From: Actinokineospora sp.
GTDB lineage: Bacteria > Actinomycetota > Actinomycetes > Mycobacteriales > Pseudonocardiaceae
Reading direction: 5' to 3'
Assembly: GCF_050699995.1 (NCBI RefSeq)
Contig: NZ_JBOHGC010000209.1
Coordinates: forward strand, 1,597 to 65,596
Length of the DNA stretch: 64,000 nt
Shown: piece by piece, positions 1 to 64,000 of the stretch
Numbering within the stretch: position 1 is the stretch's first letter
How the letters are laid out: each line of letters opens with the position of its first letter
Notes under the pieces: generated by a model
What the model was told of the DNA's origin: nothing
What the model saw: only the letters and a program-made list of their open reading frames with translations
The model's database searches: none
Translations under genes and position numbers: made by a program

Positions 1-123
1 GAAACCGACTTGGCGGCACCGGCCGAACGAATCACGTTGCGCTCCAACCAAGAGGTCCCCGCCCCACTCGCACCGACGGGCAACAAACGGTGGGTCCGCA
101 CCCCGGTCGGCGACCCGACATGA
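1..123 (+). CDS. 3-prime end of an unidentified gene entering from upstream (C-terminus ...AERITLRSNQEVPAPLAPTGNKRWVRTPVGDPT)
   Basis: Frame 1 is open from the window edge to TGA at 121-123. This stop overlaps the ATG at 120 (ATGA coupling to the PAAR gene). Forty residues are too few to name a family. Confidence 0.35.
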   Translation, partial: ETDLAAPAERITLRSNQEVPAPLAPTGNKRWVRTPVGDPT

Positions 124-515
124 GCTTCGCGGCCAAAATGGGCGACAAGGTCACGGCGACCGACAATCACATAGTGATGGTCCCGTCCCCTGGCGGCCCG
201 GTGCCCACCGTCACCCCACTTCCGTTCGTCGGCAATATCACCGGCGGCTGCAGCCCGGACGTGATGGTCGGCGGGCTGGCGGCGGCGGTGACCGGAAGTA
301 CGGTCACCAACTCACCCCCGCACGTAGTCCCGCCGCCGTCCACCTTTCAGGTGCCGCCGACGAACCAGGGGACCGTCCTCAAAGGAAGCTCCAGCGTCCT
401 GATCAACAACAAACCAGCCGCCCGTCATGGCGACAAGGTGAACACCTGCAACGACCCGGTTCCGCTACCCAAGGGCACCATCATCGCCACGGGCACGGTG
501 ATGATCGGCGGCTGA
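120..515 (+). CDS. PAAR domain protein (spike-tip protein of contractile injection machines)
   Basis: Literal PAAR motif (INNKPAARHGDKV). Gly/Pro/Val-rich beta repeats and the terminal GTVMIGG are typical of PAAR_motif proteins. An alternative start is ATG 138 (MGDKV). Confidence 0.8.
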   Translation: MSFAAKMGDKVTATDNHIVMVPSPGGPVPTVTPLPFVGNITGGCSPDVMVGGLAAAVTGSTVTNSPPHVVPPPSTFQVPPTNQGTVLKGSSSVLINNKPAARHGDKVNTCNDPVPLPKGTIIATGTVMIGG

Positions 516-547
516 CGACGGCACACGCTTTGGCTTTGATGTCAGCG

Positions 548-1102
548 TCAGCGGCTTACCAGTGGGCCGGGGGCGAAGGGCACTGCCACCAGCACCATGA
601 CGCCCACCGCCGAGAGTTCGTGGTCGTGTCGGGCGAACCAGGTTCGGGCGTCTGGTGAGCCGTCCCAAGGTTGGGTGTCTTCGTGGTGGGGTAAGGCCGA
701 GACCTCCAGGGCATACCCCACTTCGCCCGACACGCGTGCGTCTCCGCGGATGTAGCCCACCGCACACTTTCCCGTGAACGCCACCCGGTTAGGTGGGCGG
801 AAAGTGCGGCCCGCCTGGGTGAAGACGTGTCCCGCGCCCGAGGTGACCCGGGCCGTCGTGGAGCCGATACCGCCGACCATCACCCCGGTGGCCACATCCC
901 GTAGGACCGCGAGGCTTCTGGTTCGCACCTCGGCAACCGAGGTTTCGGGGGGCGTGGTGGTCATCACGTCCAAGTCGCCCCGCAGGGTCAGTGAGACGGC
1001 TACGGCGACGTGTCCGATGTCGACGGATGCGGCTGCTATGGGGGTGTCGGGCAGGGTGTAGCGAAACGCCTGGGCCTGGGAGAATTCCGATGTACCCACC
1101 AT
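548..1102 (-). CDS. hypothetical beta-rich protein with C-terminal hydrophobic anchor
   Basis: 184-aa ORF convergent on the PAAR gene. Third-position GC is high in this frame. The C-terminal segment AVGVMVLVAVPFAPGPLV looks like a TM anchor. No family recognised. Confidence 0.4.
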   Translation of the reverse strand: MVGTSEFSQAQAFRYTLPDTPIAAASVDIGHVAVAVSLTLRGDLDVMTTTPPETSVAEVRTRSLAVLRDVATGVMVGGIGSTTARVTSGAGHVFTQAGRTFRPPNRVAFTGKCAVGYIRGDARVSGEVGYALEVSALPHHEDTQPWDGSPDARTWFARHDHELSAVGVMVLVAVPFAPGPLVSR

Positions 1103-1257
1103 GTCGCCGCCTCGCCGCGTGTGGTCCGGAACCGACCGTAGGCCCGGTCCGCCCGGGGCTACGAGGGCCGAAGGGGCAGCGGTTCGGGCGGCAACCCATC
1201 ACATGCCCGAAACATCCAAGCCCCCGACTGGCAATCTTCGCCCTGCATCCTCGAAGC

Positions 1258-2355
1258 ATGGACACGACCACCGCGACCCAGCCCACGACCTGGCGGCTGC
1301 GTATCCGCCTGGACGATCGTCCAGGCACGCTCGCCCGGGTCACCACCCGCCTTGCCGCGCGGGACTGCAACGTTCTCGGGCTCTCGGTGCTCCCGGTGCC
1401 CGGCGGTGTCATCGACGAGATCGTCGTGAGCACCCCGGCCGGTACCGAGCCCGCGTCCCTGATCGACGACATCCGGGCCGAAGGCGGCCGGTGCGTCGGC
1501 ATCACGCGCGCGCAGGTGCGGCAGATGGTCGACCGGACCACGGCCGCCCTCCGCGCCGCCGGTGCCGCACTGCGTGACCAGGCCGCGACCGCCGAGGCGG
1601 TGCGCACGATGCTCGGCGCCGACTCGGTGCGCGTCGCCGAGGACGGTGACGTCGAGCCCGACGCGAGCGGGCATCTCGCGGTCCTGCGGCTGGGCAAGGA
1701 CACCACCCTGGTCGCCCGCCGCGGGTGGGCGCCGTTCACCGAGGTGGAGCTGGCCAGGGTCGCCGCGTTCGGTGAGGTGCTGACCGCCGGGGTGACCGCC
1801 GCGGGCGCACCGAGCGCGGTCATCGCGAACAACGGCGCGGGCATCGTCCTGCGCCCCGGCACACCCGCCGACGGTGACGCGGTCGCCGACCTGCACGCCC
1901 GCTGCTCCGCGCAGACCCTGTTCGCCCGGTACCACTCCGGGCTGCGCACCCTCCCCCGCCGCTGGCTGCACCGCCTGCTGCAGCCGCCGCGCGGCAAGAC
2001 GCTGCTGGCGCTGTGTGGCACCGAAGTCATCGGGATGGCCCAGCTCATCCGCACCAACGACCCGGCCGAGGCGGAGATCTCGCTGCTGGTCGAGGACAGC
2101 TGGCAGCGCCAGGGCGTGGGCACCGCGATGATCGACCGGCTCGGCGGCATCGCCCGCGCCGAAGGCCACCGGCGGATGATCGCCTGGTGCCTGCCGCAGG
2201 AGATCGGCTTCGAGCGGGCCGCCCGCGCGTCCGCCCACCCGGTGACTGTGCGCTACGAGGACAGCATGCTCCGCGTGGCCATCACGGTGGACGCGTCCCG
2301 CCGGCCGGATGACGTGACCGCCACCACTGCGACGGAAGGTGCTACCCGGAAGTAA
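1258..2355 (+). CDS. ACT domain - GNAT N-acetyltransferase fusion protein
   Basis: ATG at 1258 (MDTTTATQ). The N-terminus RLRIRLDDRPGTLARVTTRLAARDCNVLGLSV is ACT-like. The C-terminus has the GNAT acetyl-CoA motif (VEDSWQRQGVGTAMIDRL). The upstream part of track ORF 991 is Arg-rich junk. Confidence 0.75.
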   Translation: MDTTTATQPTTWRLRIRLDDRPGTLARVTTRLAARDCNVLGLSVLPVPGGVIDEIVVSTPAGTEPASLIDDIRAEGGRCVGITRAQVRQMVDRTTAALRAAGAALRDQAATAEAVRTMLGADSVRVAEDGDVEPDASGHLAVLRLGKDTTLVARRGWAPFTEVELARVAAFGEVLTAGVTAAGAPSAVIANNGAGIVLRPGTPADGDAVADLHARCSAQTLFARYHSGLRTLPRRWLHRLLQPPRGKTLLALCGTEVIGMAQLIRTNDPAEAEISLLVEDSWQRQGVGTAMIDRLGGIARAEGHRRMIAWCLPQEIGFERAARASAHPVTVRYEDSMLRVAITVDASRRPDDVTATTATEGATRK

Positions 2356-2388
2356 CATGGACGCTCAGTGTCGAGCGAAGGAGCGCCC

Positions 2389-3972
2389 ATGAGCACGGCC
2401 ACGACGTCAGCGACCATCGGTGGAGTAACCGGCGCGCCCACGGTGGTCCGTGCGACCGAACTGGTCGACCGCGCCGTCACCGGCACGGAGCCGACCACGG
2501 TGCAGATGGCCGCGCCGTTCACCGGCGAGCCCGTCATCACGCTCCCCCAGATCGACGACGCCGACGTGCGCCGCGCGTTCGCCCGGGCCCGGGTGGCCCA
2601 GGCGAGTTGGGCGGCCACGTCGGTGGCCGACCGGTCGCGGGTCTTCCTGCGCCTGCACGATCTGCTGCTCGAACGGCAGAACGAGGTCCTCGACATCATG
2701 CAGGTCGAGACCGGCAAGTCCCGGCTCGACGCCTACGACGAGGTCGCGGTCACCGCGATGACGGCGTCCTACTACGGCCGCAAGGCCGCCAAGTTCCTCG
2801 CCCCGCGGCGGCGCGCGGGCGCGCTGCCGGTGTTCACCCGGACCACGCAGGTGCGCCACCCCAAGGGTGTCGTGTCGATGATCTCCCCGTGGAACTACCC
2901 GCTCGCCCTCACCGGCATGGACGCCATCCCGGCGCTGATCGCGGGCAACACCCTCGTGCAGAAGCCCGACAACCAGACCGCGCTGTCCGCGCTGTGGCTG
3001 CAGGAACTCGCCGAGGAGGCCGGGCTGCCCAAGGACGTCTGGCAGATCGTGCTCGGCCGCGGCTCCAGGATCGGCACCGCGCTGATCGAAGAAGCCGACT
3101 ACCTCGGCTTCACCGGCTCCACCGAGACCGGCAAGGGCCTCGCGGCCAAGGCGGCGGCCCTGCTGACCAGCTACTCGATGGAGCTCGGCGGCAAGAACCC
3201 GATGATCGTGCTGCCCGACGCCGACGTCGACAAGACCGCCGCGGGCGCGGTCACCGCGTGCTTCTCCTCCGCGGGCCAGCTGTGCGTGTCGGTGGAGCGG
3301 ATCTACGTCCACGAAAGCATCCGCGACACCTTCACCCGCGCATTCGTGGCCAAGACCAAGGCCGTCAAGATCGGCGCCGACCTGTCCTACGGCCCCGACC
3401 TGGGCTCGCTGACCTCCGCCGAGCAGCTCAAGACGATCGAGCACCACGTCGAGGACGCCCGCGGCAAGGGCGCCACCGTGCTGGCGGGCGGCAAGCCGCG
3501 ACCGGACCTCGGCCCGCTGTTCTACGAGCCGACGATCCTGACCGACGTCCGCGAGGGCATGCTCCTGTTCGCCGAGGAGACCTTCGGCCCGGTCGTGTCG
3601 ATCTACGGCTACAGCGACGAGCAGGAAGCCGTCGACCAGGCCAACGCCACCCGCTACGGCCTCAACGCCAGCGTGTGGACCCGCAGCAGGCGCTCCGGTG
3701 AGCGGGTGGCCAAGCGCATCCACGCGGGCACGGTCAACGTGAACGACGGCTTCGGCGCCGCCTTCGGCAGCCTCGACGCGCCGATGGGCGGCATGGGCGA
3801 GTCGGGGGTGGGGCGGCGCAACGGCGAGGAAGGCCTCACCAAATACACTGAGGCCCAAACCATTGCCGCTCAGCGGGTCGTGCCGCTGCGCGGGTGGAAG
3901 GGAATCCCGTCGACGGCGTGGACCAAGGCACTGACGATCGGCCTCAAGGCTCTCAAGCGCCTCCCACGCTGA
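2389..3972 (+). CDS. NAD(P)-dependent aldehyde dehydrogenase, succinate-semialdehyde dehydrogenase (GabD2)-like
   Basis: Aldehyde dehydrogenase signatures are present: SPWNYP, FTGSTETG, MELGGKNP, and the catalytic Cys context FSSAGQLCVSVER. GAAGGAG lies 6 nt before ATG 2389. Confidence 0.85.
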   Translation: MSTATTSATIGGVTGAPTVVRATELVDRAVTGTEPTTVQMAAPFTGEPVITLPQIDDADVRRAFARARVAQASWAATSVADRSRVFLRLHDLLLERQNEVLDIMQVETGKSRLDAYDEVAVTAMTASYYGRKAAKFLAPRRRAGALPVFTRTTQVRHPKGVVSMISPWNYPLALTGMDAIPALIAGNTLVQKPDNQTALSALWLQELAEEAGLPKDVWQIVLGRGSRIGTALIEEADYLGFTGSTETGKGLAAKAAALLTSYSMELGGKNPMIVLPDADVDKTAAGAVTACFSSAGQLCVSVERIYVHESIRDTFTRAFVAKTKAVKIGADLSYGPDLGSLTSAEQLKTIEHHVEDARGKGATVLAGGKPRPDLGPLFYEPTILTDVREGMLLFAEETFGPVVSIYGYSDEQEAVDQANATRYGLNASVWTRSRRSGERVAKRIHAGTVNVNDGFGAAFGSLDAPMGGMGESGVGRRNGEEGLTKYTEAQTIAAQRVVPLRGWKGIPSTAWTKALTIGLKALKRLPR

Positions 3973-4137
3973 TCGGCGTGCAAGGGGGAATTGAGCCGGT
4001 CCAAGCTCGCGGTGTTGTTTCGACGAGGTCTTCGGCTCGGCCGGTTCCTGCTTCATGTCGGTCCCCGGCTCCTGAGGCCAAGGGGCCGGAGACCGGACAC
4101 CTCGTCGTGTTCACCATGACGGTGGTTCTGAGCAGGC

Positions 4138-7134
4138 TCAGGGCGTGGCGTTCGACGACTGCTCGGTGAGCAGGCCGCGCTCGTAGGCGACCGCGACGGC
4201 TTCTGCCCGCCTGCTCGCGCCCAGCTTCGCCATGATCCGGCTCAAGTGGACACTCACCGTCTTCTCGCTGATGAACAGCTCGTCGCCGACCTGGCGGTTC
4301 GTCCGACCCAGCGCCACCAGCCCGAGGACCGCCCGCTCGCGCGGGGTGAACAGGTCGACCTCGTCGCGGGTCTCCACGTTCTCGTCGAGTGAGACCCGTC
4401 CCCGGCGGGCCGCCTTGCGGACGGCCTCACGCAGCGGTCGGGCACCAAGGTCGGCCGCCACCGTGTCGGCCCGGCGGAGTTCGACCGCGGCCTCGTCGCG
4501 GCGGTCGGCGGCGAGCAGGGCCTCGGCCAACCTCCTGCGGCACACCGCCTGCTCGTACACCGCGCCGTAGTCGAAGCCGTCGACCGCGGCCCACCACAGG
4601 TCCGGGTCTCCCGGACCGCCGACACGGCTCAGTTCCGCTTCGGCGCGGGCCAGCCAGGCGCGGCCCTCAGGACCGAGGGTGCCGGTGAGGGGACGGCCGT
4701 CGCGGGCGGTGTCGCGGGCGAGTTGGGCCAGCCGCCGGGCTTCGACGGTCGAGAGCTGAGCCGCCTCCACATCCCGGCGGGTCGTGGCCGCGGCGACGAG
4801 GTCGGCGTGGGCGGCGATACCGAGCGCGGACATCCTGATCGCGGCGAGCAGCGTCGGCCCACCCGCCTGCGCGACCCATTCCAGGGTGTCGCGGACCCAT
4901 TCGACGGCGCGGTCGGGCCTGCCGCGCCAGGTCGCCAGTTCGGCGCCGACACCGCCTGTCACCAGCGGGATCTGGATGTCCCGATGCCAGTCCGACCGCA
5001 GTTCGTTGACCAGCCGCTCGGCTTCGGCGAAGCGGCCACGACCCGCGGCGACGTGCGCCCCGACGGCGGCCAGTCGCGCCGAGACCGTGCTCGACACCCG
5101 GTGGCCGGGTGGTTCCGCCGCCGCCTCGCTGCCGTCCCAGTCCCCCGCCGCGTACCGCATCACGACCTGCACGACCCGCAGCTCCAAGCCGAAGGCGCTC
5201 CAGGTGAGGCCGGTCTCGCGGGCGCGGTCGACACCGCCGTCCACGGCGGTGATCGCGTCGGCCAGCAGGCCGTGCTCGTAGAAGTTGATCGCCAGGAAGA
5301 ACCGGGCGCGCAGCTCCACGGTGATCGCCTCGACTGCCGCCGCCCGCCGCATGGCCTCCACGAGCATGTCGCGGGACTCCTCGGCGAGCCCTCGGGACTC
5401 GGCCAGGATGGCAAGGGTGATCAGGCCCTCGGCCGCGGGGCCGCCCGCGTCGACCGCCTCCGCCACCTCGATGGCCTGGCGCGCGTACCGCTCGGCCTCG
5501 TCGCGGCGGCGCAGAGCGCGCAGGATCGTCGCGTACGCCGCGAGGACCCAGGCCTGGTCGGGGCTGGGCGGCCGCTCGGCGACCAGCGCCCAGGCCTTCT
5601 CGATGTTCTCCAGCGCCTCCTGCTCGCGCCCGTCGAGCACGTAGAGGGCCTGCGCCAGCCTGCGGCGCAGAGTCGCCTGGTGCTCCGGCTCCTCACCGCG
5701 GTCGGCGGCCTTGACGGCGGACCGGGCGAACGCGATGGCCCGTTCCGGGTCCCCGGACGTGCCCGCCACCCAGGACGCCCGCCGCAGCAGGGTCAGTTCG
5801 CTGACGTCGGGCCGGTCGGCGGCCGGGACCGCCTCCCACAGCTTCAGCGCCCGCTCCAGGTGGTCGAGCGCCTCGGCGGGCGCGCCCTGCCCCTCGGCTT
5901 CCTCCGCGGCCTGCACGGACGCGGTCAGCGCGGCCCCGAGCGCGTGGCTCTCCATGCTGTGGTGGGCCAACGCCGCCGCCGTGCCGCAGGTCGCGCACTC
6001 CTTGGACAGCTCCCGCGCGTACGCGGCGTGCAAGCGGACGCGCTCGCCGGGCAGGAGGTCGCCGTAGACGGTCTCCCGCATCAAGGCATGCCGGAAGGCG
6101 TAGACATCGCCATCCCCAGGCACGAGAACGTGGTGCTGCACCGCTTCGCGCAGCGCTTCCTCAAGTTCGGCGTCCCCAAGGTCGCTGACCGCGCGCAGCC
6201 GCGCGTCCGGCACCCGTCGACCGCCGACCGACGCGGCCCGCACCGCGCTCTGGGCGGCGGGGCTGAGGCGTTCGACCCGCGACATGAGGACGTCGACCAG
6301 CGTGGTCGGGATGCCGCCGCCACCTTCGGCGGTCGCGGCGAGCAGTTCCTCGGCGAAGAAGGCGTTGCCCTCGGACCGGCCCGCGACCTCGCGCAGCACC
6401 GGCTCGCTGAGCCGCTCCTCGGCGAGCGCGGCGACGAACAGGCGGGAGTCGGCGTTGTCGAACGGGGTGAGCTGGATGCGCTCGACCTGCGGGAGCCGGA
6501 CAAGTTCGGCGAGCAGGGGGCGCAGCGGGTGCCTGCGGTGCAGGTCGTCACTTCGGTAGGTGCCCAGGATGAAGAGTTTCTGGCCGCGCAGGCGGGACAG
6601 GAGAAAGGACAGCAGGCTGCGGGTGGAGGCGTCGGCCCAGTGCAGGTCCTCGAGGATCACCACGACCGGCCGCTCGGCTGCCAGGTCGTTCAGCACGCCG
6701 TGCACCGCGTCGAACAGCTGCAACTGGCCGATGTCCTGCTCCGAGCGGGAACCCGCTGAGGGCATCCCCATGCCGGAGGTGAACGGGCCGGGATCCGGCG
6801 TGGGGGCGGCGGTTCCAGGGAACAGCCGGGCCAACGCGGTCCAGTCACGCACCCGGTCGCGCACCGGCGAGAGCGCCTCGGCGATCGGGAGGTACGGCAG
6901 ACCCGCCTCGCCGATGTCGAGACAGCGGCCGGTCAGCACCAGCGCGCCCTGCTCGACGGCGAAGGCGGTCACTTCCTCGGTCATTCTCGTCTTGCCGACT
7001 CCGGCGTCGCCCGCGAGCAGGACGGCTCCGGCCCGGCCGGACGCGGCCGCGTCGAAGGCGGCGCGCAGACCGCGGAGTTCGCGGCCGCGCGCCACCAGCG
7101 GAATTCCAGAACCCAGACGCGGCATGGCTGGCAT
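4138..7134 (-). CDS. LAL-type (large ATP-binding, LuxR family) transcriptional regulator
   Basis: N-terminal Walker A (GDAGVGKTR), a long helical/TPR-like middle, and a C-terminal LuxR HTH (RTNRQVGDELFISEKTVSVHLSRIMAKLG). Confidence 0.85.
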   Translation of the reverse strand: MPAMPRLGSGIPLVARGRELRGLRAAFDAAASGRAGAVLLAGDAGVGKTRMTEEVTAFAVEQGALVLTGRCLDIGEAGLPYLPIAEALSPVRDRVRDWTALARLFPGTAAPTPDPGPFTSGMGMPSAGSRSEQDIGQLQLFDAVHGVLNDLAAERPVVVILEDLHWADASTRSLLSFLLSRLRGQKLFILGTYRSDDLHRRHPLRPLLAELVRLPQVERIQLTPFDNADSRLFVAALAEERLSEPVLREVAGRSEGNAFFAEELLAATAEGGGGIPTTLVDVLMSRVERLSPAAQSAVRAASVGGRRVPDARLRAVSDLGDAELEEALREAVQHHVLVPGDGDVYAFRHALMRETVYGDLLPGERVRLHAAYARELSKECATCGTAAALAHHSMESHALGAALTASVQAAEEAEGQGAPAEALDHLERALKLWEAVPAADRPDVSELTLLRRASWVAGTSGDPERAIAFARSAVKAADRGEEPEHQATLRRRLAQALYVLDGREQEALENIEKAWALVAERPPSPDQAWVLAAYATILRALRRRDEAERYARQAIEVAEAVDAGGPAAEGLITLAILAESRGLAEESRDMLVEAMRRAAAVEAITVELRARFFLAINFYEHGLLADAITAVDGGVDRARETGLTWSAFGLELRVVQVVMRYAAGDWDGSEAAAEPPGHRVSSTVSARLAAVGAHVAAGRGRFAEAERLVNELRSDWHRDIQIPLVTGGVGAELATWRGRPDRAVEWVRDTLEWVAQAGGPTLLAAIRMSALGIAAHADLVAAATTRRDVEAAQLSTVEARRLAQLARDTARDGRPLTGTLGPEGRAWLARAEAELSRVGGPGDPDLWWAAVDGFDYGAVYEQAVCRRRLAEALLAADRRDEAAVELRRADTVAADLGARPLREAVRKAARRGRVSLDENVETRDEVDLFTPRERAVLGLVALGRTNRQVGDELFISEKTVSVHLSRIMAKLGASRRAEAVAVAYERGLLTEQSSNATP

Positions 7135-7159
7135 GGTCGCACAACCCCGGCGCGCTGGA

Positions 7160-7327
7160 TCAGGTGGCCGAACGCTCGCTTGTTCGAGGGGCGCTTCGGT
7201 GCAGGATCCGGTTCAGCCAGGACGGCCCAGTGCGCTTGACCTCGTGCAGGTGCAGCCTGCTGGTGAGGTCCCGCGTGCCGTTGCGCCGGTAGCTGATCTC
7301 TGCGTTGATGGCCTCGGTGGTCCACAT
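7160..7327 (-). CDS. small ORF (55 aa, MWTTEAINAEISYRRNG...) directly upstream of the LAL regulator
   Basis: GAGGAG lies 7 nt upstream of ATG 7327. Its stop is 25 nt before the LAL start. No family recognised. Confidence 0.25.
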   Translation of the reverse strand: MWTTEAINAEISYRRNGTRDLTSRLHLHEVKRTGPSWLNRILHRSAPRTSERSAT

Positions 7328-7421
7328 CTGCTGTCTCCTCATCGCTTCGAACTCCAGTGATGAGAACAGTGCCGCTGAGGCGGGTGGCCCGGCATGGGGT
7401 GATCACGCAGTCCTGAGCCGC

Positions 7422-7473
7422 GGACCCCTTACCCGCCGCCGGTCAGGGGCGCACGGCGGCAGGTAAGGGGTCC
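7422..7473. terminator. long GC-rich hairpin downstream of the DUF397 gene
   Basis: GGACCCCTTACCCGCCGCCG / CGGCGGCAGGTAAGGGGTCC forms about 19 bp of stem with one bulge and a 12-nt loop. It begins 9 nt past the DUF397 stop. No clear U-tract. Confidence 0.5.
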
Positions 7474-7481
7474 GTCATGAC

Positions 7482-7688
7482 TCAGCGAACGTCGAACTCG
7501 TCGCCCTTCAGGGCTCCGACGAACACCCGCCAGTCGAGGTCGGCGAACGCCAGCTGTCCGTGCTCCGCGTTCTTGGAGTCACGAACCGCTGTCGCGCTGG
7601 TGCCGACGGCGAGCTCGACACAGTCGTTGCCCGCGCCGCTGCGGCTGCTTTTGCGCCATTCCGCGCGGGCAGGCCCAGAAACGGTCAC
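7482..7688 (-). CDS. DUF397 domain protein (BldB-like small partner), copy 1
   Basis: Signature WRKSSRSGAGNDCVELA...AVRDSK. Overlaps the upstream XRE gene by 4 nt. Confidence 0.85.
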   Translation of the reverse strand: MTVSGPARAEWRKSSRSGAGNDCVELAVGTSATAVRDSKNAEHGQLAFADLDWRVFVGALKGDEFDVR

Positions 7689-8566
7689 GCCCCGCTCCTT
7701 TCGTTCTTTCCGGATTCGCGACCCAGCCGATCGGCTGTCCGCCGGACCAGGTCGACGGTGTCATCGGGCTTCAACGCCGCCGCGCGCAAATGGTCGAACA
7801 TCAACGTATACCGGCGGACGTCCGACGGCTGTTCCAAGTAGACACCCGAAGTGGTGTTCTCGACATAGACGACATCAGGATCGGCCTGTTCGGGGAATCC
7901 CAGGATCAGAAACGGGGTCTCCATTCCGGCATGCGCGCCGGTGGCGAACGGGACGACCTGCAGGGTCACGTGCGGCATCGCGGCGGCGTCGACGAGCCGG
8001 TGGAGCTGGGCGCGCATGACCTCGGGTCCGCCGACGACGCGGTGCAGCACGGCTTCGTCGATGACCGCCCAGTACTCGGGCGGGTGCGGCCCGGTGAGCA
8101 GCCGCTGCCTGGCCAGCCTGCCCTTGACCCGCTTGTCGATCTCGTCGTCCTCGACGTCGGGGCGGATGGCCCGGATGACGGCGCGGGTGTAGTCCTCGGT
8201 CTGCAGCAGGCCGGGGACGAGCAGTGCCTGGTGGGTGTGCAGGAACGCGGCCTCGGACTCCAGGCCGACGAACGAGCCGGTGAAGACCTCGGTGTACGCG
8301 TGCCACCAGCCCTTCTGCCGGGCCTCTCTGGCGAGCTGGACGAGGGCTTCGCGCCGGTCCTCCTCGATGCCGTAGAGCTCGAGCATGTCGCGCACATCGC
8401 GCGGGGTGACCCCGACGTGGCCGGTCTCGATGCGGCTGATCTTCGACGCCGAGCATTCGAGCTTGTCGCCGACCTCGTCGATCGTGAGGTTCGCGGCCTC
8501 CCGGAATCTCCTCAGTTCACCCGCGAGCCGCCTGCGACGCACTGTCGGGCTGAGGTCTCGCGCCAT
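7685..8566 (-). CDS. XRE-family helix-turn-helix regulator with DUF5753-like C-terminal domain (WhiJ/Scr1-like), copy 1
   Basis: N-terminal HTH (LRRFREAANLTIDEVGDKLECSASKISRIETG). C-terminal motifs QTEDYTRAV, VIDEAVLHR and LQVVPF are typical of this family. Confidence 0.85.
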   Translation of the reverse strand: MARDLSPTVRRRRLAGELRRFREAANLTIDEVGDKLECSASKISRIETGHVGVTPRDVRDMLELYGIEEDRREALVQLAREARQKGWWHAYTEVFTGSFVGLESEAAFLHTHQALLVPGLLQTEDYTRAVIRAIRPDVEDDEIDKRVKGRLARQRLLTGPHPPEYWAVIDEAVLHRVVGGPEVMRAQLHRLVDAAAMPHVTLQVVPFATGAHAGMETPFLILGFPEQADPDVVYVENTTSGVYLEQPSDVRRYTLMFDHLRAAALKPDDTVDLVRRTADRLGRESGKNERSGA

Positions 8567-8861
8567 GTGGTTTCACCTCTTTTCAACTGCGGGCATAACG
8601 ACCCCGCCCACTGGTGGGTGCGACTGGGTCCGCGCACGGCAAGTCTCAATGCTGATCTTGTCGGACACAAGGGACTCTCCTCCGCGTTTTGCGGCCAGTC
8701 TGTGAGCGGCTCACCGGACGCGCTCGCGCCGTCACCCGATCGTGTATTGCAACTTGCAGAATGCCACCGCGACCACGCAGTCTCTCTAGGAAAGAACTGT
8801 CTTGCGGGTATCCGCGCCACCGATTGGAAGGACCCGGGTGAACGAGTCGATCTTCGGGCAC

Positions 8862-9137
8862 ATGGAATCGTCGTTACAGGACTATCTGTCCACGCTCAGC
8901 ACCCGGGCAACGGAGAGCGGTGAGCACGCCGCCGCCGAACTGGCCCGCGGCGAACTCCCCCGCATCGTCTCCGCGCTGCAGGCGCTGCTGGACGAGCACC
9001 ACCCGGACGCGCAGGGCCGCTGCCCGACCTGCCGCACCCGGCTGTTCACCAAGGCGCCCGCACCGTGCCGCGCGTACCTCACCGCGCACCTGTGCCTGCT
9101 GATGACCGAAGAGAGCGAAACCCCGCTCTACCGCTAG
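8862..9137 (+). CDS. hypothetical small protein with CPTC...C...C motif
   Basis: ATG 8862 (MESSLQDYL), or in-frame GTG 8838. Helical N-terminus followed by GRCPTCRTRLFTKAPAPCRAYLTAHLC. Divergent from XRE copy 1. Confidence 0.4.
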   Translation: MESSLQDYLSTLSTRATESGEHAAAELARGELPRIVSALQALLDEHHPDAQGRCPTCRTRLFTKAPAPCRAYLTAHLCLLMTEESETPLYR

Positions 9138-9159
9138 AACCGTACTCGTAGGTGCTGTA

Positions 9160-9531
9160 TCACCCGATGCGCAGAGCGACGCAGTGCGAGCAGGCCCGCA
9201 GGTCATGCCTCGTGCCGATGTCAGGCAGGTCGGCGACCAGCAGTGCGTCACACAAGGCGAACTCGGGCCGGTACCCCCGAATGTGTGCGACATGATCCTG
9301 CAAGACGCCCCGTCCCCATCCTGCGATGTCCCATACCCGCGCGACACAAACCGCGCAGTGCGGCCAACTCCCCCAGATGCGCCGGAGTTCGGGCACATAC
9401 AGGCAAGGTGACCCGCAGACCGCGTAGTAAGTCACGCCGCAATGGTGGGTCGCCGTTCGCGCGTCCTCAGCCACCCAGTGCCGGAGTTGCCGGAACACCC
9501 CGACCTGCCAATTGCGCCCTACATCCGCCAC
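9160..9531 (-). CDS. hypothetical Cys/Trp/His-rich protein (123 aa)
   Basis: Third-position GC is about 79 percent by hand count, clearly better than the overlapping plus-strand ORFs. The GTG start overlaps the end of ORF 9519-9740 by 13 nt. Confidence 0.35.
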   Translation of the reverse strand: MADVGRNWQVGVFRQLRHWVAEDARTATHHCGVTYYAVCGSPCLYVPELRRIWGSWPHCAVCVARVWDIAGWGRGVLQDHVAHIRGYRPEFALCDALLVADLPDIGTRHDLRACSHCVALRIG

Positions 9532-9740
9532 GGCGAGGCTCCTTGCCGGTCGGCGAGGCGATCACCGTGGATAAGTAGGCACGCGAGACAGCGTTCGCCC
9601 GCATCTGTGCAGAGAACCCTCGTGTTTGGCGCGGTGTGCGAGCACATCGCCTCCGAGTAGAACTGCGACGCCTGGTCCGTCTCGAATGCGTGAACTCGGT
9701 CGTCATAGACCGACAACAACCATCTGGGCTCGCTCTGCAC
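9519..9740 (-). CDS. hypothetical small protein (73 aa), coupled to 9160-9531
   Basis: GTG start. Third-position GC is about 80 percent by hand count. Contains CSH...C...CLAC. Confidence 0.3.
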   Translation of the reverse strand: MQSEPRWLLSVYDDRVHAFETDQASQFYSEAMCSHTAPNTRVLCTDAGERCLACLLIHGDRLADRQGASPWRM

Positions 9741-9829
9741 GGGTGCTCCACGGTTGAAGGGCGGCCCGCGTCGATGGCGGGGAGACCGACGCGGGCCGCG
9801 ATGGTGAGCGCACAGACTGCGCTCGTGGC

Positions 9830-10057
9830 TTATGCGAGGCGCTGGTCGATCGACTCGGGGCGCGAATGGCCCCTGGGCGGCAGGATGTCCGCCTCCCGGC
9901 AGCGCCGCAAGCGCCGCTCCTCCGCCTCGCCGAGGGCGAACGCGATCAGGCCAATCATGAGCAACAGCACGGAAAGTCCAGCCCCGACGAATCCAAGCGC
10001 GACGCTGAGCCCGTCAAACTCGCGTTGATCAACCACGACCTCGCCTTTCCTCGCCAT
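9830..10057 (-). CDS. hypothetical small single-pass membrane protein (75 aa)
   Basis: Hydrophobic core LSVALGFVGAGLSVLLLMIGLIAFAL followed by a charged tail. Codon bias is acceptable. No obvious SD. Confidence 0.3.
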   Translation of the reverse strand: MARKGEVVVDQREFDGLSVALGFVGAGLSVLLLMIGLIAFALGEAEERRLRRCREADILPPRGHSRPESIDQRLA

Positions 10058-10161
10058 CCGACAAGGAGGACGTTACGATGTAAGTTACGGCTTAGCTAGT
10101 ACACGATCGGTTGGCGTTACTTGTCCATCGATTGAGGGAGCGGGCATCGTTGTCGTCACCT

Positions 10162-10171
10162 GGTGATCACC
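10162..10171. promoter_or_regulatory. perfect 10-bp palindrome GGTGATCACC 18 nt upstream of the XRE copy 2 start
   Basis: Read directly from the sequence. Candidate operator only. Confidence 0.25.
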
Positions 10172-10188
10172 ATCCGAAAGGACCCACG

Positions 10189-11070
10189 ATGCTCGGCGCC
10201 GATCCCGTCGTCACCCAGATCCAGCTCGGCTTGCTGTTGCGGACACTGCGAACTTCGGCCGACTTGACGGCGCTGGAAGCGGGCGCGCACATCGGTCTGA
10301 CCAACGCCAGCATGAGCCGGATCGAGGGCGGCAAACAGGCAATCAAGCCTGACGACGTGTTGGCTCTGCTCGACATCTACCGAGCGGATGACGCGGCTAC
10401 CGCCGAGGCGTTGAGACTTGCCTCAGTGCCTCGGCCGCGTGCTCGCCGCAAGCGCGGGCAGTCGTACCGCGACGCCGTGCCGAACTGGTTCAAACGGTTC
10501 CTGGTTATGGAATCGGAGGCCAGCGATGTTCTTGTGTACGAGAACGAGACGGTCACCGGCCTGTTGCAGACCGAGGACTACGCCCGGATTCTCCTGCAAT
10601 CCGGCGCGCCGATGGCGGGAACCCACGAGATCGACAAGCAGGTCGACCTGCGGATCAGCCGCCAGCACATTCTCACCCGCACCGATCCGGCACCGCCCCT
10701 GCTCGACCTGATCATGCACGAGTCTGTGCTGCACCGGGTGATCGGCGACGACAAGATCATGGCGGCCCAACTCAAGCACCTTGTGAAGGTCTCCAAGCTG
10801 CCTTCAGTCCGCCTCCAGATCCTTCCCTTCCACCCGAAACCCACCCCGAACCGTGATGAGGCATTCACGGCCAAGAGCCAGTTCATGCTGCTCAGGCTGC
10901 CCGAGCAAGGCACCGTGCTGTACCTGGAGGACTTCACCGGTGCCACTTATCCCGAGGACTACACCGTGATCGACCAGTATGCCGCGAGCTTCCAACGGCT
11001 GCGTTCGGCGGCGGCCGACCCTGCCGAGTCCCGCGCCTTGATCGGTAGAATCACCAAGCAGTACGAGTAG
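10189..11070 (+). CDS. XRE-family helix-turn-helix regulator with DUF5753-like C-terminal domain, copy 2
   Basis: GAAAGGA precedes ATG 10189. HTH is LRTLRTSADLTALEAGAHIGLTNASMSRIEGG. C-terminal motifs QTEDYARIL, MHESVLHR and LQILPF are present. Confidence 0.85.
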   Translation: MLGADPVVTQIQLGLLLRTLRTSADLTALEAGAHIGLTNASMSRIEGGKQAIKPDDVLALLDIYRADDAATAEALRLASVPRPRARRKRGQSYRDAVPNWFKRFLVMESEASDVLVYENETVTGLLQTEDYARILLQSGAPMAGTHEIDKQVDLRISRQHILTRTDPAPPLLDLIMHESVLHRVIGDDKIMAAQLKHLVKVSKLPSVRLQILPFHPKPTPNRDEAFTAKSQFMLLRLPEQGTVLYLEDFTGATYPEDYTVIDQYAASFQRLRSAAADPAESRALIGRITKQYE

Positions 11071-11090
11071 CCGCCGACGAGAGGACCGCA

Positions 11091-11279
11091 GTGGCCGAGA
11101 ACTTGATCGACGCCAACTGGCGCAAGAGCAGCCGCAGCGGCAACACGGGCGCCTGCGTCGAAGTCGCCCTGTTGCGCGACGGATCCGCCATCCGCGACTC
11201 CAAGAATACCTCGGGCAGCGCGCTCACCCTGCCCACTAACGCATGGGACGCCCTGCGCTCGGCGATCAAGGACGCCTGA
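11091..11279 (+). CDS. DUF397 domain protein, copy 2
   Basis: WRKSSRSGNTGACVEVA...AIRDSKN. Confidence 0.85.
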   Translation: MAENLIDANWRKSSRSGNTGACVEVALLRDGSAIRDSKNTSGSALTLPTNAWDALRSAIKDA

Positions 11280-11356
11280 CAGTTCACCGAAAGCGACCTG
11301 CCGACTCCGCAGAGTCGGTAAGCTCCCACGCAGGAGCCAGGAAGCAAGGGGGAACG

Positions 11357-11806
11357 ATGCCGGACGAGCACAATCCGAACGTCGACAGGCAACTCGAAGC
11401 CGAGGTCGCTGTCGGACGAGCCGTGAATGCGATCGATCGCATCGTCCCAGGCAACGTCGCACCATTGAGCGCGGGCGGCGGCGGTGCGGGCGGCCAATTC
11501 CGTATCGCCAGCGTGGTTGAACTCGACTCCATAATCGCCCAGTGGACAGTCATCCGCAACAAAATCGACTCCAGCGGCGACAAACTGAGGCGTGCGCGCG
11601 ATTACGTCGAGCCACCCGCCAAGGACGAGATGAGCGCCAAAGAAGCCAAGGCGACCAGGAATAGTCTTGAGACTGCGATCGATCACAACATCGAAATGAG
11701 CAAGTACGCGCAAGGCTACATCGACAAGCTTACGGACGCTCGTAACAGGTATCAGAACACCGAAGGTCACAACACGGCGACCGTGCAGCACTCAGACGGA
11801 GCATGA
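11357..11806 (+). CDS. helical protein with C-terminal YxxxE motif (possible type VII secretion substrate or partner)
   Basis: AAGGGGGA precedes ATG 11357. The sequence looks predominantly helical. YQNTE lies at residues 132-136 (nt 11750-11764) near the C-terminus. Lower-GC codon usage. Confidence 0.55.
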   Translation: MPDEHNPNVDRQLEAEVAVGRAVNAIDRIVPGNVAPLSAGGGGAGGQFRIASVVELDSIIAQWTVIRNKIDSSGDKLRRARDYVEPPAKDEMSAKEAKATRNSLETAIDHNIEMSKYAQGYIDKLTDARNRYQNTEGHNTATVQHSDGA

Positions 11807-11813
11807 CACCGCA

Positions 11814-12422
11814 ATGAATCATTCCACCCGAATCGCACTCGCGATCGCGGCTTTCACCTTGGTCGGATGCACGGCTGAGCCGGGCAATCCGATGCCTGCC
11901 AACACCCCGTCGACGGTCACATCCGGGAACGAACCGTCCGAGGACAAAAGCTACGGTGCACCCCGTGTATCTGATCCCATCGAGGCGGCAGCGTTCATTG
12001 AGAACCCGTGCTCGGTGCTAACTATAGACCAAACCGCTACGCTCAAACTGGAGAAGGAAGGTACGCCCAAAGATCTTGGCAGCAAAGACCCTTACTGCAC
12101 CTGGAATAGCGATGATGATCGGGAGCATTACACCTTCGGCTGGTTGGCGTCCAACAAGAACGGACTGGCCGACACTTATCGCGCCGACCGATCCGATCCT
12201 GATTTCGCCGCCTACTTCGAACCCGTCACGGTCAGCGGGTATCCTGGAGTGTTCGAAGATGGCAAAGACCGGCGTGATGGCGGCGAGTGCAACATGGTCG
12301 TCGGGGTCCGAGATGAACTAACCTTTCGAGTCGGATCCACGCGCGGACCGGGCAAGAAGTCGTGCGAAAATATCAAGGCCATCGCCGAACAAGCGATCGC
12401 CACAATGAAGACCGGGGCATAA
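11814..12422 (+). CDS. DUF3558-type lipoprotein
   Basis: Lipobox LVGC. The four-Cys pattern (NPCSVLT, PYCTWN, GECNMVVGV, KSCENI) matches my recollection of the DUF3558 family. Confidence 0.7.
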   Translation: MNHSTRIALAIAAFTLVGCTAEPGNPMPANTPSTVTSGNEPSEDKSYGAPRVSDPIEAAAFIENPCSVLTIDQTATLKLEKEGTPKDLGSKDPYCTWNSDDDREHYTFGWLASNKNGLADTYRADRSDPDFAAYFEPVTVSGYPGVFEDGKDRRDGGECNMVVGVRDELTFRVGSTRGPGKKSCENIKAIAEQAIATMKTGA

Positions 12423-12476
12423 TCCGCTTACCCCACGATACCGGCAAGTCAACCGCTGCGACAACGGGGCGTGTAA

Positions 12477-12878
12477 ATGAATCCCGAAAAGAATACCGGC
12501 TATTCGACGTCCTCCGAGGCGCTCGAATACTATCTATCCGCCATTGTCAATCCGGCGCTGGAAAATTTTGACCGGATAGGAAGCCAACTTTTCGCGACGA
12601 CAGGTGTGTCTCGTTCCCAGATGCTGGGGCGGCCACTGCTGACCGGGGGAAACGAATTCACCGACTCATGCAAACGAATGCTTGACAAGTTTTTCGAGAC
12701 CCATCACGCATTAACCGAGCGACAGCAGGCTCTCGTTCAGACCGTCACCAGGTTTCGAGACAATCTGCAGCAGTCTGACGCGGCGTACATACACACCGAA
12801 GCCGAGGCTACTCAGTCATTAACAAACCTGGTTGGCCGACTAGAAACGAGACTGGACACCGATGGCGCCACCGGATAG
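12477..12878 (+). CDS. helical protein with YxxxE motif (possible type VII secretion substrate or partner)
   Basis: 133 aa. YIHTE lies at residues 104-108 (nt 12786-12800). The 3-prime end overlaps the next gene by 17 nt. Confidence 0.55.
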   Translation: MNPEKNTGYSTSSEALEYYLSAIVNPALENFDRIGSQLFATTGVSRSQMLGRPLLTGGNEFTDSCKRMLDKFFETHHALTERQQALVQTVTRFRDNLQQSDAAYIHTEAEATQSLTNLVGRLETRLDTDGATG

Positions 12879-13803
12879 GCAACCTGACCCGTATCACTCA
12901 GCCGCAGCCGGTGTCGACAACACCTTCGGCCACGCCGGCGAAATTGCCGCCTGGGTTGAGTGGCTTCTCCACCCGGAACAGCACGGACATGACCGAACGA
13001 TCATCCTGCCAGGTGGCAACAAGATCGAACATACCGGCAACCTGCCCATAGAAAAGAGCGATTCCAACGGCCCGCTGATGCCTGACGCGATCGAGCCGAT
13101 CGAGTACCACCCTTACGAATCGGCCATCGAAGGATGCTTCACGGAGCAGTTCTTCGACCCCGCACTCGCACTCTCGGGACAATTGTTCGACGAGTACAGC
13201 GATCTAAGTAGAGTATTCGAAGGACTGAGCAACGCGTACTGGCAGAATGACGACTGGAACGGAAAGCTCAGCGGCGGGTTCGAGGACCTTCGGCACGTCT
13301 GGGATGGTGCAGCGGGCAGTCGCGCAGGCGAGTTCCTTGGGGCCATCGACGACTGCATGACAGACTTCACAATAATCGCGAAGGAAATGTCTGCGATATC
13401 CATCGCGTACGGCGCGATAATCAAGACTGCCCGAGTGAACCTCAACGAAGCCATGGGTAAGCTCGTTGATGCCTTCCACCACAAGTTCTACACGCGTGAG
13501 GCTCCATGGGACAAGATCTTGATCAAGGGACTGAGCGCGATCTCCGGAGCCGCGCTGGCTTATGTCACCGCGGGTGGGGCTGCGGCGGCTTGGGTAGCCG
13601 GATTGACGACGGCGATGGACAAGACCATCGACAGCGGCGACGGCGCCAACATCGGGGGCGCGAAGTGGCGCGAGATCGTCGACAATTACTTCGTTGCCCA
13701 AATGAAGATCTTACAGAACGCCCGCGATGAGATCGACAAGCTACACGACGCCGTCGCCGGGCTGGACGATCGTCTGGCGAATATGCCGAAGCTCCCAGGC
13801 TGA
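12862..13803 (+). CDS. WxG-motif protein with central hydrophobic segment (WXG100-like effector candidate)
   Basis: HVWDGAAGSRAGEF (WxG at nt 13300-13308) sits between helical stretches. A hydrophobic Ala/Gly-rich segment spans residues 219-252. A C-terminal helix follows. Confidence 0.6.
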   Translation: MAPPDRQPDPYHSAAAGVDNTFGHAGEIAAWVEWLLHPEQHGHDRTIILPGGNKIEHTGNLPIEKSDSNGPLMPDAIEPIEYHPYESAIEGCFTEQFFDPALALSGQLFDEYSDLSRVFEGLSNAYWQNDDWNGKLSGGFEDLRHVWDGAAGSRAGEFLGAIDDCMTDFTIIAKEMSAISIAYGAIIKTARVNLNEAMGKLVDAFHHKFYTREAPWDKILIKGLSAISGAALAYVTAGGAAAAWVAGLTTAMDKTIDSGDGANIGGAKWREIVDNYFVAQMKILQNARDEIDKLHDAVAGLDDRLANMPKLPG

Positions 13804-13836
13804 CCAGGTGGTCGCGACGTACGGATTGGTTTGCGG

Positions 13837-14919
13837 ATGAAGCGGGCGAGTTGGTCCCTGGCTCTTACTCTTGTCATGGCCGTTTCCGGATGCACCTCAG
13901 ATGACACCGAATCGGCACGACCCGAGCCGACGCGGGTGGAGTTCCCAAAAGTCGAACCGCCGAAGGATCGAGACAGGCAGGCCGCGACCAAGGCGTTGCG
14001 CGAGCTTGGTCTCTGCACGTTGCTGGATCCGACCGCTGTAGATGCTCCGGCAGGGACAAAACCCGTGGAAACGAGCGTGAAGCGATGCACGCTGTTCAAG
14101 GCCGATGGTGACGACCACTTTGCCGCCACTATCGACGATCAGTTCGACCGCGAGAAGAGATACCGCGCGTCATCGATCAACCTTGGTGGCGCCAAAGCGT
14201 ATCAGCTGTTCGATCCTCGCTCCGGAACCTGCGAAATGGCGATCCCGGTGAGTTTCGAAGTGGCCGTCTTGATCATCGGGATAAAGGGGCCGCGCTCGAA
14301 ATCCGGAGATGTCTGCATTCCGACGAAGTCAGCCGCCGACGTGGCGGTGGATAAGCTTGGCTCTTTGGTGTTTCGATCGAATGAACCTGACCAGGGCCTG
14401 ATCGGCGCCTGTGTCGACTTCCCGTACGGCTTGGACTGTCTACCGAACAGCGATGTACCTGTACCAACCGGCGGTGACGTTGTGCTGGCTGCCGCCGATG
14501 GCGATCCGCGAGTGACATGTGCGTTCGCCCGCGAAGCGGTCACCAGCAGGTTCGGAAAGCATCTCGTGGCGGTTATCACCGATCCAGCGCGCTGCTTCTT
14601 CGTGGAACCGAGCCATACGGTGGTGATCGAGATATCCGTACACTTCGACAGCGCCCTCAATGACACAGCCCGCACACGCGGCGGACAGAACACCACACTG
14701 GCGGGCCGTCCGGCGACGTCGGGCACGAGCACGGGCGATGGCTACGACGAACGTCGTCTGTGTCTTTTGCCAGTTTCGGGAGCAAGGACCGGGCTGCTGT
14801 GCGTTGCGGCCCACTTCTTGCCTGGTCGCGGTGTCGATGGCCAAGTCCCTATCGACACCAAGGCAGCGGCCCATCTTGAGCCCACGGTTGTCGACATTGT
14901 TTCGAGGTACTTCACCTGA
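13837..14919 (+). CDS. two-domain Cys-rich lipoprotein, N-terminal half DUF3558-like
   Basis: Lipobox AVSGC. The first half repeats the four-Cys spacing (LCTLLD, KRCTLF, GTCEMAIPV, DVCIPT). The second half is another Cys-rich domain. The track start 13831 is TTG; ATG 13837 is preferred. Confidence 0.65.
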   Translation: MKRASWSLALTLVMAVSGCTSDDTESARPEPTRVEFPKVEPPKDRDRQAATKALRELGLCTLLDPTAVDAPAGTKPVETSVKRCTLFKADGDDHFAATIDDQFDREKRYRASSINLGGAKAYQLFDPRSGTCEMAIPVSFEVAVLIIGIKGPRSKSGDVCIPTKSAADVAVDKLGSLVFRSNEPDQGLIGACVDFPYGLDCLPNSDVPVPTGGDVVLAAADGDPRVTCAFAREAVTSRFGKHLVAVITDPARCFFVEPSHTVVIEISVHFDSALNDTARTRGGQNTTLAGRPATSGTSTGDGYDERRLCLLPVSGARTGLLCVAAHFLPGRGVDGQVPIDTKAAAHLEPTVVDIVSRYFT

Positions 14920-14922
14920 GAG

Positions 14923-15849
14923 TCAGACGATCCGGATCAGTCCTTCTTGGACGACGGTCGCGATGAGTTCGCCGGACTGCGTGAAGAACCGGCCCGTCGC
15001 GAGACCGCGTCCACCGGACGCGCTTGGGGAAACGCAGTCGTAGAGGACCCATTCGTCGGCCCGGAACGGCCGGTGGAACCACATGGCGTGGTCGAGGCTG
15101 GCACCCATGACGTTGTCGGTGCCCCAGTAGACGCCGTGGCGGGCGAGGATCGCGTCGAGCAGCGTCATGTCGGAGGCGTAGGCGAGCACGCAGACCTGCA
15201 GCAGCGGGTCGTCGGGGAGCGTGCCGTCGGCCCGCATCCACACCTGGTTGCTCGCCTCCCGGGGCCCGGTGTCGCGCGAAAGCCACGGCGGTTCGGAGAC
15301 GTAGCGGATGTCGATCGGCCGCGGCCGGTCGGCGATGCGGCCGAACTTGGCCTTCAGCTCCGGGGTCATCAGCTCACCGTGGGTCGGCAGCCCGTCCGGC
15401 GCGGGCACGTCCGGCATCTTCTCGGCGTGCTCGACCCCTTGTTCCACCTTCTGGAACGACGCCGACAGCGCGAAGATCGCCTTGCCGTGCTGCACGGCGA
15501 CAACCCGGCGGGTCGTGAAGGAGCGTCCATCGCGAATCCGGTCGACCTCGTAGACGATCGGCACACTCGGGTCGCCACCGCGGATGAAGTAGGCGTGCAG
15601 CGAATGCACTCCGCGCTCCGGCGGCACCGTCCGCCCGGCGGCGACCAGGGCCTGACCGGCGACCTGCCCGCCGAACACCCGCACCGGCGAATGGCTCGGG
15701 CTGACCCCGCGGAAGATGTTCTCCTCGATCTTCTCCAGATCGAGGAGAGCCACCAGCCGGTCGAGAACCGCCTGTCCACGAGGGACACCGTCAGCCGTGA
15801 GCGGCTCCTGGTCCAACGCCTCAGCCGCCGCCCGCGCAACCTCAGTCAT
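14923..15849 (-). CDS. tesB: acyl-CoA thioesterase II
   Basis: Double hot-dog TesB pattern (NIFRGVSP...VFGGQVAGQAL...HSLHAYFIRGGD...DRIRDGRSFTTRRV). Confidence 0.9.
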   Translation of the reverse strand: MTEVARAAAEALDQEPLTADGVPRGQAVLDRLVALLDLEKIEENIFRGVSPSHSPVRVFGGQVAGQALVAAGRTVPPERGVHSLHAYFIRGGDPSVPIVYEVDRIRDGRSFTTRRVVAVQHGKAIFALSASFQKVEQGVEHAEKMPDVPAPDGLPTHGELMTPELKAKFGRIADRPRPIDIRYVSEPPWLSRDTGPREASNQVWMRADGTLPDDPLLQVCVLAYASDMTLLDAILARHGVYWGTDNVMGASLDHAMWFHRPFRADEWVLYDCVSPSASGGRGLATGRFFTQSGELIATVVQEGLIRIV

Positions 15850-15879
15850 CGCTCGACCCTAGTCGACCCAGCGCCAGGG

Positions 15880-17310
15880 TCAGGCGTGGTCTTCCTCGCC
15901 CAGGCGGTGGACGCGGATGAGGTTGGTGGAGCCGACGGTTCCGGGCGGGGAGCCCGCGACGATGACGACAAGGTCGCCGGGCTGGTAGCGGCCCATGGCC
16001 AGCATCGAGATGTCCACCTGCCGGACCATCTGGTCCGTCGAGTCCACCTGGGGCACCAGGAACGTTTCCGTGCCCCAGGTCAGCGCGAGCTGGCTGCGGA
16101 CGTGCGGTTCCGGCGTGAAGGCCAGCAGCGGCAGCTTCGTGTGCAGCCGGGCGAGCCGCTTGACGGTGTCGCCGGACTGGGTGAAGGCGACCAGGGCCTT
16201 GGCGTTGAGGCGCTCGCCGATGTCGCGTGCCGCGTAGGAGATCACGCCGCGCTTGGTGCGGGGGACGTGGGTCAGCGGCGGCACGGCGTCCGGGGTGGTC
16301 TCGGTCTCGACGGCCTCGATGATCCGCACCATCGTCTGCACGGACTCGACGGCGTAGCGGCCGACGCTGGTCTCGCCGGACAGCATCAGGGCGTCGGCGC
16401 CGTCGAGGACGGCGTTGGCGACGTCCGAGGCCTCCGCGCGGGTGGGGCGCGAGTTGTTGATCATCGAGTCGAGCATCTGGGTGGCGACGATGACCGGCTT
16501 GGCGTTCTCGCGGGCGATCTGGACCGCGCGCTTCTGCACGATCGGGACGTACTCCAGGGGCAGCTCGACGCCGAGGTCGCCGCGGGCGACCATGATGCCG
16601 TCGAACGCCAGGACAACGGCTTCGAGGTTGTCGACCGCTTCCGGCTTCTCCAGCTTGGCGATCACCGGGAGCCTGCGCTTGCCGACCCGGTCCATCACCT
16701 GGTGGACCAGGTCGATGTCGGCGGGCGAGCGGACGAAGGACAGCGCGATGAAGTCGACGCCCAGGTGCAGGGCGAACTCCAGGTCCTCGATGTCCTTTTC
16801 GGACATCGCGGGCACCGAGACGTCCATGCCGGGCAGCGACAGGCCCTTGTTGTTGCTGACCGGGCCGCCCTCGGTGACCTCGCAGACCACGTCCTGGCCG
16901 TCGACCTCGAACACGGTCAGGCCGACCTTGCCGTCGTCGACGAGCAGGCGGTCGCCGGGCTTGGCGTCGTTGGCGAGGCCCTTGTAGGTGGTGGAGACGC
17001 GGTCGTGGGTGCCCGCCACGTCCTCGACGGTGATCCGCACGACGTCGCCGTTGTTCCACTGGACGGGACCACCCGCGAAGGTTCCGAGGCGGATCTTCGG
17101 GCCCTGCAGGTCGGCCAGCACGCCGACCGCGCGGCCTGCCTCGTCGGATGCGGCGCGCACGAGGTCGTAGACCTCTTTGTGGTCGCTGTGGCTGCCGTGG
17201 CTGAAGTTCATCCTGGCCACGTCCATGCCCGCCGCCACGAGCTCACGGAGCTTCTCCGGAGTGGCGGTGGCAGGTCCCATCGTACAAACGATCTTCGCGC
17301 GTCGGCTCAC
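15880..17310 (-). CDS. pyk: pyruvate kinase
   Basis: RRAKIVCTMGPAT, MNFSHGS and the MVARGDLGVE motifs. The GTG 17310 start matches the homolog N-termini I recall. The track start 17346 is also possible. Confidence 0.9.
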   Translation of the reverse strand: MSRRAKIVCTMGPATATPEKLRELVAAGMDVARMNFSHGSHSDHKEVYDLVRAASDEAGRAVGVLADLQGPKIRLGTFAGGPVQWNNGDVVRITVEDVAGTHDRVSTTYKGLANDAKPGDRLLVDDGKVGLTVFEVDGQDVVCEVTEGGPVSNNKGLSLPGMDVSVPAMSEKDIEDLEFALHLGVDFIALSFVRSPADIDLVHQVMDRVGKRRLPVIAKLEKPEAVDNLEAVVLAFDGIMVARGDLGVELPLEYVPIVQKRAVQIARENAKPVIVATQMLDSMINNSRPTRAEASDVANAVLDGADALMLSGETSVGRYAVESVQTMVRIIEAVETETTPDAVPPLTHVPRTKRGVISYAARDIGERLNAKALVAFTQSGDTVKRLARLHTKLPLLAFTPEPHVRSQLALTWGTETFLVPQVDSTDQMVRQVDISMLAMGRYQPGDLVVIVAGSPPGTVGSTNLIRVHRLGEEDHA

Positions 17311-17399
17311 GAGTGGCAGCTTAGACTGCCGAGCTTGACCGATCATGATGTACCGGCCAGTAAGTTAAGTTTCGATTCAGATTGTTCAGCCTGCGGAGA

Positions 17400-18059
17400 T
17401 CAACTGGACACCGCGACGCCAACATGGTCCCTGGCCCATTCGTTGAACGGCCGCAGCTGACGCCACGCCTTGCGCACGCGGTCGAAGCACGCGCGCTCGT
17501 GCAGGACGTCGTCGGGCTCCCAGACGCGCACCGCGTAGACCGAGCGGTAGCGCAGCAGGTCGATCCGCTCGTGGTCCTTGTCGTATCCGCGCGGAGCGGA
17601 CTTGAGCTGGTCGCCCTTGATCTCCCAGCCCGCCCGCTTCAGCGTGGCCAGGATCGAGCGCAGCCGCTCACCGTGGATCTCCTCGGCGACCCCGGCGCGA
17701 TACCGGGCGAGTTGGTCGGACTCCAGGTGGAAGCAGCCGCCGCCGGTGCGCAGCCCCGCCGGGCTGACCTCGACGTAGTAGGCGCCGCCGCCCCGACCGG
17801 CCTCGATCACACCGCCGCAGTTGGTCTTGTACGGCGTCTTGTCCTTGGCGAAGCGCACGTCGCGGAAGGGCCGGAACACCTTCGGCGCGCCGAACTCGCC
17901 GCCGAACTCCTTCTCCAACTCCCCCAGCAGCGCCTGCATCGGCGCGCGGACGTCGGAGTCGTAGGTCGCCTTGTTGGCGTCCCAGTAGGTCTTGGAGTTG
18001 TCGGCGACCAGGCCGTCGAAGAAGTCGACCGCGTACTCGCCGAACCCTTCGAACCTCAC
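17400..18059 (-). CDS. DUF2461 (TIGR02453) family protein
   Basis: FFDGLVADNSKTYWDANK...FRPFRDVRFAKDKTPYKT. The GTG start overlaps the upstream stop (GTGA). Confidence 0.8.
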   Translation of the reverse strand: MRFEGFGEYAVDFFDGLVADNSKTYWDANKATYDSDVRAPMQALLGELEKEFGGEFGAPKVFRPFRDVRFAKDKTPYKTNCGGVIEAGRGGGAYYVEVSPAGLRTGGGCFHLESDQLARYRAGVAEEIHGERLRSILATLKRAGWEIKGDQLKSAPRGYDKDHERIDLLRYRSVYAVRVWEPDDVLHERACFDRVRKAWRQLRPFNEWARDHVGVAVSS

Positions 18060-18826
18060 ACCCGTTCCTCGGGGGTCAGGTCGTGCGCGCGGCGCAGCCG
18101 GGCCGCGGCCTTCTCGTCGACCTCGTACTCGACGTCGTCGATGACCGAGATCGGCCGGACCGGGCTCAGCGCGTTGGTGGCGAACGCGGCGCGGAAACCG
18201 GACAGCTCCGACATCGCGACCGGCCGCACCTCGTAGTGCAGCCCGCTGCGGTTCATCCCGCTCTGGATAAGGCCCATCGCGATGCCCGGCAGCACCGGCG
18301 CGCTGGGCCAGACGACCTTGTCGCCGTCGAGGAAGCAGATGTTCCAGGTGGAGCCCTCGCACACCTGGCCGTCGGGGTTGACGAACAGCGCGTCGTCGAA
18401 GCCCGCCTTGCGCGCGATGCGGCGCTGGTAGAACAGCCCGAACGTGCCGACGTGCTTGACCTGCGGCAGGTCGCGCTGATAGCCGGCGGTGCGCACGCGC
18501 AGCGGCGGGGCGTCGTCGGGCGGGAGTTCGCCGAGGGTCACGACGACGTCCGGCTCCACCTCGGCCTCCGGCACCCGCGGGTCGAACTTGGGGCCGAAGA
18601 CGTTGGCACGCGCGTAAACCGCCTGCGTGCGCCCTTCGATCGCGCGCCGGAGCTCGGCGCGGACCAGGTCCTCGGCGATCCCGAGCCCGAACACCACACG
18701 GGCGTCGCGGTCGAGTCGTTCGAGGTGCCGGGCGAGGCCGCGGACCCGGCCGCGGTCGACCCGCATCGAGGTGAAGTGTCCGTAGTTCACCAGGGCCATC
18801 GACTGGAGATCATCTTGCGCGCTCAT
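18056..18826 (-). CDS. class IV aminotransferase (branched-chain/aminodeoxychorismate lyase-like)
   Basis: ATG 18826 (MSAQDD). The fold-type IV pattern includes VKHVGTFGLFYQRR and EGSTWNICFL. Confidence 0.75.
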   Translation of the reverse strand: MSAQDDLQSMALVNYGHFTSMRVDRGRVRGLARHLERLDRDARVVFGLGIAEDLVRAELRRAIEGRTQAVYARANVFGPKFDPRVPEAEVEPDVVVTLGELPPDDAPPLRVRTAGYQRDLPQVKHVGTFGLFYQRRIARKAGFDDALFVNPDGQVCEGSTWNICFLDGDKVVWPSAPVLPGIAMGLIQSGMNRSGLHYEVRPVAMSELSGFRAAFATNALSPVRPISVIDDVEYEVDEKAAARLRRAHDLTPEERV

Positions 18827-18894
18827 CGCCTGCAGTCTCGCATGCCCGGCAAGGAACACGGCCCCGCGGACCACCCCCGCGGGACCGTGTCGCG

Positions 18895-19827
18895 TCAGCT
18901 CGCCTGCGCGGTGTTGTAGAGGTTCTGCGCGTCGGCCCCGAAATACGGGCCGAACATCCAGTTCGGGAAGAAATTGATCTTGTAGCTGTTGACCGAGTTC
19001 TGCACGCCGACGCCGGTTCCCTCGACGAACGACTTGAACCACGGGCCGCCGCTGGACCCGCCGGTCATGTTGCAGGTCATGCCGATCCCGTTGCTGAGGA
19101 ACGCCGAGAACGTCCCACCCGAACAGTAGATCAACTTGCTGCCGTCGTACGGCGCCGCGGCCGGGTAGCCGAAGGCGTACATGTTCTGCGACTTGGGCTG
19201 GTTGAACGCGATCCCCTGTGCCCCAACGACATCGGTCAGGCTCTGGCCGTTGAGCGGGTTGACGACGGCGGCGCCGACATCGTAGTTGATGTCCTCACTG
19301 GCGTTCCACTGCGGCGTGACCATCGTCGCCTTGGCCGTCCACGTGCCGTACGGCGCGTTTCCGTCGTTGTAGCCAGGAACGAACACGAAGTTCGTGTGGT
19401 AGGCGCCGTCGAGCTTGACGCAGTGCCCGGCGGTCATGACCGTGCTCTTGTTGGCGCTGGTCACCGCGTTGCCGCTGCAAGAGGCGTTTCGGCCCTGGTA
19501 GGTGAAGAACACCCGACCCACGGTCTTCACGACCGACCCGGCCCCGGTCCACGCGCTGCCGCCGTTGGGGTAGGCGGTCGGCGAGATCACCCGCGGCAGG
19601 CCTTTGGCGACTGTGGACACCAGCCGGGAGGCGTCCACGGTGAGCGCGTCGAGCGGGACGGCCTCGCGCATCGCCTTCGCCGTCCAGTGGGCGGCGACCG
19701 CGCGCGCCTCCGCGGCGGTGTCGGCGGCGAGGTTGACCGCGGGAGCGGCGGTCGCGCTGGGAGCGAACAGGATGGACGAGACGAGCGCGGCGGCGGCAAC
19801 AGCAGCCCGGACCAGATGTCGGTTCAT
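18895..19827 (-). CDS. secreted trypsin-like (S1 family) serine protease
   Basis: Signal peptide ending SATAAP. Catalytic His context TAGHCV and Ser context GGSSGGPWF. Confidence 0.8.
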   Translation of the reverse strand: MNRHLVRAAVAAAALVSSILFAPSATAAPAVNLAADTAAEARAVAAHWTAKAMREAVPLDALTVDASRLVSTVAKGLPRVISPTAYPNGGSAWTGAGSVVKTVGRVFFTYQGRNASCSGNAVTSANKSTVMTAGHCVKLDGAYHTNFVFVPGYNDGNAPYGTWTAKATMVTPQWNASEDINYDVGAAVVNPLNGQSLTDVVGAQGIAFNQPKSQNMYAFGYPAAAPYDGSKLIYCSGGTFSAFLSNGIGMTCNMTGGSSGGPWFKSFVEGTGVGVQNSVNSYKINFFPNWMFGPYFGADAQNLYNTAQAS

Positions 19828-19929
19828 GAGCACGGCCCTTCACGTGGCGTGAATCATCAACAGGGTCACCGAGTTGAAAGTTACTCAGATTCCCGCCGCG
19901 ACAGATCTGGCTTCCGGGTGAACTTCGAG

Positions 19930-20154
19930 CTACCAGCCGAGCTCGCCCACCGCGGCCGCCAGCGCGGTCGCGGCTTCCGGACACCACTCGGTCTTGTCCG
20001 ACGCGACCGCCCGCAAGTCGATCGCGACACCGTCGATGTCGACCCGGACGTCGCAGGCGTACTCCATCTCTTCCACGACGACGCCCTTACGGCCACCGAC
20101 GTCGACGGCGCGCTTGCCCTCGACCGGCGCGGCCTTCGTGAGCGACAGCCACAC
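19930..20154 (-). CDS. hypothetical small protein (74 aa)
   Basis: GTG-initiated ORF between the protease and the lipase. No recognisable family. The frame stays open upstream without an earlier start codon, so it may be a remnant. Confidence 0.2.
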   Translation of the reverse strand: MWLSLTKAAPVEGKRAVDVGGRKGVVVEEMEYACDVRVDIDGVAIDLRAVASDKTEWCPEAATALAAAVGELGW

Positions 20155-20433
20155 GCCGCGGAACTCCCCGTCACCCCACGCGCACGCCGCACCCTCGCGC
20201 CGGGGCGCGGGCGGCGTGTGGAATCCGGCACGGTCTCATTGCCGGAACGTTCCCCCGCCGTCAACGATCGCGAGTTTGGGACGGCCGACCCGGCCAGACC
20301 CGCTTCCTTAGCTTGACGAACAGCGGGAACAGTCCGCGCGAACAAAGAACGTTGACACCTCATGGGAAGCAGCTCACAGTCAGGAAACGGGTTACTCGCC
20401 GGTAACCGTCCCTGCCGTCTCCAGGAGATCACT

Positions 20434-21663
20434 GTGACGTTTCGTCTCTCCCGCCGCTTAGGGGTGTTGGCCGTCGCCGCGGGCGTGGCCGCCGCCGGGC
20501 TGTTGGCCATCCCGAGCGCGAGCGCCCAGCCGTTCTACGAGACCCCGACGACCCTGCCCGCCAACAACGGCGACATCATCCGCAGCGAGCCGTCGATCTT
20601 CTACCTGGACCCGATCAAGCTCATCAAGATCGACGCCAATGTGCAGCGGATCCTGTACCGCTCCACCGACCGCACCGGCAAGCCGATCGCGGTCAGCGGC
20701 ACGGTGATCACGCCTAAGTCCGCGTGGTTCGGCGTCGGCGAGCGGCCGATCGTCGGGTACGCGGCGGGCACCCAGGGGCTCGCCGACCACTGCGCGCCGT
20801 CGCGGCAGCTGACGGTGGGCAGCGAGTACGAGGGCCCGTTCGTGCTGGGCCTGATCACCCGCGGCTACGCCGTCGCCCTCACCGACTACCAGGGCCTCGG
20901 CACCGACGGAATGCACACGTACATGAACCGCGTCGTGCAGGGCCACGCGGTCCTCGACTCGATCCGGGCGGCCCAGCGGCTGCCCGCGGCCGGGGTCCCG
21001 GCGAACGGGCCGGTCGCGGTTCACGGGTACTCCCAGGGTGGTGGCGCGGCGGCGGCGGCGGCCGAGCTGGCCCCGACCTACGCGCCGGAGCTCAAGCTCA
21101 AGGGTGTGTCGATGGGCGCGGTGCCCGCCGAGCTGTCCGCGGTCGCCCGGACCCTCGACGGCAGCCTGTACATGGCGTTCCTCGGCTACGCGACGTCCGG
21201 CTTGGCCGCGGGCTACGGCATCGACATGGGCCCGTACCTCAACGCCACCGGCAAGCAGGTCTTCGCCGACGTCGCGGGCAAGTGCACGCTGGAGGCTCTG
21301 CCCGCGGCGGCGTTCAGGAAGTCGGCGACCCTGACCGCCGACGGCAAGCCGATCACCGATCTGCTGGCGAACAACGCGCTGTTCAAGACCGTGATCGACG
21401 AGCAGCGGATCGGCCGGATCAAGCCGACCGGCCCGGTGCTCATCTCGCACAGCGCGCTCGACGACGTCATCCCGTACAGCGTCGGCAAGACCCTGGCGTC
21501 CGACTGGTGCGACAAGGGCGCCAACGTCCGGCTCGCCCCGAACCTGGGCCCGACCCACGTCGGCGGCGCGGTCGCGAGCTACCCGGGTGCGTTCGCCTGG
21601 CTGGAAGCCCGCTTCGCCGGGCTGCCCGCACTGTCGAACTGCTGGGCGGTGCCGTTCCTGTGA
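20434..21663 (+). CDS. secretory lipase family (LIP-type) alpha/beta hydrolase
   Basis: GGAGA precedes GTG 20434. Signal peptide ends SASAQP. Nucleophile elbow is HGYSQGG. The N-terminal region is typical of secretory lipases. Confidence 0.8.
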   Translation: MTFRLSRRLGVLAVAAGVAAAGLLAIPSASAQPFYETPTTLPANNGDIIRSEPSIFYLDPIKLIKIDANVQRILYRSTDRTGKPIAVSGTVITPKSAWFGVGERPIVGYAAGTQGLADHCAPSRQLTVGSEYEGPFVLGLITRGYAVALTDYQGLGTDGMHTYMNRVVQGHAVLDSIRAAQRLPAAGVPANGPVAVHGYSQGGGAAAAAAELAPTYAPELKLKGVSMGAVPAELSAVARTLDGSLYMAFLGYATSGLAAGYGIDMGPYLNATGKQVFADVAGKCTLEALPAAAFRKSATLTADGKPITDLLANNALFKTVIDEQRIGRIKPTGPVLISHSALDDVIPYSVGKTLASDWCDKGANVRLAPNLGPTHVGGAVASYPGAFAWLEARFAGLPALSNCWAVPFL

Positions 21664-23157
21664 CTACCTGCACAGCGTGCCCATGAGGTCCTGTGGGCCG
21701 TCGACACAAGGGACGTATCCGGCGCGGCGAAGGATGTTCTTCGCCGCGTCGGAGTTCATGTACTCCAGCAGCGAGTCCACGAGCCTGCCGTTCTGCGGCG
21801 GGCCGTAGGTGTAGAGGTACTCGACCGCCCAGAACGGGTAGCCGCGCTTGATCACCGCGTCGAGGTCCGGGTCGCGGTCGTCGAGCTTGACGCGGTTGAG
21901 GTTGGTGTACTTCGTCGTCGCGCTGACCTCGGCGTAGCCGATGGCGCCGGGCAGCCGGTCGACCTCGTCGAGCTGCGCGGCGGTCGAGTCGTACTCGCAG
22001 CGGGTCACCTTCGCGGTCGGGTCGCGGTCGCGGCGGACGCAGTCGTTGGACGATAAGCCGGGTTCCGGCCTGCCTAATACCTTCTCCTCGAACGCCAGCC
22101 GGGTGCCCGAGCCGCCACCGCGGCTGACGACGCTGATCGGCAGGTCCGGGCCGCCGAGCTGGTTCCAGTTCGTCACGTCCCCGCCGAAGATCGCCTTGAC
22201 CTGGTCGCCCGTGAGCGCGTGCCGCCCGGTGGCCTTGTTGACCACGATCGAGAACGCCACGACGCCGACCGGGTGCGGGGTCAGGTTGTGGTAGTTGCGC
22301 GACGCGGGCCCGTCGGACATCACGATGCGTGCCTCGCGCTGCGCCGGGTCGTTGCGGGCGACGTTGTCGAGTTCGCGCAGCCCGTCGAGGCTGCCACGGC
22401 CCTGCACGGTGACGGCCGCCGAATCGCACTGCTTCAGGTAGGCGTCCACGATGTCCTTGGCAACCGGGTCGAACGCGCTCGAACCGGTGATCTTGACTTC
22501 GCCCGCCGCGCAGGTCGTCGGCCGCGGACTCCACGGACTGCTGATCAGCAGCGCGAGGGACGCTCCCACGAGGAGCATTGCGATGCCGCTGAGCACCACA
22601 CTCCGTTTGCTGGGCCCGTTTCCGGTCGTCGTGTCCCGGACGATCTTCCCGCCGCTGAGGAACCCGACGCACGCGACGGCGGACTTCGGCTCCGGCTTGC
22701 CGGTCAGCAGCACCAGCACCTTGATCCGGTTCTTGCGGTTGAGCGGGACTTTGGGCAGCACCAACTCGGTGTCCCCCACCGGCGGCCACGACTTGTCGCG
22801 GGCGACGATCCGCATGAGCGTGTCGTCGGCCTCGATCACCTTCGCGTCGACCACCCGCCTGCCGCCGAACTCCAGCGTCAGCGGCTCACGGAAGTCGTCC
22901 TCGCGGATCTCCAGGCTGCCGGTGTTCATGATGCGCACCAGCGCGAAGCTCGGCTCCTTGACGACCTCGCCCTGGTATCGCCACTCGACTTCGATCTCGC
23001 CGCCGTGCGTGGGCGTCACCCCGACCGGAGTGTCCAAATGGACCCGATAGCTGATGCGCTTTCGCTTGAGCCACAACGCGGCCAGATAACCGACCACCGA
23101 AGCCGCGAGTCCCGCGAGTCCGACCGTCGCTTCCAGATTGTTCGACACCCAGGACAT
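21664..23157 (-). CDS. membrane protein: TM - unknown domain - TM - PstS-like periplasmic binding domain
   Basis: AAGGAGG lies 10 nt before ATG 23157. Two hydrophobic segments are present (VGLAGLAASVVGYLAALWL and VVLSGIAMLLVGASLALLI). The C-terminal PBP-like region includes SRGGGSGTRLAFEEKVLG and GYPFWAVEYLYTY. Confidence 0.7.
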   Translation of the reverse strand: MSWVSNNLEATVGLAGLAASVVGYLAALWLKRKRISYRVHLDTPVGVTPTHGGEIEVEWRYQGEVVKEPSFALVRIMNTGSLEIREDDFREPLTLEFGGRRVVDAKVIEADDTLMRIVARDKSWPPVGDTELVLPKVPLNRKNRIKVLVLLTGKPEPKSAVACVGFLSGGKIVRDTTTGNGPSKRSVVLSGIAMLLVGASLALLISSPWSPRPTTCAAGEVKITGSSAFDPVAKDIVDAYLKQCDSAAVTVQGRGSLDGLRELDNVARNDPAQREARIVMSDGPASRNYHNLTPHPVGVVAFSIVVNKATGRHALTGDQVKAIFGGDVTNWNQLGGPDLPISVVSRGGGSGTRLAFEEKVLGRPEPGLSSNDCVRRDRDPTAKVTRCEYDSTAAQLDEVDRLPGAIGYAEVSATTKYTNLNRVKLDDRDPDLDAVIKRGYPFWAVEYLYTYGPPQNGRLVDSLLEYMNSDAAKNILRRAGYVPCVDGPQDLMGTLCR

Positions 23158-23253
23158 CGCAGGCGCCACCTCCTTGGCACACCGTAGAAAGCACGGCCTG
23201 CCAAGAAGATCGGCTTCACCCGACGTTCGCCGGATGTTCAGCGCACCGCGCGG

Positions 23254-23766
23254 TCAGTAGACCAAGTGCCAGCGGGGCGGTTCACCCGGACTGGCGCTGC
23301 GGCACACCACCGCGCGGAAACCCACGAACGCGAGCTCCCCTGGGGTGTCGCACTCTTCGCCGACGGTGACGGTGTCCGGCGCCGGCTTCTTCGTCTTGGT
23401 GGGACGCCCAGTGGTTGTGGTCGTGGTGGGGACGACCGACGCGGGTGGGCCCGCGAGGACGGTCGACGCGATCGGCGGCGGTGGCAGCGAGACCACCGAC
23501 TCCGCGCGCGGACTGCCCTGCCGCGTGGTCGTCGTGGGCGTGGTGGTGACCGGCCTTCGCGTGTCGGCGCCCGCGGGCTGCGGCCGGGGACCGTCGGACA
23601 TCACCGACACGACCCCGGCGACGATCCCCAGCGCGACGACGAAAGCGCCGATCTTGAGGCCGAGCAGCACCCCGTCACGCTTCTCCGGCTTGCGGTGGCG
23701 GGCGCGGGGCGCTCTGTCGGGCTCAGGCGTGCCGCCGTCCTCGACGGGCGGTATCACCGTGGACAT
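23254..23766 (-). CDS. single-pass membrane protein with Pro/Thr-rich extracellular region
   Basis: TM LLGLKIGAFVVALGIVAGVVSV, TTTPTTTT and TTTTTT tracts, and a C-terminal Cys pair. Confidence 0.5.
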   Translation of the reverse strand: MSTVIPPVEDGGTPEPDRAPRARHRKPEKRDGVLLGLKIGAFVVALGIVAGVVSVMSDGPRPQPAGADTRRPVTTTPTTTTRQGSPRAESVVSLPPPPIASTVLAGPPASVVPTTTTTTGRPTKTKKPAPDTVTVGEECDTPGELAFVGFRAVVCRSASPGEPPRWHLVY

Positions 23767-23870
23767 GGTCCCCCGAGTACGCGATGGTCAATTTGGTTTC
23801 AAGACCATAACGCACCGCTGTGCCTGCTTGGCAATACCACGATGTTGTGACACGCACCGTCACTCAGGGT

Positions 23871-25370
23871 TTAACGCACCATGAGTGGAAGTGCCGTCGG
23901 GTGCACCGGGGAGGGCAACTCGGACGCCCCGGTGAGGTAGGTGTCGACCGCGTGCGCCACCGACCGGCCCTCCGCGATCGCCCACACCACCAGGGACGCG
24001 CCGCGGTGGGCGTCGCCGCAGACGAACACGCCGGGAGCGGTCTGCCAGTCCGGTCCACAGGAGAGCGTTCCGCGCGGGGTCAGCGACAAGCCGAGCGCGC
24101 CGAGCAGCGGCATGTGCTCGACCCCTTCGAAGCCGATGGCCAGCAGGACCATGTCGGCGGGCAGCACGTGCACGTCGTCGGTGACCGGCACGACCTGCCG
24201 GATGCCGTCGATCCGCCGGACCTCGACCTCGCGTAGCTGCACCGAGGTCAGGTTGCCGTCGGAGTCGCCGACGAACCGCTCGACGGCGACGGCGAACCGG
24301 CGGGTTCCGCTCTCCTCGTGCGCCGGGTAGGTCCGCAGGATCCAGGGCCACACCGGCCACGGCGAGACCTCGTCGTCGCGGGTCTCGGGCGGGCGCGGGT
24401 ACTGGTCCAACTGGGTGACCGATACCGCGCCCTGCCGGGTCGCGGTGCCGTAACAGTCGGCCCCGGTGTCGCCGCCGCCGATGATGACCACGTGCTTGCC
24501 GCGCGCGTCGATCGGTGTCGGACCGTCGCCTTCGACCTGTTTGTTGGCGGGTACCAAGTGGTCCGTGGCCAGGTGCACGCCGCGCAAGTCGCGCCCGGGC
24601 ACCTCCGGCGCGTCCCGGCCGCGCAGCGCGCCGACGGCCAGCACGACCGCCGCGTGCCGCTCGCGCAACTGCTCCACGGTCAGGTCGACACCGACCTCGC
24701 AGCCGGTGACGAACCTCGTGCCCTCGGCCCGTAGCTGGGCGAGCCTGCGGTCGAGGACGCGCTTCTCCATCTTGAACTCGGGGATGCCGTAGCGCAGCAG
24801 CCCGCCGAGGCGGTCGTCCCGCTCGTACACCGTGACGTCGTGGCCGGCCCGGGTGAGCTGCTGGGCGGCGGCCAGACCGGCGGGGCCGGAGCCCACCACG
24901 GCGACCGAGCGGCCGGAGGACACAGTGGACACCTGGGGCTTGACGTCGCCGCGTTCCCAGGCGACGTCGGCGATGGTGTTCTCCACCCGCTTGATCGTCA
25001 CCGCTCCCCCGGCGTCCGGGGTGATCGCCAGCACGCACGCCGACTCACAGGGCGCCGGGCACAGCCTGCCGGTGAACTCCGGGAAGTTGTTGGTGGCGTG
25101 CAGCCGCTCACCCGCGAGCGCCCAGTCGCCCTGGCGGACGAGGTCGTTCCACTCGGGGATCAGGTTCCCCAGTGGACAGCCCGCGCTCACCGAGTGGCAG
25201 AACGGGATGCCGCAGTCCATGCAGCGGCTCGCCTGCTCGCGAACCTGCTTGTCGCGGCAGGCCGGGTCCTGGTCGGCGTAGACCTCGCGCCAGTCACCGA
25301 GCCGCTCGGCCACCGGCCGCTTCGGCGCGTCCTTGCGCGGTTGCTTGAGGAAACCGGTCGGATCAGCCAC
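23871..25370 (-). CDS. gltD: glutamate synthase small subunit
   Basis: Fe-S Cys cluster region (CMDCGIPFC), two GxGxxG dinucleotide folds ([23 protein letters not shown]). Overlaps gltB by 8 nt. Confidence 0.9.
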
Positions 25371-28300
25371 GGGACGCCTCCATCACGGCTTCGTCGACAT
25401 CGCGGCCCTCGACCCGGGCGATCCGCATCGCCTCCAGCACCCGCTGGTAGTCGCGCGGCATGACCTTGGCGAACGCGGCGGCGCGGCGGGTCCAGTCGCC
25501 CAGCAGCGACGCGGCGACCGCGGAGCCGGTGGCCTTGTGGTGTTTGACCACGATCTCGCGCAGCCAGCGCAGGTCGTCGAAGCCGGGGCGCTGGATCTCG
25601 ACCATCGCCGGGTTGACCTTCGCCGGGTCGAGGGCGAGCACGTATCCGATGCCGCCGGACATGCCCGCCGCGAGGTTGCGCCCGGTCTTGCCGAGCACGA
25701 CCGCCCGACCGCCGGTCATGTACTCGAAGGCGTGGTCGCCCACACCCTCGGCGACGATCACCGCGCCGGAGTTGCGCACCCCGAACCGCTCCCCCACGCA
25801 GCCGCGCAGGAACACCTCGCCTGACGTGGCGCCGTAGGCGATCACGTTGCCCGCGATGACTTGGCGCTCGGCGGCGAACGGGGCCTCCGGGTGCGGGCGG
25901 ACGATGATCCGGCCGCCCGAGAGCCCCTTGCCCACGTAGTCGTTGGCGTCGCCGACCAGGTCCAGGGTGATTCCCTTGGGCAGGAAGGCGCCGAGCGACT
26001 GGCCCGCGGAGCCGGTCAGTGTCACGTGGACGGTGTCCTCGGACAGGGTGTCGCCGTAGCGGCGGGTGATCTCCGCGCCGAGCAGGGTCCCGACCGTGCG
26101 GTTGACGTTGCGCACGGGCAGTTCCAGCCGCACCGGCAAGGCGTCCTCCAGCGCGGGCTCGGCCAGCCGCATGATCGTCCGGTCCAGTGCCCCGGCCAGG
26201 CCGTGGTCTTGCGCCCGAACGCGCCTGCGCGCCCCGCTCACGGGCGGCACCTCGAAGACCGGGGCGAGGTTCATGCCCTCGGTCTTCCAGTGCGACACCG
26301 CTTCGTCGACGTCGAGCAGTTCGGCGTGGCCGACGGCGTCGTCGATGGTGCGGAAACCCAGCGCGGCGAGGTGTTCGCGGACTTCCTCGGCGACGAACCG
26401 GAAGTAGTTGACGACGTGCTCGGCCTGGCCGGTGTAGCGCTTGCGCAGCACCGGGTTCTGCGTGGCGACACCGACCGGGCAGGTGTCGAGGTGGCAGACG
26501 CGCATCATCACGCAGCCCGCGACGATCAGCGGCGCGGTGGCGAAGCCGAACTCCTCGGCGCCCAGCAGCGCCGCCACGATGACGTCGCGGCCGTTCTTGA
26601 GCGCACCGTCGACCTGCACGGTGATCCGGTCGCGCAGGCCGTTGAGCATGAGCGTCTGCTGGGTCTCGGCGAGGCCGATCTCCCAGGGCGTGCCCGCGTG
26701 CTTCAGCGAGTTGAGCGGTGAGGCGCCGGTGCCGCCGTCATGTCCGGAGATCAGCACGACGTCCGCGTGTGCCTTCGACACACCTGCCGCGACCGTTCCG
26801 ACGCCTGCCTCGCTGACCAGCTTGACGTGGACGCGGGCGTTCTCGTTGGCGTTCTTCAGGTCGTGGATGAGCTGGGCCAGGTCTTCGATCGAGTAGATGT
26901 CGTGGTGCGGCGGCGGCGAGATCAGCCCGACCCCCGCGGTGGAGTGCCGGGTGCGGGCGATCCACGGGTAGACCTTGTTCGGCGGAAGCTGGCCGCCCTC
27001 ACCGGGTTTCGCGCCCTGGGCCATCTTGATCTGGATGTCGTCGGCGTGCACGAGGTACTCGCTGGTGACGCCGAACCGTCCACTCGCGACCTGCTTGATC
27101 GCCGAGCGCCTGCGCGGGTCATGCAGGCGGTCGGGGTCCTCTCCGCCCTCACCGGTGTTGGACCGGCCGCCGATGCTGTTCATCGCGATGGCGAGCGTCT
27201 CGTGCGCCTCGGCGGAGATCGAGCCGTAGGACATGGCGCCGGTGTTGAACCGGCGCAGGATCGACTCGACCGGCTCGACCTCATCGATCGGGATCGGCGT
27301 GCGGCCCTCGGTCCTCAGCGCGAACATCCCGCGCAGCGCGCCGCCCTCGCGGTTGAGCCGGTCGACCTCGGCGGAGTACTCGCGGTAGACGTCCTCGCGA
27401 CCGGTCTTCGTCGCGTGCTGCAACAGGAAGACCGTCTCCGGTGTGAACAGGTGCAGTTCGCCCTCGCGGCGGTAGGCGTACTCCCCGCCGACCTCCAGCC
27501 GCCGGTAGACGCGGTCGGTCGGGTTCTCCGGGTGGGCCCGGCGGTGCCTGCTCTGGGCCTCGCGGGCGATCACGTCCAGGCCGACGCCGCCGAGCTTGGA
27601 CAGCGTGCCGGTGAAGTACTCGTCGAGCAGGTCTTGGGCCAAGCCGAACGACTCGAAGACCTGCGCGGCGGTGTAGGCGCCGACGGTCGAGATGCCCATC
27701 TTGGACATGATCTTGAGGACACCCTTGACCAGCGCCTGCACGTACCGGCGGATCGCGGTGCGCGGCTCGACGCCGGTGATGGCGCCGTGGGTGATCAGGT
27801 CCTCGATCGTCTCGAAGGCCAGGTACGGGTTGACCGCCGCCGCTCCGTAGCCCAGCAACAGGGCGATGTGGTGCACCTCGCGGGCGTCGCCGCTCTCCAC
27901 GACCAGCGCGACCCGCAGCCGCTCCTTGGTGCGCACCAAGTGGTGGTGCACCGCGGAGACCAGCAGCAGCGACGGAATCGGCGCCATCCGGTGATCGGAG
28001 TCGCGGTCGGAGAGCACGAGGATGCGTGCGCCCGCCTCGATCGCCGCGGACGCCTCACGGCGGACGCGTTCGATGGCCGACGCGAGCGCCGCTCCTTCGC
28101 CGTCCACCTCGTAGAGTCCACTCAGGACGGTGCTGGCGTAGCCGGGGAGGTCGCCGTCGTCGTTGACGTGGATGAGCTTGGCCAGCTCGTCGTTGTCGAT
28201 GACCGGATACGGGAGCTGGATGTGCCTGCACGAGGCCGGTCCGGGCTCCAGCAAGTTCTGCTCCGGGCCCATGATGCGCCGCACGGAGGTGACGATCTCC

Positions 28301-29931
28301 TCGCGGATCGCGTCCAGCGGCGGGTTCGTCACCTGGGCGAAGTTCTGCTTGAAGTAGTCATAGAGCAGCCTTGACCGCTGCGACAGCGCGGCGGGCGGGG
28401 TGTCGGTGCCCATCGACCCGATCGGCTCGGCGCCGGTGATCGCCATCGGCGTGAGGAGGATCTTCACTTCCTCCTCGGTGTAGCCGAAGGTGACCTGGCG
28501 GCGCTGCACCGACTCGTGCGTCTGCACGACGTGTTCGCGGTCGGCCAGGTCGGCGATCTTGAGCAGGCCGGCGTGCAGCCACTCCTCGTACGGGAGCTGG
28601 TCGGCCAGCTCGGACTTGACCTGGTCGTCGTCGACGATCAGGCCCGCCTCCGTGTCGACCAGGAACATCCGGCCCGGCTTGAGGCGTCCCTTGGCGACGA
28701 CCTCGCTCGGCGGCACGTCGAGCACACCCGTCTCGCTGGCCAGCACGATGCGGTCGTCCTTGGTGCGCCACCAGCGCGCCGGGCGCAGGCCGTTGCGGTC
28801 GAGCACCGCGCCGACGAGCGTGCCGTCGGTGAACGTGACGCAGGCCGGGCCGTCCCAAGACTCCATCAGGCTGTTGTGGAACTGGTAGAACGCGCGGCGC
28901 TTCGGGTCCATCGTGGCGTGGTTCTCCCACGCCTCCGGGATCATCATCAGCACCGCGTGCGGCAGCGAGCGCCCGCCGAGGTGCAGCAGCTCCAGCACCT
29001 CGTCGAAGGACGCGGAGTCCGAGCCGTTGGGGTCGACGATCGGGTAGAGCCTGGTCAGGTCGCCGGGGATGCGGTCGGACGCCAGCAGGGCCTCACGGGC
29101 GCGCATGCGGTTGCGGTTGCCGCGGACGGTGTTGATCTCCCCGTTGTGCGCGACGTAGCGGAACGGGTGCGCCAGCGGCCAGGACGGGAAGGTGTTGGTC
29201 GAGAAGCGGCTGTGCACGAGCGCGATCGCGCTGGTCAGGCGCTCGTCGCGCAGGTCGGCGAAGAACGCGGGGACCTGCGCGGTGGTCAGCATTCCCTTGT
29301 AGACCAGGGTGCGCGATGACAGCGACGGGAAGTAGATCTCGCTGCCCGCGTGCTCGACCCGCTTGCGCACGCAGAACGCGAGGCGGTCCAGCTCGATCCC
29401 GGCGGCCGCGGAGTCCTCGGACTCGGCGGCGAGGAACGGCATGGCGAAGTGGGGCATCACCGACAGCGCGGTCGGCCCCAGGCCCGCGCCCACCGGGTCG
29501 ACCGGGACGTGGCGCCAGCCCAGCACGCGAAGCCCCTCTTCGACGGCGGTGCGCTCGATCAGCTCGACGGCCTTGGCCCGGTCGTCGGCGTCGGCGGGCA
29601 GGAAGGCCAGGCCGGTGGCGTAGCGGTGGTGGCCGTGCTCGTCGGGCTCTGGCAGCTCGAACGCTGCTTCGGCGCGCAGCAACTCATCCGGCAGCTGCAC
29701 AAGGATGCCCGCGCCGTCGCCGCTGGTCGGCTCCGCGCCCGCGGCACCCCGGTGTTCGAGATTGGCCAGCGCGGTGAGGGCGTCGGTGACGATGGCGTGG
29801 GACCGGCGGCCATGGATATCGGCCACCATCGCCACGCCACAGGCGTCGCGCTCCGCCGCCGGGTCATAGAGGCCCATAGGCGAGGGGAGTGCGGAAAAGA
29901 TCATGCTGCGCCGGCCTTCCACTGTCTTCAT
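25363..29931 (-). CDS. gltB: glutamate synthase large subunit
   Basis: About 1500 aa with the N-terminal amidotransferase Cys (DACGVAMV), FMN/Fe-S central domain and C-terminal GXGXG domain. The start could instead be ATG 29904. Confidence 0.9.
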
Positions 29932-30109
29932 CGCGCTCAGGAGCGGTGTTCGCTTCGTTGATGGTGACTGAACGAAGCCACTCTGGCGCGGGACGGCAGC
30001 GGCCCGCGGGTCACCCGAGTTTAACAGTCCTGAAACGAGTCAGCCTGGGCACGCGGGGTAGGGCGGCCCACCGGCTGCTAGCGTCAGCGGGCCGGGCGGT
30101 TACGCCCGT

Positions 30110-30215
30110 TCGGCGGCGTGCGCGGAAAGCGAAGTCCGGTGCGAATCCGGCGCTGTCCCGCAACTGTGATGGCTCCTCGCGGAGCCGAGCCAGGTCGCCT
30201 GCCGACGCACGCCGA
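30110..30215 (+). promoter_or_regulatory. cobalamin (B12) riboswitch
   Basis: Core GGAAAGCGAAGUCCGGUGCGAAUCCGGCGCUGUCCCGCAACUGUGA plus B12 box GAGCCAGGUCGCCUGCC (30187-30203). Closing helix GGCGUGCG (30115-30122) / CGCACGCC (30206-30213). It sits upstream of a BtuF-like gene. The 5-prime boundary is approximate. Confidence 0.8.
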
Positions 30216-30307
30216 CGCCTTCCGCCCCCGGCGCAGGGGTGCGGCGTCGCGACCGCGTCGAGCGGCGGCGGCCCGTGCCCGGCCCGGCCCACGACTCGAG
30301 GTTCCTC

Positions 30308-31237
30308 ATGACCCCGCAGACCCCCAGACGCGCGCGACGTCTGGCACTCGTCCTCGCCGCGGCGCTCGCCATCGCAGGCTGCGCCACCCGCGCCGAGGAA
30401 CCCCCGCCCGCCGCACCGGCCGACGCCTTCCCGGTGACGGTGACCGCGCCGAACGGCAAGCCGCTGACGCTCGACCGCAAGCCGGAGCGGATCGTGTCGC
30501 TCTCGGCCAGTGCCACCGAGACGCTGTTCGCGATCGGCGCGGGCAAGCAGGTCGTGGCGGTCGACGAGCAGTCGACGTTCCCGGCCGAGGCGCCCAAGAC
30601 CACGCTGTCGGGCCTGACGCCGAACGTCGAGGCCATCGCGGGCCACACGCCGAACCTGGTGATCGCCTCCGGCGACGCGGGCGACATGGTCGCGGGCCTG
30701 GGCAAGCTGGGCATCCCCGTGCTGATCCTGCCCGCGGCCAAAAGCCTCGACGACGTCTACGCGCAGTTCGACCTGGTCGGCAAAGCCACCGGCAACGCGG
30801 CGCAGGGCGCGGACCTGGCGCGGCGGACGAAGGAGGACATCGAGAAGATCGTCCGCGACACGCCCAAGTCCGAGACGCCGCTGAGCTACTACCACGAACT
30901 CGACACCGACCTCTACTCCGTGACGTCGAAGACGTTCATCGGCAAGGTCTACGGCCTCTTCGGGATGACCAACATCGCCGACGCGGCCGACACCGACGCG
31001 AGCGGCTACCCGAAGCTGTCGGCGGAGTACGTGATCAAGGCCAACCCCACGCTGATCTTCCTCGGCGACACCAAGTGCTGCGGACAGACCGCGGAGACGG
31101 TGGCGCTGCGGCCCGGCTGGAACACCATCGACGCGGTGACCAAGAACCGCGTGGTCGCGCTCGACGACGACCTCGCCTCGCGCTGGGGCCCGCGGATCGT
31201 CGACCTGGTCCGCGCCGTGGCCGACGCGCTCAAGTGA
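30308..31237 (+). CDS. ABC transporter substrate-binding lipoprotein, cobalamin/siderophore (BtuF/FecB-like) class
   Basis: Lipobox LAIAGC. Periplasmic binding protein class of the iron-siderophore/B12 type. Downstream of the B12 riboswitch. Confidence 0.85.
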   Translation: MTPQTPRRARRLALVLAAALAIAGCATRAEEPPPAAPADAFPVTVTAPNGKPLTLDRKPERIVSLSASATETLFAIGAGKQVVAVDEQSTFPAEAPKTTLSGLTPNVEAIAGHTPNLVIASGDAGDMVAGLGKLGIPVLILPAAKSLDDVYAQFDLVGKATGNAAQGADLARRTKEDIEKIVRDTPKSETPLSYYHELDTDLYSVTSKTFIGKVYGLFGMTNIADAADTDASGYPKLSAEYVIKANPTLIFLGDTKCCGQTAETVALRPGWNTIDAVTKNRVVALDDDLASRWGPRIVDLVRAVADALK

Positions 31238-32259
31238 CCCGCGCGCGGCTCACCCCGGCGGTCCTGGCCACGGCGCTGCTGGTGCTGGTGGCCTCGGTCG
31301 TGGTGTCCACCCTGCTCGGCGCGGCCGGGCTGGGGTGGACGCGGGTGATCCGCGAGATCGTCGCCCAGCTCACCGGCGGTGTCTCGCCGCTGAGCGAGCG
31401 GGAAGCGGCGATCGTGTGGCAAGTGCGGTTCCCGCGCGTGCTGCAGGCCGGTCTGGTGGGGGCGGCGCTGGCTGTGTCCGGCGCCGCCTACCAGGGGGTG
31501 TTCCGCAATCCGCTGGCCGACCCGTACCTGCTGGGCGCCGCCGCGGGCGCGGGGATGGCGGCCACGCTGGTCGTCGTCACGGCACCGTCGGCGGCGGGCT
31601 GGATCATCGGGCCGCTGCCGCTCGCGGCGTTCGCGGGGGCGCTCGGCGGGGTTGGGCTGACCTGGGTGCTGGGGCGGTCCGCGGGCGGTGGCACGGCGGT
31701 CCTGCTGCTGTCGGGGATCGCCGTGGCGGCGTTCCTGACGTCGATCCAGACGTTCGCGCAGCAGCTCAACACCGACACGATCAAGCAGGTCTACACGTGG
31801 ATGCTGGGCGGGCTGAACACCAGCGGGTGGCATGAGGTGCTGCTGACGCTGCCCTACATCACCGTGTCGGCGATCGTCCTGTGCCTGTGTGGGCGGCTGC
31901 TCGACGTCCTCGCGGTCGGCGACGAGGAGGCGGCGTCGCTGGGTATCCGGCCGGGTCGGGTGCGGGTGATCGTGCTGCTCGCGGCGTCGCTGGCCACCGC
32001 GGCGGCGGTCGCGGTGAGCGGGCTCATCGGGTTCGTGGGGATCGTGGTCCCGCATGTCGTGCGGTTGCTGGCCGGGTCCAGCTATCGGGTGGTGGTGCCG
32101 CTGTCGCTGGTCGGCGGGGCGGTGTTCCTGATCGTCGCGGACCAGGTGGCCCGGACGGTCGTCGCGCCTGGCGAACTGCCGATCGGCGTGATCACCGCGT
32201 TCACCGGCGCCCCGTTCTTCCTGCTGGTGCTGCGGATGAACCGGGGGCGCGTGCGATGA
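31234..32259 (+). CDS. FecCD/BtuC-family ABC permease
   Basis: GTGA overlap with the binding-protein gene. Polytopic, Gly/Ala/Leu-rich, with an FecCD-like C-terminal motif (PIGVITAFTGAPFFLLVL). Confidence 0.85.
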   Translation: MTRARLTPAVLATALLVLVASVVVSTLLGAAGLGWTRVIREIVAQLTGGVSPLSEREAAIVWQVRFPRVLQAGLVGAALAVSGAAYQGVFRNPLADPYLLGAAAGAGMAATLVVVTAPSAAGWIIGPLPLAAFAGALGGVGLTWVLGRSAGGGTAVLLLSGIAVAAFLTSIQTFAQQLNTDTIKQVYTWMLGGLNTSGWHEVLLTLPYITVSAIVLCLCGRLLDVLAVGDEEAASLGIRPGRVRVIVLLAASLATAAAVAVSGLIGFVGIVVPHVVRLLAGSSYRVVVPLSLVGGAVFLIVADQVARTVVAPGELPIGVITAFTGAPFFLLVLRMNRGRVR

Positions 32260-33050
32260 CGCTGGTGCTTCGCGATGTCACCGCCGGGTACGGCGGTCGG
32301 CCCGCAGTGTCGGGGGTGACGGTCGAGGTGCCGGCGGGCAGCTGGCTGGCCGTCATCGGACCGAACGGGGCAGGCAAGTCAACGCTGCTCAAGTCCATCG
32401 CCGGGCTGGTGCCCAGCCAGGGCGTGATCACCCTGGGCGGGCACGCAACGTCGTCGATGCCCGCGCGCGACCGGGCACGCGCGATCGGGTACGCGCCGCA
32501 GACGCCGTTGATCCCGGAGGGGCTGTCGGTCACCGACTACGTGTTGCTCGGGCGGACACCGCATCTGGCGACCCTGGCCCGTGAAGGCCCGCGCGACCTG
32601 GCTGTGGTCACCCAGGTACTGGCCCGGCTCGATCTGTCGGAGCTGGCTGGGCGGCGGCTGCGGACGCTGTCCGGCGGCGAACGGCAGCGGGCGGTGCTGG
32701 CCAGGGTGTTGGCGCAGGAGGCGGGCCTGCTTCTGCTGGACGAGCCGACCGCGGGCCTGGACATCGGGCACGCGCAATCCCTGCTGGAACTCGTCGACCG
32801 GTTGCGCGCGGAGGACGGCGCCACGGTGGTCAGCACCCTGCACGACCTGCCCCTCGCCGCCCAGTACCCCGACCGGCTCCTGCTGCTGGACGCGGGCGCC
32901 CCGGTGGCGGCTGGGACGCCGCACGAGGTTCTCCGCGCGGACCTGATCGCCCAGCACTACGACGCCAAGGTCGAAGTGTTATCCACAGGCCAAGGTCATC
33001 CCGTGGTGGTGCCGGCACGTTCCGTGACACACTTTCGCCATGGGGAATAA
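32256..33050 (+). CDS. ABC transporter ATP-binding protein (BtuD/FecE-like)
   Basis: ATGA overlap. Walker A GPNGAGKST, signature LSGGERQR, Walker B LLLLDEP. Confidence 0.85.
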   Translation: MTLVLRDVTAGYGGRPAVSGVTVEVPAGSWLAVIGPNGAGKSTLLKSIAGLVPSQGVITLGGHATSSMPARDRARAIGYAPQTPLIPEGLSVTDYVLLGRTPHLATLAREGPRDLAVVTQVLARLDLSELAGRRLRTLSGGERQRAVLARVLAQEAGLLLLDEPTAGLDIGHAQSLLELVDRLRAEDGATVVSTLHDLPLAAQYPDRLLLLDAGAPVAAGTPHEVLRADLIAQHYDAKVEVLSTGQGHPVVVPARSVTHFRHGE

Positions 33051-33591
33051 GCGGCTGGGGGCCGCGCTCGCAGTGATCATCGGCGTCTTGGTGGCCGCCG
33101 TCGGACTGTGGGCGTGGGCAGGCGGAACACCGACCCAGGCGGGCTCCGACGGCCCACCTTCATCGACTTCCGCACCCAAGACCACCACAGATCCGGTGGC
33201 GAGCCGGACGCCTGGCGGCGTGCCGTACCAGGGTGACGGTCCGCCGAACTGGGTCGACAACTGAGGCCACCTGCAGCCACGGGACCTGACACCGGAAGCC
33301 CGCGCCCTGCTCGAGACCAAGGCTGTCGAGGTCCAAACGGCACTCGACCGTCTGCGCGCCCCGGAGTTACCGCGCGCGGCGGCGGTCGAGGAGGCCCTGG
33401 TCGCCCTCGGCTACCCCGCCGACTCGGTCTTCGCCGAAGACGTCGCGGCGTCGTCGGACCAGCGGGCGGTCGTCTTCGGCATCTCGACCTCCGGGGGCTG
33501 CGTCAAGGGATCGGTGCTGACCACGCAGACGCGGGTCGAGGTGGACGGACTGATCCCCGAATGGGGATGCCGCACCCCAACGACCCACTGA
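33040..33591 (+). pseudogene. membrane-anchored secreted protein interrupted by an in-frame TGA at 33262-33264
   Basis: The track ORF 33040-33264 (TM anchor plus Pro/Thr linker) continues in the same frame for 108 more codons, with very high third-position GC (GHLQPRDLTPEARALLETKAVEVQ...GLIPEWGCRTPTTH), to TGA 33589-33591. Confidence 0.5.
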
Positions 33592-33709
33592 CGGTGGCCA
33601 CGCGGGTTCCGCACGCGGTGCCTCGCCCCGGCCACCGAGTCACGGTGGTGCTCCCCCGGCCGCTGAGTCTGGGTGGCGGTCCCGGTCCTTGCTGCCTCTC
33701 ATCACAACC

Positions 33710-33762
33710 AGCTGTACCCAGCCATCAGGTTGGTAGCAGGCGGCTGATGGGTGGGTACAGCT
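33710..33762. repeat. 19-bp inverted repeat (AGCTGTACCCAGCCATCAG / CTGATGGGTGGGTACAGCT), 15-nt spacer
   Basis: Read directly; one mismatch in 19. Intergenic between the interrupted gene and lgt. Confidence 0.5.
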
Positions 33763-33766
33763 AGAA

Positions 33767-33798
33767 CCGCCCCCACCCGGCTGAGCGGGTGAGGGCGG
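33767..33798. terminator. GC-rich hairpin between convergent genes (candidate bidirectional terminator)
   Basis: CCGCCCCCACCCG / CGGGTGAGGGCGG pairs 12 of 13 bp with a 6-nt loop. It lies 28 nt from the lgt stop. Confidence 0.45.
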
Positions 33799-33825
33799 CG
33801 CTTCGGTGCTTCGAGGCGGCGGCGG

Positions 33826-34971
33826 TCAGCTGGTGGGCTTGGCCTCGTTGCCGGACTTCGCGGCCCCGGTGGTCTCGGGGGTCTCGGGGGTCTCGTCGGC
33901 CGGTGCGGCAGTGTCGTTCGCGGCCGTGCTGTCGGTGTCCGGCTTGGCGGTGTCCGGGGTGTCGGTGTCCGGGGTGTCCGCGGCCTCGTCGACGCGCTCG
34001 GAGTCGACGGGTTCGACGGCGTCGAGGTCGGTGTCCTCGTCGATCACGGTGACCGGTTCACCGTCGATGGCGTCCACTGTGGACAGCTCTTCGCGGGGGC
34101 CGCGGCGGCGGGCGATGATGATGTAGGCGATGGCGCCGACGAACAGCACGGCTGAGGTGAAGACGTTGATGCGCAGGCCGAGCACCTGGGTGGCCGGGTC
34201 GGTCCGCATCATCTCGATGACCCCGCGGCCCACGGTGTAGCCGGCGACGTACACGGCGAAGGCGCGGCCGTGGCCGAGGCGGAACTTGCGGTCCGCCCAC
34301 ACGACTAGCAGCGCGACGAGGAGGTTCCAGATCAGTTCGTAAAGGAACGTCGGGTGCACCGGGCTGCCGTCGACCAGCGTGTGGCTGGCCTCCGCGACAC
34401 CGTTGAGCGGGTCCTCGACGCCGAACTCGTTGAAGCGGCGGTAGATCTCCAGGCCCCAGGGCAGGTCCGTCGGACCGCCGTACAGTTCCTGGTTGAAGTA
34501 GTTGCCGATCCGGCCGATGGCCTGCGCGGTGACGATGCCGGGTGCGACGGAGTCGGCGAAGACGGGCAGTGGCACACCCTTGCGCCTGCAGCCGATCCAC
34601 GCACCGACGCCGCCGAGGGCGATGGCACCCCAGATGCCAAGACCACCGTCCCAGATGCGCAGCGCGTCGAGCGGGTTCTTGCCCTCACCGAAGTACCGGT
34701 AGTAGTCCGTCGCGACGTGGTAAAGCCTGCCGCCGACCAGGCCGAACGGGACGGCCCACACGGCCACGTCGATGACCGTGCCGGGGGCGCCGCCGCGGGC
34801 GATCAGCCGCCGCTCCCCCCACCAGATCGCGACGACGATGCCCACGATGATGCACAGGGCATAGGCCCGCAGCGGGAGCGTGATGAACCCGAGGTCGAGT
34901 TTCCACACGCCTTGGTCGGGGCTGGGGATGTTCGCCAGGATCAGGCTGGAAGCGCTTGTCACGGGGCACAC
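33826..34971 (-). CDS. lgt: prolipoprotein diacylglyceryl transferase with acidic Thr/Pro-rich C-terminal tail
   Basis: Lgt motifs are present (LRAYALCIIVG, GGRLYHV, WDGGLGIWGA, GRIGNYFNQELYG). The tail is DTPDTDTPDTAKPDTD...ETPETPET. Confidence 0.9.
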   Translation of the reverse strand: MCPVTSASSLILANIPSPDQGVWKLDLGFITLPLRAYALCIIVGIVVAIWWGERRLIARGGAPGTVIDVAVWAVPFGLVGGRLYHVATDYYRYFGEGKNPLDALRIWDGGLGIWGAIALGGVGAWIGCRRKGVPLPVFADSVAPGIVTAQAIGRIGNYFNQELYGGPTDLPWGLEIYRRFNEFGVEDPLNGVAEASHTLVDGSPVHPTFLYELIWNLLVALLVVWADRKFRLGHGRAFAVYVAGYTVGRGVIEMMRTDPATQVLGLRINVFTSAVLFVGAIAYIIIARRRGPREELSTVDAIDGEPVTVIDEDTDLDAVEPVDSERVDEAADTPDTDTPDTAKPDTDSTAANDTAAPADETPETPETTGAAKSGNEAKPTS

Positions 34972-35064
34972 GGTAACGGCTCGCCGTCACCTCGGCGTGA
35001 AGAGGTGGCACCCAGGCCGTCGGCGCGCCACAATGCGCGCACCAGCAGTGCCAGGAGGCAGACG

Positions 35065-35631
35065 ATGCCCAGCGTCGAAGAGAACCTCAACCAGTGGTCG
35101 AACCACGAATGGTCCTCGGGCGGTGACGAGTGGTCGGTCGGCTATGGCGGCACCGAGGCGATGTGGACGTGGACGATCCGCCCTCGCATCGGCCCGTTCC
35201 TGCCCGCCGGGCACATCCTTGAGATCGCCCCCGGATTCGGGCGCGCCACCCAGTACCTGGCGCCGTCGTGCAACCGCCTGACCGTGGTGGGCCTGACCCA
35301 GCGGTGCATCGACGCCTGCAAGAAGCGCTTCGCCGACCTCGACCACATCGAGTACCACGTCAACGACGGCTTGTCCCTCGACATGGTCGAGAACGACTCG
35401 GTCGACTTCGTGTTCAGCTGGGACTCGCTGATCCACGTCGAGGAAGACGTCATCCGCGGCTACCTGGCCCAACTGGCCAAGAAGCTGGTCCCCGGCGGCA
35501 CGGGCTTCCTGCACCACTCGAACATGGCCGCCTACCGCGGCGCAGACGGCGAACTCACCTTCTTCACCGATGTGCAGAAGCGTCAGGCCACGCAGATCCG
35601 CGAGATCACCCGGCCATACCGAGTGGCCTGA
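35065..35631 (+). CDS. class I SAM-dependent methyltransferase
   Basis: AGGAGG precedes ATG 35065. Motif I is ILEIAPGFGRAT and the post-I region is DFVFSWDSLIHV. The upstream part of track ORF 34354 is antisense to lgt. Confidence 0.75.
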   Translation: MPSVEENLNQWSNHEWSSGGDEWSVGYGGTEAMWTWTIRPRIGPFLPAGHILEIAPGFGRATQYLAPSCNRLTVVGLTQRCIDACKKRFADLDHIEYHVNDGLSLDMVENDSVDFVFSWDSLIHVEEDVIRGYLAQLAKKLVPGGTGFLHHSNMAAYRGADGELTFFTDVQKRQATQIREITRPYRVA

Positions 35632-36195
35632 TCAAGCCAGCGCGATATCGGCGGTGAATGGCTCACCGAACCGCAGCTTGCCCGCCCTGCTCACCGCGAT
35701 CTCGACGTAGTCCGCCCCGTCGAGACGAAACAACATCGCAGTGGCGGGGCGCGGGACCGGATCGACAAGCAGGTAGTAGCGAATACCCGCTTCGGCGTAG
35801 AGAGTCCGCTTAAGTGCCTTGTCATGCGAACGTGAGGATGGAGAGATCACTTCGACCACAAGGAGAATGTCGTCGGCCTTGTAGTACAGCGTGTCGACAT
35901 CTGGGGTCTTGATGACAGCCACGTCAGGAATCAGCAGTCGCTCGGAGCTGAGGACGACGTTGACCCCGGCGAGGATCTCCAGGTGTTCGGGGAGATCGGC
36001 TTCAAGGCCGATGTCGACTCGGCGCTGGACGCGTTGATGCCGCGAATCCGGCGCGGGGCTCACGTGGAGCGACCCATCGATGAGCTCGATCCGCTGACCG
36101 TGATCTTCGGGCATGGCGAGGATGTCCTCGAGCGTCCACGGCTGCGGATGCCAGGGCATGCGCGGTTGTTCTTCGGGCGTGACGGGCATGGCCAC
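35632..36195 (-). CDS. Uma2-family (DUF820) PD-(D/E)xK-like putative endonuclease
   Basis: The pattern IELIDGSL...P...H, PDVAV and VVEVISPSSRSHDKALKRTLYAEAGIRYYLLVDP is typical of Uma2. Confidence 0.8.
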   Translation of the reverse strand: MAMPVTPEEQPRMPWHPQPWTLEDILAMPEDHGQRIELIDGSLHVSPAPDSRHQRVQRRVDIGLEADLPEHLEILAGVNVVLSSERLLIPDVAVIKTPDVDTLYYKADDILLVVEVISPSSRSHDKALKRTLYAEAGIRYYLLVDPVPRPATAMLFRLDGADYVEIAVSRAGKLRFGEPFTADIALA

Positions 36196-36328
36196 GTCGA
36201 GTCACCTCCGGGGTTCGCCCAACTGTCACCAGTGTGACATGCCGGACCTGAGCAGATGGCGTGCATGACACCAGCTTGATCAGCACCACCGACAGAAACA
36301 GGCCCTGGGAGGGCTCCGACCTGGAGAT

Positions 36329-37119
36329 TCACCCGATGGGGGTCGGCGCCTTCCGGACGCCCGCCGCCAGCTCCGTGGCCAGCTCACGGACCGAGTCGAC
36401 GCCGGAGGCGGCGCGGGTGACGAAGGCGGAGCCGACGATCACCGCGTCCGCGAACGCCGCGACCTCCGCGGCCTGTGGGCCCGAGCGGACACCCAGGCCG
36501 ACCGCGACCGGCAGGGCCGTGTGCGCGCGGGTGCGGGCAACCAGCCCCTCCGCGGCCGAGCCGACCGCGTCGCGGGCGCCGGTGACGCCCATGACGGCCG
36601 TGGCGTAGACGAAGCCGGACGACGCCTTCACGGTGCTCGCGATCCGCTCGTCCGACGACGACGGCGCGACCAGGAAGATCCGGTCCAAGCCGTGCTCGGT
36701 GGACGCGGCCATCCAGTCGGCGGCCTCGTCCGGGATCAGGTCCGGGGTGATGATGCCCAGACCACCGGCCGCGGCGAGGTCACGGGAGAAGGCGTCGACC
36801 CCGTACTTGTACACCGGGTTCCAGTACGTCATCACGACGGCCTTGCCCCCGTGCGCCGACACCGCCTCGACCACGCGGAACACATCGCGCAGGCGGAAGC
36901 CGTTGCTGAGGGCCTCGACGGCGGCGGCCTGGATGACCGGGCCGTCCATCACCGGGTCGGAATACGGGACGCCGACCTCGACCAGGTCGCAGCCGGCGTC
37001 GATCATGCCCTTGAGCAGCTCGATCGAGGCGTCGACGGTCGGGTATCCGGCGGGCAGGTAGCCCACCAGGGCGGCGCGGCCCTCGGCCCGGGTGCCCTCG
37101 AACAGTGTGGCCAGGCCCA

Positions 37120-37120
<1 letters not shown>
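36329..37120 (-). CDS. trpA: tryptophan synthase alpha chain
   Basis: GYLPAGYP, VEVGVPYSDPVMDGPVIQ. ATGA overlap with trpB. Confidence 0.9.
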
Positions 37121-38420
<1,300 letters not shown>

Positions 38421-38424
<4 letters not shown>

Positions 38425-39230
38425 CGACTCGGCCTCGGGCAGGCGGGGTGGGAACCGGCGGTGACCAGCTGGATGAGCGCGGCGCGCGGGTCGTCGGTGG
38501 CGAGGAGGCCCTCGCCGACCAGCACCGCGTCGGCACCGGCCCCGGCGTAGGTCATCAGGTCGCTCGGGCCGCGGACACCGGACTCGGCGATCTTGACGAT
38601 GCCCGAGGGCAGTCCCGGCGCGAGCCTGCCGAAGACGTCGCGGTCGACTTCGAGTGTGTGCAGGTCACGGGCGTTGACGCCGATCACCTTGGCACCTGCT
38701 TCCAGGGCGCGGTCGGCTTCTTCGGCGGTGTGCACCTCGACCAGCGCGGTCATGCCGAGCGACTCGACGCGGTCGAGCAGCGACGCCAGCGCGTTCTGTT
38801 CGAGCGCCGCGACGATGAGCAGCACCAGGTCGGCGCCGTGCGCGCGGGCCTCGTGCACCTGGTAGGGGCTGACGATGAAGTCCTTGCGCAGCACCGGAAT
38901 GTCCACGACGGCACGCACGGCGTCGAGGTCGGCGAGGGAGCCGCCGAAGCGCCGCTGCTCGGTGAGGACGCTGATGACCCGGGCGCCCGCCTCGGCGTAG
39001 TCCTTGGCCAGCGCGGCGGGATCGGCGATGGCCGCCAGGTCACCCTTGGAGGGGCTGCGCCGCTTGACTTCGGCGATCACACCCACATCCGAACCGCGCA
39101 ACGCGCTCATCGCGTCCCTGGGGGCGGGCGCCTTCGCCGCCAACTCCTTGATGACGTCGAACGGAATCGCCGCCTCGCGAACGGCAAGGTCCTCCCGGAC
39201 ACCGTCGACGATCGATTCGAGGATGCTCAC
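38421..39230 (-). CDS. trpC: indole-3-glycerol phosphate synthase
   Basis: [32 protein letters not shown]. Confidence 0.9.
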
Positions 39231-39341
39231 TGGCCACCCTCGATCGATGTTCGGCTCGTGTAGTGCCTCACAAGCATTGCCCCTTCCGCCTAAATGATGC
39301 TAACTCCGAGCCTTCCGACGGTCTGGCACCGGGTCCGCGCT

Positions 39342-39860
39342 TCAGCTCTCCCGCGCGGTGGGATCGTCCCCCTCGGACAGCGCCCGCCAGAGATCCGGTT
39401 CGGAGGCGTTAGACTCGTTGGCCGCCTTCGGAGTCCGGTACTTGGAGCCGAGCCGGGGCATGCGGCGCCCGCGGACGACCAGGAGCAGTCCGGCGGCCAC
39501 CATGAGCGCCCCGCCGGTCACCGCGAGTGCGCGTCCCCAGAGCAGCGGATCGCCGCCCAGCGGCAGGATCAGCGGCACGAGCCCCAAGAGCGCCACCAGG
39601 CCGCCGACAGCCACCCGGGCCCAGCCGCCCAGCGCGATGGCCGCGGCGATGGCGGCGAGCGAGAACAGTGCCAGCGGCACCAGCGCGGGCAGCATGTCGG
39701 CGCCGACCACCGGGACCGTCTCATAGGCGTCGATGTCGAAGGCACGCCCTGGCGGCAGCCGGGAGTCCGTACCCCAGCCAAGCCGCGACGAGCCCCACAG
39801 CGACAGCGCCGCCAGCGCCAGCAGCAGGCAGACTGTCCATAATGGACGCTTAGCGTTCAT
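39342..39860 (-). CDS. Trp-operon-associated membrane protein (TIGR02234-like)
   Basis: Polytopic membrane protein in the conserved position between trpE and trpC, as in other actinomycetes. ATG 39860 is preferred over the TTG at 39872. Confidence 0.65.
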   Translation of the reverse strand: MNAKRPLWTVCLLLALAALSLWGSSRLGWGTDSRLPPGRAFDIDAYETVPVVGADMLPALVPLALFSLAAIAAAIALGGWARVAVGGLVALLGLVPLILPLGGDPLLWGRALAVTGGALMVAAGLLLVVRGRRMPRLGSKYRTPKAANESNASEPDLWRALSEGDDPTARES

Positions 39861-39880
39861 GGCCGCGCACAAGGGAAAAC

Positions 39881-41431
39881 TCAGCCACCGGTGGCCTCAC
39901 GCATGGTCTCCGCGGTGGCGATGGCGGCCAGGACCGCCCCCGCCTTGTTGACACACTCGGTGTCCTCGGCCGCGGGGTTCGAGTCGGCGACGATGCCCGC
40001 GCCCGCCTGCACGTACGCGACGCCGTCGCGGATGAGCGCGGTGCGGATGGCGATGGCGGTGTCGCCGTCGCCCGCGAAGTCGAGGTAGCCCACGACGCCG
40101 CCGTAGAGGCCGCGCCGAGTCGGCTCCAGTTCCTCGATCAGCTCCATCGCCCGCGGCTTGGGCGCGCCGGAGAGGGTGCCCGCCGGAAAGCAGGCCGCGA
40201 CCGCGTCGAACGCGGTCTTGCCCTCGGCCAGCTCGCCGGTGACCGTGGAGACGATGTGCATGACGTGGCTGTAGCGCTCGACCCGGAAGAAATCGACGAC
40301 GTGCACGGTGCCGGGCTTGCAGACCCGGCCCAGGTCGTTGCGGCCGAGGTCGACGAGCATGACGTGCTCGGCGCGCTCCTTCTCGTCGGCCAGCAGGTCC
40401 TTCTCCAGGATCTGGTCTTCCTCGGGGTCGGCCCCGCGCCAGCGGGTCCCCGCGATGGGGTGCGTGGTGGCGCGGCCGTCCCGGACGGTGACCAGGGCCT
40501 CGGGGCTGGAGCCGACGATGCTGAACCCGTCGAGCTTCAACAGGTACATGTACGGGCTCGGGTTGGTCGTGCGCAGCACCCGGTAGACGTCGAGCGGGTT
40601 GGCCTGGGTCCGCATCTCGAACCGCTGCGACACGACCACCTGGAACGCCTCACCGGCGCGGATCGCCTCCTTGGCGGTCTCGACGGCGGCCTGGTATTCG
40701 GCGGGTTCGCGCCTGCGCACGTAGTCCGGCTTGGGCCGGTCGAACACCGCGGCCGTGGGCGCGGCGGGCGTCTGCAGGTCGTGGGTCATCGCGTTGAGCC
40801 GGGCGACTGCGTCGTCGTAGGCCGCGTCGACCCGCTCGGGCGAGTTGTCCCAGTTCACGGCGTTGGCGATGAGGGTGATCGTGCCCTCGTGGTGGTCGAG
40901 CGCGGCCAGGTCGGTGGCCAGCAGCATGACCAGCTCGGGCAGCTTCAGGTCGTCCTCGGCGAGCTCGGGGAGCCGCTCCAGCCTGCGGACCGCGTCGTAG
41001 CCGACGTAGCCGACCATCCCGCCGGTCAGCGGCGGCAGCCCGGGCAGTGGGTCGGTGTGCAGCGCCTTGACCGTCTCGTTGAGCGCCTCGAGCGGGTCGC
41101 CGCCGGTCGGCAGGCCCACCGGCGGGGTGCCGACCCAGTGCGCCTCGCCGCCGGTGGCGGTGAGTGCGGCGGGGCTGTTCACGCCGACGAACGACCAGCG
41201 CGACCAGGAGCGCCCGTTCTCGGCGGACTCGAACAGGAAGGTGCCCGAGCGGTCGCCCGCGAGCTTGCGGTAGACCCCCACGGGTGTCTCAGCGTCGGCG
41301 AGGACCCGCCGCACGACCGGGATGACGCGTCGGTCGGCCGCGAGGGCGTGGAACTCCTCGCGGGTGGGGCTGATCTCACCCATCCCGGTGGTCGAGGGGA
41401 CCCGGGACGCGATGCCGATGGCGCTGACCAT
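39881..41431 (-). CDS. trpE: anthranilate synthase component I
   Basis: Chorismate-binding family motifs ([28 protein letters not shown]). Confidence 0.9.
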
Positions 41432-41478
41432 GGCGACATTCTGCCGGGTGGGGATCCGGCGCGTGGGGAGTGGGGTAA

Positions 41479-41494
41479 TTCAACATATGTTGAA
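41479..41494. promoter_or_regulatory. perfect 16-bp palindrome TTCAACATATGTTGAA (candidate TetR operator) in the trpE-tetR divergent region
   Basis: Read directly. It extends to 18 of 20 matches (AATTCAACATATGTTGAACT). It lies 30 nt upstream of tetR ATG 41525 and 47 nt from the trpE start codon. Confidence 0.45.
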
Positions 41495-41524
41495 CTATTC
41501 TCGCGACTGCCCCATCATCATGCT

Positions 41525-42133
41525 ATGGCGGACGAAGTTCAGCAGACCCCCAAGCGCGGGCGTCGACCCGGCGGCACCGACACGCGCGCCGCGCTGCTCG
41601 CCGCCGCCCGTGAGGTGTTCAGCGAACAGGGGTACGACGGGGCCACCGTCCGGGCGATCGCGGCGCGCGCCGGGGTGGACGCCGCGATGGTCAACCACTG
41701 GTTCGGCGGCAAGGAAGCGCTGTTCGGGGAGGCGGTGCTGCAGCTGCCGTTCAACCCGAAGGAGATCATCGCCCACCTGCTCGAAGGCGGGATCGACGAT
41801 CTGGGCACCCGGATCATCCGCGCGTTTCTCACCACCTGGGACGCCCAGGGGGGCGGGGTGTTCGCCGCGCTGATCCGCAGCGTCGCCGCGCACGAGCAGG
41901 TGGCCAACGTGCTGCGCGAGTTCTTCCTCAAGAACGTGTTCGCCCAGCTCGCGGGGAAGGTGGCCGACGACCGGACGGATCTGCGGGCCAACCTGGTGGC
42001 TTCGCAGATGATCGGCCTCGGCGTGGTCCGCTACGTCGCCAAGTTCGACCCGCTGGCGGACAGCGATGTGGAGACCTTGGTCCGGGCGATCGGCCCGAAC
42101 GTCCAGCGCTACCTCACCGGCTCGCTGGACTGA
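41525..42133 (+). CDS. TetR/AcrR family transcriptional regulator (paralog 1)
   Basis: N-terminal TetR HTH (TRAALLAAAREVFSEQGYDGATVRAIAARAGVDAAMVNHWFGGKEALF). Confidence 0.85.
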   Translation: MADEVQQTPKRGRRPGGTDTRAALLAAAREVFSEQGYDGATVRAIAARAGVDAAMVNHWFGGKEALFGEAVLQLPFNPKEIIAHLLEGGIDDLGTRIIRAFLTTWDAQGGGVFAALIRSVAAHEQVANVLREFFLKNVFAQLAGKVADDRTDLRANLVASQMIGLGVVRYVAKFDPLADSDVETLVRAIGPNVQRYLTGSLD

Positions 42134-42136
42134 CGC

Positions 42137-42481
42137 CTACGCCTCAAGAAGCCGCCGGGCGTCGAAACAGGTGCGGTCCCCGGTGTGGCAGGCCGCGCCT
42201 TCCTGGTCGACGGTGAGCAGAATCGTGTCGCCGTCGCAGTCCAGTCGGACGTCATGGACCTGCTGGGTGTGGCCGGACGTCTCGCCCTTGACCCACAGCT
42301 CGCCGCGGCTGCGGGAGAAGTACGTGGCCCTGCGCGTGGTCAGGGTGAGGTGCAGTGCCTCGTCGTTCATCCAGGCGACCATGAGGACCTCGCCGGTGCC
42401 GCGCTGCTGGGCGACGGCGCACACGAGGCCTTCGGCGTTGCGCTTGAGGAGGCCGGCGATCTCCGGGTCCAGCTCAGTCAT
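42137..42481 (-). CDS. hisI: phosphoribosyl-AMP cyclohydrolase
   Basis: GLVCAVAQQ...[10 protein letters not shown]...[18 protein letters not shown]...DCDGDT. Confidence 0.9.
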
Positions 42482-42818
42482 TCGGCACTCCAGTGAAGTG
42501 GGCCCGCGCGGGGCCGGTCAGCAACAAGATCACCACGTACATGTGTGCCGCGGCGAGGACGCCGGACGCCACTCGGACCCACCACGGCAAGGCACCCAGG
42601 GTGATCACGGTGTGCACCAAGGCGAGCAGCCCGACCGCCACGAGAGCGGCCACGCGGACCCGGGTCCACATCGCCGCGACGGCAATGGCCGCGATCACCG
42701 CCAGCACCACCGGAAACCGCACCACGCCCGGGTCGTCGCGGAGCGGCGCGAGCCCGAGGAAAACCACCGCCGCGGCGACGACGATCGCCGCCGACAGCCG
42801 GATTTCCAGCGGTCTCAC
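42474..42818 (-). CDS. small polytopic membrane protein between hisF and hisI
   Basis: GTGA overlap with the hisF stop and 8-nt overlap with the hisI start. 114 aa with three or four hydrophobic segments. Confidence 0.5.
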
Positions 42819-43588
42819 CGCACCTCGACCCCGGAGGCCCGAAGGGTGTCCTTGACCTCGCCGATGCGCAGCTGTCCGAAGTGGAACACGCTGGCGGCGA
42901 GGACCCCGTCGGCGCCATGGGCGACGGCGGGCGGGAAGTGCTCCAGCGCGCCCGCTCCCCCGCTGGCGATCAGGGGGACGTCCACGACGGCGCGGACCAG
43001 GTCGATCAGGTCGAGGTCGAAGCCCGCCTTGGTGCCGTCGGCGTCCATCGAGTTGAGCAGGATCTCGCCGACGCCGAGTTCCTGGCCGCGGGCGGCCCAC
43101 TCGACGGCGTCGATGCCGGTGCCGCGCCTGCCGCCGTGGGTGGTGACCTCGAAGCCGGACGGCGTCGGGGCGAACCCCTCGGGGACGCGGCGGGCGTCGA
43201 CCGACAGCACGATGCACTGGGCGCCGTAGCGGTGGGAGGCCTCGCGGAGGAACTCGGGGCGGGCGATCGCGGCGGTGTTGATGCTCACCTTGTCGGCGCC
43301 CGCACGGAGCAGTTTGTCGACGTCGCCGACCTCGCGGACGCCACCGCCGACCGTCAGCGGGATGAAGACCTGCTCGGCTGTGCGGCGGACCACGTCGAAG
43401 GTGGTCTCACGGTCCGAAGAGGACGCGGTGACGTCCAGGAAGGTCAGCTCGTCGGCGCCTTCGGCGTCGTAGGCGGCGGCCAGTGCCACCGGGTCGCCCG
43501 CGTCGACCAGGTCGGCGAAGTTGACACCCTTCACCACCCGGCCCGCGTCGACGTCGAGACAAGGGATCACGCGCACCGCTACAGACAT
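42815..43588 (-). CDS. hisF: imidazole glycerol phosphate synthase cyclase subunit
   Basis: ATG 43588 ([21 protein letters not shown]...). The long N-terminal extension in track ORF 42815-44197 is antisense to the TetR gene. Confidence 0.9.
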
Positions 43589-43645
43589 GCCTTCGAGCCT
43601 ACGTGGCGGCGATACTGGGGTCCGAAGGACCACGAAGGGGAGGCG

Positions 43646-44287
43646 ATGGCAGGCCGCAGACCGGGACAGACCCAGACGCGCGAGCACATCCTGACCGCCG
43701 CGCGCAGCCAGTTCGGCGCGCTCGGGTACGGCGGCGCGACCATTCGCGGGATCGCGGCGGAGGCCTCGGTGAACCCGGCTCTCATCCACCACTTCTTCGG
43801 TACGAAGGAGCAGGTCTTCGTCGAGGCGCTGAGCCTGCCGGTCAACCCGACGGTCATGGCCGAGGTCGTGCTGAACGGCCCCCGGGACCACGCGGGCGAG
43901 CGACTGGTGCGGCTGATGCTCGGCCTGTGGTCGGCCCCGGAACCCAGCAAGTCCTTCCTGGCCCTGCTGCGCTCGGTGTCGACCAACGAACAGGCCGCCA
44001 AGATGCTCCGCGAATTCCTGGAGCGCGCGGTGCTGACGAAGGTCGCGGAGGCGCTGGGGGTCCCCCGGCTGCGGATGACGGCGATGGCCGCACAGCTGGT
44101 GGGCCTGGCGATGGTCCGGTACGTGGTGCGGGTGGAGCCGATGGCCTCGGCGTCGGATGACGAGGTCGTCGCCGTGGTCGCGCCGGTGATCCAGCACTAC
44201 CTGGACGGCGACGGGCCGGTCCAGGCAGGCGAAGTTCTTTCAAGCCCGAGCGACGATTCCGCGCGGGCGGCGCGGTCTCGCTGGTGA
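43646..44287 (+). CDS. TetR/AcrR family transcriptional regulator (paralog 2)
   Basis: GGGGAGG precedes ATG 43646. HTH is [48 protein letters not shown]. Colinear with paralog 1 along its whole length. Confidence 0.85.
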
Positions 44288-44326
44288 ACGACCGCGAACG
44301 ATTCGTCCTGACCCAGGAGTTCCGCC

Positions 44327-44998
44327 ATGACCACACCAGAACGATCAACAGACCTCCGCCGCGCGACCGATATCTGGCCACTGGTGCACGCTGAGCGCGT
44401 GGCGTTGTCGGCGGACCTCGCCGACCTGACCGACCGCCAGTGGGCGACGCGGTCGTTGAGCGCCGATCTCACGGTGCGCGAGGTGCTCGCGCACCTCACC
44501 GCGGCGGCGAGCCTCACCCCAGTGCGATGGCTGGCGGGGGTGATCCGCTGCCGGTTCGACTTCGACAAGCAGGTCGCCATGCGGCTGGCCCAGCACCTGG
44601 GCGCGACGCCTGCCGATACGCTCGCGCGGTTCCGACAGGTGGTCATCAGCACCACCAAACCACCCCTTCCGGTCGTCGCGATGCTCGGCGAAGCGGTCGT
44701 GCACGGCGAGGACATCCGCAGGCCGCTGGGTGTCCGACGCGACTACCCGGTCGCCACGCTCACTCGGCTGGCCGATTACTACCAGGGTTCAGACCTCGTC
44801 GTCCTCGCCAAAGGCCGCATCGGCGGCCTCCGACTGGTCGCCGCCGACGGCCCGTTCGCCACCGGCTCCGGGCCGTTGGTGTCCGGCGCGACCCTGGCCC
44901 TGATCATGGCCATGACCGGCCGCACCCTCTACTGCGAGGAACTCGACGGCGACGGCGTCGCCGTTCTCCGCGAGCGTTGCGCGGCAGCGCGGCCGTGA
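44327..44998 (+). CDS. DinB-like / mycothiol-dependent maleylpyruvate isomerase N-terminal domain family protein (TIGR03083-like)
   Basis: ERVALSADLADLTDRQWATRSLSADLTVREVLAHL is the typical N-terminal helix/His pattern. The C-terminal domain is typical of this family. Confidence 0.7.
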   Translation: MTTPERSTDLRRATDIWPLVHAERVALSADLADLTDRQWATRSLSADLTVREVLAHLTAAASLTPVRWLAGVIRCRFDFDKQVAMRLAQHLGATPADTLARFRQVVISTTKPPLPVVAMLGEAVVHGEDIRRPLGVRRDYPVATLTRLADYYQGSDLVVLAKGRIGGLRLVAADGPFATGSGPLVSGATLALIMAMTGRTLYCEELDGDGVAVLRERCAAARP

Positions 44999-45035
44999 CC
45001 CAGCGACAGCTGTGGCGAAGAGGGTGAACGCGACC

Positions 45036-45875
45036 TCAACGGCTGCCCGCGACCGGTTTCGTGGCCAGGCGCACGAGTCGCATGGCGAGGCTGGGGCGGG
45101 CGACCCGCCACGCCGAGGGCTCCACCGGCGCTTGGCCGTAGGACGGGATGCCGTCGGTGATCAGCTCGGTGATTCTCGGCTCGTCCAGCGACTTCGCCGC
45201 GAAGTCGTAGAGCTGTCGCAGCCGCGGGATGATCACGCCGAAATCGAGCAGCCGGGGCAGGCGGCCTTCCTCTGCGATGAGCCGGGCCAGCGAGCCGCCC
45301 GCCACCGGGTAGTGCTGCGGGAACACCCGGCGCAGGCTGAGGAACAGGCCGACCGTCCCATAGCGAGGGTCGCCGAGATGTCTGGCCGCGCGGCCGAGTC
45401 TGCCCGCGGCCAGCCGGGGCTCGGCGACCAGCGCGTGCGCGTAGAGCGCGCGGACCAGCGTCACGTTGATCATGAAACGTTCGAGCGGGGTCTCGTCGTG
45501 GGCGAGTTCCTCGTGTTCGAGGTAGCCGGCGACGATGCTGGCGTTGTGCGCCCGGTACCAGGTGACCGGCGTGGGCGTGCGGACGAAGTCGGTCCAGAGT
45601 TCGACCGCGCGCGAGGACACGTGGCCACCGCGGGCCAGGTCGGCCTCGATCTTGTCGCGCAGCAGGCGCTCGTTGACCGCCCGCCACCACGGGCTCCCCC
45701 GCACCGGCGACAGCACGCCGCGCTCGAACTCCCAGCGCAGGAAGCTCAGCTCGCCCCGCGCGAAACCGCGCCGGGCGGGGGTCTCGTAGAACTCCCCAGC
45801 GAGCCGGAACCGGCCCGCGGCGTCGTCGCGGACCTGCTCGACCCGCTCTTCGGCGGCCTCGCGGTGTCGTGCCAT
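45036..45875 (-). CDS. conserved-looking hypothetical protein (279 aa)
   Basis: Clean high-GC3 ORF. No motif I recognise. Confidence 0.5.
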   Translation of the reverse strand: MARHREAAEERVEQVRDDAAGRFRLAGEFYETPARRGFARGELSFLRWEFERGVLSPVRGSPWWRAVNERLLRDKIEADLARGGHVSSRAVELWTDFVRTPTPVTWYRAHNASIVAGYLEHEELAHDETPLERFMINVTLVRALYAHALVAEPRLAAGRLGRAARHLGDPRYGTVGLFLSLRRVFPQHYPVAGGSLARLIAEEGRLPRLLDFGVIIPRLRQLYDFAAKSLDEPRITELITDGIPSYGQAPVEPSAWRVARPSLAMRLVRLATKPVAGSR

Positions 45876-45892
45876 CGAGACCAGGGTGTCAG

Positions 45893-46423
45893 CTAAGCCA
45901 CTGGTTGTGCGCGCCAGCGGTGCATGAGGTCGGCCACGGCTCGGGCGTCATCGAGCAGGACCCGGACTTCGACTCGGGCTTCCTCCAGTTGCAGATCGCG
46001 GTCGACCAGCAGGCCCTTGCGCCCCTCGGCGCCGCGCCAGCGGCTTGTCGCGCGGCGTTCCATGTGGGCGGCTTTGCGGATCATCGCGACTGGCCTGCGA
46101 TTCTCCTTCACGAGTTCGCGGTGGACCTTCACCAAGCCGACGACGAGTTGGTCGATCGGCTTGCCGACACCGAACCGCACGGAGTCCTCGGCGGCGGCCG
46201 CGGCCCGGGCGATGGCGGTGTCCGGTTCGAACAGCGCCTCGACGACCGGCAGCGCCGCCGTCGCCTCGCCCCCGGCGTCGAAGGACGCCACCGCCGCCTC
46301 CCACGTCCCGATCCCGCCGCGCACCGTGGAGAGGAACCGCTCGGGCATCTCGTCGACGCGCAACCTGGGACGGTCGGCGGACATGGCCAGCAACAGCGCG
46401 GACATGGCTTGGGCGGCGGGCAT
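45893..46423 (-). CDS. hypothetical protein (176 aa)
   Basis: GGAGG lies 5 nt before ATG 46423. The remainder of track ORF 45893-47215 is antisense to the ABC ATPase gene. No family recognised. Confidence 0.45.
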   Translation of the reverse strand: MPAAQAMSALLLAMSADRPRLRVDEMPERFLSTVRGGIGTWEAAVASFDAGGEATAALPVVEALFEPDTAIARAAAAAEDSVRFGVGKPIDQLVVGLVKVHRELVKENRRPVAMIRKAAHMERRATSRWRGAEGRKGLLVDRDLQLEEARVEVRVLLDDARAVADLMHRWRAQPVA

Positions 46424-46522
46424 CGGACCTCCGGGTAGTGCGTCGGCGTGATCACCGTACGACTCGAACGGTCCCGTGCGTACCTCTTGACGGGCGAACT
46501 CCACGGGCGCAGAATTAAACGC

Positions 46523-47242
46523 ATGACTAATTCTGCGGTGCTGGTACACGGCCTGCGGGTCCGCCGCGGCGGTCTCGAGGTGCTGCGCGACGTCGGGTTC
46601 GAGGTGCCACGCGGATCGGTCACCGGTCTGCTCGGGCCCAGCGGGTGCGGCAAGACGACGCTGATGCGCGCGATCGTCGGCGCACAGATCGTCGAGGGTG
46701 GCGAGGTGACGGTCCTCGGCCTGCCCGCGGGCGACCCGAAGCTGCGCGACCGGGTCGGGTACGCGACCCAGAACCCGGCCGTCTACGCCGACCTGACAGT
46801 GGCGGAGTGCTTGCGCTACTTCGCTTCCGTGCTCAAGGCGCCCGCGTCCGATGTGGACCGGGTGATCGCCGACGTCGACCTCGGCGGCCAGGCGAACCAG
46901 CTCGTCGGCAAGCTCTCCGGCGGCCAGCGCAGCCGGGCCAGCCTGGCGGTCGCGCTGCTCGGCGAGCCGGAGCTGCTGGTGCTCGACGAGCCCACGGTCG
47001 GCCTGGACCCAGTCCTGCGCGACGACCTCTGGGCGCTGTTCGGCAGGCTCGCCAAGGCGGGCACGACGCTGCTGGTGTCCAGTCACGTGATGGACGAGGC
47101 CGCCCGCTGCGAGCGGCTGCTGCTCATGCGCGAGGGCGCCATCCTCGCCGACGACACCCCGGAAGGCCTGCGCGTCGACACCGGCAAACACGACCTGGAA
47201 CAGGCGTTCCTGCACCTGGTGCGATCGAGGGAGGCGGCGTGA
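46523..47242 (+). CDS. ABC transporter ATP-binding protein (ABC-2/DrrA-like)
   Basis: Walker A GPSGCGKTT, signature LSGGQRSR, Walker B LLVLDEP. Confidence 0.85.
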   Translation: MTNSAVLVHGLRVRRGGLEVLRDVGFEVPRGSVTGLLGPSGCGKTTLMRAIVGAQIVEGGEVTVLGLPAGDPKLRDRVGYATQNPAVYADLTVAECLRYFASVLKAPASDVDRVIADVDLGGQANQLVGKLSGGQRSRASLAVALLGEPELLVLDEPTVGLDPVLRDDLWALFGRLAKAGTTLLVSSHVMDEAARCERLLLMREGAILADDTPEGLRVDTGKHDLEQAFLHLVRSREAA

Positions 47243-47973
47243 ACGCGACCATCACCCTGGCCACGGCCCGGCGGATCCTGACCCAGCTGCGGCACGACCC
47301 GCGCACCATCGCGATGCTGCTGCTGGTCCCCACCCTGCTGATGACGCTGCTCCGGTTCGTGTTCAACAACGAGCAGGTGTTCAGCCGGATCGCGCCCGCG
47401 CTGCTCGGCGTGTTCCCGTTCGTGATCATGTTCCTGATCGCCTCGGTCACGACCCTGCGCGAGCGCACGACGGCCACGCTCGAACGGCTGATGACCATGC
47501 CCCTGGCCAAGCTCGACCTGATCCTGGGCTACGCCATTGCCTTCGGCGGGATCGCGGTGTTCCAAGTGGGCATCGCGACCGGCGTCTCGGTGCTGTGGCT
47601 GGGACTCGACGTCGCCGGTTCGGTGTGGACGCTGCTGCTGATCGCGGTGCTCGACGCCCTGCTGGGCATGGCACTCGGGCTGCTGGTCAGCGCGTTCGCG
47701 ACCAGCGAGTTCCAGGCGATCCAGTTCATGCCGCTGTTCGTCCTGCCGCAGTTCCTGCTGTGCGGGCTGCTGCAGCCGCGCGACAGCATGGGCTGGGTGC
47801 TCAACGCGCTGTCCGACGTGATGCCGCTGTCCTACGCCGTCGACGCCCTCACCCAGGTCACCCGCTCCGCCGAGGTCGACCTGACGCTGCTGCGCAACCT
47901 GGTGGTCGTCGGGGCCTGCGTCGTGCTCGCCGTGGTCCTGGGTGCGGCGACCCTGCGCCGCCGCACCCCCTGA
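47239..47973 (+). CDS. ABC-2 type transporter permease
   Basis: GTGA overlap with the ATPase gene. Six hydrophobic segments and the ABC-2 pattern (TLRERTTATLERLMTMP). Confidence 0.8.
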   Translation: MNATITLATARRILTQLRHDPRTIAMLLLVPTLLMTLLRFVFNNEQVFSRIAPALLGVFPFVIMFLIASVTTLRERTTATLERLMTMPLAKLDLILGYAIAFGGIAVFQVGIATGVSVLWLGLDVAGSVWTLLLIAVLDALLGMALGLLVSAFATSEFQAIQFMPLFVLPQFLLCGLLQPRDSMGWVLNALSDVMPLSYAVDALTQVTRSAEVDLTLLRNLVVVGACVVLAVVLGAATLRRRTP

Positions 47974-48002
47974 CTCGCCCGTCTTTCTGGAAATCCGGCC
48001 TC

Positions 48003-49640
48003 CTAGGCGACCGGCGAACCGGCGGGCCTGACCTTCTGCGTGCCGACCGGCGTGGCCAGCGACTTCGCGTGCCGCGCGCCGGAGGTCGGGCTGAGCCGGT
48101 CGCCGATGTAGTACCAGTCCATCTGGACGCGCCGCGGGTTCACGTCGACCACCGAGTAGCCGTGCGAGTCCAGCTCGATGTACTTGAGGTGCCAGTTCCC
48201 CGCGTACAGCGCGGTTTCCGCGACCACGGACCCGGTCCGCGCCGGGATCTTGAGGATGTCGTCGATGTTGTCGCTGGTCACCGAGGTCGTGACGAACTCG
48301 GTGGCCACACTGTTGCCGTTCCACCAGTAGCTGGAGCGGTCGATCGGCACGTCCGCGCCCCACGACGAGTGGATGTCGCCGGTCAGGAACACGGTGTTCT
48401 TGACCCGGTTGTCCTTGAGGTGCCCCAACAGTTCCTGCCGGTCGGCGGTGTAGCCGTCCCAGGCGTCGGAGTTGGCCGCGACGCCGCCGAGCGGCAGCCC
48501 GAGCAGGCTGCCGAGCGCTTCGAGGAACCGCGCCTCGACGTTGCCCACCGAGATCGGCGTGATCATCACCGAGTTGCCGACGAGCTTCCAGGTGGCGTCC
48601 GTGCCGGACAGACCGGACTTGAGCCACGCCATCTGCGGGTCGCCGGTGATCGTGCGGGCCGGGTCGTTCGGGTCGCCGGAGGACGGGGTGGTCTGCAGCG
48701 AGCGGTAGCTGCGCAGGTCGAGCAGGGACAGTTCGGCGAGCCGTCCCCAGCGGAACCGCCGGTAGATCTGGCCGTCGGGTCCCTGGCGCACCGGCATCCA
48801 CTCGAAGTACGCCTGTCGCGCCGCGGCCTTGCGCGCGTTCCAGTCGCCTTCGTTCGGCTGGTGGTTCTGGGCGCCGCCGGACCAGGTGTCGTTGGCGTAC
48901 TCGTGGTCGTCCCAGGTGATGAACCACGGCTGGGCGGCGTGCAGCGCCTGGAGATCCGGGTCGGTCTTGTACTGGGCGTGGCGGCGGCGGTAGTCGGCGA
49001 GGGAGAGCATCTCGTGGGCGGGCTCGTGCGGGCGGACGGTCACGCCACCGGCACCGAAGCCGCCCACCTGGTACTCGTAGAGGTAGTCGCCGACATGCAG
49101 GACACCGTCGAGATCGGCGCGCGCCGCGAGGTGGCGGTAGGCGGAGAAGTAGCCTGCCTGCCAGTTCGAGCAGGACACCTGGCCGAGGCGCAGCTTACTC
49201 ACGGCCGCGTCCACAGCCGGGGCGGTCCGGGTGCGCCCGGTCGCCGAGGCGATGCCGTCGAGCGTGAACCGGTAGTAGTAGACGGTCGCCGAAGCCAGTC
49301 CCCCGGCCTCGACCTTGACGGTGTGGTCGCGCGCGGGGCCGGTCGTGGCGGCGCCCGACTGGACGATGTTGGCGAACGCCGAGTCGGTCGCCATGTCCCA
49401 GTGGACCTCGACCTCCGGGCCCGCACCGGAGCCTGGAGTTGCCTCGGGAGTGGGCGTGACACGGGTCCACAGTAGGACGCCGTCGGGTAAGGGGTCACCT
49501 GAGGCGACACCGTGCGCGAACTGCGGCACGGCCGCCGCACTGGCCGGGGAAGCCAGCGCGGCCGGGATGAGCAGGGCGCCACCGGCCACCGCTGAGGTGC
49601 GGAGGAAGGCGCGGCGATCGAACGATGTGGTGGGAGTCAC
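48003..49640 (-). CDS. phoD: PhoD-family alkaline phosphatase, Tat-exported
   Basis: Twin-arginine signal (DRRAFLRTSAVAGGALL) after GTG 49640. PhoD metallophosphatase motifs follow (GDYLYEY, WDDHE, TGDIHSSW). Confidence 0.85.
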   Translation of the reverse strand: MTPTTSFDRRAFLRTSAVAGGALLIPAALASPASAAAVPQFAHGVASGDPLPDGVLLWTRVTPTPEATPGSGAGPEVEVHWDMATDSAFANIVQSGAATTGPARDHTVKVEAGGLASATVYYYRFTLDGIASATGRTRTAPAVDAAVSKLRLGQVSCSNWQAGYFSAYRHLAARADLDGVLHVGDYLYEYQVGGFGAGGVTVRPHEPAHEMLSLADYRRRHAQYKTDPDLQALHAAQPWFITWDDHEYANDTWSGGAQNHQPNEGDWNARKAAARQAYFEWMPVRQGPDGQIYRRFRWGRLAELSLLDLRSYRSLQTTPSSGDPNDPARTITGDPQMAWLKSGLSGTDATWKLVGNSVMITPISVGNVEARFLEALGSLLGLPLGGVAANSDAWDGYTADRQELLGHLKDNRVKNTVFLTGDIHSSWGADVPIDRSSYWWNGNSVATEFVTTSVTSDNIDDILKIPARTGSVVAETALYAGNWHLKYIELDSHGYSVVDVNPRRVQMDWYYIGDRLSPTSGARHAKSLATPVGTQKVRPAGSPVA

Positions 49641-49720
49641 GCCTACAAGTGGTACACCTCGACATGAAGTGTCACACCCACTATTCGGATGAACTTGCCG
49701 GTAACTTGTACTGTCCTCCC

Positions 49721-50113
49721 ATGGCATCGGACGGGCTGACCCGACTCGGCGACGGCAAATACCTCCTGGTCACCACCTTCAAGCGCGACGGCACCGCGGT
49801 CCCCACCCCGGTCTGGGTCGCGCGCGACGGTGAGGCCCTCTACTTCTGGACCGTCACCGACTCGGGCAAGGTCAAGCGCATCCGCAACAACGGCCGCGTG
49901 CAGCTCACCGAGTGCGACTTCGGCGGCAAGCCCCTCGGCGACACCTTCGAGGGCAAAGCCCGCCTCCTCGACGCCGACGGGTCCGACCGGGCCCGCTCAC
50001 TGATCCAGAGCAAGTACGGGTTGGTCGGCCGGATCACCATGCTCGGCAGCAGGCTGCGCCGCGGCTCCGAGGGCACCATCGGCGTCGAGATCACCGTGGG
50101 TGCGACCGACTGA
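49721..50113 (+). CDS. PPOX-class (pyridoxamine 5-phosphate oxidase-like) probable F420-dependent enzyme
   Basis: YLLVTTFKRDGTAVPTPVWVA...LYFWT...KVKRIRNNGRV pattern of the small split-barrel family. Confidence 0.7.
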   Translation: MASDGLTRLGDGKYLLVTTFKRDGTAVPTPVWVARDGEALYFWTVTDSGKVKRIRNNGRVQLTECDFGGKPLGDTFEGKARLLDADGSDRARSLIQSKYGLVGRITMLGSRLRRGSEGTIGVEITVGATD

Positions 50114-50117
50114 CGCC

Positions 50118-50267
50118 TCAGTGCCCGGCGTCGCGCCGGTCGTACTCGTGGAACGCCTCTGCGACACTGCCTTCGAGAACGCAGGCCATCGCGTAGGAGA
50201 TCGTCGAGATCCACGCTTCGAGCCGCTCGACGTCCGCATCGCTGATCAGGTTGTTGCGCCGGAGCAT
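50118..50267 (-). CDS. small ORF (49 aa, MLRRNNLISDADVERLEAWISTISYAMACVLEG...)
   Basis: Below the track size cutoff. Good GC3. Lies in the same frame as priA, with no stop between the priA TAG and this ATG. No clear SD. Confidence 0.25.
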   Translation of the reverse strand: MLRRNNLISDADVERLEAWISTISYAMACVLEGSVAEAFHEYDRRDAGH

Positions 50268-50336
50268 CCCATCAGGATCGACCCCCCCATGCGCGGCGTG
50301 CCGCGAGGTGGTGTCGAGCCTGGTGGGCAGCTGCCA

Positions 50337-51068
50337 CTACGGCAAGGCCGACAGCGCCTCGGGAAGGGTGAAGTTGCCGTTGTACAAGGCTTTTCCGACG
50401 ATCGCACCCTCGACGCCGAGGTCGGACAGGCCCGCGAGGGCGATCAGGTCGTCCACACTGGACACTCCGCCGGAGGCGATCACCGGGGCGTCCGTGCGCG
50501 CGCAGACGTCGCTGAGCAGCTTCAGGTTCGGGCCCTGGAGGGTGCCGTCCTTGCTGACATCGGTGACCACGTAACGGGAGCAGCCGTCCTTGTCGAGGCG
50601 CTCCAACACATCCCACAGCTCGCCGCCGTCGGTGGTCCAGCCGCGGGCCGCGACCCGGTGGACGCCGTCGACGATGCGCACGTCCAGGCCGACCGCGACC
50701 TTCTCGCCGTGTTCGGCGATGGCCTTGGCGCACCAGGTGGGGTCTTCCAGCGCCGCGGTGCCCAGGTTGACCCGGGCGCAGCCGGTCGCCAGTGCGGCGG
50801 CCAGGGAGTCGTCGTCGCGGATGCCGCCCGACAGCTCGACCTTCACGTCGAGGGTGCCGACGACCTCGGCGATGAGGTCGCGGTTGCTGCCCCGGCCGAA
50901 AGCGGCGTCGAGGTCGACCAGATGGACCCACTCGGCGCCGTCGGTCTGCCACGCGAGGGCGGCGTCCAGCGGGGAGCCGTAGTCGGTCTCGGTGCCCGCG
51001 GCACCCTGGACGAGTCGGACGGCCTGGCCGTAGGCCACGTCGACGGCGGGTAGCAAGTAGAAGCTCAC
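50337..51068 (-). CDS. priA: phosphoribosyl isomerase A (HisA/TrpF dual-substrate type expected in actinomycetes)
   Basis: HisA fold motifs ([24 protein letters not shown]-like [15 protein letters not shown]). No trpF is present in the trp cluster in this window. Confidence 0.88.
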
Positions 51069-51077
51069 CGGAGCAGC

Positions 51078-51311
51078 CTATGCGGCCGGGTGCGCGCGGC
51101 GGTGCATGAGGTAGCCCACGGCGAAGCCGACGACCAGGAGCAGTGCCCACACCCACAGCGGCAGGGTGCCGATCAGCGCGGTCAGCACCCCGGCGAGGGC
51201 GGCGCCGACCGCGCCGCCGAGCGTCGTGGCGGTGGACCGCCTGCGCCTGCGCGCCGTGGTCGAGCGCCGTCGGCTGGCGGGTGTGGTGCGCCGCTTGCGC
51301 GGGGCGGTCAT
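51078..51311 (-). CDS. small Arg-rich/hydrophobic membrane protein between hisH and priA
   Basis: ATGA overlap with the hisH stop. Basic N-terminus followed by two hydrophobic segments (77 aa). Confidence 0.45.
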
Positions 51312-51943
51312 CCCGTGACGTCCTTGAGCCAGTTCTCCAGCAGCCGCGCGCCCGCGTCGCCGGACTTCTCCGGGTGGAACTGGGTGGCCGATAGCGGCCC
51401 GTTCTCTGCCGCGGCCACGAAGTCGCCGCCGTGGTTCGCCCAGGTGACCAGCGGCGGGATCATCGGCGGTTCCGGGTGCAGGTCCCAGGTGCGCGCCGCG
51501 TAGGAGTGCACGAAATAGAACCGGGTCTCCGGGTCCATTCCGCCGAACAGCACCGACTTCTCCGGCGCGCGCACGGTGTTCCAGCCCATGTGCGGCACGA
51601 TCGGGGCGTCGAGGCGGTCGACGACGCCGGGCCACTCGGCGCAGCCCTCGGTCTCCACGCCGTGCTCGATACCGCGCTCGAAGAGGATCTGCATGCCGAC
51701 GCAGATGCCCAGCACCGGACGGCCGCCCGCGAGCCTGCGACCGATGATCCGGTCGCCGCGAATGCCTCGCAGGCCCGCCATGCAGGCGGCGTACGCGCCG
51801 ACACCGGGGACGACCAGCGCATCGCACTCGACGGCTGCCTGGAAGTCGCCGGTCACCTCGACCTCGGCGCCGACGCGGCGCAGGGCTCGCTCAGCGGAGC
51901 GCAGGTTTCCGGATCCGTAATCAAGTACGACGACTCGTGCCAC
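51308..51943 (-). CDS. hisH: imidazole glycerol phosphate synthase glutamine amidotransferase subunit
   Basis: [13 protein letters not shown], catalytic Cys context LGICVGMQ, and the HSY motif. Confidence 0.9.
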
Positions 51944-52067
51944 GCCGTTCAGCCTAGTCGCTGGACGCGCGTGACCTAACCGTGACCAAACTGGCGTGTC
52001 AATTCACTCGAAAGTGGGTAATCACCAGGTCACGGCCAGGTCGGGCCGGAGTCCGAGGAGGGCGACA

Positions 52068-52295
52068 ATGACCACCAACACCCGGGTGCGCTGGGGTTTG
52101 GCCGTCATCCTGTTCTTTGCCGCGATCGTCGACGCCTACCTGGCGATGTCGGAGTCGGTGGTGTGGCCCGCCGTGCTCGCCGTCGTCTGGCTCGGCATCG
52201 CGGGTGCGCTCATCACGCCGCGCCCGGCTTCCCCTGCCATCGAGGTCCCCCGGCCCCGGACCGCGCCCGCACCCACGCGCGCGGCACACGTCTGA
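52068..52295 (+). CDS. small two-TM membrane protein
   Basis: ATG 52068 (MTTNTRVRWGLAVILFFAAIV...). Hydrophobic core followed by a Pro-rich tail. Confidence 0.35.
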   Translation: MTTNTRVRWGLAVILFFAAIVDAYLAMSESVVWPAVLAVVWLGIAGALITPRPASPAIEVPRPRTAPAPTRAAHV

Positions 52296-52299
52296 GCGG

Positions 52300-53211
52300 T
52301 CAGTACCCGAGGAGTTCCCTCAGGGTCTTCGCGATCCCGGCGGCGTCGAGCCCGTGGATCTCGTCGTGCTGCTCGGGCGTTCCGTAGGCACGCACTTCCA
52401 GGTCCCGCCGCACGCCGACCGAACGCTGCCGGTGCGGGACGTCGGCGAGCGCGTCGGCGACTTGGGCGGCCGAGGTCCCCCGCAGGTACGGCTCCACGAC
52501 CAGCACGTTCGGCGCGGCCGAGTCGACCGCGGCCCGCAGGCCCGCGCTGTCGAACGGCCGGATCGTCGGGGTGTAGAGCACCGAGACGTCCAGGCCCTCG
52601 CTCGCGGCCAGCACGGTGTCCAGGGTGGGGCCGATCGCGAGGACGGCGCCCAGGCTGCCGTGCTTGAGCGGGACGAACTCGCCGGTCACCGGCTGCGGTC
52701 GAGAGTTGGACCGCGCGGACAGCCGCAGGTAGACGCGGTCGTCGCCGGCGATGGCGCCCGCGAGCAGCGGGCCGACCTCATCAGGGTGGCCCGGGACATG
52801 CACCGTCCAGCCCGGCAGCGTGTCGAAGAGCGCGACGTCGGCGGCCGCCTGGTGGGTGCGGCCCATGGCGGGGTTGTCGTAGGAGGCGCCGACGCTGACC
52901 AGGACAGCCCCGACGTCCTGGTGGCCCAGGTCGAGTTTGATCTGCTCGTAGGGCCGCTCGACGAGGAACGGGCCGTAGGTGTGCACGACCGGGCGGAAAC
53001 CGGTCAGCGCGAGACCGCCCGCCACCCCGATCATCGCCTGTTCGCGGATGCCGACGTTGACCACCCGGTCCGGGTAGTCGCGCAGCGGCCGGTCGAACAG
53101 GTCGCGCGAGATCGCGGCGAGCACGAGCGCCACCCGCGGGTCCTGGTCGAGCGCCTCGGTCAGGTGCACGGCGAACGCCTCACCCATGGTGCGCAGGTCG
53201 ACGGTGGTCAT
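52300..53211 (-). CDS. transketolase-family protein, C-terminal (pyrimidine-binding) section
   Basis: NVGIREQAMIGVAGGLALTGFRPVVHTY and GRTHQ motifs of the split-transketolase C-terminal subunit. Confidence 0.8.
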   Translation of the reverse strand: MTTVDLRTMGEAFAVHLTEALDQDPRVALVLAAISRDLFDRPLRDYPDRVVNVGIREQAMIGVAGGLALTGFRPVVHTYGPFLVERPYEQIKLDLGHQDVGAVLVSVGASYDNPAMGRTHQAAADVALFDTLPGWTVHVPGHPDEVGPLLAGAIAGDDRVYLRLSARSNSRPQPVTGEFVPLKHGSLGAVLAIGPTLDTVLAASEGLDVSVLYTPTIRPFDSAGLRAAVDSAAPNVLVVEPYLRGTSAAQVADALADVPHRQRSVGVRRDLEVRAYGTPEQHDEIHGLDAAGIAKTLRELLGY

Positions 53212-53215
53212 GCTG

Positions 53216-53605
53216 TCAGCCCTTCTGGACGTCGGCGACCACGACGAGCGTCCTGCCGGGGTGGTCGGCGGTGAGAGCGGCGTGGATGGCGTCGTGGTCG
53301 CGGCCGTCGACGGTGGCGGTCGCCCAGTTCTCCACCGCGAAGCGCTCCGCGATGCCGCCCGGCCAGCCGTGGTCGGAGCTGTGGTTGTCGATCACGAGGA
53401 CGGCGTAGAAAGCCATGGGGCCGTGGCCTTTGGACAGCAGGAAGCGGTCGCGGTCGGGGTCGTCGACACGGTCCGGGGCGACGTCGAGCACCCGGTCATA
53501 GAGGACCCACAGCACGTCGAGCGTCGACGCCGCGGCCCACTCGTGCTTCTCGTCGCCGGTCATCCTGGCGAACAAGGCCGCCAGGTGCGTGGTGTCGGAT
53601 GTCAT
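53216..53605 (-). CDS. truncated/degenerate transketolase N-terminal section
   Basis: DRFLLSKGHGPMAFYAVL is followed directly by VIDNHSSDHG...VDGRDHDAIHAAL. The roughly 110 residues that normally carry the ThDP-binding GDG...N motif appear to be absent. The start is uncertain (ATG 53605 or GTG 53632). Confidence 0.6.
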   Translation of the reverse strand: MTSDTTHLAALFARMTGDEKHEWAAASTLDVLWVLYDRVLDVAPDRVDDPDRDRFLLSKGHGPMAFYAVLVIDNHSSDHGWPGGIAERFAVENWATATVDGRDHDAIHAALTADHPGRTLVVVADVQKG

Positions 53606-53690
53606 GGGCCTACGGTGCAACTTCGAGTTCACTGGAGGTCAAGAACCTGCTGGCGATCCTGACCGGCACTGTGATCCACTACACCCCGTT

Positions 53691-54221
53691 ATGCACATCA
53701 AACTCTCCAAGCGCCTGTCGAAGGCGCTGCGGCACGACCCGGCCCACCTGGGCCTCACCCTGGACGCCGCGGGCTGGACCGACATCACCGCCGTCCTCGC
53801 CGCCCTGCGCGTCGACCGCGCCAGCCTCGACGCCGTCGTGGCCGAGAACAACAAGCAGCGGTTCGCCTACGACGAGTCCGGGACGCGGATCCGGGCCAGC
53901 CAGGGCCACAGCGTCCCCGTCGACCTCGGCCTGCTGCCCGCCACCCCGCCGGACGTGCTCTACCACGGGACGGTGGCGGCGGTACTCCCCGCGATCATGG
54001 CGGACGGGCTGCGGCCGATGAACCGCCACCACGTGCATCTGTCGGCGACTCGCGAGACCGCTGTGAGGGTCGGGGCGCGGCGAGGGAAGCCGGTCATCCT
54101 GGTGATCGACGCGGCCGCGATGACGGCCGACTGCCACGTCTTCCACGTCAGCGCCAACGGCGTCTGGCTGACCGACCACGTGCCGTCGCGGTACTTCGAC
54201 CTACCTGGAGGTCCCCGGTAG
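53691..54221 (+). CDS. kptA: RNA 2-prime-phosphotransferase (Tpt1/KptA family)
   Basis: LSKRLSKALRHDPAHLGLTLDAAGW...RIRASQGHS...LYHGT...HVHLS, i.e. the conserved R-H-R-R catalytic pattern. Confidence 0.8.
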   Translation: MHIKLSKRLSKALRHDPAHLGLTLDAAGWTDITAVLAALRVDRASLDAVVAENNKQRFAYDESGTRIRASQGHSVPVDLGLLPATPPDVLYHGTVAAVLPAIMADGLRPMNRHHVHLSATRETAVRVGARRGKPVILVIDAAAMTADCHVFHVSANGVWLTDHVPSRYFDLPGGPR

Positions 54222-54230
54222 GCTCTCGGG

Positions 54231-54692
54231 GTGTCCAAGCTTCCAGAGATGCTGACCATCGGCGAGGTCGCCGATCGCAGCGGTGTTCCCCATACGGCCC
54301 TGCGCTTCTACGAAGAGCGCGGGCTGATCACCTCCGAGCGCACGGCGGGCAACCAGCGGCGGTACGCGCGGGCGGTGTTGCGGCGGTTGGCGTTCATCCG
54401 GACCGCCCAGCGGGTCGGGCTGTCATTGGAAGAGATCCACGACGCGCTCGATTTGCTGCCCGAGCGGCGGACGCCGACGAAGGTGGACTGGAGCAAACTG
54501 TCCAAGTCCTGGCGCGGCGAGATCGAGGCACGCATCGACGCTTTACAACGGCTGCGCGACAACCTGACGTCCTGCATCGGGTGCGGGTGCCTGTCGCTCA
54601 AGTCCTGTGGGCTGATCAACAGTGAGGACGCGCTGGCGAAGTTCGGGCCCGGCGCGCCGCGGCTGAAGGCGGCGACCGAGGGCGGGATCTGA
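54231..54692 (+). CDS. soxR: redox-sensitive MerR-family regulator SoxR
   Basis: MerR HTH (LTIGEVADRSGVPHTALRFYEERGL) plus the [2Fe-2S] motif CIGCGCLSLKSC. Confidence 0.85.
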   Translation: MSKLPEMLTIGEVADRSGVPHTALRFYEERGLITSERTAGNQRRYARAVLRRLAFIRTAQRVGLSLEEIHDALDLLPERRTPTKVDWSKLSKSWRGEIEARIDALQRLRDNLTSCIGCGCLSLKSCGLINSEDALAKFGPGAPRLKAATEGGI

Positions 54693-54837
54693 TGTGGCTG
54701 TGACATGGCAGCTACGCCACTCCGCGCCCCGGCGGCGGCCGCGACCTCGGCGACATCACCGACCCGATCCGCCGCGAGGACCTGCGCACCGGGGACGCGC
54801 GGGTGGCATCGGGCAAGCACGTGCGGCTCTTCGAGTC

Positions 54838-55002
54838 TCATGAGGAGAGGTACCAAGCCAGGGCACCGCCGCCTGCCATCGCGGCGAAGACGGCCAGGAG
54901 GATGGCCATGCCCTTGGCCGTCTTCCAGGTCGTGTAGACGCCTCCGATGAGGATTCCCGCCAACGCGATCAGGCCGATGACGACGAGGTCCTTCGACAGC
55001 AA
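54838..55002 (-). CDS. small two-TM membrane protein (54 aa) just downstream of hisB
   Basis: Below the track cutoff. GGGAGA lies 5 nt before TTG 55002, which is 18 nt after the hisB stop. Sequence LLSKDLVVIGLIALAGILIGGVYTTWKTAKGMAILLAVFAAMAGGGALAWYLSS. Confidence 0.3.
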   Translation of the reverse strand: MLSKDLVVIGLIALAGILIGGVYTTWKTAKGMAILLAVFAAMAGGGALAWYLSS

Positions 55003-55019
55003 CTCAGTCTCCCGACTGC

Positions 55020-58032
<3,013 letters not shown>

Positions 58033-58103
58033 GGGGTCCTTCCATCAGCGCGGGGACCCCTCAAGAGTAAGGCGTCGCCCTCCCGGCGTGACCGTCGCGT
58101 CCG

Positions 58104-59276
58104 TCACCGCAGGGAGGCGACCGCCTCCACGGCTGTATCGATCTGGTCTGGGGCGACGAAGTAGTGCGGCGAGGCCCGGACGACCTCGCTGAGACCACGC
58201 CGAGTCATGTCGTAGCGGGTGGACGGCAACCCGCTGACCGTCACGGTGATGTCGTGGCCGCGCAGCTTGTCGCGGACCTCGGCCGCGGCCATGCCCTCGA
58301 CGGTGAACGTGACCAGGCCGCACTGCTGTTTGCCCTGGTCACGCACCTGAACACCGGGAATTGACGCCAGACCGTCGCGCAGTCGGCCCGCCCGGTCGGC
58401 GACCGCCGCCGCGATGGCGTCGATGCCCAGGTCCAGGGCGTAGCGGGCGGCGGAGATGAAGCCAAGACGCTCGGCGACGCCGGATTCCCACAGCTCGAAG
58501 ACGCGGGCGTCGTCGCGCAGCTCGAACTCGCTCGCGCCGGTCCACTCGCCGCTGTGCAGGTCGACCAGCCGGGGCACCAGCCGCTCGCGGGCCGCCCGGC
58601 TCACGGCGAGCACTCCGGTCCCGCGCGGGCCGCGCAGCCATTTGCGGCCCGCGCCGCTGATGAAGTCGACGCCCATCCCGCTCAGGGACAGCGGGAGCTG
58701 GCCGATCGACTGGCAGGCGTCGAGCGCCACCATGGCACCCACCTCACGCGCGGCCTCCACGACCGCTTCGACCGGGTTGACCAGGCCGTTGTTCGTCGGC
58801 ACGTGGACCAGTGAGATGAACTTGACTCGCTCGTCGAGCATCCCGCGCAGCGCGTCGACGTCGACCTCGCCGTCCGATGTGGACGGAATCGGCTCGACCG
58901 TGGCGCCGGTGAGTTCGGCCCGGCGGAGCAGCGGGATCGCGTTGCCGCCATATTCGGCCTCGGTGGCGAGCAGGCGGTCGCCCGGTCCGAGCGGCAGCGC
59001 GTCGAAGGCGGCGAGGTAGGAGCGGGTCGCGCTGTCGGTGAAGGCGATCTCATCGGCGGCGCAGCCCAGCAGGTCGGCGAAGACGCCGTAGCCCGCTTCG
59101 AGGTCGTCGAGGCGTTCGGCGCCCGCGCGGTAGCCGCCGACCTCCTCCTCGCGGCGCAGGTGCGCGACGACCTCGTCGACGATCGGGCGCGGGACCAGGG
59201 ATGCTCCGGCGCTGTCGAGGAACACGCCGTTCGCCGCGCCCGGGGTGAGCGCGCGGACGGCTTCCAGGTCGATCAT
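58104..59276 (-). CDS. class V aminotransferase / cysteine desulfurase-like PLP enzyme
   Basis: ATGA overlap at 59273-59276 with the upstream gene. PLP-Lys context FISGAGRKWLRGPRGTG. Confidence 0.75.
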   Translation of the reverse strand: MIDLEAVRALTPGAANGVFLDSAGASLVPRPIVDEVVAHLRREEEVGGYRAGAERLDDLEAGYGVFADLLGCAADEIAFTDSATRSYLAAFDALPLGPGDRLLATEAEYGGNAIPLLRRAELTGATVEPIPSTSDGEVDVDALRGMLDERVKFISLVHVPTNNGLVNPVEAVVEAAREVGAMVALDACQSIGQLPLSLSGMGVDFISGAGRKWLRGPRGTGVLAVSRAARERLVPRLVDLHSGEWTGASEFELRDDARVFELWESGVAERLGFISAARYALDLGIDAIAAAVADRAGRLRDGLASIPGVQVRDQGKQQCGLVTFTVEGMAAAEVRDKLRGHDITVTVSGLPSTRYDMTRRGLSEVVRASPHYFVAPDQIDTAVEAVASLR

Positions 59277-60721
59277 CGAGGTGCCCAGGTCTGCAGGTTC
59301 CACCATGCCCCCCACGTGTGGTCGGTGCCCGGACCGTCGACGACGGCCCGGTATCCGGTCCAATTCTGCCGAATCACGTAGCTGTGTCCGGTCTCGGCGA
59401 GTACCACGGCGGACGGCGCGGCGAGGTAGGCACGGGTCAGCGCCCGGTACGCCACCGCGCGCTGGGCCGGGTCGGTGACGGCGCGCGCCGCCGCGTCGCC
59501 CAGCCACGACAGTGCCCGGCCCGGGTCGAATGGGTCGCCCACCGCGCAAAGTTCGGCGGTGGACCCGGTGAGTGCGTCGCGCGCGACCGGCTCGGCGGTG
59601 ACCCGCACGCCGATCGTGGCGGCGGCGCGGGCGAAGCCCGCGACGAGGTCACGCGCGGTGAGATCACCGGCGGGGTAGCCGACGGGGATGACCGCGAGCA
59701 CGCCCGCCTTGGTGCGCGGCCCGGCCGCGGCGGCCGTCCACCCGGCGGCTTCGAGGAGTTCCTTCGCGCGGGGCACGTCGAGGTCGAAGCGAGCGCTGGG
59801 CTCGGCGAACTCCGCGAGCGCGGCGGGCAGCGGGATCGAGGTCGCGGCGCCCTTGCCCGCCAGCGCCTCCTCCACGAGTTCGCGCCGGTCGACGACGAGG
59901 TTCAGCGCCTGCCGCACCACCGGGTCGCCGGTGACGGGGCCCTCGGGCAGGGAGACCAGCCGGACGTCGCCCGCGGCGTGGTCGACGACGGTGAGGCCTG
60001 AGGTGGCGGCGAAACCCGACGCCAGGGTTGTGGGCAGCACGGCGCCGTCGAGTTTGCCGTCGCGCAGGAGTTGGGCACGGGTCTCGTCGTCGGCGATGAA
60101 CTCGACGGTGACCTCGCTCAGCTTCGGTGTGCCGAGGTAGTAACCGGGGTGGGCCTTGAGGACGAGCTTGCGGCCGGGCTCCCACGCGGCGACCTGGTAC
60201 GGGCCGGTGCCGTTGGTCCCCTCCGCGGCCGGTTTGACGCCCAGGACCAGCAGACCCGCGAACGCCGGGTATGGCTGGGACAGCTCGAAGCGCACCGTGG
60301 CCGCGTCGAGCGCGCGGACGTCGGACAGCATCCAGAACTTCGGGCGCACCGGGCCGTCGAGCACACGCCGGTAGGTCGCGACGACGTCGTCGGCGTCGAA
60401 CGGGCTGCCATCGTGGAACTTCACGTCGCCGCGCAGGGTGACCGTCCAGGATCGACCGTCGGCCGCGGGCAGGGGCAGCGCGGCGGCCAGCGCGGCCCGG
60501 AGCGTGCCGCCCGGCTGGTACTCGACGAGCCCGTCGTAGATCTTCCCCGCGCCGAGCGGGGCGTATCCGGCGGCCGGGTCGAGCGAGGCGGGCGCGACGG
60601 CCGCGGCGATCACCATCGATCGACCGTCGGGATCACCGGAGGCGGGCGGGGTAGGTTCGGCCGTGCAGGCGGCCAGGGAAATCATCAGGACGACAGCGGC
60701 TACCGCACGCAGAACCGGCAC
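59273..60721 (-). CDS. ABC transporter substrate-binding lipoprotein, family 5 (peptide/nickel type)
   Basis: Lipobox SLAAC. Family-5 architecture (SLDPA..., KFHDGSPFDADDVV). Confidence 0.8.
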   Translation of the reverse strand: MPVLRAVAAVVLMISLAACTAEPTPPASGDPDGRSMVIAAAVAPASLDPAAGYAPLGAGKIYDGLVEYQPGGTLRAALAAALPLPAADGRSWTVTLRGDVKFHDGSPFDADDVVATYRRVLDGPVRPKFWMLSDVRALDAATVRFELSQPYPAFAGLLVLGVKPAAEGTNGTGPYQVAAWEPGRKLVLKAHPGYYLGTPKLSEVTVEFIADDETRAQLLRDGKLDGAVLPTTLASGFAATSGLTVVDHAAGDVRLVSLPEGPVTGDPVVRQALNLVVDRRELVEEALAGKGAATSIPLPAALAEFAEPSARFDLDVPRAKELLEAAGWTAAAAGPRTKAGVLAVIPVGYPAGDLTARDLVAGFARAAATIGVRVTAEPVARDALTGSTAELCAVGDPFDPGRALSWLGDAAARAVTDPAQRAVAYRALTRAYLAAPSAVVLAETGHSYVIRQNWTGYRAVVDGPGTDHTWGAWWNLQTWAPR

Positions 60722-60737
60722 GACCCCACAGTATCCC

Positions 60738-60787
60738 CCGAGGATGCTGCGTTCATGGTCCTTCCGAGGATGCTACGGGTTCATGCC
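60738..60787. repeat. imperfect tandem direct repeat CCGAGGATGCT(G/A)CG(-/G)GTTCATG, two copies
   Basis: Copies at 60738-60758 and 60764-60787, read directly. Intergenic between the binding-protein start and tnpB. Confidence 0.5.
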
Positions 60788-60827
60788 GGGGAGGAACCGC
60801 GTGCCGGAGCGCTTACTGCCCGGCATG
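60782..60827. repeat. 9-bp perfect inverted repeat CATGCCGGG / CCCGGCATG, 28-nt spacer
   Basis: Read directly. Lies 58 nt upstream of the tnpB start. Possible element-end hairpin or promoter structure. Confidence 0.4.
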
Positions 60828-60884
60828 TCCGGTTTCAAACTCGGTCTCCTGTTTTTGTCGGTGGTGGCCATTAGGTTGATCGAC

Positions 60885-62068
60885 ATGTCCCGGTTCCGTC
60901 TTCAACCGACCCCCGCCCAGGAGCGGGTGTTGCTGCAGCACTGTGGGCATGCCCGGTTCGTGTGGAATCTCGCGGTGGAGCAGCACGCGCACTGGCAGCC
61001 GGGGCGCATGGCAGCGCCGGGACACACCGAGCAGTGCCGTCAGTTGACCGAGGCGAGGGCGGCGAACCCGTGGTTGGCGGCCGGCTCGGTAATGGTTCAG
61101 CAGCAGGCGTTGAAGGACTTCGCTCAGGCGAAAGCGAACTTCTTCCGCAAGACTCATCGACAGCCGACGTGGCGCAGACGCGGTCGCGGAGAGGGTTTCC
61201 GGATCGTCTCTGTGGCGTCTGGCGACTGGCGTCGGATCTCCCGCACTATCGGCGAGGTCCGGGTGCCCAAAGTCGGATGGGTGCGATTCCGCCGGTCGCT
61301 GACGGCGCGAAGTCCTACCGGATCACCCGTGATCGGGCGGGGCGTTGGCATGTGGCGTTCGCCGTGGTGCCCGCGCCGATCGCCGGACCGGGCACGGGTG
61401 CGGCTGTAGGAGTGGACCGGGGCGTGGTGGTGTCGGCCGCGCTGTCCACAGGGGAACTGTTGACGGCGCTCGCTCTACGCGACAGTGAGAAGGCACGGTT
61501 GCTGCGGCTGCAACGCAAGCTCGCCCGGGCGCAACGCGGCTCCAACCGGCGCGGCAAGGTGAAGACCGCGATCGCGAGGCTCAAGGCCCGCGAAACCGAC
61601 CGGCGAAAGGACTGGGTGGAGAAGACCAGCACCCGTCTCGCCCGGGAGTTCGACGTGATCGCGGTCGAAAACCTCAAGATCGCTAACATGACCAGGTCAG
61701 CGAAAGGCACCGCCGAAGTACCCGGTCGGGGTGTGCGGCGGAAGGCGGGCCTGAACCGGGGAATCCTGGCCAACGGATGGGACCAGTTGGTGACCCGTCT
61801 AGAACAGAAGGCACCGGGTCGCATGGTGAAGGTCGACCCGCGGTTCACCAGTCAGCGTTGTTCGGCGTGCGGGGTCGTGGATCGGGAGGCGCCCGAGAGC
61901 CAAGCCGTCTTCCGGTGCCGGTCCTGCGGTTTCGCCGCCAACGCGGATGTGAACGCGGCACTGAATATTCGATTCGCGGCAGGGCATGCCGTGGCTGCAC
62001 GGGGAGGCCCGCCGTTGGGTGAGCCCGCGAACCGTGAACCTCAACGCGACCACCTCCCCGTGTGGTAG
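60885..62068 (+). mobile_element. tnpB: solo IS200/IS605-IS607-type tnpB (RNA-guided nuclease family), disrupted by a frameshift near 61290-61300
   Basis: N-terminal part in the frame of ATG 60885 (MSRFRLQPTPAQERVLLQHCGHARFVWNLAVEQ...VPKVGWVRFRRS). The rest is in the frame of track ORF 60962 (DGAKSYRITRDRAGRWHVAF...GVDRGV...IAVENL...zinc ribbon CSACG...CRSCG...NADVNAALNI). No tnpA adjacent. Confidence 0.8.
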
Positions 62069-62140
62069 CTGTTGGAATCCCCGACCTTCAGGCAGGGGAG
62101 GATGTCAAAGTAGTGGTCGATCGAATCGTAAGGAGCGACT

Positions 62141-62914
62141 GTGCGAGTTGCCCTCTGCCAGATCTCCGCCACCGCCGACCCGGAGGCGAACCTCGCACTG
62201 GTCCGCGAAGGCGTGCGCCAGGCCGACGGCGCGTCGGTGGTCCTGTTCCCGGAGGCGACGATGTCGCGCTTCGGCGTCCCCCTCGGTCCGGTGGCGCAGC
62301 CGCTCGACGGGCCGTGGGCCACGGCGGTCCGCGCGATCGCCGACGAGCCCGGGGTGGTCATCGTGGCCGGGATGTTCACCCCCGCCCCGGACGGGCGGGT
62401 GCGCAACACGCTGTTGGTCACCGGGCGCGGACAGCACCTCGGCTACGACAAGATCCACCTGTTCGACGCCTTCGGTTTCGCCGAGTCCCACACCGTCGCG
62501 CCAGGCGACGCACCGGTGACGATCGAGGTCGACGGGATCACACTCGGACTGGCCACCTGTTACGACGTCCGCTTCCCCGAACTGTTCCGGGCACTGGCCG
62601 ACCACGGCGCCAAGGCGATCCTGCTGGGCGCGTCGTGGGGTGCGGGCGATGGCAAGCGCGAACAGTGGGAGTTGCTCGTGCGCGCGCGGGCACTCGACTG
62701 CACGTCATGGGTGCTCGCCTGCGGGCAAGCCGACCCCGGCGCGGTCACCGGCACGGCGCCGCTGGGAATCGGGCACAGCCTGGTCGCCGATCCGCTCGGG
62801 CGGGTGGTCGCCTCGCTGAAGGGCGATCCGGACGTGCTTGTCGTCGACATCGACACCGACGTCGTGGACTCCACGCGGGCGGCGATCCCAGTATTGGAGA
62901 ACCGCCGGCTCTAG
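62141..62914 (+). CDS. carbon-nitrogen hydrolase (nitrilase superfamily) protein
   Basis: AAGGAG precedes GTG 62141. E-K-C triad contexts are FPEATM, YDKIHLF and LATCYDVRFPE. Confidence 0.85.
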   Translation: MRVALCQISATADPEANLALVREGVRQADGASVVLFPEATMSRFGVPLGPVAQPLDGPWATAVRAIADEPGVVIVAGMFTPAPDGRVRNTLLVTGRGQHLGYDKIHLFDAFGFAESHTVAPGDAPVTIEVDGITLGLATCYDVRFPELFRALADHGAKAILLGASWGAGDGKREQWELLVRARALDCTSWVLACGQADPGAVTGTAPLGIGHSLVADPLGRVVASLKGDPDVLVVDIDTDVVDSTRAAIPVLENRRL

Positions 62915-63245
62915 AGCGGCGGAACGCGCGCCTGAACGCCGTGACGCACGGCACATGCTCGGTAACCTGATGCGACTCGGGTGGGAACTGATCACAAGCC
63001 GATGGCGTCTATCTGGGGATACACCGGAATGCCGGAAGAAGGGGATGAAGATGCCTGATGGGGGATTCGCGGTCGACCTGAACGAAGCCGACAAGGCAGT
63101 GAAGTATCCGGGCGGCTCGCTGCCACACGCGGTGGGGAGCTCTTACGCGGCACGATCAGCACGCTGATCGTGCGCGAAGGTTTCGAGGGCCAGTCCCGCC
63201 TGACCGGTCGTTCCTGGCGCGCCCCCTTCGATGCGCACGCATGGG

Positions 63246-63590
63246 TCACTTGTGTGTCGCAGTGGCCAGGGCCGCAGCGATGTCGAGTCCTTTCCGGGTG
63301 GCGTGGTGAAGGCGGATGGTGAGGACGGAGACCGTGGCCATGCCGGTGATCAGCAGGCTTGCGGCCAACAGGGGCGGGCCGTCGAGTGCGATGGTGAGCA
63401 GACCCGCGTACTGGCAGGTGACACCTGCCGGGAACAGGGCGCCGAACAGGCGAGTCCAGCGATTCCATGATCGCAGCAGGGGGCTCGCTTCCGCGAGCGC
63501 GGCCACAGTGCTCCGCCGTTGCTTTTCTGCCAGTTCTACGTGCTCACACCGGTGAGCGAGGTCGGCGACGGACTCGGCACGGGTTGGCAT
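63246..63590 (-). CDS. hypothetical two-TM membrane protein
   Basis: Starts 1 nt after the stop of the upstream Cys-rich ORF. Hydrophobic segments are LFGALFPAGVTCQYAGLLTIAL and LLAASLLITGMATVSVLTI. Confidence 0.35.
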   Translation of the reverse strand: MPTRAESVADLAHRCEHVELAEKQRRSTVAALAEASPLLRSWNRWTRLFGALFPAGVTCQYAGLLTIALDGPPLLAASLLITGMATVSVLTIRLHHATRKGLDIAAALATATHK

Positions 63591-63591
63591 G

Positions 63592-63822
63592 TCAGATCAA
63601 CCGGTGCTGGCCGTGCCATCGTTCGAAGGTCGACACCGCGACCGAGAGGCCTGGGCACAACGGGCATTGCGGGCAGGTGCAGTACCAGCGGCACAGGGCA
63701 AGTTGGTCGTCGATGTGTTCGTATTCGGGCTCACCCCACCTGTGTTCGTCGACAGAGCAGTGTTCGCACCGGGACCGGGCCGCCGGCGAGTAATTGTGGG
63801 TGAGTAGCGGTGAGAACCGCAT
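63592..63822 (-). CDS. hypothetical Cys-rich small protein
   Basis: CEHC...C..YCTCPQCPLC pattern. ATG 63822, or GTG 63870 as in the track. Confidence 0.3.
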   Translation of the reverse strand: MRFSPLLTHNYSPAARSRCEHCSVDEHRWGEPEYEHIDDQLALCRWYCTCPQCPLCPGLSVAVSTFERWHGQHRLI

Positions 63823-64000
63823 GGCCCTCCGTTCGGTGGGAGGCGCCTGCGCCCGATCGGTCGGGGGCACGTCGGGCGCAGGCGCTGGTTCGGGGTGGCG
63901 GGCCGACGCGGGCGGGCGAGTGGAGAAACGTCGCCCCCGGCGGCTGGGGGATCAGCCGCCGCTCATAGGCAGTCTCCTGATGGGCAACAGCGAATTGCTC

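Follow-up and report, generated by a model that had tools for sequence, protein, structure and literature searches.

A 5.8-kb accessory island in an Actinokineospora chromosome carries, as its cargo, a five-gene cassette together with its own XRE-DUF397 regulator pair. The cassette was analyzed within the window, i.e., the whole 64,000-nucleotide stretch of DNA, and encodes three helical proteins and two lipoproteins. The helical proteins are probably type VII secretion system (T7SS) substrates. The five genes lie on the same strand, and their predicted spacings, including an 8-nt gap and a 17-nt overlap, and their motifs were confirmed by the ORF coordinates. All five ORFs were intact with plausible ribosome-binding sites. 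Furthermore, pN was far below pS, and dN/dS was 0.09–0.44 compared to orthologues in other genera; therefore, the five genes are real.

Strain-specific island

Compared to Actinokineospora alba, the window contains a 5.78-kb insertion beside tesB (9139..14921, no strand assigned) that includes the XRE/DUF397 pair and is missing in A. alba. The island flanks were collinear between the two genomes. In blastn, window positions 4157–9138 on the left matched A. alba L019 15948–10964 with 92.5% identity, and positions 14922–15861 on the right matched L019 10928–9989 with 95.6% identity. The junction alignment of the A. alba empty site showed the stop codons of a 111-aa gene and tesB joined by an intergenic hairpin of ~35 nt. 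The search for a tRNA, an integrase, or direct repeats flanking the island was negative. The genomic surroundings of the cassette differed in every genome examined.

The foreign composition claimed in the original prediction was borne out. The G+C content of bases 11280–14919 was 0.589 compared to 0.703 in the rest of the window. This was the lowest-G+C 3.6-kb stretch of the entire window, and the runner-up outside the region had 0.681. The GC3 values of the cassette genes were 0.61–0.73, in contrast to ~0.9 in neighboring genes. The two low G+C counts made by hand (30/60 and 34/60) were exact, but the gltB control was 45/60, not 46/60. Judged from the insertion relative to A. alba, the cassette is foreign.

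At the left island end, a possible Cys-rich ORF of 123 aa was located (9160..9531, − strand), of which the coding status is uncertain. Its C-terminal ~50 aa showed 47–56% identity to XRE/h149-like intergenic regions of L005, L006, and L007, and searches with Pfam and PADLOC gave no match. The window contains a third DUF3558 gene, in truncated form, and the core genome also has DUF3558 genes that stand by themselves next to secreted lipases.

XRE-DUF397 pair and leader region

The XRE-family regulator (10111..11070, + strand) contains DUF5753 (4e-45) and HTH_31 (3e-13) domains in Pfam. On the public contig L008, which is identical, the regulator was called from 10189 (293 aa), and its score against the NCBIfam Sco1979 family was below the cutoff. 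The partner is a small DUF397 protein (11091..11279, + strand; PF04149, 2.6e-19). Thus, Pfam confirmed the pair that had been named upstream of the cassette; it ends at 11279 and belongs to the same island. The pair occurs with the cassette in the window as well as in L010 and L005–L007, and most loci of the 313-aa family described below lack it. In Streptomyces, XRE-DUF397 pairs serve as regulators of development and antibiotics (PMC6262351, PMC10364602); such pairs were formerly put forward as toxin-antitoxin modules (PMC2701414).

A structured intergenic leader (11276..11360, + strand) follows the pair. Its RNA fold was −32.7 kcal/mol (z = −2.7), and only 1 of 200 shuffles was equally stable. 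It contains a 7-bp hairpin at 11301–11318, and the predicted pairing takes in the Shine-Dalgarno region of the 149-aa gene.

The 149-aa protein and the 202-aa DUF3558 lipoprotein

The first cassette gene (11357..11806, + strand) encodes a 149-aa helical hairpin protein with YQNTE at residue 132, the presumed YxxxD/E partner of a T7SS substrate pair. The sequence YxNTEGHN was invariant in all five aligned members of its family. Its AF2 model contained helices at residues 53–82 and 91–142 with pLDDT 76–87. In a Foldseek search of 350,542 chains, PE25 and PE8 were the top seven PDB matches, with a TM on target of 0.82–0.87 and an rmsd of 1.4–1.7 Å; the E-values (0.2–0.6) were not significant, as expected for an 80-residue hairpin. 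The fold shown by the model is PE-like.

The 202-aa lipoprotein gene (11814..12422, + strand) starts 8 nt past the 149-aa stop, and its product has the lipobox LVGC with Cys19 and four more Cys. It is a true DUF3558 member, scoring 85.7 bits with PF12079 against a cutoff of 34.1. Orthologues with 47–49% identity follow h149-like genes in L005, L006, and L007. In all three of these loci, a PPE-like WxG gene comes next after the DUF3558 gene, and in one of the three (L005) it is succeeded by an EspG gene (9e-43). In relatives, a YbaB/EspC-like/WXG100_2 cassette adjoins the h149-like/DUF3558 module. The PPE-like WxG partner and EspG of this module are absent from the window. By this synteny, the 149-aa and DUF3558 genes correspond to the first half of a PE-like–DUF3558–PPE-like(–EspG) module, which related genomes carry in intact form. 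The cassette had been interpreted as two effector-plus-lipoprotein modules. This view was not upheld, since the modules are not equivalent and the 149-aa protein, rather than being an effector, represents a PE-like partner whose WxG gene is missing here.

The 133-aa and 313-aa proteins

The 133-aa EspC-like helical protein (12477..12878, + strand) has YIHTE at residue 104 and presumably pairs with the 313-aa protein (12862..13803, + strand). The latter carries WDGAAGSRAGEF at residue 147 and is presumed to be the secreted WxG partner or effector. The two genes overlap by 17 nt, and an overlap was seen at all loci with an unfused small gene. In two natural fusions (P0008/L009 and P0068/L021), a 133-like protein is joined to the C-terminus of a 313-like protein; AF2 modeled a fusion protein with low confidence (pLDDT 52), and the model had no significant fold match. 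Alignment of the 133-aa family showed Y104xxx[DE] in all eight members at 19–62% identity. Five of the eight matched PF10824 (T7SS_ESX_EspC) at subthreshold levels (best E 7.4e-5), and the window protein itself had no PF10824 match.

Four parts make up the 313-aa protein. The N-terminal domain is invariant (MAPPDR, WxxWLLHPExH), and no relatives of it were found; the other parts are a WXG-type hairpin (W147-D-G), a hydrophobic Gly/Ala-zipper segment (residues ~219–255), and a C-terminal helix. In the wider family, W was present in 90 and WxG in 74 of 96 members, and apart from the initiator Met no residue was better conserved than this W. The W is followed, 71–77 residues on, by a hydrophobic zipper of small residues, with KD19 of at least 1.6 in 78 of the 96. 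All named members belong to Pseudonocardiaceae. No Pfam model matched the family; relatives gave weak matches to EspA_EspE (4.6e-5 to 6.5e-4), WXG100 (1.9e-5), and EspB_PPE, all below threshold. The search against PDB gave a weak EsxB match aligned on WxG (E 0.19), and hhalign to a bona fide WXG100_2 protein gave a probability of 78% (E 1.8e-5). No recognizable toxin domain was found in the 313-aa protein.

The 360-aa lipoprotein

The last gene encodes a two-domain Cys-rich lipoprotein (13837..14919, + strand) with the lipobox VSGC (Cys19), a DUF3558-like N-domain, and a C-domain outside known families. Its start is 13831 (TTG, 362 aa) or, more likely, 13837 (ATG, 360 aa), and the ATG was the start called on L008. 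The first half had been noted to repeat the four-Cys spacing of DUF3558. The Cys map agreed with this, as both lipoproteins have the lipobox Cys19 and then four Cys with similar spacing, and residues 17–173 matched PF12079 below the cutoff (29.7 bits, E 7.7e-7).

Related lipoproteins occur immediately 3' of 313-like genes in six other loci, with a 4-nt overlap in L001, L010, L014, and L015. The proposed adjacency of DUF3558 genes was therefore recurrent but not obligatory: a DUF3558-like lipoprotein is directly downstream in 7 of the 11 loci of the 313-aa family and missing in four (Lentzea, L004, Saccharothrix, and Amycolatopsis suaedae). From this recurrence, the 133/313/lipoprotein triad is judged to be a complete, recurrent unit. 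The downstream lipoproteins are modular, with 2–3 Cys-rich domains. Actinophytocola L014 has tandem lipoprotein paralogues and a truncated 313-like fragment, an array resembling those of orphan immunity genes.

Relationship to type VII secretion

The T7SS-substrate reading of the original prediction is indirectly supported. The motifs are conserved in the families and the homologues have T7SS neighbors; the subthreshold matches of relatives, the PE25/PE8 matches of the 149-aa model, and the two natural fusions point the same way. The window proteins themselves remained below curated T7SS thresholds. Among the profiles proposed for searching, DUF3558 was found on the 202-aa protein, but no window protein reached the curated WXG100, EspC, or EspA/EspE threshold. 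The single-sequence motifs are not beyond chance because there are four Tyr per small protein. The N-termini of the three helical proteins do not resemble signal peptides. As predicted, no T7SS core genes were present among the 20 large window ORFs scanned, and gltB was the only EccC-sized ORF in the window. An EccE-like gene was found in a genome with pyk/tesB at least 90% identical.

Proposed mechanism and alternatives

We infer secretion, dimerization, membrane activity, and a lipoprotein role as follows. The island would carry two juxtaposed substrate modules for an ESX-4-like T7SS. The 133-aa (YxxxE) and 313-aa (WxG) proteins are translationally coupled via the 17-nt overlap, and their helical hairpins may pair into a four-helix bundle, which would show a composite YxxxD/E and WxG signal to a T7SS whose genes lie in another part of the genome. 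Outside the cell, the Gly/Ala-zipper segment may engage a membrane. The lipoprotein would be exported by Sec/Lgt, tethered on the outer face of the producer membrane, and could bind the secreted protein as an immunity-like neutralizer. The full chain, including the immunity-like lipoprotein, is proposed tentatively, at somewhat below even chances. The four loci without the lipoprotein are awkward for an obligatory immunity protein, and a DUF3558 gene between two substrate genes in the PE-like module would be unusual for an immunity gene. Also counting against the chain are the DUF3558 genes that stand alone next to lipases, the lack of a recognizable toxin domain in the 313-aa protein, the T7SS profiles that no window protein passed, the low-confidence fusion model, the nonsignificant E-values of the PE matches, and the absence of T7SS core genes among the window ORFs scanned.

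The same T7SS substrates could instead use the DUF3558-type lipoproteins as partners in envelope docking, retention, or maturation. Here, the lipoproteins would capture secreted helical proteins at the external face of the membrane, forming a surface complex for cell-cell contact, development, or envelope remodeling under XRE-DUF397 control. In addition to the loci without a lipoprotein, this fits the DUF3558 gene between PE-like and PPE-like genes in M. abscessus and L005–L007, where no toxin domain is present, as well as the 313-aa protein without a recognizable toxin domain, the Cys-rich domains as binding modules, the Streptomyces roles of XRE-DUF397, and the chaperone or effector role weighed in PMC13491425. 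Even so, a cytoplasmic secretion chaperone role is impossible for a lipoprotein, and the strain-specific island, shifting location, tandem lipoproteins, and degenerate 313-like copy are easier to reconcile with conflict systems than with surface structures of a housekeeping kind; docking is rather unlikely. The cassette might also be unrelated to type VII secretion and act as a cytoplasmic or membrane-anchored mobile stress, defense, or toxin-antitoxin-like module under XRE-DUF397, with the 313-aa hydrophobic hairpin as a membrane anchor and YxxxD/E and WxG as generic helical-hairpin features. The failure at curated T7SS models, the core genes not found nearby, the N-terminal domain without known relatives, and the earlier toxin-antitoxin proposal for the pair are in its favor. 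It is improbable in view of position-specific motif conservation across 19–60% identity, the physical linkage of related modules to EspG, PPE-like, and WXG100_2 genes, the seven PE fold matches, the absence of the pair from most 313-aa-family loci, and the lack of any PADLOC defense model match. Inert, decaying cargo on DNA gained by horizontal transfer, in which the first module is already without its WxG partner and the other genes no longer serve a function, would be consistent with the missing PPE-like/EspG part, low G+C, the truncated third DUF3558 gene, and degenerate copies in L014. Intact ORFs, the pN and dN/dS values, and conserved gene overlaps make this very improbable.

Comparison with known systems

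The immunity-like reading and the cassette itself have relatives in recent work, and the pairing that had been called undescribed was not. DUF3558 enrichment and lipoprotein immunity were both published in 2026 (PMC13491425, PMC13444075). In M. abscessus, ESX-4/SigM operons are enriched in DUF3558 genes (Canestrari et al. 2026, PMC13491425), including the PE–DUF3558–PPE and WXG100–EspA-like–lipoprotein types; the pairing with substrate-like proteins was thus already noted in mycobacteria. Mab_0012c-0010c, Mab_1828-1830, Mab_1896c-1894c, and Mab_1283c-1280c have the order small YxxxD/E, DUF3558, larger WxG, as in the relatives of the 149-aa module. Mab_1286c-1284c (WXG100–EspA-like–lipoprotein-like) mirrors the 133/313/lipoprotein triad when compared by description rather than by sequence. 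EspG and YbaB/EspL-like genes are nearby, as with the homologous modules. However, the window host belongs to another order, Pseudonocardiales, without mycolic acids. The 313-aa protein adds the invariant N-terminal domain and Gly-zipper segment, the downstream lipoprotein is a 2–3-domain derivative that fails the DUF3558 threshold, and the XRE-DUF397 pair travels with the island. A SigM-type GGAAC...CGTC motif was not found in the cassette, which is a weak test.

The pair shares an HTH_31 and DUF5753 regulator followed by a DUF397 protein with Scr1/Scr2 and paralogues of Streptomyces coelicolor (PMC6262351, PMC10364602). Unlike these, it rides a mobile island, where T7SS-substrate-like genes follow it immediately.

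The toxin EatA, secreted by ESX-4, is accompanied by the small helical accessory proteins TapA1/A2 and by EatI, a lipoprotein that confers immunity (Nat Commun 2026, PMC13444075). Eat loci and the analogous T7SSb LXG/Lap/immunity loci share the order of small helical protein(s), helical-bundle WXG-type protein, and lipoprotein, and are likewise strain-variable with a varying number of downstream lipoprotein genes. In contrast to EatA, the 313-aa protein is short, without a recognizable C-terminal toxin domain, and its unassigned domain is N-terminal. The window lipoproteins showed no detectable sequence relation to EatI, a beta-sandwich (PMC13444075), in the search against PDB.

In PE25-PPE41-EspG5 and PE8-PPE15-EspG5 (PDB 4KXR, 4W4L, 2G38, 5XFS), the 149-aa model hairpin superposes on PE25/PE8 with YxxxE at the helix 2 end, and the genes of 149-aa relatives occur together with genes for EspG and a PPE-like WxG protein. 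Unlike PE25/PE8, the 149-aa protein lacks the PE motif and a PF00934 match and has a disordered Gly-rich N-terminal extension of 50 residues. A DUF3558 gene sits between the partners, and the PPE-like partner and EspG are missing in the window.

Finally, the window lacks EspD and an ESX-1 context, whereas it shares with ESX-1 EspA/EspC and EspE/EspF (PF18879 / PF10824) a YxxxD/E protein of ~100–130 aa and a WxG protein of 300–400 aa. Relatives of both window proteins, unlike the window proteins themselves, weakly matched exactly these two models below gathering thresholds. The natural fusions keep the EspA-then-EspC order, which is reversed in unfused loci.

Gene content and composition of the cassette

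The cassette comprises five same-strand genes (+), all of which were present as ORFs exactly as the original prediction gave them, together with the predicted motifs YQNTE, YIHTE and WDGAAGSRAGEF. Module A consists of the 149-aa gene (11357-11806), with YQNTE at residue 132, and a 202-aa lipoprotein gene (11814-12422) starting 8 nt past its stop. Module B follows after 54 nt and consists of the 133-aa gene (12477-12878; YIHTE at residue 104), the 313-aa gene (12862-13803; WDGAAGSRAGEF at residue 147), which overlaps it by 17 nt, and a second lipoprotein gene (13831/13837-14919; 362/360 aa). On L008, a public contig of identical sequence, this gene is called from the ATG at 13837.

The G+C values counted by hand at the outset were correct within one base on recount. 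The G+C content of 11280-14919 was 0.589 compared to 0.703 elsewhere, making it the lowest 3.6-kb stretch of the window, and GC3 in the cassette genes was 0.61-0.73 versus about 0.9 for adjacent genes. All five genes are under purifying selection, with pN far below pS and dN/dS values of 0.09-0.44 against orthologues.

The XRE/DUF397 pair expected upstream was confirmed with Pfam (HTH_31 and DUF5753; DUF397). It has the defining marks of an XRE-DUF397 pair: PF13560 (3.4e-13), PF19054 (4.1e-45) and PF04149 (2.6e-19), with 20 nt between the genes. Such pairs are pleiotropic regulators in Streptomyces (PMC6262351, PMC10364602) and were earlier proposed as TA modules (PMC2701414). Among the PADLOC anti-phage defence models, the XRE protein gave a weak generic HTH match (E 0.0032), and the other seven cassette proteins gave none. 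Scans of the cassette for promoter, terminator and ECF-type motifs (GGAAC-N14-19-CGTC, a weak test) found none. The intergenic leader between the DUF397 and 149-aa genes (11276-11360) has an unusually stable fold (-32.7 kcal/mol, z = -2.7). It contains a perfect 7-bp hairpin at 11301-11318, and the ribosome-binding site for the 149-aa ORF lies within its paired region.

An accessory island absent from Actinokineospora alba

The products of pyk and tesB cluster at ≥90% identity with Actinokineospora and Alloactinosynnema proteins, which places the window in this group of genera. In blastn, the flanks were collinear with the A. alba locus (L019) at 92-96% identity, window 4157-9138 corresponding to L019 15948-10964 on the left and 14922-15861 to L019 10928-9989 on the right. 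Therefore, 9139-14921 (5.78 kb) replaces an intergenic hairpin of approximately 35 nt that in A. alba separates the stop codon of a 111-aa gene from that of tesB. Besides the five genes, the XRE-DUF397 pair and roughly 1 kb on its left belong to the island. As marks of a mobile element, no nearby tRNA, integrase or target-site duplication was found at the island. The genomic context of homologous cassettes differs in every other genome.

The cassette had been proposed to be foreign on its composition; the low G+C holds, and A. alba shows the empty site. Low G+C as a mere property of these gene families explains the drop only in part: of nine other loci checked, six have a cassette whose G+C is lower than that of its flanks by 1-5 points. 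Two of the nine are level with or above their flanks, and the cassette of A. iranica drops by about 11-12 points. The 11-point drop here and in A. iranica, plus the empty site of A. alba, argue for acquisition.

Just left of the island lie a second XRE/DUF5753 paralogue (7685-8566, -) and the divergent 111-aa gene (8802-9137). Both are kept in A. alba, where the 111-aa product is 96% identical. Long inverted repeats at 8003-8218 and 10552-10773 are present because there are two XRE genes. At the left end of the island, a possible Cys-rich ORF of 123 aa (9160-9531, -) gave no Pfam or PADLOC match. Its C-terminal ~50 residues are 47-56% identical to stretches in Alloactinosynnema sp. L-07 (L005 9668-9769) and in two other loci with a 149-like gene (L006 8274-8411, L007 6031-6168), in each case in the interval from the XRE gene to its 149-like neighbour. 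A small conserved gene, or an element, may thus travel with module A.

The 313-aa WxG protein family

Close relatives of the 313-aa protein numbered only 17 among 5.8 billion clustered sequences. In 185,579 species genomes it was found at five loci, two of them in Actinophytocola and one each in Actinokineospora iranica, A. diospyrosa and Lentzea. When 1.84 billion representatives were searched with a profile, the family widened to 133 clusters (50% identity), and all named members sampled (8/8) belong to Pseudonocardiaceae. No Pfam model covers the family. Weak Pfam matches among 96 members were to WXG100 in seven and to EspA_EspE, EspB_PPE and T7SS_signal in one or two each.

The N-terminus of the core subfamily is invariant (MAPPDR, W31, W34-LLHPE-x-H41 and R45), and no relative of it was detected. 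Across the wider family, the start Met and W147 are the only residues conserved at ≥90%. The tryptophan is kept in 90/96 members and WxG in 74/96, with the consensus WxGxAA and W147-D-G in the window protein. A hydrophobic segment with a Gly/Ala/Ser zipper follows 71-77 residues past this tryptophan, reaching KD19 ≥ 1.6 in 78/96. The hairpin of the 313-aa protein aligned with a neighbouring-locus protein that passes the WXG100_2 threshold (hhalign probability 78%, E 1.8e-5), and the family profile weakly matched EsxB in the PDB, aligned on the WxG (E 0.19). Outside the WXG hairpin, there was no Pfam, NCBIfam, PDB-sequence or fold match, and a recognisable toxin domain C-terminal to the helical bundle was absent.

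The start MAPP[DE]R is invariant in the family down to 28% identity, and one member reads MAPPER, a literal Pro-Pro-Glu. In the window (12862-12879) and its homologues, its codons lie where the gene runs over the 3' end of the small gene (…DG[AT]TG*). Protein function, translational coupling or dual-frame constraint may account for this conservation.

The layout of the family also occurs in two YbaB-linked WxG proteins, at L005 18212-19462 (L-07) and L006 5288-6262. In both, a WXG hairpin is directly followed by a hydrophobic Ala/Gly-rich segment, and one has a weak SseB-like C-terminal domain. Effectors of Pseudonocardiaceae may follow this design generally.

The putative 133-aa partner and natural fusions

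In the alignment of the 133-aa family, Y104xxx[DE] is present in 8/8 members. Five of the eight gave subthreshold matches to PF10824, the EspC model, the best of them at E 7.4e-5, and the window protein gave no PF10824 match. The small gene and the 313-like gene overlap by 14-23 nt at the loci where both ends were read. The 133 and 149 families gave no relationship by hhalign (probability 0.8%) or BLASTP; thus, the two proteins are not detectable paralogues.

Two independent single-ORF fusions were found, P0008 (L009 1522-2910) and P0068 (L021 6001-7254, Saccharothrix variisporea). Both place the 313-like part before the 133-like part, the reverse of the unfused gene order, and both keep the WxG-equivalent and YxxxD/E motifs. 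An AF2 model of P0008 was taken as a stand-in for the 133/313 heterodimer (mean pLDDT 52, pTM 0.47). The small-protein family was left out of its alignment, as MAFFT placed it on the WXG hairpin and not on the fused C-terminal domain. Helices H109-139/H146-205 and H349-377/H394-455 fit hairpins, with a pLDDT of only 40-69 there, and the WxG sits in the loop between two long helices of this low-confidence model. Foldseek returned no match at E ≤ 0.001. As a heterodimer proxy, the model is unusable beyond secondary structure.

Lipoproteins and DUF3558

The original prediction called the lipoproteins DUF3558-type, and this applies in full to one of the two. The 202-aa protein is a full DUF3558 member (PF12079; 85.7 bits, E 4.6e-24) over positions 2-172 of a model of about 173, with a gathering threshold of 34.1 bits. 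The first half of the 360-aa lipoprotein (residues 17-173) falls below this cutoff (29.7 bits, E 7.7e-7). The lipobox Cys19 and the predicted four similarly spaced cysteines are common to both proteins. By its sequence, the 360-aa lipoprotein is therefore described as DUF3558-like and not as a certified member, and its C-terminal domain has no Pfam match.

Of 11 independent loci, seven have a lipoprotein with a DUF3558-like N-domain directly downstream of a 313-like gene, and in four of the seven the genes overlap by 4 nt. The seven are those of the window, A. diospyrosa, A. iranica and L010, the two from Actinophytocola, and the fusion locus L009. The lipoprotein is absent from the 313-family loci of Lentzea, L004, Saccharothrix and Amycolatopsis suaedae. 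Where present, it has a modular build of two or three Cys-rich domains. In Actinophytocola xinjiangensis contig42 (L014 5610-12258), a tandem array opens with a complete triad of small gene, 313-like gene and 469-aa lipoprotein gene, followed by a second small gene, a 617-aa chimeric ORF and another lipoprotein gene. The chimera joins a 313-like N-terminus, truncated at WxG, to a lipoprotein. By analogy, the array resembles the orphan-module arrays of polymorphic toxin loci.

Profile searches of the PDB with the 133 and 149 families and both lipoproteins gave no matches. The window lipoproteins thus showed no sequence relation to solved structures in the PDB copy searched, EatI entries included where present. 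A metagenome scan for DUF3558 relatives returned L006 again and nothing else, and a plasmid tblastn gave one weak Amycolatopsis match with uninformative context.

A remnant of a third DUF3558 gene lies at 19933-20220 (-), covering residues 66-161 only and 88.5% identical to the A. alba protein, which is full-length. About 1.4 kb of the A. alba sequence is missing from the window at this site, and with it a gene for a LIP-family secreted lipase and the 5' portion of the third DUF3558 gene. In A. alba and L-07, this gene adjoins lipases, not T7SS-like genes. The window also contains lgt (33826-34971, -; PF01790 1.9e-62) among trp genes; therefore, the pathway that processes the cassette lipoproteins is present.

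The 149-aa protein and its genomic context

Only four relatives of the 149-aa protein were found, and Y132xxxE is present in 5/5 members of the aligned family. Its AF2 model is a confident hairpin (helices 53-82 and 91-142, pLDDT 76-87) behind a disordered Gly-rich N-terminus, with Y132xxxE in the C-terminal part of the second helix. The top seven of 350,542 PDB chains in Foldseek were PE25 and PE8 from PE-PPE-EspG5 complexes (TM on target 0.82-0.87, rmsd 1.4-1.7 Å), with E-values that are not significant for a fold this small. The PE domain PF00934 was not matched, and the hairpin begins at residue 53. As modelled, the protein appears PE-like in fold only.

At all three other loci, one in L-07 and two on metagenome contigs, an orthologous DUF3558 gene comes after the 149-like gene. 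Next is a PPE-like gene, whose product carries …AWQG[DE]AGGAA… and a Pro/Gly-rich tail. In L-07, EspG (PF14011, 9e-43) comes after the PPE-like gene, an XRE/DUF397 pair is divergently adjacent to the module, and a YbaB – EspC-like – WXG100_2 cassette is found next to it. Neither a PPE-like gene nor EspG is present in the window. Since the intact module exists in relatives, module A is a truncated PE-like–DUF3558–PPE-like(–EspG) unit. The proposal of two effector-plus-lipoprotein modules thus has to be revised for module A, which is no such pair.

Type VII secretion components

The three helical proteins of the window gave no match to PF06013, PF25547, PF10824 or PF18879 at E ≤ 1, an irrelevant DUF7292 match aside. 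Their relatives match T7SS-substrate Pfam models below threshold only. No T7SS core component was found among the 20 large window ORFs scanned, all of them housekeeping genes (trp, his, gltBD, pyk, lgt and the like), and no ORF apart from gltB has the size of EccC; the window lacks core genes, as anticipated. ESX-4-like loci are common in Pseudonocardiales. In L-07, the gene of a 637-aa protein (L018 16134-18047) whose EccE domain passes the Pfam cutoff at 25.8 bits lies about 5 kb from tesB. The pyk and tesB of L-07 are ≥90% identical to those of the window, and the window and A. alba have other genes at the EccE-like position.

Discussion

With conservation, synteny, fusions, island status and the PE-like fold of the 149-aa protein in evidence, the best-supported interpretation is an accessory island coding for T7SS substrates and their DUF3558-type lipoprotein partners. 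The 133-aa and 313-aa proteins would form a four-helix bundle with YxxxE beside WxG, a heterodimer to which the overlapping genes and the two natural fusions lend indirect support. An ESX-4-like system encoded elsewhere would export this bundle, and the Gly-zipper segment of the 313-aa protein would engage a membrane. The lipoprotein, anchored outside the producer's membrane, would bind the 313-aa protein and neutralise or retain it.

The pairing was originally thought to be undescribed, and a link between DUF3558 and ESX-4 substrates was published in 2026 (PMC13491425), as was lipoprotein immunity to an ESX-4 toxin (PMC13444075). In M. abscessus, where DUF3558 was flagged as strongly tied to ESX-4 substrates, the defined SigM/ESX-4 regulon holds 6/11 of the DUF3558 loci of the genome (Canestrari et al. 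2026, PMC13491425). The operons are of the types PE–DUF3558–PPE and WXG100–EspA-like–lipoprotein-like, and the authors conclude "a fundamental functional link", leaving a chaperone or effector role undecided (PMC13491425). The ESX-4-secreted toxin EatA has small helical Tap proteins encoded upstream and a lipoprotein immunity protein, EatI, downstream (Nature Communications 2026, PMC13444075). Eat-like loci are numerous in Actinomycetota, and roughly half of them carry payloads to which no function has been assigned (PMC13444075). Therefore, the pairing of substrate and DUF3558 is already known as a pattern, and its mechanism is not.

The lipoprotein as a putative immunity protein is favoured by the way the island behaves, by a gene order like that of Eat loci and by the lipoprotein array of Actinophytocola. 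However, four 313-family loci have no lipoprotein, and the 313-aa protein has no recognisable toxin domain. DUF3558 genes placed between PE-like and PPE-like genes, and solitary ones beside secreted lipases in the core genome, also weaken this role; the chief alternative is that the lipoprotein serves in docking or retention. A cassette unrelated to T7SS is less likely, and a part in defence finds no match among the PADLOC defence models. Decaying cargo is likewise less likely, as purifying selection acts on every cassette gene.

A broader reading is doubtful. It holds that DUF3558-type lipoproteins are surface neutralisers or receptors of a new class of small membrane-active T7SS effectors used in antagonism between related strains, which move with their partner, the lipoprotein and a dedicated XRE-DUF397 regulator as one compact island. 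Such effectors, rather improbably, would combine a WXG hairpin with a Gly/Ala-zipper, be exported with an EspC-like partner and act between close Pseudonocardiaceae strains. If true, this would give DUF3558 a function across Actinomycetota, including the mycobacterial ESX-4/SigM regulon.

DUF3558 is a functionally uncharacterised family of lipoproteins, widespread among actinobacteria, and its association with substrates now also appears in a non-mycolate lineage, in a compact 5.8-kb island. The island-free sister species A. alba makes this a simple system in which to ask whether DUF3558 serves in immunity, docking or chaperoning. The island also opens the question whether T7SS antagonism reaches Pseudonocardiaceae, important antibiotic producers. 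New here is a WxG family that matches no Pfam model, with named members all from Pseudonocardiaceae and a small partner. It is marked by fixed spacing from WXG to the hydrophobic segment, by two natural fusions to the small partner and, in its core subfamily, by an N-terminal domain that is invariant. Also new is the multi-domain DUF3558-like lipoprotein that accompanies this family on a compact regulator-carrying island.

Compared with a PE/PPE system, the window has no PF00934 match, PPE-like partner or EspG, but the fold of the 149-aa protein is alike. Compared with an Eat/LXG-type locus, the 313-aa protein carries no recognisable toxin domain, but module B shares the gene order.
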